Shown piece by piece: positions 1 through 64,000 of a stretch of DNA of 64,000 nucleotides (within the stretch, counting starts at the first letter, position 1; every line of letters begins with the position of its first letter). The notes below the pieces were generated by a model, which saw only the letters and a list, made by a program, of their open reading frames with translations, searched no databases and was not told the origin of the DNA. The translations under genes and the position numbers were made by a program. This DNA comes from Mustelus asterias (lineage: Eukaryota): contig NC_135816.1 in assembly GCF_964213995.1 (NCBI RefSeq), positions 10,974,001 to 11,038,000 on the forward strand, in the 5' to 3' direction.

Positions 1-31
1 CTGTTGATGTGGTGCTTGGAGTTAGTGATAT

Positions 32-2012
32 GAACATAGAACATAGAACATAGAGCAGTACAGCACAGAACAGGCCCTTCGGCCCACGATGTTGTGCCGA
101 GCTTTATCTGAAACCAAGATCAAGCTATCCCACTCCCTATCATCCTGGTGTGCTCCATGTGCCTATCCAATAACCGCTTAAATGTTTCTAAAGTGTCTGA
201 CTCCACTATCACTGCAGGCAGTCCATTCCACACCCCAACCACTCTCTGACTAAAGAACCTACCTCTGATATCCTTCCTGTATCTCCCACCATGAACCCTA
301 TAGTTATGTCCCCTTGTAATAGCTCCATCCACCCGAGGAAATAGTCTTTGAACGTTCACTCTATCTATCCCCTTCATCATTTTATAAACCTCTATTAAGT
401 CTCCCCTCAGCCTCCTCCGCTCCAGAGAGAACAGCCCTAGCTCCCTCAACCTTTCCTCATAAGACCTACCCTCCAAACCAGGCAGCATCCTGGTAAATCT
501 CCTCTGCACTCTTTCCAGCGCTTCCACATCCTTCTTATAGTGAGGTGACCAGAACTGCACACAATATTCCAAATGTGGTCTCACCAAGGTCCTGTACAGT
601 TGCAGCATAACCCCACGGCTCTTAAACTCCAACCCCCTGTTAATAAAAGCTAACACACTATAGGCCTTCTTCACAGCTCTATCCACTTGAGTGGCAACCT
701 TGAGAGATCTGTGGATATAGACCCCAAGATCTCTCTGTTCCTCCACAGTCTTCAGAACCCTACCTTTGACCCTGTAATCCACATTTAAATTAGTCCTACC
801 AAAATGAATCACCTCACATTTATCAGGGTTAAACTCCATTTGCCATTTTTCAGCCCAGCTTTGCATCCTATCGGCACGGTTGCACAGTGGTTAGCACTGC
901 TGCTTCACAGCTCCAGGGTCCCGGGTTCGATTCCCGGCTCGGGTCACTGTCTGTGTGGAGTTTGCACATTCTCCTCGTGTCTGCGTGGGTTTCCTCCGGG
1001 TGCTCCGGTTTCCTCCCACAGTCCAAAGATGTGCGGATTAGGTTGATTGGCCAGGTTAAAAATTGCCCCTTAGAGTCCTGGGATGTGTAGGTTAAAGGGA
1101 TTAGCGGGTAAATATGTGGGGGTAGGGCCTGGGTGGGATTGTGGTCGGTGCAGACTCGATGGGCCGAATGGCCTCCTTCTGCACTGTAGGGTTTCTATGA
1201 TTCTTCTATGATTCTATCTATGTCTCTTTGCAGCCTACAACAGCCCTCCACCTCATCCACTACTCCACCAATCTTGGTGTCATCAGCAAATTTACTGATC
1301 CACCCTTCAGCCCCCTCCTCGAAGTCATTAATAAAAATCACAAAGAGCAGAGGACCAAGCACTGATCCCTGTGGCACTCCACTAGCAACCTGCCTCCAGT
1401 CTGAAAATTTTCCATCCACCACCATCCTCTGTCTTCGATCAGACAGCCAGTTACCTATCCAATCGGCCAACTTTCCTCTATCCCACACCTCCTCACTTTC
1501 ATCATAAGCCGACCATGGGGGACCTTATCAAACGCCTTACTAAAATCCATGTATATGACATCAACTGCCCTACCTTCATCAACACACTTAGTTACCTCCT
1601 CAAAAAATTCTATCAAATTTGTGAGGCACGACTTGCCCTTCACGAATCCGTGCTGACTATCCCGGATTAATCCGCATCTTTCTAAATGGTCGTAAATCCC
1701 ATCCCTAAGGACCTTTTCCATCAATTTACCAACCACCGAAGTAAGACTAACCGGTCTATAATTACCAGGGTCATTTCTATTCCCTTTCTTAAACAGAGGA
1801 ACAACATTCGCCATTCTCCAGTCCTCTGGCACCATCCCCGTGGACAGCGAGGACCCAAAGGTCAAAGCCAAAGGCTCTGCAATCTCATCCCTTGCCTCCC
1901 AAAGAATCCTCGGATATATTTCATCAGGCCCAGGGGACTTATCGACCTTCAGTTGTTTCAAAACTGCCAGGACATCCTCCTTCCGAACATCTATTTCCTC
2001 CAGCCTATTAGC
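32..2012 (-). mobile_element. CR1/HER1-type LINE, 5'-truncated ORF2 (reverse transcriptase and C-terminus), interrupted by a SINE at ~872-1212
   Basis: ORFs 1455-2048, 1195-1488 and 120-866 carry [40 protein letters not shown] and LYRTLVRPHLEYC motifs; short (GAACATA)n tail at 32-53. Confidence 0.93.
872..1212 (+). mobile_element. HE1-like tRNA-derived V-SINE nested in the CR1 LINE
   Basis: Pol III A-box/B-box head (CACAGTGGTTAGCAC...GGTTCGATTCCC), V-domain TGTGTGGAGTTTGCAC...GGTTTCCTCCCAC, CR1-like tail ending (TTCTATGA)n; CR1 resumes on both sides. Confidence 0.9.
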
Positions 2013-3467
2013 CTGGTGCATATATGGTGCACATATTTTCACCTTCACTGCTGTGGGTTCTTAGCTAAGTGTTGGGCTGTCTTGTGTGTTGGAGAATTGC
2101 TGGTGGAGTTGATGCTTCATTGTAGAGTGTTTGGTTGTGGATCTTGGGTTCTCAAAATAAAACTGGACAGGGAAAAATATTGGCATGGACTTGCTGTGCA
2201 AAGACTTGGGTAGTGCACTGCTCCTGTGTATTGGAAGTAGCTTGCTGTTGACCTTCCTCTCAATAGCTGGGGGGGGGGGGGGGGGGGGGCGGGGTCCCTG
2301 AGAGTATTCCTGTCGGTGCCCATGTTGAGGTGGTGTTGAACCTTGTTCTTTTCTTTATCTCCATGATGATGGTGGCATTTACCTTGTTGGCAGTAAGTAT
2401 GCAAACTGAAGAGTTGGAATGAAGGTCGAGTGCTGCTTCCTCTGCCAATGTTGGATTTGGGTGCTTTTGCTCTGGAGAGGGGTTAAGTAACTCACAGTTG
2501 TATGCTACCTACCGCTGCTTTGTTGGACATCCTGAAGCTTGGTTCAGTCTTGTCAGATGACTTGCTAAGAAGCAATTTGCTTGGGAGCCCCAGGAAGTTT
2601 ACACCAAGGGCTGGAACCTGCTTTGAGCTTACCATGAGTTTCTATTGACTATGGTTTCCAGTCTTTTGGACTTAGATAGCGAAAGACACGGCAGGGCAAC
2701 TAATTTGATTTGGTTTATTATTGTCACATGTATTAGGATATGGTGAAAAGTATTGTTCCTTGCGTGCTATACAGGCAAAACATACCATTCTTAGAGTACA
2801 TAGGGGAGAAAGAAAGGAGATGATGCAGAATGTAGTGTTACAGTCAGAGCTAAGATGTAGAGAAAGATCAACTTAATATAAGGTAGGTCCATTCAAAAGT
2901 CTGATGGCAGCAGGAAACTTGTTCTTGAGTCAGGAGTGGGGTGGGGGAGTGTAAAAATATGAAGAGTTACCACATTTCTGAGATTTCAGAGGAGTATGGA
3001 GCTGGGTGGATAGGGGTGATGTGACATAGGCATTGGTGAATAAAGATGGGAGCCTGTTGCACAGCACCGTGGGGGACAGATCCCTAAGTCCAGTGAAGGT
3101 GAAACCATGGAGAGCATTTACAGTTGACGCTGTCCTTTTCTGGTATGCTGCATCTCCATATCGGACTCCTCAGGCGTTTGACCCCTGTGGCCACTCTTGC
3201 CATTTGACAAACACCAGTCGACAATCACTGATCCACAGAAGATGGAATTCCACAGGGAGACAGATGGCTGGGTGTCTCTGAATCCCTTAGTTGTTCTGGT
3301 CTGTGAAGTGTCTGGCTCCTCCTGGGCAACAGGACACAGAGAAGAGGGCTCCTCAGGTGAGGGAAATGGAGCAAGTGTGAAAGCAGGCATATAAACGATC
3401 CAACAGCACTTTAGGCTAGAGGATCACATCACTGTCACCCAGGGATGAGGTGATGTGAGGCTGATCA

Positions 3468-3797
3468 TAGAATCATAGAAACCCTACAGTGCAGAAGGAG
3501 GCCATTCGGCCCATCGAGTCTGCACCGACCACAATCCCACCCAGGCCCTACCCCCACATATTTTACCCGCTAATCCCTTTAACCTACACATCCCAGGACT
3601 CTAAGGGGCAATTTTTTTAACCTGGCCAATCAACCTAACCTGCACATCTTTGGACTGTGGGAGGAAACCGGAGCACCCGGAGGAAACCCACGCAGACACG
3701 AGGAGAATGTGCAAACTCCACACAGACAGTGACCCGAGCCGGGAATCGAACCCGGGACCATGGAGCTGTGAAGCAGCAGTGCTAACCACTGTGCTAC
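3468..3797 (-). mobile_element. HE1-like V-SINE. Representative of ~25 copies, including ~15775, 20270, 23069, 24968, 26097, 30020, 35825, 38310, 39043, 40541, 41280, 42364, 50385, 52246, 55356, 57155, 58470 and 63870
   Basis: Reverse complement of the 872-1212 element; accounts for the recurring MVSTAASQ and MAQWLALL ORFs. Confidence 0.9.
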
Positions 3798-4723
3798 TGA
3801 TGCCTTTATGACCCTTGGTGCAGTCTGCCGAATCACCGTAGCCAGGTGGAAAAGTGGAGCCCAAAATTTAGTCCAAATGGTTACCTGGTCATCGCCTGGC
3901 ACTTAAGTGGCACAAATGTACTTGCCACTTATCAGCCCAAGCCTGAATGTTGTCCAGTTCTTACTGCAGTTGAACATGGACTGCTTCAGTTCCAAGGAGT
4001 TGCAAATAGTGCTGAACATTGTACAGTCATCAGCAAACCCCACTTCTGACTTCATGTTGGAGGGAAGGTCATTGATGAATTAGCTAAAATTGGTTGGGCC
4101 TAGGACACTGCTCTGATGAACTCCTGCAGTAATGGTCCTGGGATTGAGATGATTGATCTCCACAAACATCTTCAATGTGCTGGAGATGATTCCAACTGTG
4201 GACAGTCTTCCCCCCCAATTCCCATTGACTCGAGTTTTCCTCGTACTCCGTGATGCCACACTGAGTCAAATGTTGTCAGCCGATGTCCTTCCCTGAAGTA
4301 TATTAGTGAACCCGATATTTGTTTACAATTGATAATAGTTTCATGGTCACCATTACTGAGGCAAGCTTTCAATTCCAGATTTTATTAATTGCATTTAAAT
4401 TCCATCAGTTGCCGTGGCGGAATTTGAACTCAGAACAGCTTCTTCCCTGCTGCCATCAGACTTTTGAATGAATCTACCACATATTAAGTTGATATTTCTC
4501 TACACCCTATCTTTAACTGCAACACTATATTTTGCACCCTCTCCTTTCCTTCTCCCCTATGTACTCTATGAATAGTATGCTTTCTCTGTATAGCACGCAA
4601 GAAACAATAATTTTTACTGTATCCCAATACATGTGACAATAATAAATCAAATCAAATCAAACTTGTGTCCCCAGAGCATTGTCCCCAGGACCATTAGTCT
4701 GGTCCTCTGGATTACTAGTCCAG

Positions 4724-4888
4724 TTGTGGAGATGCCGGCGTTGGACTGGGGTAAACACAGCAAGAGTTTTAACAACACCAGGTTAAAGTCCAACAGGTTT
4801 ATTTGGTAGCAAAAGCTAAGCTAATGGTATTTGCTACCAAATAAACCTGTTGGACTTTAACCTGGTGTTGTTAAAACTCTTACCGTGT
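4724..4888. mobile_element. Penelope-derived fold-back element
   Basis: AAGAGTTTTAACAACACCAGGTTAAAGTCCAACAGGTTTATTTGGTAGCAAA followed by its reverse complement; the same sequence forms the terminus of the GIY-YIG-bearing fragment at 43221. Confidence 0.75.
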
Positions 4889-5189
4889 TACTAGTCCAGT
4901 GACATTACCACAATGCCATTATTTCCATTAATATACCCATTATTGAAGGAAGAGGAACACAAACAATGACAAAAAAGCCCTTGATGGGTGACACAGACTA
5001 AACAATTGGAATAGACTCAGACCAACAACAAAGGAGCATAATGGTTTAGAGTCACTGAACCTCTCAAAATATAGTTCTACCACTAAGATCAAAATAATAA
5101 CACCTATCATATTATAACTAAATTGCTTAATCTTCAAACATTCAACAGATTGACAACTAAAACTCCTAATGTTCTGCAAACTGGTGGGT

Positions 5190-5770
5190 ATTCATACGCA
5201 TGCGCAGGCCAACTCCAGGCGCCACGATCTGCGCATGCGTCCGATGGGTGAACCTTGATGACGTGAGGCGCCTATCTGCGCATGCGCAGACGGTGAAATG
5301 TAAAATCATTTCGATTTAATATTTTATAAAATTTACGAGCGAGTTTTTATCACAAGTTTCAGGGTGTCTGTAACTTTTCATGCTTTTGTTCTGAAATAAA
5401 TTACTGTGTGAGGGGGCGGAGTGTGTGTGCGCATGTGCGGGGCGCTGTGACCCCTGACCCTCTCTTTCCGGCTCTGGCTCTGCTGCGAGCGGCGGGTGAG
5501 TTTGGAGCGGCGGCGGGAATCCGTCTCCATCTGCCGGTGGAACAGCCCATCCGGGGCCACCGCCCGCCTCGAACTGCCCGGGGCACATCGCCCCGACCGG
5601 GGCCGGCGATATGGCGGCGGCGCGGGTTTGAGTTTTGAGGCGATGATCTTTTCTCGTGCGGGAGGCGCTAGGCCGCAGGCGGCCATCCCGGGCGGGGAGA
5701 GGGAGCTGGGCCTGGGGCGGAATAGGGGAGGCCCGGGGGCAGCCGTGGCCGGGGGGCGGAGAAAGAATTG
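5190..5770 (+). promoter_or_regulatory. RPS14 CpG-island promoter: NRF1-type palindromes, GC box, TCT/5'TOP initiator, intronic YY1-like site
   Basis: CpG-rich; NRF1-like CGCATGCG cores at 5196-5206, 5230-5240 and 5275-5290; GGGGGCGGAG at ~5412-5421; CTCTTTCC at 5462-5469; ATATGGCGGC at ~5609-5618. Confidence 0.8.
5462..5495 (+). other. RPS14: RPS14 non-coding exon 1 (5'TOP)
   Basis: Begins CTCTTTCCGG, typical of ribosomal protein mRNAs, and ends at the donor GTGAGT (5496-5501). The exact TSS is inferred. Confidence 0.8.
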
Positions 5771-6378
5771 GGGTGAGTGGATAATCCAAAAACACGGTGG
5801 AATTTCCAGAGGGGTTTGCATTGATATAGCGCCTGTCGCACCCCAGAGTGTTGCAGACTGTCAACGGGAGGGGAGGACCAGCATGTTCAGGGGCTGTTGT
5901 AATCTGGGGACAGAATGGGGAAGGAATATAATGGGGAAAATTTGCAGGGGAAAGGGGTGGAGAATGGGGACAGATTTGGGGAGCTAACACAGGCTAACTG
6001 GGCTGAATGGCCCTTGTATCATAAGGGTTTACATTGTGTAAATGTGTACTCACGGTTGCAATGTGTGAAATACAGCAGCTGGCCTGTGCACAGCAAGCTC
6101 CCACAGCAGCTCTGTGATGAGTGGCTGGAGAATGTGTTTCAGTGATGTGGGTTGACCCTGGGGAACAATCCTATCATCATCCAGGACAGGAGTTATTTGG
6201 CCCTTTCTGCCCCTGTGTTTGCTCCGCACTGCTCCATTGTGGTCTTTGTAGTGGTAGGAGTATCTGTCTCAGACTCCCAGTCACTCTGATCCCTGCACGC
6301 TGCCTGTGGGTTCCTGCAGGAAGTGATAAAAAGTGTCCCAACTTCGAGGCATAAGGTTTGAAGTGCTCCCGGGTGAAG

Positions 6379-6510
6379 TGCAGGATAAGTTACATCGCGG
6401 CTGCTCGGTGCTGTTGATGTCGTTCCCCCTGCAGAAAGGAACACGTTTCATACTATCCTTGTCAGTCCAGCATCCCTACGGCTGGCAGGGACGCTTGGTC
6501 ACGTACACAC
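6379..6510 (+). ncRNA. SNORA63: H/ACA snoRNA, SNORA63/E3-like, copy 1 (RPS14 intron 1)
   Basis: Hairpin TGCAGG...CCTGCA, H box AAAGGA (6435-6440), second hairpin, ACA (6505-6507) 3 nt from the end. Blocks GCAGGAT, TGTCGTTCCCCCTGC and CAGGGACGCTTGGTC match human E3/SNORA63 as recalled. Confidence 0.85.
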
Positions 6511-7337
6511 CTGCTAATTCATGTGGAAAGTGTTTAATTTGGCGTAAGGAACTCGTCCATCTCTCATTGCTGCTCTCGCTCACTGGCCAACAACTGAGCT
6601 GTTAAATGGGTGGCAGGCTGGTTAAATTTTACTCTAGGTAGTCAGTTGTGGCTAGGTTGGTAGGATCAGATGGTTCCAGTCCCTCCAGAGATTGAGCACA
6701 AACTCTAGGCTGACAGTACCAATGCAGCATTGAGGGTGTCCACCAGGATTCAAGGATGTCTTGCTGGTTCAGTAGGTTCTGCAATGCTTGATAAGTCAAA
6801 TGCATGATCTGCGGACTCTGCCACAGGGGCAGATTGTGTTTTAAGAATAGGCATTTGGGTTGTTTGGAGTTTTGTGCAATCCTCCTGACACCTCCACTTC
6901 ACCTCTGCACATTCCCAGGGAAATCTCTCAATGTGTTTGGGCCCATCTTGAATGAACCTTCTCCATTTTGGTTAGTCACAAGCCAGGGTTTCCTGTGAGT
7001 TGACGGGTACGTTTAACCTAGTCAGGATTGCTTTCCTAAAGCATTTCTGCTGTCCAGGGAGAGTGTTGCCTCAACCGAGACAGGAGTGGAGCATTTTCTT
7101 TGGGAATCGAGCATCAGGCATATGTATGACGTATTCTGTCCTAATGGGCAAGCTGTATTGTGTTGCATCGTCGGAGGTATCATTTTTCAGATGTTATGTT
7201 AAGCTGAGGCCGTAAAAGATCTTGCTGCGCCATATTGAGGAAAAGCTGGAAGTTATCTATGCTGTCATGGCTGCTATTTGTCCCATGTTCAATGTCACCT
7301 TTTAAAATAAGTACCCAGTCATCATATAGCTACTTGA

Positions 7338-7643
<306 letters not shown>

Positions 7644-8253
7644 TAAGTGGAGGTTAAAACAGCATTACTTAGTGAGCCTTGTGGCATAGACCCAGATGGG
7701 GAGGTGAGACTTTTTCCTTCCACATGGCAAATTGTGATCTGAAAGAGTGATGGAAGCAGATTCAGTAACTTTCGAGAGAGAATTGGATAGATATATGAAT
7801 TGGAAAAGTTGCAGGGATGTTAAACTGATAGCTAGCTCTTTCAGAGAACAGAAACAAGGGGCTGAATGGCCTCCTGTGCTGTAAAATTCCCAAAAGCTGT
7901 CAGATTTCAGCCTTGGGCCAAGTAGGGTTAGCTGCCCTCAGCACCGTGTAGACTCTGGAATAAAGTAAAGTTTATTTATTAGTCACCAGTAGGCTTACAT
8001 TAACATTGCAATGAAGTTACTGTGAAAAGCCGCTTGTCCGGGGTTGGCCGGCTTCAGTTGCTGACCTTGAGACCCTGCAGTGAAGGAGCAGAGTCCAGCC
8101 CTACCATAATGACCACTGGCTTGTTGAAATGCCCCCCCCCCCCCCCCCCCCCCGAGTTTCAATCCTGAGCGATACATCTCAGGATCTACATCTGCAACTT
8201 TTCCGAGTGGAAGTGGGTGATGTGTTGGCCCGATTGCAGAAAGCTCCCCAGGT

Positions 8254-8385
8254 TGCAGGATAAGTTACATCGCGGCTGCTCGGTGCTGTTGATGTCGTTC
8301 CCCCTGCAGAAAGGAACACGTTTCATACTATCCTTGTCAGTCCAGCATCTCCACGGTTGGCAGGGACGCTTGGTCACGTACAAAC
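8254..8385 (+). ncRNA. SNORA63: H/ACA snoRNA, SNORA63/E3-like, copy 2 (RPS14 intron 2)
   Basis: Same 132-nt sequence as copy 3 except one C>T in the 3' upper stem; ACA at 8380-8382. Confidence 0.85.
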
Positions 8386-8484
8386 CATCCAGACTTTCAA
8401 CTTTGGCCTAGAATCCAGTTACTGTCTACTTCACCGCTGGAATTAATTTTCACCAAACTGATCCTCACCTTGGGCAACACATTG

Positions 8485-9008
8485 ATTTTGATTTGATTTA
8501 TTATTGCCACATGTATTAACATACAGTGAAAAGTATTGTTTCTTGCGCGCTATACAGACAAAGCATACCATTCATAAAGAAGGAAGTGAGAGAGTGTAGA
8601 ATGTAGTGTTACCGTCATAGCTAGGGTGTAGAGAAAGATCAACTTAATTCAAGGTAAGTCCATTCAAAAGTCTGACAGCAGCAGGGAAGAAGCTGTTCTT
8701 GAGTCGGTTGGTACGTGATCTCAGACTTTTGTATCTTTTTCCTGAAGGAAGAAGATGAAAGAGAGAATGTCCGGGGTGCGTGGGGCCCTTAATTATGCTG
8801 GCTGCTTTTCCCGAGGTAGCGGGAAGTGTAGACAGAGTCAATGGTTGGGAGGCTGGTTTGCGTGATGGATTGGGCTACATTCACAACCTTTTGTCTTGGG
8901 CAGAGCAGGAGCCATACCAAGCTGTGACACAACTAGAAAGAATGCTTTCTATGGTGCATTTGTAAAAGTTGGTGAGAGTTGTTGCTGACATGCCAAATTT
9001 CTTTAGTC
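8485..9008 (-). mobile_element. Rex1/Babar-type LINE 3' fragment
   Basis: HPGHSLFHLLPSGKRY...RLKNSFFPAAVRLLN peptide and (ATTTG)n tail; shorter copies at ~2704, 4430, 15235 and 28787. Confidence 0.8.
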
Positions 9009-9444
9009 TTTGGGCCATGCGGGTCCGTGAGGTGAGAATGAGCCATGGTTACCACTGTGAGCTTTTTGGGTTGTTTGGATTGCAGCTGAGGACAGGAGTC
9101 ACGCTGGGAGGGTCTTGCAGGAACTCTCTCGAACTGCGTCCTTTCAATTAGACTCCAGTAAATTGGCTCGTGTCTGCTCCTGGTGAAGATGGTACTGATC
9201 GGCAGTTTTTTAAATTCTGTTTGTTTACGGGCTGTGGGTTTTGCTGGCTAGCTCACGGGAAAGGAAGGTTGCTGAATAAAATCATCATTCCTGACTTCTC
9301 CGCAGAAGGCGGTTTAAAGTCTAGTAGCAGAGCACGGTTCCTGCAAATGGCCCAGCCAAGGGATCACTCCACGAAGCGGGGGAGTGTTTTTGTATCATGG
9401 TTGAAGTTGTTGAATTTTCCTCCCGTTTGTGTCCTTCCTCGCAG

Positions 9445-9606
9445 GGAAACCATCTGCCGTGTCACCGGAGGGATGAAGGTGAAGGCGGACAGAGACGAGT
9501 CCTCCCCGTATGCTGCCATGTTGGCCGCTCAGGACGTGTCTCAGAGATGCAAGGAGTTGGGCATCACCGCGCTACACATCAAACTGCGGGCCACTGGAGG
9601 CAACAG
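9445..9606 (+). CDS. RPS14: RPS14 coding exon 2
   Basis: CGCAG acceptor; [53 protein letters not shown]; donor GTCAGA; 162 nt, phase-consistent. Confidence 0.98.
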
Positions 9607-10035
9607 GTCAGAGCTTGTTCATTGTTTGAAGGGGTGCGGACATGGTGAATGTGGACATTATAATGAAAGTTGTGTGTTGCTGAAATATAAATACTGTTTT
9701 CAGTCTCGACAGGGTGTAATCTCTGGATAAAATGCTTTATTAAACCCAACTTGCAACAGAAAGTTATTTCTTTGAGGGAGCAGGAAGTTGAACATGCGAG
9801 TATTCTTTGAAGTTGGAAATAAGGTAACAGAAAATAAAGGCACTGCCAAAAACCCTCAGTTTTACAGTTGGGACTTTTCCCACAGATCTTTGCTCATCCT
9901 TAATTTTCTGTAATGATGTGACAACAGATGCAACCTAATTGCAGTTCCAAGCAGTGTTGTGTGGTGTAACGGATTCCACACTGACACCTAAGTAATCAGT
10001 ACATCAAAGATTACAGGAACTGCTCCCAGGTGAAG

Positions 10036-10167
10036 TGCAGGATAAGTTACATCGCGGCTGCTCGGTGCTGTTGATGTCGTTCCCCCTGCAGAAAGGAACA
10101 CGTTTCATACTATCCTTGTCAGTCCAGCATCTCCACGGCTGGCAGGGACGCTTGGTCACGTACAAAC
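10036..10167 (+). ncRNA. SNORA63: H/ACA snoRNA, SNORA63/E3-like, copy 3 (RPS14 intron 3)
   Basis: Same hairpin-H-hairpin-ACA sequence; ACA at 10162-10164. Confidence 0.85.
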
Positions 10168-11487
10168 AGTTTAAAACTGCACTGTTGAAGGTGCCGACTT
10201 TCGAGGGGGGGGGGGGTTAGAAAACCGAAGCTGTCTCCACGTGGATGTGATCGATGTTGTGTTCCTATTCCAAAGAGCAGGGCAGTTCTTCCCCCGTGTT
10301 TGTCCCTGAAATGACATCACAAAAAGGACAGGCTTGGGTTAATGCCTTGAACGAAAAACTTAACATCTCCAGCAGTGCAGCACTCCCTCAGTGCGACGCT
10401 GGAGCATCAACCTAGATTTGTATGTTGAAGCCTCCAGATTGGGGCTTGAACCCACAATCTACAGCCCGGGGGGGCGGGGAAGGTCATGGAGAGTTATTCC
10501 ACTGAGCCGCGATTGGGATTAATGCTTCGAGCAGAATTTACAAAAAGAGCTTTGTGATGGTTTTTATGAGACTTGCCAGTTTGGTTTCTGTGCTTTGCAC
10601 TTTCTATCGCGTTTCTTTCATGCCACACGATCAACTGCTCACATTTGTGTGTGATGTAAAGATAGTTTGTGGGGCTTCGTGAGGGATCGGGACAGAGTAG
10701 ATAGGGAGAAACTTGGCACCCATGAAAGGATCGGGTTTGAAGTAATTGGCAGAAGAGACAAAAACGGCAAGAGGAACATTGTCACACAGCCAGCGAAATG
10801 CATTGTCTTTGAGGACATGACGGAGGCAGATTTAATCGGGGCATCCAAAAAGGAGTTAAGACTTGTTTGAAAAGGAACGGTGTGCTAGGTTATGGGAGAA
10901 GGTAAGAAAATGAGACCAGGCAAATTGCTCATTTGGAGAGCACAGACATGATGGGCCAAATGGCCACCTCTTGTGCTGTAACAATTTGAGATTTACTGAG
11001 CTGATATGCGACATCACCTTAAGTAGAAATGGTTTTAAAGAAAGAATTACAACAACTTTTTGAGGTAAGCTTCCCTCTAAACATCACATCTGGTCGTTTT
11101 ACCAAAATGGTGCCAGTCTTAAATTGGGTTGTGCTGTCTGCTGCGATCATGGTTTTAAGTGAAAACAAAAAAAATCCAGTAGGCCTGGCAGCATCTGTTG
11201 AGAGAATGACCTTTCATCAGTACTAATAAAACAGCATTGACCTAAAACACTAATTCTCAGAGCTACTGGCAGTATGTCTACTCTTTATATGGAGACACAG
11301 CTGCACGCAGTACTTCAGGTGTGGCTGCGTTCTGCTTTAGGACAAGGCGGTCTGCGAGCAGCCATTTTGAACTGAACAGACCAGTCAGTGAAGGATGTAA
11401 ACAGCACTGAGTTGTCGGTGTTGACGAGTTGTAACTTGAAGTTTGCTATTCCATGTAATGTGTCAGTCAATGCAATATGTCTCGTGA

Positions 11488-11610
<123 letters not shown>

Positions 11611-11664
11611 TGAATGTTTACTGGTAGAACGTAACATCGGTGATGTGCTTAAAGAAGGGTGAAG

Positions 11665-11796
11665 TGCAGGATAAGTTACATCGCGGCTGCTCGGTGCTGT
11701 TGATGTCGTTCCCCCTGCAGAAAGGAACACGTTTCATACTATCCTTGTCAGTCCAGCATCTCCACGGCTGGCAGGGACGCTTGGTCACGTACAAAT
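11665..11796 (+). ncRNA. SNORA63: H/ACA snoRNA, SNORA63/E3-like, copy 4 (RPS14 intron 4)
   Basis: Identical to copy 3 through the ACA box (11791-11793). Confidence 0.85.
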
Positions 11797-12659
11797 GTTT
11801 TGAATAAGTTGGGAGAACCAGCTCTGTAAAAGGTGCCGAGCACGGCAGTTGAGCTCCTCTGGCTTTCTCTCTGTTCCTGGTAAGTTGAGTGAGGTGCATT
11901 GGTGAGGTGATTTTATTTGGCAGTCCTGTCTCTCCTGGCTGGCACATAGTCACCAAGATTGCTTCAACCACATCTCTCTTCAGAAAAAGGACAAAGCCAG
12001 CAAGGTTGTGGGAAAGCTATCGCCTCCAAGTCACTCACCGTCTTAGCTAAATGATGGTGTTTTCTTACCCCACCCATAGTTGTTCTGTGAGGATGATGGA
12101 TCGCATTTAGTTTAACATGACCTGGTGGCCTTCTAGGTTACTTCAGAGAGCAATACAGAACCAAAGCAGCTAGTGTGGAACTGGGTTAGATGCGGGCCCT
12201 GACAAGGCAAGTACAGCAGTTGCAGTGGTTCACTCTGAACGTGCCAGTGCTGACCCCATGGGGAAGTGGTAGCAGATTTAGATGACTTCGAAGGAGTTGG
12301 GGGTCCAGGGACTTGTCATCAGATCCTAGGTTGCAGGCTCAAAGCCCAGGCCAGTGAACCCGAGACATGGGTTCAAATTCCAGCACTGCAGCTCTGAGGA
12401 ATTTAAATTCAGTTAATGACAATAATCTGGAATTAAAAAGCTAGTGTCAGTAATGGTGACGGTTGAATTGAACTCTGGATCATCAGGTAAACCACTCAGT
12501 TCACTGTACTCGGGGCGGGAAGCAGCATGGATAAAATGGTAGGGAGGGATGCTTGGGCTGAATAAACCAGTGTTGATATGCCCCACGGTAAAGGTTTAGA
12601 AACTAGCCAGTGCACGGTCTCCTTGCTGTTTGTTTGACTTGTGTTTTTTGTTCCGACAG

Positions 12660-12727
12660 AGGATGTCACTCCCATTCCGTCAGACAGCACTCGCAGAAAG
12701 GGAGGTCGCAGAGGTCGCCGTTTGTAA
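12660..12727 (+). CDS. RPS14: RPS14 final coding exon
   Basis: GACAG acceptor; (E)DVTPIPSDSTRRKGGRRGRRL then TAA at 12725-12727; total CDS 456 nt = 151 aa. Confidence 0.98.
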
Positions 12728-12754
12728 ATGTTTTCTGTATGTGCCAGTATAACT

Positions 12755-12760
12755 AATAAA
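12755..12760 (+). terminator. RPS14 polyadenylation signal
   Basis: AATAAA 27 nt after the stop codon, followed by a GT-rich stretch (GGTTTGTTCTGTGT). Confidence 0.85.
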
Positions 12761-14359
12761 AAGAGTTCTGCTGATCACTGAGGTTTGTTCTGTGTACATG
12801 GCTGAAAAACATCTCTTTGGTGCACCCGGTTTCACACTTGGAAATCCAAATAGTTTAGGATTTGGCGCTGATTTGAGCATCCCAGAGACGCGAGGTGGTG
12901 CTGTACTGTCTGGCGTTCCCTCTTGAATGAGGTGTTAAAAACGGGGCAGGCAAGATCTTGCGGCAATTTTGAAGGAGCGACAGTAGGTTTTCCCCTGTGC
13001 CTGGGTCTATTATCGTTCGACCGGAACCAGCTCATCACATTGGCATCTGGGATTTTACTGTGCCAATGAAGTATTGTTTCCTACATTACAACATTGACTG
13101 CACTTCAGAACACTCTGGTGTCCTATGATTGTCAAATGCAATTTATGAATGAAGTCTTTACTGTTTTCCCCAAGTCCCTAATACATTTTTCAGCCTCGCT
13201 ACTGGAATTCAGACCCATCCCTTGTCTGCTATTAACTCACTATTTCCCCAATCCCATGTCTTTCAAGCTTTACAACTCTGCCTCCCTTTGTGGCTAAATA
13301 ATCATGTTTTTAATCAGTGCTGGAGGGGCGGAATGACCTCAATGTGTTTACTTCTTGCATTAGAAATGATTGGTGATGATGGAACTGCATATATTTCAGT
13401 CCTTGGCCCTATTTGCCTGTTTCAGTGGCTCAGGTGAATGTTTAAGTTGGTGTTGCACTATCTGAAGATGGACTCTCCCTCTTGTGCCAAGCCAGGCTCA
13501 ACTGGTCACTTTTCCCATTGACGTTTGCAGGACAGTGCTGGTGTGGATTAGCCGGTCTGACTTCAGACAATCTTCTAGCACAGGAGGCCATTCAATCCAT
13601 GTCAGCTAGCTCTGAAAGAGCCAGTTGATTAGTCACATTTCCCTGCTATTTCTTTCAGACAACACATTCCGTAACACCATAAAGTGCTATGTTTAATTTT
13701 TAATAAAACGACTCTCTAGATATTTAAATCTGGGTCCTCCGATCATTCATTTTTCTGCTAATCGAATCTGTTCCTCTATGCCGACTCATCAAAACTCATT
13801 TCCTCTGGAGGTCCCAAGCATTACATTGCAGGCTACAGCCAATTTGGTTCACCCCACATGATATCAAGTAATGGCTGAAGGCACTGTGCACTGCCAAAAA
13901 GTCTAGCCATTAACTGCATCCGGGCAATATTACTGAAGACTTGTGCTCTCGAACTAATCGTGTTGCAACACTGGCACTTACCGTGCAATGGAAAAATGTC
14001 CTGTCCACAATAAAGTTTGTTAGTGTCACAAGTAAGCTTACATTAACACTGCAATGAAGTTTCTGTGCAAATCCTCCAGTCACCACACTCAGGTGCTTGT
14101 TTGGGTACACTGAGGGAGAATTTAGCATAGCCAATGCGCCTAACCAGCACGTCTTTCAGACTGGGAAGAAACTGGAGCACCCAGAGGAAACCCATGCAGA
14201 CACGGGGAGAATGCAGACTGCACAGACAGTGACCCAAACCAGGAATTGAACCTGGGACACAGGTGCTGTGAGGCAGCAATGCTAACCACTATGCCACCAT
14301 GCCTAATGTCCTTTCGGCAAGGAAATCTATCATCGTTTTTGGTCTGGCCTAAATAGAAT

Positions 14360-14578
14360 GATGTGGAGATGCCGGCGTTGGACTGGGGTAAACACACTAA
14401 GAAGTCTCACAGCACCAGGTTAAAGCCCAACAGGTTTATTTGGTAGCAAAAGCCACTAGCTTTCGGAGCGCTTACTGCTCCTTTGGCCTGATGAAGGAGC
14501 AGCAAGCGCTCTGAAAGCTAGTGGCTTTTGCTACCAAATAAACCTGTTGGATTTTAACCTGGTGTTGTGAGACTTACT
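14360..14578. mobile_element. Penelope-derived fold-back element with a hammerhead-like core
   Basis: Inverted arms CACCAGGTTAAAG...GGTAGCAAAAGCCACTAGCTTTC; CTGATGA...GAAAGCTA at ~14488-14520. Confidence 0.7.
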
Positions 14579-14599
14579 AAATAGAATTCCAGTCCCAAT

Positions 14600-15770
14600 A
14601 AGCAGGACAAGTGCAATCCCACTAATGATCACCCCATCAGTCTACTCTCGATCATCAGCAAATTGATGGAAGATGTTGTGAGCCGTGCTATCAAGCAGTA
14701 CTTAACAGCAATCAGTTGCTCGGTTTGTGTTTTGCCAGAGCCACTCATCTGACTTCACTACAGCCTTGGTCCTAACATGGACAGAAGAGCTGAACTCCAG
14801 AGGTGAGAAAAAAGTCACAGCCCCTGACATCAAGGCAGCATTTGACTGAGTATGCCGTAAGGAGCCCTAGCAAAGCTGGAGTCAGTGGGAACTGGGCAAC
14901 CTCCGCTGATTGGAGTCATACCTGGCACAAAGAAAGTTGGTTGGGGTTGTTGGATGTCAGTCATCCCATCTCCAGCATATCACTGCAGGAGTTCTAAAGG
15001 GAATATGTCCTAGGACTAACCATCTTCAGCTGCTTCATCAATGATCTCCCATCAGTGAGAAGTGGAGATGTTCGCTAATGATTGCATAATGTTCAGCATC
15101 ATTCACAATTCCTCATATTGAAGCAGTCCATGTCCATATGTGGCCAGACCTGAACAATATTCAGGCTTAGGCTGATAAGTCACAAGTAACATTCATGTCA
15201 CAGAATGCCAGGCAATGCCCACCTCCAGCAAGAGATCTTACCTTGCATTAAGTTGATCTTTCTCTACACCTAGCTATGACTCTAACACTACATTCTGCAC
15301 TCTCCTTTCCTTCTCTATGAACGGTCTGTTTTGTCTGTATAGTGCGCAAGAAACAATACTTTTCACTATGTTAATACATGTGACAAATCAAACCAAAGTG
15401 ATAATTTAGCCATTCCTCTTTGATATTTGATGGCATTATCATTGTTGAATCCCCTCTCTATCAACGTCCTGGAGTTTACCATTGAGCAGAAAATAAACGG
15501 GACTCGCCATATAAATACTGTGGCTACCAGAGCAGGTCAGAGGCTGGGAATTCTGCGGCAAGTAACACACCCTCTGGCTCTCCAAAGCCTGTCCACCATC
15601 TACAAGGCAACAGTCGGGTGTAATGGAATACTCGCCACTTGCCCGAATGAGTGCGGCTCCAACAACAGTCGAGAAGCTCAACACCATCCAGGACAAAGCT
15701 TGGTTAGCACCCCATCCACAAACATTCACTCCCTCCACCACTCACACTCAGTAGCAGCCGTGTGTACCAG
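14600..15770 (+). mobile_element. Decayed LINE reverse-transcriptase fragment (CR1/L2/Crack-like family)
   Basis: Degenerate coding remnants (HINTVATRAGQRLGILR); same family at ~3830-4280, 21590-23068 and 44625-45217. Confidence 0.65.
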
Positions 15771-16517
15771 GCATCACGATGGCACAGTGGTTAGCATTGT
15801 TGCCTCACAGCACCAGGGATCCCGGTTCAATTCTGACCTCGGGTTACTGTCTGTGTCGAGTTTGCATTTTCTCCCCATGTCTGCGTGAGTTTCCTTTGGG
15901 TGCTCTGGTTTCCTCCCACAGTCCAAAGATATATGGGTTAGATTGGCCATGCTAAATTATCCCGTGGTGCCAGGGGAATTAGCGGAGGGATTGCGGGGAT
16001 AGGGCCTGGGTGTTGTCCGTGCAGACTTGATGGGCCGAAGTGCCTACTTCTGTACTGTCGGATTCTACTGCTGCAGCATCTCACTAAGCTCCTTAGAAAT
16101 CATCTTCCAACTCTGCGACCTCCACCACCTCGAAAGCACCACAACTGTCATTGCCCCATCCGTAATTGGAACCAGATTGTTGTTCCTTCACTGTCGCTGG
16201 GTGAAAATTCTGGAACTCTAACAGTACTGTGGCTGTATGACCTTCAGCAGGTCAGGAAAATGGCTCATTTCCTCAGGGACAATTGTGGTGGGCAATAAAT
16301 GCTGAGCTTGACAGTGATGCCCACATCCTGTGAATGAAAATAAAACACTTGTATTAAATCTAACATTAACGTACCCTGCTTTAGGAGTTAGCTCGATTGT
16401 CCTTACATCGGAAGTCTCATTACTGGTTTCATTACGGTCAATCTTCTTATCACCTTCTCCAGGTTCTGAACATCCTTCCAAAAGTGTGATGTTCACAATT
16501 AGACACTACTCCATTTA

Positions 16518-17460
16518 TCATAGAGTATTAGAATTTTACAGCACAGCAAGAGGCCCTTCAGCCCATCGTGCCTGTGCCGGCCCTCAAGCACCTATCTATT
16601 CTAATCCCATTTTCCAGCACTTGGTCTGTAGCCTTGTATGCTCAAGGATTCATTTCAAGTACTCAGCCAAATGCTTCTTAAATGTTGTGAAGGTCTCTGC
16701 CTCCACCACCCTTTCAGGCAGTGCGTTCCAGATTCCCACCATCCTCTGGGTGAAAAAGCTTTTCCTCAAATCCCCTCTAAATCTCTTGCTCCTGACCTTA
16801 AACCTCTGCCCCCGGTTGGAGAAAAGTTTCTTATGTCTACCCTATCTATATCCTTCATAGTTTTGTACACCTCAATCAGGTCCCCCCCCTCAGCCTTCTC
16901 TGTTCTAAGGAAAACAACCCCAGCCTAACCAGCCTCTCTTTGTAGCTCAAACTCTCCAGCCCAGGCAACATCCTGGTGAATCTCCTTCTCGAGTGCAATC
17001 ATATCCTTCCTATAGTGTGGCGACCAGAACTGCACTCTAGCTGTGGCCTAACAAGTATTTTATGCAGCTCCATCATAACCTCCCTGCTCTTATATTCAAT
17101 GCTTCGGCTAATTAAGGCAAGTATCACATATGCCTTCTTAACCACCTAATTTACCTGTCCTGCTGCCTTCAGGGATCTTTGGGCTTGCACCCAAGTTCCC
17201 ACTGGTCCTCTGTACTCCCTATGTCCTATGATTCATCGTTATTCCTCCCAAAATGCATCACCTCACACTTTTCAGCATTAAATTCCATTTGCTCCCGTTC
17301 TGTTCTACTTGCTATTTACCACACCATCAATATTTGTAACATCTGCAAACTTACTGATCATAAACACAGAATTAAATTACAGATTATCCTGTAATTATCT
17401 GTTTTTTCCCTACTTCGCTTCTTGAATAATTAGCTGTCCTCCAGTCCTCTGGCACCTCTT
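16518..17460 (-). mobile_element. Decayed CR1 LINE fragment
   Basis: CR1 3' end with GGCAACATCCTGGTGAATCTCC and GACCAGAACTGCAC blocks shared with 32-866. Confidence 0.8.
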
Positions 17461-17467
17461 CTATGAC

Positions 17468-17780
17468 ATGGAGATGCCGGCGTTGGACTGGGGTGAACAC
17501 AGTAAGAGTTTTAACAACACCGGGTTAAAGTCCAACAGGTTTATTTGGCAGCAAATGCCATTAGCTTTCGGAGCGCTGCTCCTTCGTCAGATGGAGTGGA
17601 AATAACTGGTTGTATCTTGATATCTTGAACTGTAACTTCATTTTGTGTCTCTGTGCCCTGTTTGAGAGCAGATTTCCACTCCATCTGACGAAGGAGCAGC
17701 GCTCCGAAAGCTGATGGCATTTGCTACCAAATAAACCTGTTGGACTTTAACCTGGTGTTGTTAAAACTCTTACTGTGTTT
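17468..17780. mobile_element. Penelope-derived fold-back element with two opposed hammerhead motifs
   Basis: ~105-bp inverted arms; hammerhead-like cores at 17558-17594 (-) and 17681-17717 (+). Confidence 0.75.
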
Positions 17781-18054
17781 ACCTCTTCTGTGGCCAGAGA
17801 GGATTTGAAAATTAGCATCAGAGCCCCTGCAATCTCTTCCCTTGCCTCACACAGCAGTCTGGGATACATCTCATCTGGGCCTGGGGATTTATCCACCTTT
17901 TTGCCTGCTAAAACCACTAAAACCTCCTCTATCTCAATGCTAATCTGTTCAATTATATCTCAATCACCCTTTTCTGCTTTCTATGCCTACATTGTCCTTC
18001 TCCATAAGGAACGCAGATAGAAGATACTCATTCAGTACCTCATCTACATCTTTT

Positions 18055-18897
18055 TGATTTGATTTGATTTGATTTATTATTGTCACATGTATTAACATAC
18101 AGTGAAAAGTATTGTTTCTTGCGCGCTATACAAAGCATACCGTTCATAGAGAAGGAGACGAGAGAGCGCAGAACATAGTATTACAGTCATAGCTAGGGTG
18201 TAGAGAAAGATCAACTTAATGCGAGGTACCATAGAACCATAGAACCATAGAAAATTACAGCTCAGAAACAGGCCTTTTGGCCCTTCTTGTCTGTGCCGAA
18301 CCATTTTTTGCCTAGTCCCACTGACCTGCACTTGGACCATATCCCTCCACACCCCTCTCATCCATGAACCCGTCCAAGTTTTTCTTAAATGTTAAAAGTG
18401 ACCCCGCATTTACCACTTTATCCGGCAGCTCATTCCACACTCCCACCACTCACTGCGTGAGGTAGGTCCATTCAAAAGTCTGACAGCAGCAGGGAAGAAG
18501 GTGTTCTTGAGTCGGTTGGTACATGACCTCAGACCTTTGTATCTTTTTCCCGATGGAAGAAGGTGGAAGAGAGAATGTCCGGGGTGTGTGGGGTCCTTAA
18601 TTATGCTGGCTGCTTTGCCGAGGCAGTGGGAAGTGTAGACAGAGTCAATGGATGGGCGGCTGGTTTGCGTGATGGATTGGGCTACATTCATGACCTTTTG
18701 TAGTTCCTTGCGTTCTTGGGCAGAGCAGGAGCCATACCAAGCTGTGATACAACCAGAAAGAATGCTTTCTATGGTGCATCTGTAAAAGTTGGTGAGAGTC
18801 GTAGCTGACATGCCAAATTTCCTTAGTCTTCTGAGAAAGTAGAGGCGTTGGTGGTCTTTCTTAACTATAGTGTCGGCATGGGGGGGACCAGGACAGG
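18055..18897 (-). mobile_element. Rex1/Babar LINE 3' fragment with a nested CR1 3' end (~18228-18451)
   Basis: ORF 18410-18901 (QRLYFLRRLRKFGMS...FYRCTIESILSGCITAWYG). Confidence 0.85.
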
Positions 18898-21589
18898 CCA
18901 ATTTGTCTCCAAAACGGAAAATAACAGGAGTTACTCTTTAAAAGGTTGTTGGGGATTAACCCAAATAATGCACAGTAGGTACTCAAATCTTTCAAGTTTT
19001 TACTTGTGCACAAGTGAGAACATAATACAGCGCAAAGCATTGTAAGGTGTTCTGTTGATTCATACAGAACAGTTATAGCTCACCATATCTTGCTTTGTGG
19101 AATTTTGTTATTGAAAAGGTTCTTACTTTCATCCTGTGGCCAAGGTTGGACACAGTAAGAAGTCTCACAACACCAGGTTAAAGTCCAACATGTTGTGAGG
19201 CTTCTTACTGTGTTTACCCCAGTCCTACGCCGGCATCTCCACATCATGGCGAAGGTTGGAAGCGGTGTTTATGGAAGTAACACAAGGTTTAGATTAGTCG
19301 CTTATCCTGAGTACGTAAGCGCTGGCTTCACTGAAGGCCTTGTTTAGCTAATTATTATTATTATTATTAATAATTATTAAATTATTATTAAATCATTATC
19401 GGAACTTAATTTTCACAATTGTTGCAACTTAATTTTTCCATAACAGCTTCTGCAATTTGTAACTGCTTTTAACTATAGTTTCACTACATTTATTGCTTCA
19501 TTTGAAGTGAACATCCTTAAAGCTGCAGAACAAAGTGAATTAAATATTTGACATGCAAAGGGACCTGGGTGTCCTGGCACACCAGTCACTGAAAGGAAGC
19601 ACGCACGTATAGTAAGCAGTTATTGAGGCAAACGCTGTGTTGGCCTTCATTGCAAGAGGACTAGAGTACAGGAGCAAGGATGTCTTGCTGCAGCTGTACA
19701 GGGCCTCAGTGAGACCGCACCTGGAATACCAGGTGCAGTTTTGGCCTCCTTATCTAAGAGACGATGGAATTACAACTTAATTTCCACAAGCTGAGTGGAA
19801 CATCTTTTGGAAAATTAAACCTGATGTGCTTCTTAAATGCAGGGAATCTAAGAGCAATAACTTCCATTTGTAGTGAAATATCTCATGATGCTTCATAACA
19901 GTGTTATCAAACAAAATGTCACATGGGGCCACTTTGAGAGAGAGCAGCTGACCAGACACTTACTGAGTGAGGTCTAATGAAATATCCTAAAGCTGGAGCG
20001 AGGGGTGAAGAGGTTTAGAAACAGAAGTTCAGAGTTTCAGACCTGGGAAACTAAAGGCAAGTCTGTCAGTGGTGGAGAATTTAAAATTAGGGGAGAGCCA
20101 AGACACTAAAATGGAAGGCCGCAGATTCCTTAGAGTGTTTGGACGTCTGGAGAAGATTACAGAAATAGGGAGCGGTGAGGCCAGGGAGAGATTTGAAAAT
20201 GATGAGAATTTTATAATTGAGTCATTGTTTAAGCAAAAGCCAATGAAAAATTCTCATTCCATTGAACACATAGAATCTTAGAATCCCTGCAGTGCAGAAG
20301 GAGGCCATTCAGCCCATCGAGTCCACACCAACCATAATCCCACCCAGGCTCTATCACCCAACCCCATGTATTTACCCTACTCATCCCCCTGACACTATGG
20401 GGCAATTTAGCATGGCCAATCAACCTAACCCGCACATCTTTGGAGTGCAGGAGGAAACCGGAGCACCCGGAGGGAACCCACGCAGACATGGGGAGAACAT
20501 GCAAACTCCACACAGACAGTGACCCGAGGCCGGAATTGAATCTGGGTCCCTGGCGCTGTGATGCAGCAGTGCTAATCACTGTGCTTTACTTTGCTTTGCT
20601 TTTGAAAATGCCCTAGTCGCCACACTCCGGCGCCTGTTCGGGTACACTGAGGGAGAATTTAGCACGGCCAATGCACCCTAACCAGCACGTCTTTCAGACT
20701 GTGGGAGGAAACCGGAGCACCCGGAGGAAACCCACGCAGACATGGGGAGAACGCGCAGATTCCGCAGACACAGTGATGCAAGCCTGGAATCGAACCCGGG
20801 ACCCTGGCGCTGTGAGGCCGCAGTGCTAACCACTGTGCTGTCATGCCGCACTTCCTCCATGGCAAGTACATCGTCTCTTAGATAAGGAGGCCAAAACTGC
20901 ACCTGGTATTCCAGGTGCGGTCTCATCGAGGCCCTGTACAGCTGCAGCAAGACATCCTTGCTCCTGTACTCTAGTCCTCTTGCAATGAAGGCCAACACAG
21001 CGTTTGCCTCAATAACTGCTTACTATACGTGCGTGCTTCCTTTCAGTGACTGGTGTGCCAGGACACCCAGGTCCCTTTGCATGTCAACATTTCCCAATCT
21101 ATTACAATTTCATTCATACTCTGCCACTCTGTTTTCCCTACCGAAGTGGATAACTCCACATTTATCCATGTTATACTGCGTCTGCCATGTATTTGTCCAC
21201 TCAACTTGTCTAAATCGCTTTGAAGTGATGTAGTGGAATTGTCACTGGTCCAGGGACCCAGGGTAATGATCTGAGGTCCTGGGTTCAAATTCCAGCAGAT
21301 GGTGGAATTTAAATTCAATAAAAATCTGGAATTAAAAGTCTAATAATATTGGTCATTGTCGATTGTCAGAAAAATCCATCTGGTTCATTAATGTCCGTTA
21401 GGGAAGGAAATCTGCCGTCCTTACCCGGTCTGGCCTACATGTGACTCCAGAGCCACAGCAATGTGGTTGACTCTTAACTGCCCTCTGAAATGGCCCAACA
21501 AGCCACTCAGCTGCATTCATAGAAAATATAGAAAATAGGAGCAGGAGTTGGCCATTCAGTCCTTTGAGCCTGAATGGCTACAAAGAAAG

Positions 21590-23068
21590 CAAAAAGGAAT
21601 GAAACTAGACAGATCTCGCTATCAGAAATGGCAACATCAATCCTGCAAAGTCCTCCTTACTAACATCTGGGGGCCAAAATTGGGAGAGCTATCTCACAGA
21701 CTAGTTAGCAACAGCCTGACATAATCATACTCATGGAATCATACCTTAGAGACACTGCCCCAGACACCACCATCACCATCCCTGGATATGTCCTGTCCCA
21801 CCGGCTGGACAGACCCAGCAAAGGTGGCAGCACAGTGGTATACATTCGGGAGGGAGTTGCCCTGGGAGTCCTCAATATTGACTGGACCCCATGAAGTCTC
21901 ATGATTACCACCTACTATTACCCCTCAGCTGATGAATCAGTATTCCTCCATGTTGGACAACACTTGGAGGAAGCACTGAGGGTGGCAAGGGTGCAGAATA
22001 TCCTCTGGGTGAGGAATTTCAATGTCCATCACCAAGACTGGCTCGAAGTACAACCACAGACTGAGCTGGTCGAGTCTTAAATAACATTGCTGCTAGACTG
22101 GGTCTGCAGCAGGTGAAGGAACCAATAAGAGGGAAAAACATACTTGACCTCATCCTCATCAACCTGTGTGCAGCAGGTGCATCTGTCCATGACAGTATCA
22201 GTAGGATTGACCACTGCACAGCCCTTGTGGAGACGAAGTCCAGTCTTCACATTGGGGATACCTTCCATCATGTTGTGTGGCACTATCACCGCGCTAAATG
22301 GGACAGACTTCAAACCGATCTAGCAACTCAAGACTGGGCATCCATGAGGCGCTGTGGGCCATCAACAGCAGCGGAATTGTACTCCAGCACAATCTGCAAC
22401 CTCATGGCCCGACATATCCCCCACTCAACCATTACCATCAAGCCCGGGGATCAACCCTGGTTCAATGGAGAGTGCAGGAGGGCATGCCAGGAGCAGCACC
22501 AGGCACACCTAAAAATGAGGTGTCAACCTGGTGAAGCTACAACACAGGACTACTTGTATGCCAAACAGCATAAATAGCAAGTGATAGACAGAGATAAGCG
22601 ATCCCACAACCATCGGATCAGATCTAAGCTCTGCAGTCCTGCCACATCCAGTCGTGAAAGATGGTGGACAATTAAACAACTCACTGGAGTAGGAGGCTCC
22701 ACAAATATCCCCAACCCAATGATGGAGGAGCCCAGCACATCAGTGCAAAAGATAAGGCTGAAGCATTCACAGTAATCTTCAGCCAGAAATGCCGAGTGGA
22801 TGATCCATCTCGGCCTCCCCCAGTGGTCCCCAGCATCTCAGATGCCAGTCTCCAGCTAATTCGATCCACACAATGTGACACTGGGAAGCGGCTGAAGGTG
22901 CTGGATATTGCAAAGGCTGTGGGCCCTAACCACAACGCACCGTGACAGCCGCGAGTGCCATATACACTGAGGGAACTCACCAAGGCTCCTTCAACAGCAC
23001 CTTCCAAACCCACGATCACCACCATCTAGAAGGGCAAAAGCAGCAGATACCTGGGAATGCCACAACCT
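21590..23068 (+). mobile_element. LINE fragment with AP-endonuclease region
   Basis: ORF 22113-22577 (RGKNILDLIL...DH...QPWFN), typical of the end of a LINE endonuclease domain and its linker; frameshifted. Confidence 0.75.
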
Positions 23069-23887
23069 AGAATCATAGAATCATAGAATCCCTACTGTGC
23101 AGAAGGAGGCCATTTGGCCCGTCAGGTCTGCACCGACCACAATCCCACCCAGGCCCTCTCCCCATGACCCCATGCATTTACACCAGCTAGCTAGTCCCCC
23201 TGACACTAAGGGGCAATTTAGCACGGCCAATCCACCTAACCAGCACATCTTTGGACTGTGGGAGGAAACCGGAGCACCCGGAGGAAACCCACGCAGACAC
23301 GGGGAGAACGTGCAAACTCCACACAGACAGTGACCCAAACCGGGAATCGAACCCGGGCCCCTGGAGCTGTGAGACAGCGGTGCTAACCACTGTGCCACCG
23401 TGCCGCCCACCTGTAGAGTTAACTTGCAGCATCATCATCGTGCTGTCCAGTGTGGAAACAACAGAACTCAGAAAGGTGCATTTTGAAGTATTTAGTAATT
23501 TGGCTGATTTTACTCTCCACTGATTGTTTAAAATTCTTTCATGGGATGTGGGCGTCGCTGGCAAGGCCCAGCATTTGTTGTCCATCCCTAATGGTCCTCG
23601 AACTGAGTGGTTTGCCACTCTATTTCAGAGGGCATTTCAGAGTCAACCGCATTGCAGTGATTCTGGAGTCAGACCAGACCGGGTAAGGACGGCTGATTTC
23701 CTTCGCAAATGTAAACCAGGTGGCTTTTACAACAACCGATAATAGCTTCGTGGTCACCATTACTGAGATTAAGTTTTATATTCCTGTTTTTTTCTTAATT
23801 AATTAAATTCAAATTCCACCAGCTGCCGCAGTGGGATTTGAACTGGTGTTCCCCAGTGCATTAGCCTGGGCTTTTGGATACTAATGA

Positions 23888-24329
23888 CGTTATAAGGAGA
23901 GGCTGAATAGACTTGGACTTTTTTCCCTGGAGTGTAGGAGACTTAGGGGTGATCTTATCGAGGTCTGTAAAATAATAAGGGGCATCGATCAGCTAGATAG
24001 TCAATATCTTTTCCCAAAGGTAGGGGAGTCTAAAACTAGAGGGCATAGGTTTAAGATGGGAGGGGAGAGATACAAAAGGGTCCAGAGGGGAAATTTTTTC
24101 ACACAGAGGGTGGTGAGTGTCTGGAACGAGCTGCAAGAGGTAGTAGTAGAGACGGGTACAATTTTGTCTTTTAAAAAGCTTTTAGACAATGACATGGGTA
24201 TGATGGGTATAGAGGGATATGGGCCAAACGTGGGCAATTGGGACTAGCTTAGTGGTTATAAAAAGGGCGGCATGGACAAGTTGGGCCGAAGGGCCTGTTT
24301 CCATGCTGTAAACCTCTATGACTCTATGA
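23888..24329 (+). mobile_element. CR1 LINE 3' fragment. Similar fragments at ~27160-27645 (+), 27857-28220 (-), 31830-32540 (-), 36050-37470 (+), 44055-44510 (+) and 60835-61363 (+)
   Basis: TRGH..K / FFTQRVV..WN.L motifs and tandem 3' tails. Confidence 0.85.
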
Positions 24330-25927
24330 CGTCTCATGTCCTCCACAAGCATAAGCACCATGAGCCTAAAGGTTGTCTCCTTTCTTATCACTGAACGCTA
24401 ACTCTGGCCTGTTGTCCGTCCCCATTCTACCCGAAGAGTACTATCAATTCTGAGTCGCAACTTTACCGATCCAAGTTTCACTCCAGATGCTAGAGTCCAC
24501 AATCTAAGCTGATGCCTCTCACGCTATCGTTGAAGGAGTGCTGCATTGTTGGAGGCCCTGCCGTTTGTGTGAGGCATTGAACTGAGAGCGTGTTTACCAC
24601 CTCAGCTAGATGATAAAAGATCTCATGGTGCTATTTTGGAGAAGAGCAGGGAAGTCCTCCTCAGTGTCCTGGCCAATATTTACCCTTCAACCAACACCAC
24701 ATAAAGAAAAACAGATCATGTGGCTATTTCCTTAGAGTTTAGAAGAGTGAAGGTTGACTTTATTCAAATGGATAAGATGCCGAGGGTAGATGGTGAGATG
24801 TTTTCACTAGTGGGAGAGCCTCAAACAAGGGGACATAGCTACAAGATAAAGGGACGGTCATTTAAAACAGGTGCGCAGAAGGTGCCGAATCTCTGGAATT
24901 CTCCGCCCCAAAGGGTGGTGGAGGCTGGATCATTAGAAGTATTTAAAGTGAAGATGGGCAAATATGGCTGGCACGGTGGTTAGCACTGCTGCCTCACAGC
25001 GCCAGGGATCCGGTTCAATTCCGGCCTTGGGTCACTGTCTGTGTGGAGTCTGCACGTTCTCCCCGTGTCTGCGTGGGTTTCCTCCGGGTGCTCCGGTTTC
25101 CTCCCACAGTCCAAAGATGTGCGGGTTAGGTTGATTGGCCTTGCTAATTTGTCCCTTAGTGTCGGGGGATTAGCAGGGTAAAGATGTGGGATTATGGGGA
25201 TAGGGCCTGTGTAGGTTTGTGGTCAGTGCAGACTCGATGGGCCGAATGGCCTCCTTCTGCACTGTAGGGATTCTATGATTGTATGATTTGATAGATCGAG
25301 GAATGGAGGGCTATGGGAAAATGGTACAGAAAAGGAGCTGAGGCCGGCACAGATCAGCCTGGATGGTATTGAATGGCAGGGCAGGCCTGACGGGTCCGGT
25401 GGCCTATTCCTGCTTCTATTTCTTGTTTTCTTGTGTACCACACTGCTGTTTGTGGGATCTTACTGTGCGCAAATTGGCTGCTGCGTTTAGTCCCTCGTGC
25501 GGTGTAATTCTATGATGAGAGATTAACCCGACAACATTGGCTCAGTGCTGCAGCGCAGACTGAATGAGTTGTTGAAATCACAGAAAGCCTCTTTGAAAAT
25601 GAGTGGCTGACTTATATAGGAAAGTGCAAGCCATTAGCTGGATTTTATGGTAATTGTTTCTTGCTCTGTTGAGAACGTGTTGTCACCAGGAGAGGTCGCT
25701 GATGCCCTTCTGAATGCACACACAGCTGGAATGATAGCTCAGGCAGGTAACATGTGATTGAGGTTAATTGGAGAATCGCCCTGTTTTAAGCATTTACACA
25801 TGGGGCAGATTTAGGAAGCATTTATCCAGAGAGACAGAGAGAGAGGGAGTGTGGGTGTGCTGGGCTGCCACCAGCAGCTCCCTCAGCTTGTAACAGATCA
25901 CTCCATCACCCACAACGTAAATCTCCA

Positions 25928-26008
25928 ATTGGCTGCCTGGTGACTCACCAGTTGCCAGGGAGAGGGCTCTGCCTGAGCTTGAGTTTTTCAGAATCTATTG
26001 ACAGAAAG
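25928..26008 (-). promoter_or_regulatory. Candidate S-X1-X2-Y enhancer module M1
   Basis: Minus strand reads CCCTGGCAAC-TGG-TGAGTCA-CCAGGCAG-CCAAT. Confidence 0.6.
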
Positions 26009-28448
26009 TAAACAAAGTTCCTGCAGCTCTTTCAACCCCCCAGTCCAGAAATCTGAGTGCGAAATCCAGGCTGGCACTCTCTATGCAGCATGGAGTGTGG
26101 CACAGTGGTTAGCACTGCTGCCTCACAGCGCCAGGGACCCGGCTTGATTCCCAGCTGTCTGTGCGGAGTCTGCACGTTCTCCCCGTGGTTCCCTCCGGGC
26201 GCTCCGGTTTCCTCCCACAGTCCAAAGATGTGCAGGTTAGGTGGTCTGGCCGTGCTAAATTGCCCCTTAGTGTCAGAGGAGTTGGCCTTGTAAATGCATG
26301 GGGTTACAGGGGCTCGGGTCTGGGTGGGTCTTGGTGCAAGCTCGATGGGCCGAATGGCCTCCTTCTGCGTTTGTAATGGTTCTGAAAGATCCCAACGCCA
26401 CTGTTTCGAAAAGCGGGGGCGTTCTGTCTGTTGTCCTGTGACCTTTACCATCTAGAAGGACAAGGGCAGCAGACACACGGGGAGCACCACCAGCTGGAAG
26501 TTCCCCTCCGAGCCACTCACCATCCTGACTTGGAAATGTATCGGCCGTTCCTTCACTGTCACTGGGTCAAAATCCTGAAAATCCCTCCCCAACAGCATTG
26601 TGGGTGTACCTACACCACGTGGACTGCAGGGGTTCAAGAAGGCGGCTCACCACCAACTTCTGAAGGGGCAGTTAGGGAGGGGCAATAAATGCTGGCCTCT
26701 GCCAGTGACTCTCACGGCCCATGAAGGGAATAAAAAATCCTTTCAGCCACTATCGCTATCTGTTCATTATCCACACTGGTGTTTGTGGGATCTTGCTGTG
26801 CACAGATTGGCTGCTGCATTTCCTGCATTATAACAGTGACTGCACTTCAGAAGGTATTTCACTATAATGTGTGTTGGGAGTCTCCTAGGTGGTGGAAAGC
26901 GCTATATAAATGCACAGTCTTCATTCCCTATATCATCATTCAACAGTGATTGAAATATAAAATTCTTGCTCATTCAGGTAACACATAGACAGAGGTGTTG
27001 TGAGTTCACCACAGCAGGGGATTTGATCATCAGATGGTAATCAGCATCTTATTTCAAACACATTTTCTCCCAGTTCAATGCTCTCCTGGCCAACGTCCCA
27101 TCAACCACCATCTGTCAACTCGAGATCATTCAGAACATAGAAACCTAGAAACTAGAAGCATTGAACTGGAGGCGTTGCAGAGGAGATTCACCAGGATGCT
27201 GCCTGGGATGGAACATTGAAGTTATGAAGAGGGGTTGGATAGGCTGGGGTTGTTTTCTCTGGAGTAGAGAAGACTGAGGGGCGACCTGATCGAGGTGTAC
27301 AAGATTATGAGAGACATGGAGAGAGTGGATAAGGGGCAGCTGTTCCCCTTAGTTGAAGGGTCAGTCACAAGGGGACATAGGTTCACGGTGAGGGGCAGGA
27401 GGTTCTGGGGGGATATGAGGAAAAACCTTTTTAACCCAGAGGGTGGTGAGGGTCTGGAATGCGCTGCCTGGGAGGGTGGTGGAGGCGGGTTGCCTCACAT
27501 CCTTTAAAAAGTATCTGGATGAGCACTTGGTACCATCATAACATTCAGGGCTATGGGCCAAGTGCTGGAGGATGGTATTAGGTGGGAGTTCAGATGTTTC
27601 TAATGTGTCGGTGCAGACTCGATGGGCCGAAGAGCCTCTTCTGTGCAAAGATGTGCGGGTTAGGTTGATTGGCCAGGTTAAAAATTGTCCCTTAGAGTCC
27701 TGGGATGCATAGGTTAGAGGGATTAGCAGGTAAATATGTGGGGGTAGGGCCTGGGTGGGATTGTGGTCGGTGCAGACTCGATGGGCCGAATGGCCTCCTT
27801 CTGCACTGTCGGGCTTCTATGATTTCTATGATTTCTGCGCTCTATGATTCTATGAGTCGGCCATTCGGCCCTTCAAGCCTGCTCCACCATTCATTTTGAT
27901 CATGGCTGATCATCGAATTCAATATCCTGATTCCCCCCTTCCTCCCATATCCCTTGGTCCCTTTAGCCCCAAGAGCTATATCTAATTTCTTCTTGAAATC
28001 ACACAGCGTTTTGGCCTCAGCTACTTTCTGTGGGAGTGAATTCCACACATTCACCACCCTCCGGGCGAAGAAATTTCTCCTCACCTCAGTTCTAAAAGGT
28101 TATCCTTACCTCAAACTATGACCCTTCGTTCTGGACTCCCCCCACCATTGGGAACATTCTTTCTGAATCTACCCTGTCTAACCCTGTTAGAATTTTATAA
28201 GTTTCTATGAGATCTCCTCTCACACTCTCTCTCCTCCTTTAAGATGCTCCTGAGAGAACTTCATCTTTGAACAAGCTTTTGGTCGCCTGTCCTAATATCT
28301 GCTTATGATTGTCATCTTCATGGTCCTGGGAAGTAGACTGGGACGTGTTGGTGTGTTTAAAGACTGTCAAGTTGTTGCTTGGCTGCAACTGCAGTGCTGT
28401 CAGCTACAGGCAGATGGCACCAACATCAAATCCTTGGAGCTCCCAATG

Positions 28449-28529
28449 ATTGGCTATTGTGCAGCTCACTAGTTGCCGGGTAGAGGTCTGTGCTTGAGGT
28501 TGTGTTTTGTGGAACCAGGTGACAGAAGC
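28449..28529 (-). promoter_or_regulatory. Candidate S-X1-X2-Y module M2 (X2 degenerate)
   Basis: Plus strand reads ATTGG-CTATTGTG-CAGCTCA-CTA-GTTGCCGGGT; aligns to M1 without gaps. Confidence 0.5.
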
Positions 28530-29403
28530 TCAGCCGACATGGAATCATTGCATGGTTCCACCACAAAAGGAGGCCGTTCGGCCCATTGTGTCCAAGCCAG
28601 CTCTCTAAGAGCTACTAAACCACAGGCACATCTCCCCTACCCTCTCACCTTTTCCCCCATGGCGATGCAAAGAAACTTCTCCACAGATAGTACAAAATAT
28701 CTACTTCATTTTCCAGCTCAACAACAATCACTGCATTTGAGAGTAATTAACTGTGTTTGCTGGACTGTGGATCGTGAAAATATATTTTGATTTGATTTAT
28801 TATTGTCACATGTATTAGCATCCAGTGTAAAGTGTTGTTTCTTGCTCACTATACAGACAAAGCATACCGTTCATAGAGAACAGTAAGTAGTCTCACAACA
28901 CCAGGTTAAGGAAAGGAGAGAGTGCAGAATGCAGTGTTACAGTCACAGCTAGGGTGCGGAGAAAGACCAACTTAATGCAAGGTAGGTCCATTCAAAAGTC
29001 TGATGGCAGCAGGGGATGTGGGTGTCGCTGGCTGGGCAATGACCTCACCCCTAATTGCCCTCCATTTCAGAGGGGTATTCAGAGTCAACCACATTGCCAT
29101 GGCTCTGGAGTCACATGTAGGCCAGACCAGGTAAGGACGGCAGATTTCCTTCCCTGCAGGACAGATGGGTTTTTACGACAATCGACAGTGGTTTCATGGT
29201 TATCAGTAGACTCTTAATTCCAGAATCCCTCCATGGCTTCTCTCTGGTCTCCTCCAGCTCCACAAACATCTGAGATGTCTGTGCTCTTACAACCCTGGCC
29301 TAGTGACCACCCCCGATTCTAATTGCTGCACCACTGACGGCCATGTCTTCAGTTGCCTGGATACGAAACTCTGAAATTCCTAAATCTCTGCAACTCTCTG
29401 CAT

Positions 29404-29526
29404 GGGATTTTCCGGCTGCATTCGTCCCAAGACCGGAAAATCCTACCCGAGGTCAATGGACCTTAGCATGGTCCATGTTCCGCCTGCTACAATTCCCGCG
29501 ACGGGCGAGATGGGAAAATTCCGCCC
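29404..29526. mobile_element. Short MITE-like element. Related copies at ~45266-45393, 51768-51972 and 56989-57101
   Basis: Terminal inverted repeats GGG(CGG)ATTTTCC...GGAAAATTCCGCCC; three of the copies share an internal AGGTCAA. Confidence 0.6.
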
Positions 29527-29754
29527 TTTATCTCTCTATCCTTAGGGTGCTCCTTAAAACCTCTTTGCGCACCTTTCTAACGCTGCCCTATTTTTTTCGT
29601 TATGCTCTTGTGACGTAGATTGGGCTATGTGGTGCTAAAGATGCTATCGAGATGCGAGTTGTTGTTGTTTGGCTCTGGCTGCAGTGCCGGCAGCTACAGG
29701 CAGGTGGCACCAGCATCAAACCCTGGGCACGCAAAGCCCAAATGCTCAACACTG

Positions 29755-29835
29755 ATTGGCTGTTGTGTGACTCACTAGTTGCTGGGTAGAGGCCTCTCCT
29801 GGCAGTTGTGTTTTGCAGAATCAGGTGACAGAAAC
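29755..29835 (-). promoter_or_regulatory. Candidate X1-X2-Y module M3
   Basis: Plus strand reads CTGATTGG-CTGTTGTG-TGACTCA-CTA-GTTGCTGGGT; includes a full Y-box CTGATTGGCT. Confidence 0.6.
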
Positions 29836-32800
29836 TTAAACCAACATTCCACACAAAAGCAGAAGATGCCGAACTCTTGCTCAGAACTCTTGATCCCTCC
29901 AAGGCCTCTGATTCGTCACATTGCTTATCCAATAGGCAGACGAACATACATTTCCTCCAATTAAATACCGGGAAGACCGAAGGCAATGTTTTCAGTCCCC
30001 GCTCCCAACTCCACCCTCATAGAACCATCAAATCCCGACAGCACAGAAGAAGGCATTCGGCCCATCGAGTCTGCGCCGACTCTCTATTTTACCCAGGTCA
30101 TCGCCGCTGCCCTATCCCCACACATTTACCATGGCTAATCCTCCTAACCTACACACCTTGGGACACAATTTAGCACGGCCAATCCACCTAACCCATACAT
30201 CTTTGGACGGTGGGGGGAAACCGGAGCATCCGGAACAAACCCACGCAGACACGGGGAGAATGTGCAGACTCTGCACAGACAGTGATCTGAGACTGGAATT
30301 GAACCTGGGACCCTGGCTTTGAGAGGCAGCAGTGCTAACCCACTGTGCCACCCCAGTTTCTCCCCGGCAACTGTGCAAGCCCCACACCAAACTGTCTGCA
30401 ATATTGGTGTCATATGTGATCCCGAGATGAGATTCCGACCACATGTCTGCACCGTACTACCAACCCGACCAACCTCCAGAATACTTTACTCCTGCCTCAT
30501 CCCATCTGCCGTCAACCCTCAGCCATGCCGTTGTTATCCCTAGTAATCTTGGATTTCCACTCCATCTGACGAAGGAGCAGCGCTCCGAAAGCTAATGGTA
30601 TTTGCTACCAAATAAACCTGTTGGAATTTAATCTGGTGGTGTTAAAACTCTTACTGTGTTTACCCCAGTCCAACGCCGGCATCTCCACATCAAAAGAAAG
30701 GGCAGCATGGACAAGTTGGGCCGAAGGGCCTGTTTCCATGCTGTAAACCTCTATGACTCTATGACATCGTTGTTATCCTTAGACAGGTCTCCCACATTCT
30801 GCCCCCCACAAACCTGAGGCCAAATCTCTGCTGCCCCAGCCCTAACTCATATCAAATCCCTTCCCCCTATCACCAACCACCCCCCCCCCCCCGCCCCCCC
30901 CCGGGCTCGCTCACCTACCGTGGCCTCCGGTGAGGCAATGCCCTGATTTTAAAATTCTCATCCCTGCTTCAGACGGAGAAAATCATATTTTTATCACTCA
31001 GAGGGTTGTGCAACTTTGGAACTCTCTGCCTCGGAAGGCAGTGGAGCGTGGGGTCACTGGATATATTTAAGGCGGAGGTCGATAGATTCTTGTTTGGGAA
31101 TGAAATGTTATCAGGTGTTGGATGGGAATGTGGAATTCGAAACGTAAACTGATGAGCCATGACTGTATTGTGGGGTAGAACAGGCTCGAGGAGCCGAGTG
31201 GCTCTGATTCCGTCTGTTCATATGTGGAAAATCCTTCCATAGTCTCACCCCTCCTGATCTCTACAATTTCCCCCAGCCCTCCCACCATCTGCACTCCTCT
31301 AACTCTGGCTTCTCTCTAGTTGTTCCAGCATTGGAGGCCATGTCTACTGTTGACGAGCTTGCTTAGAACTTAACTCGTCGAGCTTAGAACGTAACTCTTT
31401 GACCAAGCTGGTCTGACCTAATTATCTCCATGTGTGAGACTCAGCAGCGTTTGTTTGGTGAAGATGCTGTGGAGTGCCTCAGGATACCAAAGGGGGCCAA
31501 GTAAATGCCAGGTTGTTGTTGTAATCGGGGCCACCTTCACTCACAGCACGGCAGTGAGCAGCATTCTGCAAGGGAAAAAATAAAACCCTTTGTGGCTAAC
31601 CGCTCTGGGACATGGATGTGAAACTTGGGAAGGAAACAAGTTCCTCTTTCAGTGTCTGAAGGCACTGACTTCGTGTTTTCCTTTCCATGGGTGGCGAACA
31701 CCTCGTGTAGCGTGGCCATATTTCATGTGTGTATCTCCGACCCGCGGTGGTGGTGGTGGGGCGAAGGGCGTGGGTTTTCAGGAACTATTCCTCTTGAGTA
31801 GGTGACACTCCATGTGGATGGAGAACATTCCATAGAAACATAGAAACTAAAAGCAGGAGTAGGATATTCGGCCCATCAAGCCCCCTCCACCTTTCATTAT
31901 GATCATGGCTGATCATTAAATTCAATATCCTGATCCCCCCCTTCCCCCCATACCCCTTGATCCCTTTAGCCCCAACAGCTATATCTAAGGGTTTCTTGAA
32001 ATCAGACAACATTTTGGCCTCAATTACATTCTGTGGTAGTGAATTCCACACATTCACCAACCTCTGGGTGAATAAATTTCTCCTCACCTCAGTTCTAAAA
32101 GGTTTACCCCCTTATCCTCAAACTATGACCCCTAGAGCTGGACACCCCCACCATTGGAAACATTCTTTCTGAATCTACCCTGTCTAACCCTGTTAGAATT
32201 TTATAAGTTTCCATGAGATTCCCTCTCACTCTTCTAAACTCCAGTGAATATAATCTTAACCGACTTAGTCACTCCTCATATGACAGACCTGCCATCCCAG
32301 GAATCAGTCTGGTAAACCTTCGCCGTTCTCCCTCTATAGCAAGGACATCCTTCTTCAGATAAGTACACCAGAACTGCACATAATACCCCAGGTGTGGCCT
32401 CACCAATATCCTATAGAATTGTAGCAAAACATCCCTATCCCGATACTCAAATCCTCTCGCTATGAAGACCAACATACCATTTGCCTTCTTTACTGCCTGC
32501 TGCACCTGCGTGCTTACTTTCAGCGACTGATAGATGAGGACTCCTGCTGTACCTCCGCACTTCCAAATCCGGAGCAATGTCCTGACCACCACCCTACTCA
32601 GCTGGTCCTTGGCTGTTCAAGAATGTGGCTCACCTTCTCAGGGCAATCAGGCTTTGGGCAACAAATGCTGGCCTTGCCAGTGATGCTCACATTACATTCA
32701 GGAATAAAGCAAAAGGAACTCGGCTGATCTTTTCTAAATCTCCAGTTCCCCCCTTCCCCCCCCCATCCCCCACCGCCCCCACCTCCCCCTACCGCTCCCC

Positions 32801-33675
32801 CCCCCCCCCCCCTAGTCTGACACCACCCTGAATAGTCATAGCAAGCTGTTTGATCTTTGTCACAAAGTTTTACAGCACAAAAAGAGGCCCTTTGGCCCAT
32901 CCTGGGAGTTCCCACCCACCCCTTCTTATTAAAGATACATTCCATCAGGTACCACAGGGGGATTTGAACCCGTGTCCTCAGAGCACTGACCTGGCCCAGT
33001 GACACTCACACTGCACCATTCTCTCTATTTAATTATAGAATCATAGAATCTCTACAGTGCCGAAGGGGTCCACTCTCCAGTAAAGTATCTTTCCCAGGCT
33101 AACACCCACCCGATCCCCATAAACCCACGCATTTCCCATGGCTAATCCCCTTAACCTACACATCTTTGGACACTAAGGGGCAATTTAGCATGGCCAATCC
33201 ACCCAGAGAAAGGAAGGAAATCATTTAAAATTCAAGCCAGGCCATTCAGAGGTGATGTCAGAGAGAACATCCTCATACGAAGGGTAATGGGAATCTGGAA
33301 CTCTCTCCCCAGCCAAGCTGTGGGAGTCCGTTTTCACGTAGACATTTCCAAACTAACTTTGGGAAGAGTTTTGTGGGGGCGGGTACTAAGGTTTGTGAAT
33401 GCAGTTAAAACTCAGATCAGCTTTAATCTAACTGTATGATGTAACAGTCTGAAAAGGGGCTGAATGGCCTCTTCCTGTTCCTATTTCTATAACCAACTAA
33501 TTCCAGGCTGTTTTACTGAATAGCAGGCAACTGAAAGGAGACAACGTCAGAGATAAGTATTGGCACAGAGCCCCGAACCCAGAGACTGACTTGTTCTTGT
33601 GTAAACTTGCTCAGTTTCACATCTGCTCTGAGACAAACCAATAATGAGGACAGGAATCCCGACGGGAGAATATCT

Positions 33676-33755
33676 ATTGGCTGCCCAGTGACTCACTAGT
33701 TGTCAGGGAAAGGTTTGCAGTTGAGCCCATGTTTTGCAGATTACTTGACAGTGAG
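33676..33755 (-). promoter_or_regulatory. Candidate S-X1-X2-Y module M4
   Basis: Plus strand reads ATTGG-CTGCCCAG-TGACTCA-CTA-GTTGTCAGGG. Confidence 0.55.
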
Positions 33756-33851
33756 CCAGAACTGCACAATGCAGATTACAGTTCAACACAGCAGGCCCAG
33801 ACGTCACTCCCATTCAAGAGTTCTTGAAATCTGAGGCTGACTATCACAATG

Positions 33852-35625
33852 CAGTACTGAGGGAGTGCTGCACTGTCAGAGGGTCAGTGCTGAGGGAGTG
33901 CTGCACTGTCAGAGGGTCAGTGCTGAGGGAGTGCTGCACTGTAAGAGGGTCAGTACTGAGGTAGTGTTGCACTGTCAGAGGGTCAGTACTGAGGGAGTGC
34001 CGCACAGTCAGAGGGTCAGTACTGAGGGAGTGCTGCACTGTCAGAGAGTCAGGACTGAGGGAGTGCTGCACTGTCAGAGGGGTAGTACTGAGGGAGTGCT
34101 GCACTGTCAGAGGGTCAGTACTGAGGGAGTGCTGCACTGTAAGAGGGTCAGTACTGAGGTAGTGTTGCACTGTCAGAGGGTCAGTACTGAGGGAGGGCTG
34201 CACTGTCAGAGAGTCAGGACTGAGGGAGTGCCGCACTGTCAGAGGGTCAGTACTGAGGGAGTGCTGCACTGTCAGAGGGTCTGTACTGAGGGAGTGCCGC
34301 ACAGTCAGAGGGTCAGTACTGAGGGAGTGCTGCACTGTCAGAGGGTCAGTACTGAGGGAGTGCTGCACTGTGAGAGGAACAGCACTGAGGGAGTGCTGCA
34401 CTGTCAGAGGGTCAGTACTGAGGGAGTGCTGCACTGTCAGAGGGCCAGTACTGAGGGAGTGCTGCACTGTCAGAGGGGCAGTACTGAAGGAGTGCTGCAC
34501 TGTCAGAGGGTCAGTACTGAGGGAGTGCTGCACTGTCAGAGGGTCAGTACTGAGGGAGTGCTGCACTGTCAGAGAGTCAGGACTGAGGGAGTGCTGCACT
34601 GTCAGACGGGTAGTACTGAGGGAATGCTGCACTGTAAGAGGGTCAGTACTGAAGGAGTGCTGCACTGTCAGAGGGTCAGTACTGAGGGAGTGCTGCACTG
34701 TCAGAGGGTCAGTACTGAGGGAGTGCTGCACTGTGAGAGGAACAGCACTGACGGAGTGCTGCACTGTCAGAGGGTCAGTACTGAGGGAGTGCTGCACTGT
34801 CAGAGGGTCAGTACTGAGGGAGTGCTGCACTGTCAGAGGGTCAGTACTGAGGGAGTGCTGCACTGTCAGAGGGGCGGTACTGAGGGAGTGCTGCACTGTC
34901 AGAGGGTCAGTACTGAGGGAGTGCTGCACTGTCAGAGGGTCAGTGCTGAGGGAGTGCTGCACTGTCAGAGGGTCAGTACTGAGGGAATGCTGCACTGTCA
35001 GAGGGTCAGTATTGAGCGAGTGCTGCACTGTCAGAGGGTCAGTACTGAGGGAGTGCTGCACTGTCAGAGGGGCAGTACTGAAGGAGTGCTGCACTGTCAG
35101 AGGGTCAGTACTGAGGGAGCAGTGCACTGTCAGAGGGTCAGTACTGAGGGAGTGCTGCACTGTCAGAGGGTCAGTACTGAGGGAGTGCCGCACTATAAGA
35201 GGGTCAGTATTGAGCGAGTGCTGCACTGTCAGAGGGGCAGTACTGAGGGAGTGCTGCACTGTCAGAGGGTCAGTACTGAGGGAGTGCCGCACTATAAGAG
35301 GGTCAGTATTGAGCGAGTGCTGCACTGTCAGAGGGGCAGTACTGAGGGAGTGCTGCACTGTCAGAGGGGCAGTACTGAGGGAGTGCTGCACTGTTAGAGG
35401 GTCAGTACTGAGGGAGTGCTGCACGGTCAGAGGGTCAGTACTGAGGGAGTGCTGCACTATAAGAGGGTCAGTATTGAGCGAGTGCTGCACTGTCAGAGGG
35501 TCAGTACTGAGGGAGTGCTGCACGGTCAGAGGGTCAGTACTGAGGGAGTGCTGCACTGTTAGAGGGTCAGTACTGAGGGAGTGCTGCACTGTTAGAGGGT
35601 CAGTACTGAGGGAGTGCTGCACTGT
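33852..35625. repeat. 33-bp minisatellite (~54 copies) expanded within a DeuSINE/SacSINE1-like element
   Basis: Unit CAGTACTGAGGGAGTGCTGCACTGTCAGAGGGT gives an 11-aa periodicity in three ORFs; SINE-like sequence resumes at 35626 (ATGAGACATTAAACTGAG). Confidence 0.92.
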
Positions 35626-36598
35626 TGGAAGCGCAGCTTTCTTTTGCATGAGACATTAAACTGAGACCCAGTCAGCTCTCTCTGGTGGATGTATGAGGCC
35701 TCATGCTATTATTTCAAAGAGTAGGGGTGGAGGGTGGGGTGTTCCCTGCACGGTTCTGGGGTCAATTCCCCCTCACCCAACATCAGCAAAATAGATTATT
35801 TGAACATTATCATATTGGCGTTTGTGGGTGGCACAGTGGTTAGCACTGCTGCCTCACAGTGCCAGGGACCCGGGTTCGATTCCCGGCCTCGGGTCACTGT
35901 CTGTGTGGAGTCTGCACATTCTCCCCGTGTCCACGTGGGTTTCCTCCGGGTGCTCCAGTTTCCTCCCACAGTCCAAAGATGTGCGGGTTAGTTGCATTGG
36001 TCTTTGTAAATGTGTGGGGTTAAAGGGATGGGAGGTATATAAATGATTGGAAGGACTGAAGGTAAGGTTACGAAATTTGCTGATGACTCAAAGATAGGTA
36101 AGTAAATTATGAAGAGGATGTAAAGTGAGTGGACAAATTGTCAATTTTGGCAGGAAGAATAAAGAGAAGGTTATTAAAGGTTATTATTATACTTTATTAG
36201 TTACAAGTAGGCTTACATTATCAATGAAATGAAGTTACTGTGAAAATTCCCTAGTTGCCTAGTTGCGCCTGTTCGGGTTACACTGAGGGAGAATTTAGCA
36301 TGGCCAATCAACCTAACCCGCACATCTTTGGACTGTGGGAGGAAACCGGAGCACCCGGAGGAAACCCACGCAGACACGGGGAAAACGTGCAGACTCCACA
36401 CAGACAGTGACCCGAGCCAGGAATTGAATCTGGGTCCCTAGCGCTGTAGGGCAGCAGTGCTAACCACTGTGCCACCGTGTTGTCCTAACTGGTGAGAGGT
36501 GACAGAGCTTGTGGTGCAGAGGGATCTGGTTGTCCTAGTGCAGATATAGCAAATAATTAGGAAAGTGAACAATGTTTATTGTGAGGGGAATTTATCAC

Positions 36599-36861
36599 TG
36601 TGGTAGCGTGGCCCCTTTAATGGACGATCCTTTGCGGGCCAACTGATGAGGCTGGAAGAAATGGAGAGGGAGCTGATGAAGCTGGCCCAATTGGGAGCGA
36701 GGGAGCACATTCCCGGGACTGGAGGCTGCATTTGGAATTGGGGCATTTTCAGGTGTAGATCTGTATCATTGTGCTGTTAAACTCTTAGTTGCACAGTTCT
36801 TCTCAGTGAATGAATCCGTTAGTGTGTTACCAGCCACATCGAGTGGCCTCAAGTTAGTACA
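36599..36861 (+). mobile_element. Possible solo LTR inserted in a CR1 fragment
   Basis: TGT...ACA-bounded 263-bp segment that interrupts otherwise collinear CR1 sequence; no clear target-site duplication. Confidence 0.4.
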
Positions 36862-38022
36862 GTTGTAAAAGCAGGGAAGTTATGCTTCAGTTTTACAGGG
36901 CTTTGGGCAGATCACATCTGGAGCATTGTGTACAATACTGTCGACTTATCAAAGGAAAGATGTAAATGTGTTAGAAACAGTTCCTGGAAGGTTTACCAGA
37001 CTAATCCCAGGAATGTGTGGGTTGTCTTATGAGGAAAGGTTGGAGCGGTTAGGTTTATATCCATTAGAGTTTAGAAGAGTAAGAGGTGACTTGATGGAAA
37101 CCTTTAAGGTCCTGAGGGTTTTGTAATAGGGTGGATGTGGAGAGGATGTTTCCCCTTGTCAGAGAATCTGGAATTAGGGGTCACTGTTTAAAAATAAGGG
37201 GTGGCCCAATTAAGACCGAGATGAGGCAAAGCTTTTTCTCTCAGAGAGTCGTGACTCACTGGAACTCTCCTCCTCCAAAGGCAGCGGAAGCAGGGCCTTT
37301 GAATATTCTTTAAGCAGAGCTAGATAGATTCTTGATTCACAATGGGGTGAAAGGTTATCAGGGGTCGGCAGGAATGTGGGGTCAAAGTTACAATCAGATC
37401 AGCCATGATCTTATAGAATGGTGGAATGGGTTTGAGGGGCCGAGTGGCCTACTCCTGATTCGTATGTTCATAGAAGCCTACAGTGCAGAAGGAGGTCATT
37501 TGACCCATCGAGTCTGTACTGACTACAATCCCACCCAGACCCTATCCCCATAACCCCATGCATGTAGCCTAGCTAGTCCCCCTGACACTAAGGGCAATTC
37601 AGGATGGCCAAGCCACCCAACCTGCGCAGCTTTGGGGTGGTGGAGCCTCTTTTGGACCAGGAACATAAGGACAGATGGAGACAGTTCTGATCCTTGACTC
37701 CCTTTGACTCCCTACTGCCTCTCAATGGTCTCCAAGTCTCAGTTCCTTCCCTTCCTTACACATTGACTAAATCCTGAGCTCAGAAACACCCATTGCACAC
37801 AGCCCTCCCTCCGCAATCCGATTAGTCAGAGCTGTGCTGGTAATCAGCAACTGGGAAGAGGCAGGAAGATCTCCGCATTGTTGTCTCCCTGTATTTCAAT
37901 CCTCGAAGGCATCTCCAAAAGCCCCGATAATTTTCTTTCAGAAAACAAACTCAGTGATATCACAATCGTGGAGGGAGTGGGGGAGGGAGAAGGATCAAAT
38001 CACAGCAGCAAAGAAATCACTG

Positions 38023-38103
38023 GTTGGTCGCCAGTGTGTGAGTCAGCAGTTACCAAGCAAAGGTTGCTGTCTGAGGCTGAGTTTTTGGAGTGTCACGTGA
38101 CAA
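38023..38103 (-). promoter_or_regulatory. Diverged S-X1-X2 module M5 (Y box degenerate)
   Basis: Plus strand reads TGAGTCA-GCA-GTTACCAAGC-AAAGGTTGCTGTC-TGAGGCTG-AGTTTTTGG, collinear with M1-M4. Confidence 0.45.
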
Positions 38104-41100
38104 TAAGCCAGCGCCAGTTCCAACAATCACAGAAGTGGCAGAGAAAGAGGCCACTGGAAGGAACAACTCACCCAGTGCCGATACCCCAGCTTTTCCCCAT
38201 AGCTCTCCACGTTCTCCCATTCAGACAACAACCTCACTGACTTTTAAAAGCTTCGATTGAACCTGCCTCCACCACACTCTCAGGCAACGCATTCCAGACC
38301 TTAACCGCTCATAGAATCATTGAATCCCTACAGTACAGAAGGAGACCATTCAGCCCATCGAGTCTGCACTGACCACAATCCCACCCAGGCCCTATTTCCA
38401 TCACCCTCATTTGCCCTGCTAATTCCCCTGACACTAGGGTCAATTTAACACGGCCAATCAAACTAACCCGCACATCTTTGCAGTGTGGGAGGAAACCGGA
38501 GCACCCGGAGGAAACCCACGCAGACACGGGGAGAACGTGCAAACTCCTCACAGACAGTGACCCGAGGCTGGAATTGAACCCGGGTCCCTGGCGCTGTGAG
38601 GCAGCAGTGCTAACCACTGTGCCACCATGCCGCCCGCCGCCCGAAAGTTTCATGTCACCGTATATCACCGTTCCTTCTTTTACTAATTACTTTCAGTCTG
38701 CGTCCTCTCGTTCTCAATCCTTTCATGAGGGGAGGCTGCAATTTCTCATTCCACAGAATGATAGAATGTTTACAGCACGGAAGGAGGCCACTCGGCCAAT
38801 TCTTTCCCTGCTGTCCCTCTGTAAGAGCGACTCACTTATTTGCACTGTGCCTTCCCCTGCCCCGTGGCCCTGCAAGTTCTGATCTCACTGGATAATGATC
38901 CCATTCTCTTTTGAAGGTTTTGATTGAATCTGTCCTCCCCCGCATTCTCAGGCAGTGGATTCCAGACCCTCAGCACCCGCTGTGTGAGTATGTTTTGCCA
39001 TCGCTTCTTTTGCCAATCGCCTCAAATTGATGTCCTCCGAGGGTGGCATGGTGGCACAGTGGTTAGCACTGCTGCTTTAACCTGTGCTTAATGCTCCCTC
39101 CACCCACATTGACTGTATCTTTAAGACCTGGTTGGCTGTAGGGATTCGCATTCTAATCAGTATTCTGTAGCTTGATTTTGTGTCTCTGTGCCCTGTTTGA
39201 GAGCAGATTTCCACTCCATCTGACGAAGGGGCAGCGCTCCGAAAGCTAATGGTATTTGCTACCAAATAAACCTGTTGGACTTTAACCTGGTGTTGTTAAA
39301 ACTCTTACTGGCCTCACAGCGCCAGAGACCCGGGTTCAATTCCAGCCTCGGGTCACTATCTGTGTGGAGTTTGCACATTCTCCCCGTGTCTACGTGGGTT
39401 TCCTCCGGGTGCTCTGGTTTCCTCCCACAGTCCAAAGATGTATGGGTTAGGTTGATTGGCCATGGTCAATTGCCCCTTAGTGTCAGGAGAATTAGTGGGG
39501 TAAATACATGGGGTTACAGGGATAGGGCCTGGGTGGGATTGTGGTTGGTGCAGGCTCGATGGGCCAAATGGCCTCCTACTGCCCTGTAGATTCTATGATT
39601 GTTTGATTCTCGACCCTTCCACCAATGGGAACAGTCTCTCCCTATCTGCTCTCTCCCGATCCCTCATTTCGAAACTTCCAGCAAATCCCCTCTTAATCTC
39701 CGCTTCTCCAAGGAGAACAGTGCCAGTCTCTTCGATCTATCCACAAGACTGAAGCTCCAAACTGATTAGGCTGCAGTTACATAGAATTCCATCAAACATA
39801 CAGCACGGGAACAGGCCATTCGGCCCAACTGGTCTGAAGAAAGACTTCCATTTATATTTGAAAATGCTCTGCAGCCGATGAGATGAAGTCACTCAGAAAT
39901 GTGGCAGCCAATTTGCGCACAGCAAGCTCCCACAAACAGTGATGTGATAATTATCGGATATTCCGCTTTTTCCTGATGTAGATTGAGGGATGAACGTTGG
40001 CCAAGACACTGGGGCGATCTCCCCTGCTCTCCTTGGAAACAGTGCCATGGGATTTTCTACGTTTACCTGAGAAGGCAGATTTCAATCTAAGCCAGTCTAT
40101 GTTCCGCATAAGCCTCCCCACAACCTGCTTTATGTAACCTTACCTACAGTATCTATATTCCGGTCTCCCTCATGTGTTTATCCAGCTTCCCCTTAAACAC
40201 ATCCATGCAACTCACCACAGCTATTCCTTCTGGTATCGAGTTCCATGTTCTAACCAATCCTGCACACAGTTTTGAGCCTTGCTTTATTAAGGAAGTACCT
40301 CAGAGCAATGGAGAGTATGCAGAAGGAATTCAACCACCAACTGCATTTACGTAGCACCTTTAACGTAGTAAAAACGTCCAAAGGTAGGTCAAAGGAGCGT
40401 TATTGATGAGAATCTCAGGAGATACTGTCAAGAGCAAAAAACTGGCCAAAGATCTTGAGGCGCATTTTAATGGAATGAGAGAGGTGAAGCGGGGAAGATT
40501 TAGAGAGAGAATTCCAGAGCTTGGGGCCTTGGGAGCTGAAGTCATAGAATCCCTCCAGTACAGGAGGAGGCCATTCAGCCCATCGGGTCTGTACCCACCA
40601 TAATCCCACCCAGATCCCTATTCCTATAAACCCACCCATTTACTCTGCTAATCCCTCTGACACTAGGGTCATCCTAACCAGCACATCTTTGGAGTGTGGC
40701 AGGAAACCGGAGCACCCGGAGGAAACCCATGCAGACACGGGGGGAACGTGCAAACTCCACGCAGGCAGTGACCCGAAGCTGGAATTGAACCCGTGTCCCT
40801 GGCGCTGTGAGGCAGCAGTGCTGACCACCGTGCCACCGAGCCACCCTTCACCTGCCTATCATGAAGTGATGGAAATCGGGGATGCTGAAGGGACCAGAGT
40901 TGGAGGAGTGCAGGGATCTCAGGCGGCTGTGGGACTGGAGGAGATTGCAGAGATAGGGAGGGGTGAGGCGAAGGAGGGATCTGAAAACAGGGGTGAGAAT
41001 ATTACAATTACAGTATTATCCGACTGAGAGCTAATACAGTCCAGCAAGCACTGGGGCTGACGGGTGAACAGAACTGGATGTAGACTGAGTTAAGGGCACC

Positions 41101-43220
41101 ATTCAGGTGAGATTGAGTTTTCAGAGGGCGTAAGAAGAAAGATCAGTGGGGAGATACGGTAATGAGTTGTCTTTAGCCATGCGGAGAAAGCAGAAAATTT
41201 GGAGCTCTTTGAATTTCAACAGTGGAGGCATGAGGAGACCGGAAGAGAGTTCAAAGTGTTTCGATAAATTAAAGAGGGAATCGTAGAATCTACAGGGCAG
41301 AAAGAGGCCATTCAGCCCATTGTACCCACATCGGCAACAATCCCACCCAACCCTATCGTCGTAACCCCACATATTTATCCTGCTAATCCCCCTGACACTA
41401 AGGGTCAATTTAGCTCGGCCAAAGACCTGCGCGTCTTTCGGTCTGTGGGAGGAAACCGGAGCACCCGGAGGAAACCCACGCAGACACGAGGAAAGCATGC
41501 AAACTCCACACAGACAGTGACCCAAGGCTGGAATTGAACCCGGGTCCCTGGCGCTGTGAGGCAGCAGTGCTAACCACTGTGCCACCGTGCCGAATTGCTT
41601 ACCCCAGAGGATTGTGGATGTTCATTCAATTAGCATATTCAAAACAGAGACTGGTAGGTGTTTGGACACAAAGGGAATTATGGGACATGCGGATAATGCG
41701 GGAGAATGGAATTGAGGTAGAGGATCTAACAGAATGGCGGGACAGGCTCAAGGGGCTGAATGGCCTTCTACTGCTCCTATTTCTTAAGTTCTTTCGCATG
41801 TTCTAACACAGTAAGAACAAAACAAGGCTAGATGAGGAAATGAACCTGATTGAAATAGAACTCACAACAAACAAACAATTTCAATCACAGCCATGGCCTG
41901 AGGTAAAAGTGTCTGGTTTGATGTTTCCGAAGTGCTTACTGACCCAACCAGACTGACAAAAAAGGGGAGATTTACTTGGTGAGGGTGGAAGTGGAGGAGG
42001 AAACTGATTGGTGGGTAGATTGAGTGAAGCTGCAGCCTCATTGGACAGGTGACGGGGCAATATGGCACGGCCCATCAGTGATTTGCTCTCCCTTTAGAGT
42101 GGCCAGCGTAGCATCATGGGATTCGGGTGTCACTGGCGAGGCCAGCACTTGTTGCCCATTCCTAATTGCCCCTGAACTGAGTGTCTCACTTGGCCATTTA
42201 AGAAGTCAACCACTTTGCTGAGGTTCTGGAGTCACAAGTAGGTCAGACCAGGTAAGGACGGCAGATTTCCTTCCCTAAAGGACATCAGTGAACCAGATGG
42301 GTTCTTACAACAATCAACAATGCGTTTCATGGTCATCATTAGACTTTTAATTCCAAATTTTATGGGCGGCATGGTGGCATAGTGGTTAGCACTGCTGCCC
42401 CACAGCACCAGGGACCCGGCTGCCATTCCCAGCTTGGGTCACTGTCTTGTGGAGTTTGCACATTCTCTCCGTGTCTGCGTGGGTTTCTTCCGGGTGCTCC
42501 GGTTTCCTCCACAGTCCAAAGATGTGCAGGTTAGGTGGATTGGCCATGCTAAATTGCTCCTTAGTGTCAGGGGGACTAGCCAGGATAAACACATGGGGTT
42601 ATGGGGATACGGCCTGGGTGGGATTGTGGTCGGTGCAGACTCGATGGGCCGAATGGCCTCCTTCTGCACTGTAGGATTCAATGATTTTATGAATTCAAAT
42701 TTCACCATCTGCTGTGGTGGGATTCGAACCCTAGTCCCCAGAGCATTACCCTGCGTTTCTGGATTACTAGTCGAGTGACAATACCACTATGCCGCTGCCT
42801 CCTCAGCTTGTTTGGCCATATAATGAGATCATGGCTGATCTGTAATCTAACTCCATCTTCCCTCCATATCACTCTGGTTAACAAACATATGTCAATTGCA
42901 GATTTAAAATGGACTCAGCATCAATTTCCATTCGCAGAAGAGAAACTTCCAGCACCCTTTGTATTCCCTGACTTTACTCCTGAAATTTCTGCCTCTAATT
43001 TTCAGGTTATGTCACCTGGTGCTAGACCGGCCAAGCAGCAGAAATAGTCCCTCTCCGCCCCACCTGTTCCCCTTCACATCTTTCCTCTAATCTCCCCATT
43101 TGCTCTCCCTTGGAGTCAGGATCTTTCCTGGGAGCGAGTGACTGGATTTAATCCGTGCTGTGAATGTCCCACCTCCAACCTGGGGCTCCATCTGGAGTGG
43201 GGCTCTGCTGTGTGAGATTA

Positions 43221-43690
43221 CAGTAAGAAGTTTAACAACACCAGGTTAAAGTCCAACAGGTTTATTTGGTAGCAAAAGCCACACAAGCTTTCGGAGCTCC
43301 AAGCCCCTTCTTCAGGTGAGTGGGAATTCTGTTCACAAACAGGGCATATAAAGACACAGACTCAATTTACATGAATAATGGTTGGAATGCGAATACTTAC
43401 AACTAATCAAGTCTTTAAGATACAAACAATGTGAGTGGAGAGAGCATCAAGACAGGCTAAAAAGATGTGTATTGTCTCCAGACAGGACAGCCAGTGAAAC
43501 TCTGCAGGTCCAGGCAAGCTGTGGGGATTACAAATAGTGTGACATGAACCCAATATCCTGGTTGAGGCCGTCCTCATGTGTGCGGAACTTGGCTATCAGT
43601 TTCTGCTCAGCGACTCTGCGCCGTCGTGTGTCGTGAAGGCCGCCTTGGAGAACGCTTACCCGAATATCAGAGGCCAAATGCCGATTACCC
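43221..43690 (-). mobile_element. Penelope-like element 3' fragment (GIY-YIG endonuclease C-terminus plus pseudo-LTR); second copy at ~46858-47292
   Basis: Peptide SDIRVSVLQGGLHDTRRRRVAEQKLIAKFRTHEDGLN; hammerhead-like motif at 43282-43318. Confidence 0.8.
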
Positions 43691-45751
43691 CAGTGAAACT
43701 GCATCTGATGTCTGAGACACTCCCATCTCACAGTGCTCGGGATGCCAACACTCCGGGGTTAGCCTGGAGTCTCCTGGAATTGAAGATCGAACTCTAGGAC
43801 ACTGCTGTGTGACATCCTGGAGAGAAAAAAATACATCAGGACGTTAATAAAGATTTGATTCTTTTGACATTTTCTTTGAAAGTTTCTCTTTGCCAGATAC
43901 AAAAACATTGAAAATGGGGGGAAAAGGCTGTGTTCATAAAGCGCCACAGTGATCTCATGGTTGAAGAGCTTGGACACGATTAATTGCTTGGATCACATGT
44001 AAAGATCATTCATTTGACAGCAGTGGAGGGTGGGTTGGTACATTATACTGTTCTCAGTTAGTACCTAAGCAGACTGGGACTATATTCATTGGAATTCAGA
44101 AGAATGAGGGGAGATCTTATAGAAACATATAAAGTTATGAAGGGAATAGATAAGAAAGAAGCCAGGGAAGTTGTTTCCATTGGCAGGTAAAATTAGACCT
44201 GGGGGGGGCAGAGCCTCAAAATAAGGGGAGCAGATTTTGGACTGAGTTGAGGAGGAACTTCTTCACCCAAAGGGTTGTGAATCTGTGGAATTCCCTGCCC
44301 AGTGAAGCAGTTAAGGCTACCTCATTGAATGTTTTTAAGGCAAAGATAGATACATTTTTGAACAGTAAAGGAATTGAGGGTTATGGTGAGCGGGTGGGTA
44401 AGTGGAGCTGAGTCCACAAAAAGATCAGCCATGATCTTATTGAATAGCAAAGCAGGCTCGAGGGGCCAGATGGCCTACTCCTGCTCCTAGTTCTTATGTC
44501 CTTATGTTCAGAGACAGGGAGAAAATTATCGGCAAGAAATGGATCTTATTTACATTGGAGTCATTGAGAGCAAGAGTGTATCTGTGACTAATGTCAAAGT
44601 CAGTTTTTAAAAACTCATTCACACGCTGTCGCTGGCTGGCCAGCATTTATTGCCCATCCCTAATTTCCCTTGAGAAGGTGGTGGTGAGCTGCCTTCTTGA
44701 ACCGCTGCAGTCCATGTGGTGTAGGTACACCCACAGTGCTGTTAGGGAGGGAGTTCCAAGATTTTGACCCAGCGACAGTGAAAGAGTGGTCAATATATTT
44801 CCAAGTCAGGATGGTGAGTGGTTTGGAGGGGAACCTCGAGGTGGTGGTGTTCCCATGTGTCTGCTGCCCTTGTCCTTCCAGATGGTAGCAGTCACAGGTT
44901 TGGAAGGTGCTGTCAAAGGAGTCTTGGTGAGTTGTTGCAGTGCATCTTGTAGATGGTACACAATAGTATACACTGCTGCCACTATGCATCAGTGGTGGAG
45001 GGAGTGAATGCTGAAAGGGGTGGATGGGGTGCCAATCAGGCGGGGCTGCTTTGTCCTGGATGGTGTTGAGCTTCTTGAGTGTTGTTGGAGCTGCACCCAT
45101 CCAGGCAAGTGGGGAGTATTCCATCACACTCCTGATTTGTGCCTTGCAGATGGAAGACAGACTTTGGGGAGTCAGGAGGTGAGTTACTCTCTGTAGAATT
45201 TCCAGCCTCTGACCCAGGGAAGTGTTGATGAAACCGTGGGAAACAGTTGGCATTGAACACACGTAGGGCAGGATATTCTGGCAATGCTTGCCCCAAAAAT
45301 CGAAAGTCCCCCCCAAGGTCAACAGACCTTTCCATGATCCGCCCCCTCGCCTGCTCCGATTCCCATGGCGGGTGGAACGGGAAAATTCGCGCCATAGTCT
45401 TTTTCCCGGGGAAGGGGAATTGACAACTAGAGGGCATAGGCTTAAGGTGATAGGGGAGAGATTTAAAAGGGACCTGAGGGGCAACTTCTTCACGCAGCCG
45501 GTGGTGCGTGTATAGAATGAGCTGCCAGAGAAAGTGGTTGAGGCAGGTACAAGAGCAACATTTAAAAAGCATTTGAATAAGTACACAGATAGGGAAGGAT
45601 CAGAGGGATATGGGCCAAACGTGGACAATTGGGACTAGCTGGGAGAGCACCATGGTCGGCATAGACTGGTTGGGCGGAAGGGCCTGTTTCCGTGCTGTAA
45701 TGCTCTATGACTTTATGCAAGGTTGACACTCCAATACAGTACTGAGGGAGC

Positions 45752-46348
45752 ACATGCCGACACTATAGTTAAGAAAGCCCACCAACGCCTCTACTTTCTC
45801 AGAAGACTAAGGAAATTTGGCATGTCAGCTATGACTCTCACCAACTTTTACAGATGCACCAGAGAAAGCATTCTTTCTGGTTGTATCACAGCTTGGTATG
45901 GCTCCTGCTCTGCCCAAGACCACAATAAACTACAAAGGGTCATGAATGTAGCCCAATCCATCATGCAAACCAGCCTCCCATCCATTGACTCTGTCTACAT
46001 TTCCCGCTGCCTCGGCAAAGCAGCCAGCGTAATTAAGGATCCCACGCACCCCGGACATTCTCTCTTCCACCTTCTTCCTTCGGGAAAAAGATACAAAGGT
46101 CTGAGGTCACGTACTAACCGACTCAAGAACAGCTTCTTCCCTGCTGCTGTCAGACTTTTGAATGGACTTAGCCTGCATGAAGTTGATCTTTCTCTACACC
46201 CTAGCTATGACTGTAACACTACATTCTGCACTCTCTCGTTTCCTTCTCTATGAACAGTATGCTTTGTCTGCATAGCGCGCAAGAAACAATGCTTTTCACT
46301 GTGTGTTAATACGTGACAATAATAAATCAGATCAAATCAAATCAAATC
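45752..46348 (+). mobile_element. Rex1/Babar LINE 3' fragment inserted in a DeuSINE-like relic
   Basis: ORF 45723-46253 and (AAATC)n tail; flanks CAGTACTGAGGGAGCAC and CACTGCACTGTCAGAG rejoin as SINE sequence. Confidence 0.85.
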
Positions 46349-47402
46349 ACTGCACTGTCAGAGCTGTTGTCTCCTGGATAAGATGTTAAACCGAGATATC
46401 TGGCCATTCCAGTGGATGCAAATGACACTGGTCACCTCTAGTTGAAGAAGGTTGTGTGTGCTGTCTCCAATGACCTGACCAATATTTATTGTTTAGCCAA
46501 TATCAGTACAATATGGATTACCGGGTCGCTATTTATTTGTGTGAGTCGCTATGTGCAAACTGCATGATGCGTTTCCATCAATTACAGCACAAAAAACTTA
46601 AATTGGCTGCAAAATTGGCTGAGCTGGTGAAAGGCGCTATAGAAATGCAAATTCATTGTTTATCCCTTTAATGTTTTGTATTTACAACTGGAGAGTCTGC
46701 CATTGGAGTACCAGAAGAACCGGTTTGACCATCACAGGATGGGTAGTATAGCAGGTTTCAAACTGAATAAACCTTTACGCAGTCAGGCAGCTTCCTGTCA
46801 CCAGCACTTTATGTACCCTTAAGCATGGACTATTCCTTGTCAATAGTGAAATTAGGTAAACACAGTAAGAAGTTTAACAACACCAGGTTAAAGTCCAACA
46901 GGTTTATTTGGTAGCAAAAGCCACACAAGCTTTCAGAGCCTGAAGCCCCTTCTTCAGGTGAGTGGGAATTCTGTTCACAAACAGGGCTTATAAAGACACA
47001 GACTCAATTTACAGAATAATGGTTGGAATGCGAATACTTACAGCTAATCAAATCTTTAAGATACAAACAATGTGAGTGGAGAGAGCATTAAGACAGGCTA
47101 AAGAGGTGTGTATTGTCTCCAGACAGTGAGACTCTGCAGGTCCAGGCAGGCTGTGGGGGTTACAGATAGTGTGACATGAACCCAATATGCCGGTTGAGGC
47201 CGTCCTCATATGTGCGGAACTTGGCTATCAGTTTCTGCTCAGCGACTCTGCGCCGTCGTGTGTCGTGAAGGCCGCCTTGGAGAACGCTTACATATAGTGA
47301 AATTATCCAAGGGTTTCTACTTTTAACAATGTGGTTAAAATAGCCGGGAACAGCTATGATTTGATTAATAAAGGATTATGTGCTGGAAACAGCACACAAT
47401 TA

Positions 47403-50005
47403 GACCATAAGACCATTAGACATAGGAGCAGAATTAGGCCACTCGGCCCATCGAGTCTGCTCCACCATTCAATCATGGCTGATATTTTTCTCATCCCCAT
47501 TCTCCTGCCTTTTCCCTATAACCTCTGATCCCCTTATTAATCAAGAACCTATCTATCTCTGCCTTAAAGACACTCAATGACGTGGCCTCCACAGCCTTCT
47601 GCGGCAAAGAGTTCCCAGATTCACCACTCTCTGGCTGAAGAAATTCCTCCTCATCTCTGTTTTAAAGGATCGTCCCTTTAGCCTGAGGTTGTGCCCACTG
47701 GTTCTAGTTTTTCCTACTAGTGGAAACATCCTCTCCATGTCCACTCTATCCAGGCCTCGCAGTATCCTGTAAGCTTCAGTAAGATCCCCCCTCATCCTTC
47801 TAAACTCCAACGAGTACAGACCCAGAGTTCTCAACCGTTCCTCATGCGACAAGCTCTTCATTCCAGGGATCATTCTTGTGAACCTCCTCTGGATCCTTTC
47901 CAAGGCCAGCACATCCTTCCTTAGATATGGGTCCCAAAACAGCTCACAATACTCCAAATGGGGTCTGACCAGAGCCTTATACAGCCTCAGAAATACATCC
48001 CTGCTCTTGTATTCTAGCCCTCTCGACATGAATGCTAACATTGCATTTGCCTTCCTAACTGCTGACTTAAACTGCACGGTACAGGGGAAATGTTAGGGGG
48101 GAGTTTTTCACACAGAGGGTGGTGGGTGAGTGGAATGGGCAGTGATGGTGGAGGCAAACTCAATAGGGTCTTTTAAGAGACTCCTGGATGAGTATATGGG
48201 AATTAATAGAATGGAGGGTTATAGGTAGGCCTAAAAGGTAGGGATATGTTCGGCACAACTTGTGGGGCCGAAGGGCCTGTTTTTCTATGTTTCTATGTTA
48301 ACCTTAAGAGATTCTTGAACAGTGACTCCCAAGTCCCTTTGTGTTTCTGATTTCCTAAGCATTTTCCCATTTAGAAAATAGTCTATGCCTCCATTTCTTC
48401 TTCCAAAGTGCATAACCTCACACTTTTCCACATTGTGTTCCATCTGCCACTTCTTTGCCCACTCTCCTAATCTGTCCAAGTCCTTCTGCAGCCGCCCTGC
48501 TTCCTCAACACTACCTGTCATAGAGTCATAGAGGTTTACAGCATGGAAACAGGCCCTTTGGCCCAACTTGTCCATGCCGCCCTTTTTTTTTAAACCCCTA
48601 AGCTAATCCCCATTGCCCACATTTGGCCCATATCTCTCTATACCCATCTTACCCATGTAACTATCTAAATGTTTTTGAAAAAGCATCCAAAGATGTGCGG
48701 GTTAGGTTGATTGGCCAGGTTTAAAAAAGAAATTGCCCCTTAGAGTCCTGAGATGCGTAGGTTAGAGGGATTAGCGGGTACATATGTGGGGATAGGGCCT
48801 GGGTGGGATTGTGGTCGGTGCAGACTCGATGGGCCAAATGGCCTCCTTCTGCACTGTCGGGTTTCTATAAAAGACAAAATTGTACCCGCCTCTACTACTA
48901 CCTCTGGCAGCTTGTTCCAGACACTCACCACCCTCTGTGTGAAAAAATTGCCCCTCTGGACACTTTTGTATCTCTCCCCTCTCACCTTAAATCTATGCCC
49001 TCTAGTTTTAGACTCCCCTACCTTTGGGAAAAGATATTGACTATCTAGCTGATCTGTGCTCCTCATTATTTTATAGACCTCTATAAGATCACCCCTCAGC
49101 CTCCGACGCTCCCGAGTAAAAAGTCCCAGTCTATCCAGCCTCTCCTTATAACCCAAACCATCAAGTCCCGGTAGCATCCTAGTAAATATTTTCTGCACTC
49201 TTTCTAGTTTAATAATATCCTTTCTATAATAGGGTGGCAGGAACTGCACACAGTATTCCAAGTGTGGCCTTCAACAAGACGTCCCAACTCCTGTATTCAA
49301 TGTTCTGACCAATGAAACCAAGCATGCCGAATGCCTTCTTCACCACTCTGTCCACCTGTGACTCCACTTTCAAGGAGCTATGAACATGTACCCCTAGATC
49401 TCTTTGTTCTGTAACTCTCCCCAACGCCCTACCATTAACTGAGTAATTCCTGCCCTGGTTCAATCTACCAAAATGCATCACCTTGCATTTGTCTAAATTT
49501 AACTCCATCTGCTATTCATCAGCCCACTGGCCCAATCGTTACAATTGGAGATAACTTTCTTCACTGTCCACTATGCCACCTATCTTGGTGTCATGTGCAA
49601 ACTTACTAACCATGCCCCCTATATTCTCACCCAAATCATTGATATAAATGACAACAGTGGACCCAGCACTGATCCCTGAGGCACACCGCTGGTCACAGAC
49701 CTCCAGTTTGAAAAACAACCCTCTACAACGACACTCTGACTTCTGTCAAGAAGCCAATTTTGTATCCATTCAGATACCTCACCCTGGATCCTGTGAGATT
49801 TAATCTTATGCAACAACCTACCATGCGGTCAAATGCCTTGCTAACGTCCATGTAGACAACAGCAACTGCACTGCCCTCATCTATCTTCCTGGTTACCCCT
49901 TCAAAAAACTCAATCAAATTTGTGAGACATGACTGTCCCTCTACATATCTTTGTATCAAATTTAGCAACAGTGCCTTCAGTTCCTTCCTCCAAATCATTA
50001 ATGTA
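47403..50005 (-). mobile_element. Nested cluster of CR1 LINE fragments with SINE and CR1 insertions
   Basis: ORFs 47574-48077, 48285-48575, 48740-49261, 49224-49508 and 49619-49998 all carry CR1 ORF2 motifs. Confidence 0.88.
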
Positions 50006-52615
50006 TGTTGTCAATGTATAATGTAAATCGTAAATGTATATGTACAATTATCTCTCGGTCACTGATTTAGCGGGTCCAAACAGGACGTGTGATACTAAAT
50101 TGGTTGACAGGAATGTCTTCTGGGCATTTCCAATTAATTCGGGTGGCACGGTGGCAGCGTGGTTAGCACTGCTGTAACAGATTTGGACAATTTTCCACAT
50201 TGCTGGGTAAATGTCAGATGCCAGTGTTGTGGCTAGACTTGGCTAGGGGCACGGCAAGTTCTAGAGCACAAGTCTTCAGTACTATTGCTGGAATATTGTC
50301 AGGGCCCATAACCTTTGCAGAATCCAGTGACTTCAGCCATTCCTTGATATCGCGTGGAATGAATGGAATTGGCTGAGGACTGACTGGGTGGCGCAGTGGT
50401 TAGCACTGTTGCCTCACAGCACCAGGGACCCGGGTTTAATTCCCGACTTGGGTCACTGTCTGTGCGGAGTCTGCACGTTCCCCCCGTGTCTGCGTGGGTT
50501 TCCTCCGGGTGCTCCGGTTTTCTTCCACAGTCCAAAGATGTGCGGGTTAGGTGCATTGGCCATGCTAAATTGCCTCAGTGTCAGGGGATTAGGGGTAAAT
50601 ATGTGAGGTTACGGGAATAGGGCCTGGGTGGGATTGTGGTCGGTGCAGACTCGATGGGCCGAATGACTTCCTTCTGCACTGTGGCGATTCCATGATTCTT
50701 TGGAAAGAGTGAGATTATGAGAAATTTAGATGAAAAAGCACAAGGCTCATCCAGACTCGAAACGCTGGCTCTATTCTCTCTCCACAGATGCAATCAGACC
50801 TGCTGAGATTTTCCAGCACTTTCTGTTTTTGTTTCCGATTCCAGCATCCGCAGTATTTTGTTTTTACCTCAGAACAGGTTTCCTGTTTTATTGAGTCACA
50901 GGTCTGGTCCGGTGAGATCTTTCCAGAAATGCGGACATTGAAGGAGAAGGATTGATGTTGATTCTGAAACAGAAAGGAATTCATCTTCAAAGCCGTCACT
51001 GGCCTGCCCCTGAATGAAAGGATATCTCCCCTCTCTCCTCACCTCAATGTCGCTGGCTCCAATTCCACTTATTAAAGGTTAGGTGCATTGGCCCAGATGG
51101 CACAGTGGGTTAGCGCTGCTGCCGCACAGCGCCAGGGACCCGGGTTCGATTCCCAGCTTGAGTCACTGTCTGTGTGGAGTCTGTACGCTCTCCCCGTGTC
51201 TGCGTGGGTTTCCTCCGGGTGCTCCGGTTTCCTCCCACAGTCCGAAAGACGTGCTGGTTGGGTGCATTGGCCGTGTTAAATTCTCCCTCAGTGTACCCGA
51301 ACAGGTGTGTGGCGAGTAGGAGATTTTCACAGTAACTTGATTGCAGTGTTAATGTAAGCCTACTTGTGACACTGATAAATAAATAAATAAATAAGTGAAG
51401 ATCCTGAATCCTTTAACCTTAGTTTTCCCTTATATAGTGGGGATGGTGGCATAGTGGTATTGTCACTAAACTACTAATCCATGGGCCCAGGCTAATGGGA
51501 CTTGGGTTCAAATCCCACTACGGCCACTGGTGGAAATAAAATTCAATTTTAAAAAATCTGGAATTAATAGTGACAGTTAAACCCATTTGGTTCACAAATG
51601 TCCTTTCGGGAAGGAAATCTGCTGTCCTTACCCAAGTCTGGCCTACATGTGACTCCAGAGACTCTGAAATGGCCGAGTGAGCTACTTTGTTCGGGGGCAA
51701 TTAGGGATGGGGGACAGATGCTGGCCTAGCCAGAGACGCCCACATCCCATGAAAGAATTTATCAGAAAGGCTGATATTTTCCGGCCCTTCTCGCTGGCGG
51801 AATCTTCTCGATGGTGACCCCCCCCCCCCCCATCCTGCGGCACGTTTCCCCGGTGGCGGAGGGTGTGGTGCAGGTATATTCCGGTAGACCAGGTGGGACC
51901 AGAAGATCCCATGGACGGCCAAAGGCAGCCCACTTCCGCCACCAGAAAATGAGGCGGGGAGAATGTGGACCATTATCTTTCACCTTCTCCGGGTGTCGGG
52001 GACATTTCCGTCAATGAAGTCTTTTTGATGTCTTGGTGGATGGAGTAATGTACGAAACACAGCTTCCACAAGACAGCAGTGACCCAAATGACGAGATTCT
52101 ATTTTCAAGCCTAGAGTTGGTTGAAGGATCAATGTTGCTCAGGACTCGCTGCGGGCTTATCTTTGATGTGCACCCGGCAGAATGGATGTGGGGGCCTTGG
52201 GGCTTAACGCTTCATCTGAACAATGGCACCTCCGACATTGCAGCACAATGGCACAGTGGTTAGCACCGCTGCCTCACAGCTCCAGGGACCGGGGTTCGAT
52301 TCTCGACTCGGGTCACTGTCTGTGTGGAGTTTGCACGTTCTCCCCGTGTCTGTGTGGGTTTCCTCCGGGTGCTCTGGTTTCCTCCCACACTCCTAAGATG
52401 TGTGGGTTAGGTTGATTGGCCATGCTAAATTGCCCCTTAGTGTCCCGGGATGTGTATGTTAGAGGGATTACTGGGGTAAATGTGGGGATAGGGGGGGGTG
52501 GGATAGTGGGGATAGAGCCTTGGGTGGGATTGTAGTCGGTGCAGATTCGATGGGCCGAATGACCTCATTCTGCAATGTAGGGATTCTATGATTCTATGAT
52601 TGCCGCATTCCCTCG

Positions 52616-53285
52616 ATTTTGATTTGATTTATTATTGTCACATGTATTAACATAGAGTGAAAAGTATTGTTTCCTGCGCGCCATACAGACAAAGCATACT
52701 GTTCATAGAGAAGGAAATGAGAGAGTGCAGAATGTCGTATCACAGTCAGTGCTAGGCTGCAGAGAAAGGTTAGGTCCATTCAAAAGTCTGACAGCAGCAG
52801 GGAAGAAGTTGTTCTTGAGTCGGTTGGTACGTGACCTCAGACTTTTGTATCTTTTTCCCGAAGGAAGAAGGTGGAAGAGAGAATGTCCAGAGTGCGTGGG
52901 GTCCTTAATTGTGCTGGCTGTTTTGACGAGGCAGTGGGAAGTGTAGACAGAGTCAATGGATGGGAGGCTGGTTTGCGTGATGGATTGGGCTACATTCACG
53001 ACCTTTTGTAGTTCCTTGTGGTCTTGGGCAGAGCAGGAGCTATACCAAGCTGTGATACAACCAGAAAGAATGCTTTCTATGGTGCACTGTAAAAGTTGGT
53101 GAGAGACGTAGTTGACATGCCAAATTTCCTTCGTCTTCTGAGAAGGTGTTAGCATGGGTGGGGGTTGGGGAGGGGGCGGGGGGGGGGGGGGGGGGGGGGG
53201 GGTGGAAACCAGGACAGGTTGTTGGTGATCTGGACACCTAAAAACTTGAAGCTCTCGACTCCTTCTACTTTGTCCCCGCTGATGT
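52616..53285 (-). mobile_element. Rex1/Babar LINE fragment immediately upstream of the CD74 promoter
   Basis: ORF 52703-53374 (CTIESILSGCITAWY...RLKNNFFPAAVRLLN) and (ATTTG)n tail. Confidence 0.85.
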
Positions 53286-53460
53286 ACTGCACAGGGAAGT
53301 GGCAGCCTTGGATAATGTGCTGATGCTCCCCATCCCCCTCTGAATGAAGTGATGAGTGAAACTTGAACCCTCAAAGTATTGACTAAGAGGTGAGAGTGTT
53401 ATGTTAGATCCCTCCGGGTGCTTATATACAAGGTCGACTGATATTCAGTTCAATACGGTA

Positions 53461-53520
53461 GGGACTTTCCATGCTAGACCGTGCCAACTTCCTCTTTACT
53501 TGTGGCTGAGAGTGTTTAAA
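53461..53520 (+). promoter_or_regulatory. CD74 proximal promoter: NF-kB site, PU.1/ETS box, TATA-like element
   Basis: GGGACTTTCC at 53461-53470; AACTTCCTCTTT at 53486-53497 (reverse AAAGAGGAAGTT); TTTAAA at 53515-53520; 110-170 bp upstream of the ATG. Confidence 0.65.
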
Positions 53521-53628
53521 ACAAAACCCTTGATCAGACTGCGCACATACCTCTCTCTGGCAGCACGAGAGTGAAGTCTTCTGTGGACAGTCCAAACTGG
53601 TGGAGTTTGCTTTGACAAAGGTTCCACA

Positions 53629-53729
53629 ATGTCAGCCGATGAGCAGCAGAACGCTTTGCTGAACAATTCACAGCAAGACATTGCCAGTCATTCCAATGTG
53701 GAAGCCAGGACCACCGTTACAGGGCAGAG
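53629..53729 (+). CDS. CD74: MHC class II invariant chain, exon 1 (cytoplasmic tail)
   Basis: ACA-ATG start; MSADEQQNALLNNSQQDIASHSNVEARTTVTGQ with an acidic dileucine motif; donor AG|GTAAGA; phase 2 joins exon 2 in frame. Confidence 0.8.
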
Positions 53730-55688
53730 GTAAGATTAACGCTTCAACAATCGTCTGTCACTTTGCATGGAATTGTTTGTCGTAATCCCAGCAAGGGAAC
53801 AAAAAAACCCCTCTGATCCTCACTCAACAACTGAATGTGGTTCTGACTGTATCCAGAAGGACAGAATCTGAGTCCTGAGAAAGCTGCAGGTTAAACTTCT
53901 TACCTGCCACATCTTTCCAGGACTTGTCTTTATTTCTTAATGCATTCCTGGAACACTGGCCTGGGCCAGTATTTATTGCCCATTTCCATTCTGTGGCGAA
54001 GCCGCCTTCTTGAACTGTTGCCACCTGTGTGGTGCAGGTGGACCCTTTGACAAAGCTTTGACAAAGGGTCATCTGGACTCGAAACATCAGCTCTTTTCTC
54101 TCCTTACAGATGCTGCCAGACCTGCTGAGATTTTTCAGCGTTTTCCCTTTTGGTTTCAGATTCCAGCATCCGCAGTAATTTGCTTTTATCCAGTGTTTTC
54201 CCTCGGGCCCTGGTTAATATTTGTACCTCAATCAATATCAACACTGAAAAAACAGTCTGGGGATTATATTACTGTGTGTGGGATCTTGCAGTGCGCGCTT
54301 TAGCGAGCGTGTTACCTACATTACAATAGTTATTACACTTCAGAAAATACTTAATTTAAAAAAAATGTTTTGGGACAAAGTGGGATCAGGAAAAGCACTG
54401 CCGGGATGGAAATCCCTTTTGTCTTTGTTTAAAATGTACTCAGATTCATAAAACAATGCTCCAGGTTCTGGGAACAAAAGGCGATTTTCTTAAGCTGGAC
54501 TCTTGAGGGGTAATGGAGATTCTTTATGTAATATGATCCATTGTATCTGTTCAAAGACAAAAGCAGATCGATCAGAATCTGAAAGGGTTACGGTGGGGTC
54601 CGAGCTCGAGAGTTTTCCTCACTTTCTAAAACTGCTGCACATATTTTTTCTTTTTGTTTCGAATTTTGGAATCCTTCGTGAGCCAACATCTTTACTTTCG
54701 TGTCTTTGTCTGTTCCCCCAAGCTATATCTCGATCCTCTCCCCTTTGTGCAACATCAAACCAGCCGCGTTGAAAAGAAAGATCAGAAGTTTGGGGCAGTT
54801 CCATTTCTGTCAAAGCCCAGCACCTCCCAGTCACCCGACTTTATCATTCACAACTTTAAGCAGGTGGTTCAGCCCCACTCACACTCAGCCCATACACACA
54901 CTCACTCACACACTCATACACACAAAATCCCAGTGTCAGTCACACACCCTCCACCAGAGGTCAGTGGTGAGTTGTGAGGTGCTTCTATCTCATTCTGTTG
55001 TAATCTGTTTAACAATGTCTATGATGTGGAGATGCTGGCGTTGGACTGGGATGAACACAGTAAGAGTTTTAACAACACCAGGTTAAAGTCCAACAGGTTT
55101 ATTTGGTAGCAAATACCATTAGCTTTCGGAGCGCTCATTCACTCCATCTGACGAAGGAGCAGCGCTCCGAAAGCTAATGGTGTTTGCTAACAATGTCTAT
55201 ACCACTGGTCTGAGATCACTGACACTAGTCTTCCTGTCCTCACACCTTCCTCTTCACTCCCAATGAGGAATATTTCCCTTGTGATCCAGAACAGTGAGAG
55301 TCAATACAAAAAGTGGGGCATCGTAAATCAATTTATGCTACACTCACCTAATATTGGGCGGCACGGTAGCACAGTGGTTAGCACTGCTGCTTCACAGCTC
55401 CAGGGTCCTGGGTTCGATTCCCGGCTCGGGTCACTGTCTATGTGGAGTTTGCACATTCTCTTCGTGTCTGCGTGGGTTTCCTCCGGGTGCTCCGGTTTCC
55501 TCCCACAGTCCAAAGATGTGCGGGTTAGGTTGATTGGCCAGGTTAAAAATTGCCCCTTCGAGTCCTGGGATGCATAGGTTAGAGGGATTAGCAGGTAAAT
55601 ATGTGGGGGTAGGGCCTGGGTGGGATTGTGGTCGGTGCAGACTCGATGGGCCGAATGGCCTCCTTCTGCACTGTAGGGTTTCTATGAT

Positions 55689-56112
55689 GTACACACACAC
55701 ACACAGACACATACACTCACAGACCCACACACACGGACCCACACACACACATGGACACACACTCACAGATACACACACACGGATCCACACACATGGACCC
55801 ACACTCTCACAGACACACACATACACGCACACACACACTCACAGACGCACATACACAGACCCACACACACAGACCCACACACACAGACCCACATACATGG
55901 ACAGGCACACGCTCCCACACACAGGGACAAGAATACTCACACAGGCATGCATGCATCCACACAAACATGTATATGCACATATACAGGCATATTTGTATGC
56001 ACATACAGGCATGCTCCCACACACACAGATACACGCATATGCACACACAGACACAAAACAGCCACACACAAAGAACATGCAGACACACAGACACACAGTC
56101 ATGCACACGCAC
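55689..56112. repeat. Degenerate (CA)n microsatellite
   Basis: CA/CAGA/CATA runs; source of the HT-rich and CV-rich ORFs. Confidence 0.95.
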
Positions 56113-58837
56113 TGTAGACATTGGTCGGAAACAGGATCTTCAGCTGAATTTGATCCTTTCTCCGGGCCCCAGGACGCCACTGAGCTTTACAAAAAAATGG
56201 TCTGCGCAGGGAAAGTTTCCAGCTGTGGTTAAAGTTAATTTCCCACCTCCGATATGAACCTGAATCCAGGTTCAAACCAGGTAGCCCGCATTCACCCAGT
56301 GTGGACAAGTTCGCAGGTTTTAACGAACGTTCTCTTTGACGGACTTACAAATAAATTAATTTCTGGTGGAATCTTGGTCTATTTGTTTGTCATTGTAACG
56401 GGAGGGATTTACATTGCAGTGTTATGTTCTGAGGGATCTGGATGTGGGGCTTTGTACACTGGCCTGTTACCCTGCAGAGTGGATCAGCTGGGAGGGTGGT
56501 TATTGACCTGTGGGCATCAGAGCATTGGATCTACCTTGTATCAGCTTTGGCTGGTATCAAGTGTGATTGACACCTCACTTCTGGCCTGAAACCTTTTTTA
56601 TCCACTTCCGTCAGGCCAGGCTATAATAAAACCAGAAAGTCAGCTACGGACAAGAAATTAAAGTCACCAAAGTCCCAGAGGACCATTGGCTGCTCTCCCT
56701 TTCTGAGAGAGAGCTGACTGGTGGCGATTTTAACCTGATGGGTCACCACACCTCAGACAAGGAGCAAGTTCCTCATGGATAGCCTCAGCTGGTACGGGAA
56801 TTGAACCCACCCTGTTGGCATCACTCTGCATTGTGAATCAGCCATCCAGCCAACTGAGCTAACCTGTCCCCTTTATTGGCCAGGAGGCAGCCATGAAAAC
56901 CAGCAAGGGCTAATGTGAGCGCAATCCCTGAACCAGCTGTCAAACAAAATGGCCGCCCTTCTACTGGCAGGGCATTCTTTGAGACAGTGGGCGGGATTTT
57001 AGGGCCTCGCTCGCCCTGACACTGTAAAATCCCACACGAGGTCAACGCACCTTCCTGTGGTCTGCCCCTTGCCTGCTCCAAGTACCGGTAAAATTCCACC
57101 CATTACTTCAGTTGGACCTGGGCATCAGTTTTCATGAAGTCTGCCCTAACAGGATGGCACGATGGCACAGTGGTTAGCACTGCTGTCTCACAGCGCCAGG
57201 GACAGGGTTCGATTCCCGGCTTGGGTCACTGTCTGTGTGGAGTCTGCACGTTCTCCCCCGTGTCTGCGTGGGTTTCCTCCGGGTGCTCCGGTTTCCTCCC
57301 ACAGTCCAAGGATGTGTGGGTTGGGTGGATTAGCCATGCAGAATTGCCCCTTAGTGCCAGGGGGGACTAGCTAGGGTAAATGCATGGAGTTATGGGAATA
57401 GGGCCTGGGTGGGATTGTCATCGGTGCAGACTCAATGGGCCGAATGGCCTCCGACTGCACTGTAGGATTCTATGATTCTAGGATGTGGAGCAGTCATGTA
57501 TAAACCATTAGCACAGTCCCAAGGTTATTGTTGTCATTTGGGTACTTGTAGCGGCCATTTTGTTTGAGCACTGTCGGGGAGAGAATGGTCAAACCTAAGA
57601 TGGAATTTCTATGACTCTAAAATGGCTGCTATTCTGTCAGTGGCTGCAATGTGAAAATGATGAAAACTGAGACATTTGTCATAACCTATCCAGCAAGATT
57701 CATCAAAAATCCCAATTTAATTTTAAAAAGGGTGAATACAGCTGTGAAAATCATTTGAATCATCCCCGCCCACACTCACAATAGTTTCCTGTGTTTTGAT
57801 ATCTCATCCTTTCATTGCTCAGTTAGAAGAGGAAGTCTTCATTATCTCAGATTTTAATTACATCCGTAAGCGTCCTGGGACAAGAGGACTGTCACTGGGT
57901 AAACATCTGGAGAGTGGACTTAAATCAATCCCTCTTTCAAAGGGCCAGTACAGACACAGCAGGCCAAATGGCCTTTCATGCTGCCAGATTCTGAGATGAT
58001 TCTACAACCAGTGTAAGTTTTCAAGTCAAGCTTATAAACTCACCTTGCTGGGATTAAATTCACCATTCCCTCCCCCCCCGTGGGACCGTGATCTGGTAAA
58101 ACAAAATGCACCTCATCATAAAGCCTGCTCAATTTCCATTGTAGTGGATCTTAGTGGAATTTTGCGTTCTATAAATGGATGTGGAAGCCATTTGCAAATC
58201 GCTACCCATCGTGCGGCAGGCATGAGGTGGAGGTTCCAAAATTTAACTCACTGGCAAAGACATTCTGTTTGATTTGCTTCCCAGACATTTCATCATTCCA
58301 TTTTCCTTGTTTCATGAACTACCCTGGATGGTCTTTCTCAAACAAATACAGCAGAAGGAAATAAAATTATCATAGAGTTTGACAGCACAGAATGAGGCCT
58401 TTCAGTCCATCGTATCTGCGCCAGCCCTCAAGCAGCTTTCTAATCTAATCCCATTTTCCAGCACTTCCTATAGAATCCTTACAGTGCAGGAGGGGGCCAT
58501 TCAGCCCATCAAGTGAGCACCGACTTTCTGACTGAACATCCCACCCAGGCCCTCTTCCCATAACCCTGCACATTTACCCCACTAATCCCCCTAATTTACA
58601 CATCTTTGGACCCCAGGGGGCAATTTAACATGCCCAATCCATCTAACCTGCATATCTTTGGACTGTGGGAGGAAACCCACACAGACATGGGGAGAACGTG
58701 CAGACTCCACACAGACAGTGACCCAAGGCCGGAATTGAACCCGGCTCCCTGGCATCGTGAGACAGTAATGCTAACCACCGTGCCACCGTGCTGCCCTCAC
58801 TTGGCCTTGTATACAATGGCGTTTCAAATCCTCTCAA

Positions 58838-59566
58838 TGTTGGAGGGTTCCCACCTCTGCGACAACAGGGTTGTCTTGGTAACAGGCTTCATGCATTTGA
58901 ATGTATGAATTTTGCCCAATCAAATTAAAGCAGGCACTCAGCTACCAAGAACCTATAAGATTTGAATTTGATGTTTTGACAACAGCAGACCAATCCTATT
59001 GTAGGAAAATTGTCAGGTCATCACAGGTATAAAAGAGAGTGAAATGAGGGAAAAACAGTTGGTTAGCAACTGCCATCTCTCAAGTCGAGAGAGAGAGAGA
59101 GCAGCTCCACCCTGCCAGCTGTATATATCTCTTAAGAGAACACAGCATCTAACCAGAGAAAGATACCAAATCAAAAGGAACTCAGAGACCGAGGGAATCC
59201 ACAAAGGACACCAAAAGCTTCTGAAAGCCACAAAACCTGGTTGTATTATCAGAGAGTGACGGAATTCTATTATTATATTTTTGGTTAATGAATGAGTATT
59301 GTATTCATTTGAACAGCATTCCAGTAGAATCTTATTTGACTCGGGACGTTACTTGTTCAGTTAAAGTTCCCAGTTAGTTAAATAAATAAATTGTTAAGTG
59401 TTCGTGTTAAAGTGAGTGTGGGGTATTTCTGTCCGTCACCCACTAAATGTTACTGGAGAACAGTTCACACCTTCCCACACACTTTTCACAGATTACTAGG
59501 CGAGGGATTCCTCTTTGGGTGGATTCGACGTTACGTCTTAAAGGGAACAACCTCCGCGTGGTAACA
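58838..59566 (+). mobile_element. Possible solo LTR in CD74 intron 1
   Basis: TGTT...AACA termini with CCAAT (~58990), TATAAAA (~59028) and AATAAA (~59385) in U3-R-U5 order; no clear target-site duplication. Confidence 0.5.
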
Positions 59567-60213
59567 CTATCTATATCTCACATCCAGATTCCCACTTCCC
59601 TCTGGGTGAAAAGATTTACATATTTGGATGTTAGCTACAAGGACAATCCCTGGTTCATGCTGACAAATACATCTGAGAAATTCTGGTTGGATAAAACGCT
59701 GTATGATTATAGTCTTCAAATTCATGTTGGAATGCGGGCCATCATTTGCTGCCCATCCCTCACTGAAAGAGAAATTCTTGCATTTCTATAGCGCTTTTCA
59801 CGATCTCAGGGTGCTCTAAGGCTCATTACAGTCAATTAACTACTTTCTAAACTGTTATACAAAAATACAAAATGCAGCAGCAGGAGTGGCCCACATGGCC
59901 CATCGAGCCTCCTCCACCTTCAATCAAATTGTGGCTGATCTCGGGTTTCAACTCCATTTTCCCACCCACTCCCCATATTTTTATTCATTCATGGGACATG
60001 GGCGTCACTGGCTGGCCAGCATTCATTGCCCAGCCCTAGTTGACCTTGTGCTGTAAGTCAACCACATTGCTGTGGCTCTGGAGTCACATGTAGGCCAGAC
60101 CAGGTAAGGACGGCAGATTTCCTTCCCTGAAGGGCATTAATATACCAGATGGGTTTTTCTGACAATTGACAGCCATATCCCTTAATTCTCTGAGAAACCA
60201 AAAATCTGTCTGT

Positions 60214-60695
60214 CCCAAAAGAGAAAATGCTGGAAAACCTCAGCAGGTCTGGCAGCATCTGTAAGGAGAGAAAAGAGCTGATGTTTCAAGTCCAGATAAT
60301 CCTTTGTCAAAGCTAAAAGGCAGAGAAGGTGGGAGATATTTATACTGCAGGGGGAGGGAATGAAGGATGAGTCACAGTCACAAAAAAAGGGGAAAGGTAG
60401 CTACCGGCAGTCTATAGAGAGAATAGGAGAGAAGAGAAAGAACCTTCTATTCCCTCTATGGGCTGCCATTAGCAATCTTTGCCCTTGTTTCTGTGGCTAT
60501 GACTCATCTTTCATTCCCTCCCCCTGCAGTTTAAATATCTCCCACTTTCTCTGCCTTTTAGCTTTGACAAAGGGTCATCTGGACTCGAAACGTCAGCTCT
60601 TTTCTCTCCTTACAGATGCTGCCAGACCTGCTGAGATTTTCCAGCATTTTCTCTTTTGGTTTCAGATTCCAGCATTCCCACAGTAATTTGCTTTT
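60214..60695. mobile_element. Inverted pair of Penelope-type pseudo-LTR fragments. Related single arms at ~50740-50865 and 54045-54190
   Basis: ~180-bp inverted arms containing TGACAAAGGGTCATCTGGACTCGAAACGTCA, a degenerate hammerhead-like motif. Confidence 0.6.
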
Positions 60696-62016
60696 AATCT
60701 GTCTATCCCAACCTTAAATATGTTCAATGATGAAGCCTCCACATCCCCTGGAGTAGGTAGAGAATTCCAAAGATTCACAACCCATTGGGTGAAGTGATTT
60801 CTCTTCAACTCAGTCCTAAATGATTGGCCCCTTGTCCTGAGAAAGGATATACTGGCACTGGAGAGAATGCAGAGGAGATTCACTAGGTTGATTCCAGAGT
60901 TGAGAGGGTTGGCTTATGAGGAGAGACTGAGTAGACTGGGGCTATACTCTTTGGAATTCAGAAGAATGCGGGGAGATCTTATAGAAACATATAAGATTAT
61001 GAAGGGAATAGATAAGATAGAAGCAGGGAAGTTGTTTCCACTGGTGGGTGAAACTAGAACTAGGGGGCATGGCCTCAAAATAAGGGGAAGCAGATTTAGG
61101 ACTGAGTTGAGGAGGAACTTCTTCACACAAAGGGTTGTGAATCTGTGCAATTCCCTGCCCAGTGAAGCAGTTGAGGCTACCTCATTGAATGTTTTTAAGG
61201 CAAGGATAGATAAATTTTTGAACAGTAAAGGAATTAAGGGTTATGGTGAGTGGGCGGGTAAGTGGAGCTGAGTCCACAAAAAGATCAGCCATGATCTTAT
61301 TGAATGGCGGAGCAGGCTCGAGGGACCAGAAGGCTACTCCTGCTCCTAGTTCTTGTGTTCTTATGAGACTGTGCCCATGTTTTAGATTCCCCGACCAGCA
61401 GAAACACTGTCTCAGCATCAATAGGAAATTCAGTTGCTCTTTTACACACAATACAAGGTCTTACCAACATGGTGGTGGAGGTCAGAATATCGGCCTGACT
61501 GATAGTGATCAAGCAAATAACCATTGAGCGGGAGACTGGACAGAAGGCCACTACTCTCTCTCAGTGAGTGCTACCTACAGAGTGAAATCAAACAGGAAGC
61601 TTTCTTACAATGACCTTGAATCACTCCAGTTGCTATTTGTCATACAGTGGAAGTTTCTAGAATTCCTGACTGCAATCAGTAGGGGATTTCCATGTTCAGG
61701 CTCAATTATAATAACACCCTCGTAAAATAAATCTGAGGCATTAGAACAATCCTTAGTCCAGAAACTCCCTCAGACAATTCAAGGCAGCTCCCCAACATGC
61801 CCCAGTCCAGGAGCACCTCAGATTAACAATTAACATTCCTCATGGCTTTCCCCTACATTGGATACCTCATGGCTCTCTCTGTAATCTCCTCCAGCCTTAC
61901 AGGGAGCTCAAACTCACCCCCACTACTTGTTAGCACAATATTGCCCATGTGGAAAGGTCTCCTGAAATGATACAGGAAAACTGATAGCTTACACCAATAC
62001 ACAAGACATTAAAATG

Positions 62017-62445
62017 CAATGACCCTTGCCCCTTGTTAGCGCAGAGACCCTTGCCCCTGGTTAGTACAGTGACCTTTGCCCCTTGTTAGGGCAGTGACCT
62101 TTGCCCCTTTTAGTACAGTGACCTTTGCCCCTCGTTAGCACAGTGACGCTTGCCCCTTGTTAGTACAGTGACCCTTGCCCCTCATTAACCCATTGACCCT
62201 TGACCCTTGTCAGTGCAGCGACCTTTGCCCCTCGTTGGCGTAGTGACCCTTGCCCCTCGATAGGGCAGTGACCCTTGCCCCTCTTTAACGCATTGACCCT
62301 TGCCCCTGTTTAGCGCAGTGAACCTTGCCCCTCATTAGCCCAGTGACCCTTGACCCTTGTCAGCACAGTGATCTTTGCCCCTCATTAGCACAGTGACCCT
62401 TGCCCCTTATTAGCACAGTGACCTTTACCCCTCATCAGCACAGTG
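62017..62445. repeat. 25-bp minisatellite (~17 copies)
   Basis: Unit approximately CAGTGACCCTTGCCCCTCGTTAGCA. Confidence 0.92.
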
Positions 62446-62519
62446 AATGTAGGAATAGTTGGAGGTAGAAGATATTGCAGTGAAAGTTCAAGGAATGCCA
62501 GCATTTGGCGATCACTTCA

Positions 62520-62910
62520 ACCACCTGGTGCGGAGGGGAGCGGGCAGGCGGGGAAGGCAGAGGACCTCCTTGTGAACCTGCCTCTGGGCCTGGCCAAGCT
62601 TGCCATAAACAGGTCCAGGCAGTGGGTGACTGAGGGAGTCATCTGAAGTGACTGCCTGCCCCTCTTCCGCAGCTATATTCGCAGCTGGGTGTGCCTACAT
62701 AGGGAGCGTGCAGTGTCCACGAGCACCGCTGAGATCTTCTGTACTCATTGGGCACCGCAGGGGCTGGGACGTATTATTGACTCTTTTGATCACATTTTGG
62801 TTTGATGTTTCCTTTATGCTTTGTTTCTTGTTTCAGGTGGTCCTCCTTCCTTTAAGGGGCTGCCCCTTTTACTTTGTCCCTCAGTTTGTTTGGTCAGTTT
62901 AATTGTTTTG
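62520..62910 (+). mobile_element. Tx1/L1-type LINE 3' fragment
   Basis: Decayed peptide EDLLVNL.LGLAKLAINRSRQ...DCLPLFRSYI, followed by a T-rich 3' UTR. Confidence 0.6.
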
Positions 62911-62978
62911 GGAATGGCAACCCCCTCAACCTTAGAGAGCACTCCAATAACCCTCCGTTTGACTTGTCTATTTTCCAG

Positions 62979-63157
62979 CAGCAGCACGTGCTCTCGAAGC
63001 CTCCTCTGGGGCGGTGTGACCGTGCTGGCCGCCATGCTAATCGCTGGGCAGGTAGTCAGCGTCATGTTCTTGCTGAAGCAACAGGACAAGATCACGGGTC
63101 TGCAGAAGACAACAGATCGAATTGAAAACAAGTATTCTTCAGGCCGGTATCCAGTCA
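62979..63157 (+). CDS. CD74: MHC class II invariant chain, exon 2 (transmembrane); the gene continues beyond the window
   Basis: TTTTCCAG acceptor; SSTCSRSLLWGGVTVLAAMLIAGQVVSVMFLLKQQDKITGLQKTT retains the CD74 C-S-R, LxAGQ and FLxxQ landmarks; phase-1 donor GTACGT at 63158; RPS14-CD74 order as in human. Confidence 0.88.
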
Positions 63158-64000
63158 GTACGTACATCCTCTTTCCTTTCAGTACTTTGACTCAAGCCAA
63201 AATAAATCTGAGGGCCCCCGAGATAGGGCAACACGATATTAGCTAAATGGCAAATAGACTGAAAGCAAGTTGTTACATCTCAAGTATTATGCAGAAATGA
63301 TGCTAGTTTCTTACCGTGCAGGAACTGGATTTACAGCGTTTTATATAATGTTCTAAATGCCATTCAGCTCTCGACTTCCAGCTCTTTCTACAGCTCATTA
63401 TTTTCCTCAGAATCAGCAACCAGGTTCAAGCACACTGAGCATCAATAGTAAGCAGACCCACATCCGCCATGATTGAGCACTGCACAATCAAGGTTCGCAA
63501 CAGTAATCTGTGTCAGCAACCAGGCTCAAAAGTTTAAAGTTTTTTGATTAGTGTCACAAGTGGGCTTACATTGACACTGCAATTAAGTTACTGTGAAAAT
63601 CTCCCAGTCACCACACTCCGGCGCCTGTTCGGGTACACTGAGGGAGAATTTACACTCGGGTACACTGAGGGAGAATTTAGCACGGCCAATCCACCTAACC
63701 AGCATGTCTTTCGGACTGTGGGAGGAAACCGGAGCACCCGAAGGAAACCTACGCAGACACGGGGCGAACATGCAGATTCCACACAGTGACCCAAGCCGGG
63801 AATTGAACCTGGGTCCCTGGTGCTGTGAGGCAGCAGTGCTAACCACTGTGCCACTGTTCCACCCCCAAGACCTGGTTTCGATTCCCGGCTTGGGTGACTG
63901 TCTGTGTGGAGTTTGCATGTTCTCCCCGTGTCTACGTGGGTTCCCTCCGGGTGCTCCGGTTTCCTCCCACACTCCAAAGATACGCAGATTAGGTGGAGTG

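What the first reader, a model, noticed from the sequence alone, without database searches (positions are those of the whole stretch)
25928..38103. Five dispersed MHC-II-type S-X1-X2-Y modules 15-28 kb upstream of shark CD74
Seen: ~80-bp co-oriented paralogous segments at 25928, 28449, 29755, 33676 and 38023, in otherwise unique DNA between transposons. They align almost without gaps as ATTGG-N8-TGACTCA-N3-GTTRYYRRGN-N13-TGAG...GTTTT...TGACA (X2 degenerate in M2, TGAG absent in M3, ATTGG absent in M5). On the minus strand M1 reads CCCTGGCAAC-TGG-TGAGTCA-N8-CCAAT. Known: MHC-II and CD74 are controlled by S-X1-X2-Y enhanceosomes (RFX5 complex, CREB/AP-1, NF-Y, CIITA). HLA-DRA as recalled reads CCTAGCAAC-AGA-TGCGTCA, the same 3-nt X1-X2 spacing, also after a pyrimidine tract. 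Distal inverted modules exist at mammalian class II loci, and I recall the mammalian CD74 Y box being inverted. An S-like CAACCTCA/CAGCCTCA lies ~15 nt 5' of X1 in M2 and M5. Motif positions look better conserved than the spacers. Inference: a duplicated distal enhancer array, or locus control region, for the invariant chain in cartilaginous fish.
Basis: partly seen in the sequence, partly recalled or inferred. Interest (0 to 1): 0.82.

Follow-up and report, generated by a model that had tools for sequence, protein, structure and literature searches.

The report
Five SXY-like modules upstream of CD74
Five old, same-direction copies of a roughly 90-base DNA element that resembles, but does not fully match, the control switch of MHC class II genes lie 15-28 kb upstream of a shark's invariant-chain gene; they may be distal enhancers, but this is unproven.

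Summary
Five co-oriented modules of 84-90 bp lie at 25923-26008, 28444-28529, 29750-29835, 33672-33755 and 38018-38107 (profile E 7.5e-19 to 2.1e-24, no sixth copy).

- **Islands:** the modules are 60-82% identical with 0-5 gap columns. Their flanks do not align, except M2/M3 and weakly M1.
- **Low copy:** in contigs of the same species, module positions carry the locus contig plus little more at >=80% likeness. Neighbouring transposons reach 1e5-1e7. Orthologous copies exist in three related organisms.
- **For SXY:** the minus strand reads pyrimidine tract, X1, 3 nt, TGASTCA, 8 nt, CCAAT. M1 and M3 are the two best window matches to a printed X1-X2 probe.
- **Against SXY:** the NF-Y site is flipped and about 10 bp too close. 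No S box could be shown. 18 of 29 invariant columns lie outside the three motifs. Related species show no deficit of changes inside the modules.

My reading is a locally amplified RFX/bZIP/NF-Y cis-regulatory module that is SXY-like but not proven SXY. The link to CD74 and CIITA rests on position only. The genome-wide scan and distant orthologues could not be tested.

The parts
25923..26008 (+). Module M1. On the + strand: ATTGG 25928-25932 (part of the palindromic CCAATTGG at 25925-25932), TGACTCA 25941-25947, GTTGCCAGGGAGAGG from 25951, then TGAG, GTTTT and TGACAG. It is the copy nearest the family consensus.
   Evidence: (E 2.1e-24). It gives the best window match (15/19) to the printed X1-X2 probe core. 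An orthologous contig spans it in 3 of 3 other organisms (records 25, 9, 17).
28444..28529 (+). Module M2. ATTGG is at 28449-28453, preceded by CCAAT to give CCAATGATTGG. The TRE position reads GCAGCTCA in this species. GTTGCCGGGTAGAGG starts at 28472.
   Evidence: (E 1.5e-22). At 28462-28464 the window has CAG, while organisms B and D have TGA, which gives an intact TGACTCA (table 3). Contigs span it in 2 of 3 other organisms; none is listed for X13.
29750..29835 (+). Module M3. CTGATTGGCT includes ATTGG at 29755-29759, TGACTCA is at 29768-29774, and GTTGCTGGGTAGAGG starts at 29778. TGAG is replaced by TGGCAG.
   Evidence: E 3e-24; 14/19. At 29829 a C>T change in organisms B, C and D alters the otherwise invariant TGACA.
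33672..33755 (+). Module M4. ATTGG is at 33676-33680, TGACTCA at 33689-33695, and the RFX half-site is weakened to GTTGTCAGGGAAAGG. It has a 1-nt deletion in the second half.
   Evidence: E 8.1e-21; 13/19.
38018..38107 (+). Module M5, the most diverged copy. GTTGG replaces ATTGG (38023-38027), a 3-nt insertion makes the Y-X2 gap 11 nt, and TGAGTCA is at 38039-38045. GTTACCAAGCAAA is the most complete palindromic X-box of the five (10 of 11 specified positions).
   Evidence: (E 7.5e-19).
28226..28443 (+). Left flank of M2, paralogous to the left flank of M3 (29531-29749). It shows that M2/M3 arose by segmental duplication of at least 300 bp, not by insertion of the module alone. M1 shares about 50-95 bp of this flank weakly (25841-25922, z 2.2-4.4).
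   Evidence: z 29.6; 58/76 identical; score 61.5, z 32.6.
29531..29749 (+). Left flank of M3, paralogous to 28226-28443.
53375..53628 (+). CD74 proximal promoter and 5' UTR, bounded upstream by a transposon ORF that ends at 53374. It has a TATA-like TTATATAC near 53421, GGGACTTTCC at 53461-53470 and an ETS-like AACTTCCTCTTT near 53485. No SXY arrangement was found here.
   Evidence: Read directly. The scans give no hit here. The motif names are from recall.
53629..53729 (+). CD74 exon 1 coding part (MSADEQQNALLNNSQQD...), followed by the donor GTAAGA.
   Evidence: Its N-terminus resembles that of the 325-aa relative P0001.
62979..63131 (+). CD74 exon 2 (transmembrane segment).
   Evidence: A phmmer search of this exon alone finds 3 proteins; the best is P0001, 325 aa, E 3e-12, 72% identity.
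7494..9630 (+). RPS14 coding exons seen on the + strand ([14 protein letters not shown]... from 7494; ...[25 protein letters not shown]... within 9170-9730). RPS14 therefore lies upstream of CD74 and points the same way, and the modules lie in the roughly 41-kb RPS14-CD74 intergenic region.

Best explanation
The five segments descend, by local segmental duplication, from one compact composite cis-regulatory module that has been kept while the DNA around it decayed and filled with transposons.

Read on the minus strand, each copy carries a pyrimidine tract and an RFX-type X-box half-site. Exactly 3 nt further on is an AP-1/CREB-type TGASTCA site. Eight nt after that is a CCAAT box with typical NF-Y flanks (AGCCAATCAG in M3). 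On the other side of the X box lies a second, equally conserved half (A-AGG, CTCA, AAAAC, TGTCA on the minus strand) whose binding factors are unknown.

The most likely mechanism is cooperative binding of an RFX complex, a bZIP dimer and NF-Y on one face of the helix. In antigen-presenting cells this platform would recruit a co-activator of the CIITA type and act as a redundant array of distal enhancers on CD74, 15.5-27.6 kb downstream.

It is SXY-like rather than canonical SXY. The X1-X2 core matches, but NF-Y is flipped and sits about one helical turn (10 bp) closer.

**Shown:** the paralogy, co-orientation, low copy number, module-limited and almost indel-free conservation, the motif arrangement, and orthologues in three related organisms.

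**Inferred:** any protein binding, CIITA dependence, enhancer activity, and CD74 as the target.
For: 1. **Real and specific.** Five profile hits at E <= 7.5e-19, all on the + strand, with the next hit at E 1.2.
2. **Island pattern.** Modules are 60-82% identical with 0-5 gap columns over about 83 columns. Flanks are 23-52% identical with 11-26 gap columns, except M2-M3. M2/M3 share at least 210 bp more, so copies arose by segmental duplication, and only the module stays recognisable in the older copies.
3. **Not a young or high-copy repeat.** In contigs of the same species (run X1), 6 of 10 listed positions inside modules carry only the locus contig (depth 13.3-16.2) and 4 of 10 carry 7-18 more. 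Transposon bins reach 1e5 to 1.6e7. No target-site duplication or terminal inverted repeat exceeds the shuffle range.
4. **X region as in SXY.** Pyrimidine tract 7-8 of 8 in 5 of 5, and X1-3 nt-TRE exact in 4 of 5. The fifth (M2) is intact in organisms B and D. M1 and M3 are the top two of about 128,000 window positions against the printed X1-X2 probe core. A pyrimidine-rich stretch 5' of X is a stated feature of S-Y motifs (passage of PMC2278383).
5. **Motif columns.** They are better conserved than the rest (8.0 against 6.2, p 0.0035).
6. **Context.** The modules lie between RPS14 and CD74. No canonical X1-X2-Y arrangement exists elsewhere in the window, including the CD74 promoter and intron 1.
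7. **Mammalian precedent.** Mouse Cd74 has an upstream MHCII-like enhancer plus two intronic enhancers that bind CIITA (passages of PMC2883540). S-Y modules work in either orientation (passages of PMC1802633).
8. **Phasing.** The X-to-Y distance is about 10 bp shorter than my count for HLA-DRA. That HLA-DRA count rests on recall. Integral helical turns are the stated periodicity of CIITA-regulated XY boxes (passage of PMC4381081).
Against: - The family-defining orientation and spacing of Y are not met. The MHC Y box is an inverted CCAAT (abstract of PMC2191494), placed 20-22 bp from X in mouse class I modules (PMC4374748), with total XY length 46-50 bp in CIITA-regulated genes (PMC4381081). 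Here CCAAT is on the X1 strand and 8 nt from X2.
- No S box could be established.
- 18 of 29 invariant columns lie outside Y, X2 and X1, and the best-conserved blocks (GTTTT 10.0, TGACA 9.3) are unexplained.
- By my own binomial arithmetic, a match of >=14/19 to the probe core is expected about 1.5 times per window by chance. The match level alone is therefore weak; only its coincidence with the conserved modules carries weight.
- In the between-species rows shown, modules carry 7 events in 258 bp and unique flanks carry 14 in 1035 bp (odds ratio 2.0, p 0.16). That is no sign of recent constraint. Two events hit core motifs: the TRE of M2 in this species, and TGACA of M3 in B, C and D. Only 40 of 712 rows were shown, so this test is weak.
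- M5 has lost ATTGG and changed the spacing, and M2 has lost its TRE.
- There is no RNA, chromatin or binding evidence: 0 of 23 listed runs are on record as RNA.
- Copies less than 80% alike elsewhere in the genome would not have been seen.
Confidence: 0.4

Rival explanations
1. A functional cis-regulatory module (enhancer or cryptic promoter) that uses general RFX (RFX1-3/7), AP-1 and NF-Y factors and is unrelated to the CIITA enhanceosome. It may serve RPS14, an unannotated non-coding transcript or a more distant gene.
For: - The Y orientation and spacing are non-canonical (against passages).
- M5 carries a near-complete palindromic X-box (10 of 11 specified positions), and the others score 8-9 of 11. 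That suits RFX dimers in general.
- X2 is a pure TRE, not a CRE, in 4 of 5.
- Half of the conserved columns lie outside the SXY motifs.
- NF-Y co-occurs genome-wide with FOS and RFX5 outside MHC genes (passages of PMC4889920).
Against: - The 3-nt X1-X2 juxtaposition with a 5' pyrimidine tract is the specific signature of the MHC X box.
- The nearest tissue-specific gene is CD74, a classic CIITA target (passages).
- The window holds no other SXY candidate for CD74.
Confidence: 0.25
2. Neutral relics. These are fragments of an ancient transposon or LTR, or of a local duplication, whose motif content is chance or inherited from a viral enhancer. They look like islands only because transposon insertions and deletions removed the flanks, or because gene conversion kept the cores alike.
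For: - AP-1 and CCAAT at fixed spacing are reported in human LTR repeats (passage of PMC4889920).
- Transposon sequence begins 9 to about 170 bp to the right of every module.
- The right edge of homology is sharp while the left edge varies, as in 5'-truncated retroposed copies.
- There is no deficit of between-species changes in modules.
- M2 and M5 have lost motifs.
- Copies below 80% likeness elsewhere would have escaped.
- No repeat library (Dfam) was on hand.
Against: - All five copies are clustered in 12.2 kb and co-oriented (2 in 32 by chance), with none in the other 52 kb, although real transposon families here have 8-53 copies in 25 kb.
- There is at most about one extra contig at >=80% likeness.
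- No target-site duplication or terminal inverted repeat was found.
- M2/M3 were copied with at least 210 bp of flank.
- Modules retain 60-72% identity without indels where flanks are unalignable. This is hard to obtain neutrally.
Confidence: 0.2
3. Promoter remnants of lost minus-strand genes. Read S-X-Y on the minus strand, each module would drive transcription leftwards, into the flank that M1-M3 still share. The array would then be what remains of tandem MHC-like or other CIITA-regulated gene copies whose bodies have decayed.
For: - Proximal S-Y modules typically lie within about 300 bp of the start site (passage of PMC4243378).
- The only extra conserved flank lies on the side that would be downstream on the minus strand.
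- Unchecked first-reader notes list many MHC genes and pseudogenes with X-Y promoters in this genome.
Against: - No conserved open frame exists in that flank. By my reading, M2 has ATG followed by a stop after 8 codons, M1 has a stop after 2, and M3 is open.
- I read by eye the 73 (of 161) open frames of >=45 codons that lie mostly in non-repeated DNA between 24.3 and 39.1 kb. None looked like an Ig or MHC exon, and several look like retroelement tails. None was sent to Pfam.
- The spacing of 1.3 kb between M2 and M3 leaves no room for a gene.
Confidence: 0.1
4. A cluster of small structured RNA genes (snoRNA, miRNA or similar).
For: The islands are co-oriented, about 90 nt long and spaced by kilobases. 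The neighbouring RPS14 is noted as a snoRNA host.
Against: - There are 0 Rfam matches at gathering score in the whole window.
- The consensus fold is only -8.74 kcal/mol for about 100 nt, with a covariation term of -0.96.
- The conserved blocks are transcription-factor-like motifs.
Confidence: 0.02

Closest known systems
MHC class II / CD74 S-X-X2-Y (SXY, S-Y) enhanceosome module bound by RFX5-RFXAP-RFXANK, CREB/ATF1 and NF-Y, which recruits CIITA
   Same: It has a pyrimidine tract, an RFX half-site, a 3-nt spacer and a CRE/TRE-like heptamer, with a CCAAT-family box on the far side of X2. It is compact, and its spacing is fixed without indels in 4 of 5 copies. It lies next to CD74, a classic target.
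   Different: The CCAAT box has the opposite orientation and lies 8 nt from X2, not about 18-22 nt, so the XY unit is about 10 bp shorter than the 46-50 bp of CIITA-regulated genes. X2 is a pure AP-1 site. No S box was identified. A second conserved half (GTTTT, TGACA) has no counterpart. The modules are 15-28 kb from the gene, not within 300 bp.
Distal S-Y / X-box-like enhancers of the human MHC class II locus and the Ii gene (Krawczyk et al. 2004 and Gomez et al. 2005, seen only as citations), and the mouse Cd74 upstream and two intronic enhancers
   Same: There are several dispersed MHCII-like modules per locus that act at a distance and in either orientation. The CD74 locus itself has more than one in mammals (passages of PMC1802633, PMC4243378 and PMC2883540).
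   Different: In mammals the extra CD74 modules are promoter-proximal or in intron 1. Here all five lie far upstream, and none was found in the promoter or intron 1. Here the five are paralogues of each other. The papers that define the mammalian elements were not available to read.
General RFX X-box (palindromic GTNRCC-N-RGYAAC; consensus from recall)
   Same: The first half-site fits in 3 of 5, with one mismatch each in M3 and M4. M5 matches 10 of 11 specified positions, and the others 8-9 of 11.
   Different: The second half-site is weak in M1-M4, as in the MHC X1 box. The fixed adjoining TRE is not a feature of ciliary-type X-boxes (from recall).
NF-Y/FOS composite sites with fixed AP-1-CCAAT spacing in human LTR repeats
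   Same: A CCAAT box and an AP-1 site at fixed short spacing, carried by repeated DNA (passage of PMC4889920).
   Different: Here there is no LTR hallmark, no dispersed family at >=80% likeness, and all copies are local and co-oriented, with an added X-box. The spacing in the human LTRs was not given in the passages I saw.

Membership tests
MHC SXY (S-X1-X2-Y) enhanceosome module | X1: RFX-complex half-site preceded by a pyrimidine-rich stretch | tested here: met
   The pyrimidine tract has 7-8 of 8 pyrimidines in 5 of 5. GTT[GA]C[CT] is present in 4 of 5, and M4 has one mismatch (GTTGTC). The feature is stated in a passage of PMC2278383.
MHC SXY (S-X1-X2-Y) enhanceosome module | X2: CRE/TRE-like heptamer immediately 3' of X1 (3 nt in the printed HLA-DRA probe) | tested here: met
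   TGASTCA lies exactly 3 nt from X1 in 4 of 5. M2 is degenerate in this species but intact in organisms B and D. The 19-mer match is 15, 14 and 13 of 19 for M1, M3 and M4, and M1 and M3 are the best two in the window.
MHC SXY (S-X1-X2-Y) enhanceosome module | Y: inverted CCAAT (ATTGG on the X1 strand) at a fixed distance beyond X (20-22 bp in mouse class I modules; XY length 46-50 bp in CIITA-regulated genes) | tested here: not met
   CCAAT, not ATTGG, lies on the X1 strand. It is 8 nt from X2 in 4 of 5 and 11 nt in M5, where it has degenerated to CCAAC. M1 and M2 also have an ATTGG 11 and 14 nt from X2 because of back-to-back boxes. The definition comes from the abstract of PMC2191494 and passages of PMC4374748, PMC4381081 and PMC1802633.
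MHC SXY (S-X1-X2-Y) enhanceosome module | S (W) box about 16 bp 5' of the X box | tested here: inconclusive
   On the minus strand, conserved blocks (CTCA in 4 of 5; AAAAC in 5 of 5) lie in the expected region. I had no printed S consensus to score them against. The logos are in figures and supplements that I could not see.
MHC SXY (S-X1-X2-Y) enhanceosome module | Occupancy by RFX5/RFXAP/RFXANK, CREB and NF-Y, and recruitment of CIITA (or NLRC5), with activity lost in their absence | not testable with these tools
   No chromatin or RNA data are available: 0 of 23 listed runs are on record as RNA.
MHC SXY (S-X1-X2-Y) enhanceosome module | The same profile recurs at MHC-II, MHC-I, B2M and related promoters of the same genome | not tested
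No tool scans this genome. Unchecked first-reader notes report DRA-like X-Y modules at class II and class I gene starts elsewhere in it.
Interspersed repeat (transposon, SINE, solo LTR) | Many dispersed copies in the genome | tested here: not met
   Module bins have depth 42-61, against 13-16 for the single locus contig and 1e5 to 1.6e7 for transposon bins, at >=80% likeness. There are no other copies in the 64-kb window. Copies below 80% likeness would be missed.
Interspersed repeat (transposon, SINE, solo LTR) | Target-site duplications or terminal inverted repeats; match to a repeat library | tested here: inconclusive
   No flanking direct or inverted repeat exceeds the shuffle range in 5 of 5. 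No Dfam or RepeatMasker library was available.
Structured non-coding RNA gene cluster | A conserved fold with covariation, or an Rfam match | tested here: not met
   There are 0 Rfam matches. The consensus fold is -8.74 kcal/mol with covariation -0.96.

The most novel reading that the evidence does not exclude
Cartilaginous fish control the invariant chain through a 12-kb array of five duplicated distal enhancers, a shark CD74 locus control region. The array is built on an alternative geometry of the MHC enhanceosome: the canonical X1-X2 core is kept, but NF-Y is flipped and one helical turn closer, X2 is an AP-1 site, and there is an extra conserved GTTTT...TGACA half. That would mean the strict S-X-Y architecture of tetrapods is only one of at least two workable solutions present early in jawed vertebrates.
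Probability: 0.2. Interest if true: 0.75.

Novelty: new variant of a known kind. Interest (0 to 1): 0.5.

Why it matters
CD74 and the MHC class II genes are the textbook case of a dedicated enhanceosome whose order, orientation and spacing are described as strictly conserved. Almost all of that evidence comes from mammals. My three literature searches found no paper on SXY modules of shark class II or CD74 genes.

If these modules bind RFX5, NF-Y and CIITA, three things follow:
- They would show how flexible the platform was near the origin of adaptive immunity.
- They would give a natural experiment on Y-box orientation and helical phasing.
- They would be an example of enhancer redundancy created by local duplication in a transposon-rich genome.

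If they do not bind these factors, they are still a clean example of a small constrained non-coding element surviving as islands. That would be of modest interest.

Tried and rejected
1. **Structured RNA.** Rfam at gathering score gave 0 matches over the whole window. RNAalifold gave -8.74 kcal/mol. Rejected.
2. **Young or high-copy transposon.** Rejected on contig depth, on the absence of other window copies, and on the absence of target-site duplications or inverted repeats. An old, diverged family is not excluded.
3. **Coding exons or a gene family beside the modules.** I read open frames of >=45 codons between 24.3 and 39.1 kb by eye (73 of 161 lie mostly in non-repeated DNA). There is no conserved frame in the shared left flank. 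None was sent to Pfam. Set aside.
4. **A canonical SXY elsewhere in the window.**
   - The strict scan (X1, N2-4, X2 within one mismatch) gave 7 hits. Three are M1, M3 and M5. None of the other four has a CCAAT or ATTGG within 40 nt.
   - The loose scan (X1, N24-33, ATTGG) gave 5 hits against 1.27 +/- 1.10 expected. One is M2, and none lies in the CD74 promoter or intron 1.
   - The weak profile hit at 53522-53564 (E 1.2) is noise.
5. **Reading the module in the + orientation** (Y first, looking for X upstream in the M2/M3 left flank). I found no X1-X2 at a sensible distance by eye. Rejected.
7. **Other copies in public metagenome contigs.** A degenerate pattern gave 0 matches, which is uninformative.
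8. **Earlier notes of the scan.** Look-ups by words gave titles only.
9. **Expression.** 0 of 23 listed runs are on record as RNA. Not tested.
The paper that would settle it (PMC360901) is not held. The search gave only the abstract statement that Ii has a Y element.
11. **Supplementary files.** I did not ask for any. The S-X and X-Y spacing figures and motif alignments of PMC4374748, PMC4381081 and PMC2278383 are in figures and supplements that I did not see. They may bear on how far an 8-nt X2-Y gap lies outside the known range.

Full report
**What is there.**

CD74 is also on the + strand. Its exon 1 ATG is at 53629 with a donor after 53729, and exon 2 is at 62979-63131. Exon 2 searched alone finds a 325-aa relative whose N-terminus resembles exon 1.

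The five claimed segments lie in the roughly 41-kb interval between the two genes.
- M2 has a degenerate TRE.
- M3 lacks TGAG.
- M5 has GTTGG.

A profile HMM built from the five finds exactly these five, all on the + strand:

| Module | Coordinates | E-value |
|---|---|---|
| M1 | 25923-26008 | 2.1e-24 |
| M2 | 28444-28529 | 1.5e-22 |
| M3 | 29750-29835 | 3e-24 |
| M4 | 33672-33755 | 8.1e-21 |
| M5 | 38018-38107 | 7.5e-19 |

The next hit has E 1.2.

**Islands, not blocks.**

Pairwise identity inside the module is 60-82%, with 0-5 gap columns in about 83 columns. In the same alignment the left flank is 23-52% identical with 11-26 gap columns. The exception is M2-M3, at 76% with no gaps.

Local-alignment z-scores against shuffles are as follows:
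- Modules: 7.5-40.8.
- Flanks: near zero.
- M2-M3 left flank: z about 30, homology reaching 28226-28437 against 29531-29727.
- M1 against M2/M3 left flank: z 2.2-4.4, about 50-95 bp.

The other right-flank matches are transposon copies at different offsets.

M2/M3 were therefore copied as a segment of at least 300 bp. In the older copies only the 84-90-bp core remains recognisable, and it has kept its internal spacing. Under local duplication this pattern needs long-term constraint on the core, which is an inference. The alternatives are short-tract gene conversion or a mobile unit with a fixed right end.

**Not a common repeat.**

I laid Logan contigs of four runs on 25300-30300 at >=80% likeness. 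The runs were X1 (organism A, presumably the source species) and X6, X13 and X14 (organisms B, C and D).

In X1 the bins that hold M1, M2 and M3 have summed depth 42.1, 56.1 and 60.8. The single contigs that span them have depth 13.3, 16.2 and 13.3. Transposon bins reach 1e5 to 1.6e7.

At 6 of the 10 listed positions inside modules, the total depth equals the locus contig alone. At 4 of 10 it is 7-18 higher, about one more contig. Cross-laying of another paralogue's contig could account for it.

Two caveats apply. Contig depth is a crude measure.

No flanking direct or inverted repeat exceeds the shuffle range. All five copies are co-oriented and lie within 12.2 kb. Real transposon families here have 8-53 copies in 25 kb.

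**Relatives.**

Contigs of organisms B, C and D span the three modules with unique flanks (table 8):
- M1 in 3 of 3.
- M2 in 2 of 3 (none listed for X13).
- M3 in 3 of 3.

The differences are 16-61 letters per 240-790 bp, roughly 91-96% identity. The modules are therefore orthologous single-locus features in at least four related organisms.

Two differences are instructive:
- At 28462-28464 the window and X1 have CAG, but B and D have TGA. This restores TGACTCA, so the TRE of M2 is ancestral and was lost in this species.
- At 29829 a C>T change in B, C and D alters the otherwise invariant TGACA of M3.

I counted the rows shown for unique stretches. Modules carry 7 events in 258 bp and flanks carry 14 in 1035 bp (odds ratio 2.0, p 0.16). 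That is no sign of recent constraint. However, only 40 of 712 rows were shown, and those appear to favour differences shared by several runs. The test is therefore weak.

**Anatomy.**

On the minus strand each module reads as follows:
- A pyrimidine tract, 7-8 of 8 pyrimidines in 5 of 5.
- An RFX-type half-site: TGGCAAC, CGGCAAC, CAGCAAC, TGACAAC or TGGTAAC.
- 3 nt.
- TGAGTCA or TGACTCA, exact in 4 of 5.
- 8 nt (11 in M5).
- CCAAT with typical NF-Y flanks, AGCCAATCAG in M3. It has degenerated to CCAAC in M5.

Against the X1-X2 core of a gel-shift probe printed in PMC4806502 (passage seen), M1 matches 15/19 and M3 matches 14/19. These are the two best of about 128,000 window positions. M4 ties with three unrelated sites at 13/19.

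By my own binomial arithmetic, about 1.5 sites of >=14/19 are expected per window. The match level alone is therefore unremarkable. What is unlikely (about 0.002 by the same arithmetic) is that a given 86-bp conserved element contains one.

Motif columns (ATTGG, TGACTCA, GTTGCCAGG) are better conserved than the rest: 8.0 against 6.2, p 0.0035. But 18 of 29 invariant columns lie outside them. GTTTT (10.0), TGACA (9.3) and A-AGG (8.8) are at least as conserved.

**Comparison with the SXY family.**

From passages I read:
[quoted passage not shown] PMC2278383 says likewise and notes a pyrimidine-rich region 5' of X.
- It spans 59-68 bp and is typically within 300 bp of the start site, with distal modules also known (PMC4243378).
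- CIITA-regulated genes have XY boxes of 46-50 bp, CD74 has 48 bp, and the periodicity corresponds to whole helical turns (PMC4381081).
- S and Y lie 16 and 20-22 bp from X in mouse class I modules (PMC4374748).
- The Y element contains an inverted CCAAT box, and Ii has a Y element (abstract of PMC2191494).

Measured against this, the shark modules compare as follows:
- They meet the pyrimidine-tract, X1 and X2 features.
- They fail the Y orientation and distance. The CCAAT box is flipped. By my count it lies about 10 bp, one helical turn, closer than in HLA-DRA. That HLA-DRA count rests on recall.
- The S box is undecided.

They therefore should not be filed as SXY modules. They may still work like one.

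S-Y modules act in both orientations (PMC1802633). The mouse Cd74 locus has an upstream MHCII-like enhancer and two intronic enhancers that bind CIITA (PMC2883540). Several modules at this locus would therefore not be new in kind.

A relevant rival comes from PMC4889920. There, AP-1 and CCAAT at fixed spacing are reported in human LTR repeats, and RFX5 and FOS often sit on NF-Y sites outside MHC genes.

**Context that favours a link with CD74.**

The proximal promoter is only about 255 bp of non-transposon DNA (53375-53628). By my reading, with motif names from recall, it has a TATA-like box, GGGACTTTCC and an ETS-like site, but no X-Y arrangement.

Neither the strict nor the loose scan finds a canonical arrangement anywhere else in the window, including the 9.2-kb intron 1. 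The five modules are the only X1-X2-type elements within reach of CD74 in this window.

This is circumstantial. RPS14 is equally near, and sequence beyond the window was not seen.

**Other readings tested.**
- No Rfam family and no convincing consensus fold.
- No conserved open frame in the shared flank, and no Ig- or MHC-like frame by eye among the open frames of the interval (not sent to Pfam).
- No match in public metagenome contigs (uninformative).
- No look-alike in the scan's own notes (uninformative).
- Searches of the paper library found no report on shark CD74 or class II regulatory modules.

**Verdict.**

| Question | Verdict |
|---|---|
| Observation | Confirmed |
| Novelty | New variant of a known kind |
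| Interest | About 0.5 |

The best reading (confidence 0.4) is a locally amplified, historically constrained composite RFX/bZIP/NF-Y module. It is SXY-like in its X half and non-canonical in its Y half, and it probably serves as redundant distal enhancers of CD74.

The rivals are:
- A CIITA-independent regulatory module (0.25).
- A neutral relic, or a transposon- or LTR-derived fragment (0.2).
- Promoter remnants of lost minus-strand genes (0.1).
- An RNA gene cluster (0.02).

The finding is specific and testable, and it touches the early evolution of the MHC enhanceosome. It rests on sequence alone, one defining feature fails, and the decisive genome-wide and cross-species tests could not be run here.

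Noticed in passing
window 33720-35700 (approx.): A tandem array with a 33-bp period begins within about 60 bp of the right end of M4. It has at least 53 overlapping register positions at 91-95% identity in its body. Similar sequence lies about 30 bp to the right of M1 (26039-26175 against 33809-33939, z 7.1), so it is probably part of a repeat family.
   Followed up: no
window 53375-53628: The CD74 proximal promoter is squeezed to about 255 bp by a transposon ORF that ends at 53374. It holds a TATA-like TTATATAC (about 53421), GGGACTTTCC (53461-53470, NF-kB-like) and AACTTCCTCTTT (about 53485, ETS/PU.1-like on the other strand). It has no X-Y arrangement. The motif names are from recall.
   Followed up: partly
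window 28462-28464: There is a three-letter difference between species. The window and run X1 have CAG, while organisms B and D have TGA. This removes the AP-1 site of M2 in this species only.
   Followed up: partly
window 26097-26300 and 27638-27824: Very high-copy elements (summed contig depth 9e6 to 1.6e7) have sharp ends at 26097 and 27809-27824, marked by thousands of loose ends. The SINE-like unit starting at 26097 has a tRNA-like start. It can serve as a ready internal copy-number standard for this genome.
   Followed up: no
window 33526-33575 (+): About 150 bp upstream of M4, in the same direction as CD74, the sequence reads GGCAAC, 12 nt, ACGTCA, 9 nt, ATTGG. This is X-, CRE- and Y-like, but the spacing is wrong. 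It is one of 5 loose hits against 1.27 expected.
   Followed up: no
window 37767-38237 (+): A 157-codon stop-free frame in non-repeated DNA spans M5. By my arithmetic about three frames of this length are expected by chance in a window, so it is probably meaningless. It was not searched.
   Followed up: no
other pieces of the same genome (earlier notes): Unchecked first-reader notes report DRA-like X-Y modules at a class II promoter with ten extra Y boxes (s1-892851), a tandemly doubled SXY module at a class I promoter (s1-893504), and X-Y promoter modules at other MHC gene starts (s1-891896, s1-893594). These would be the natural comparison set for the modules described here.
   Followed up: no
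window 44600-53400: The 9 kb directly upstream of the CD74 promoter is dense with retroelement-like open frames on both strands. Transposon insertion could therefore account for much of the present distance between the modules and CD74.
   Followed up: no
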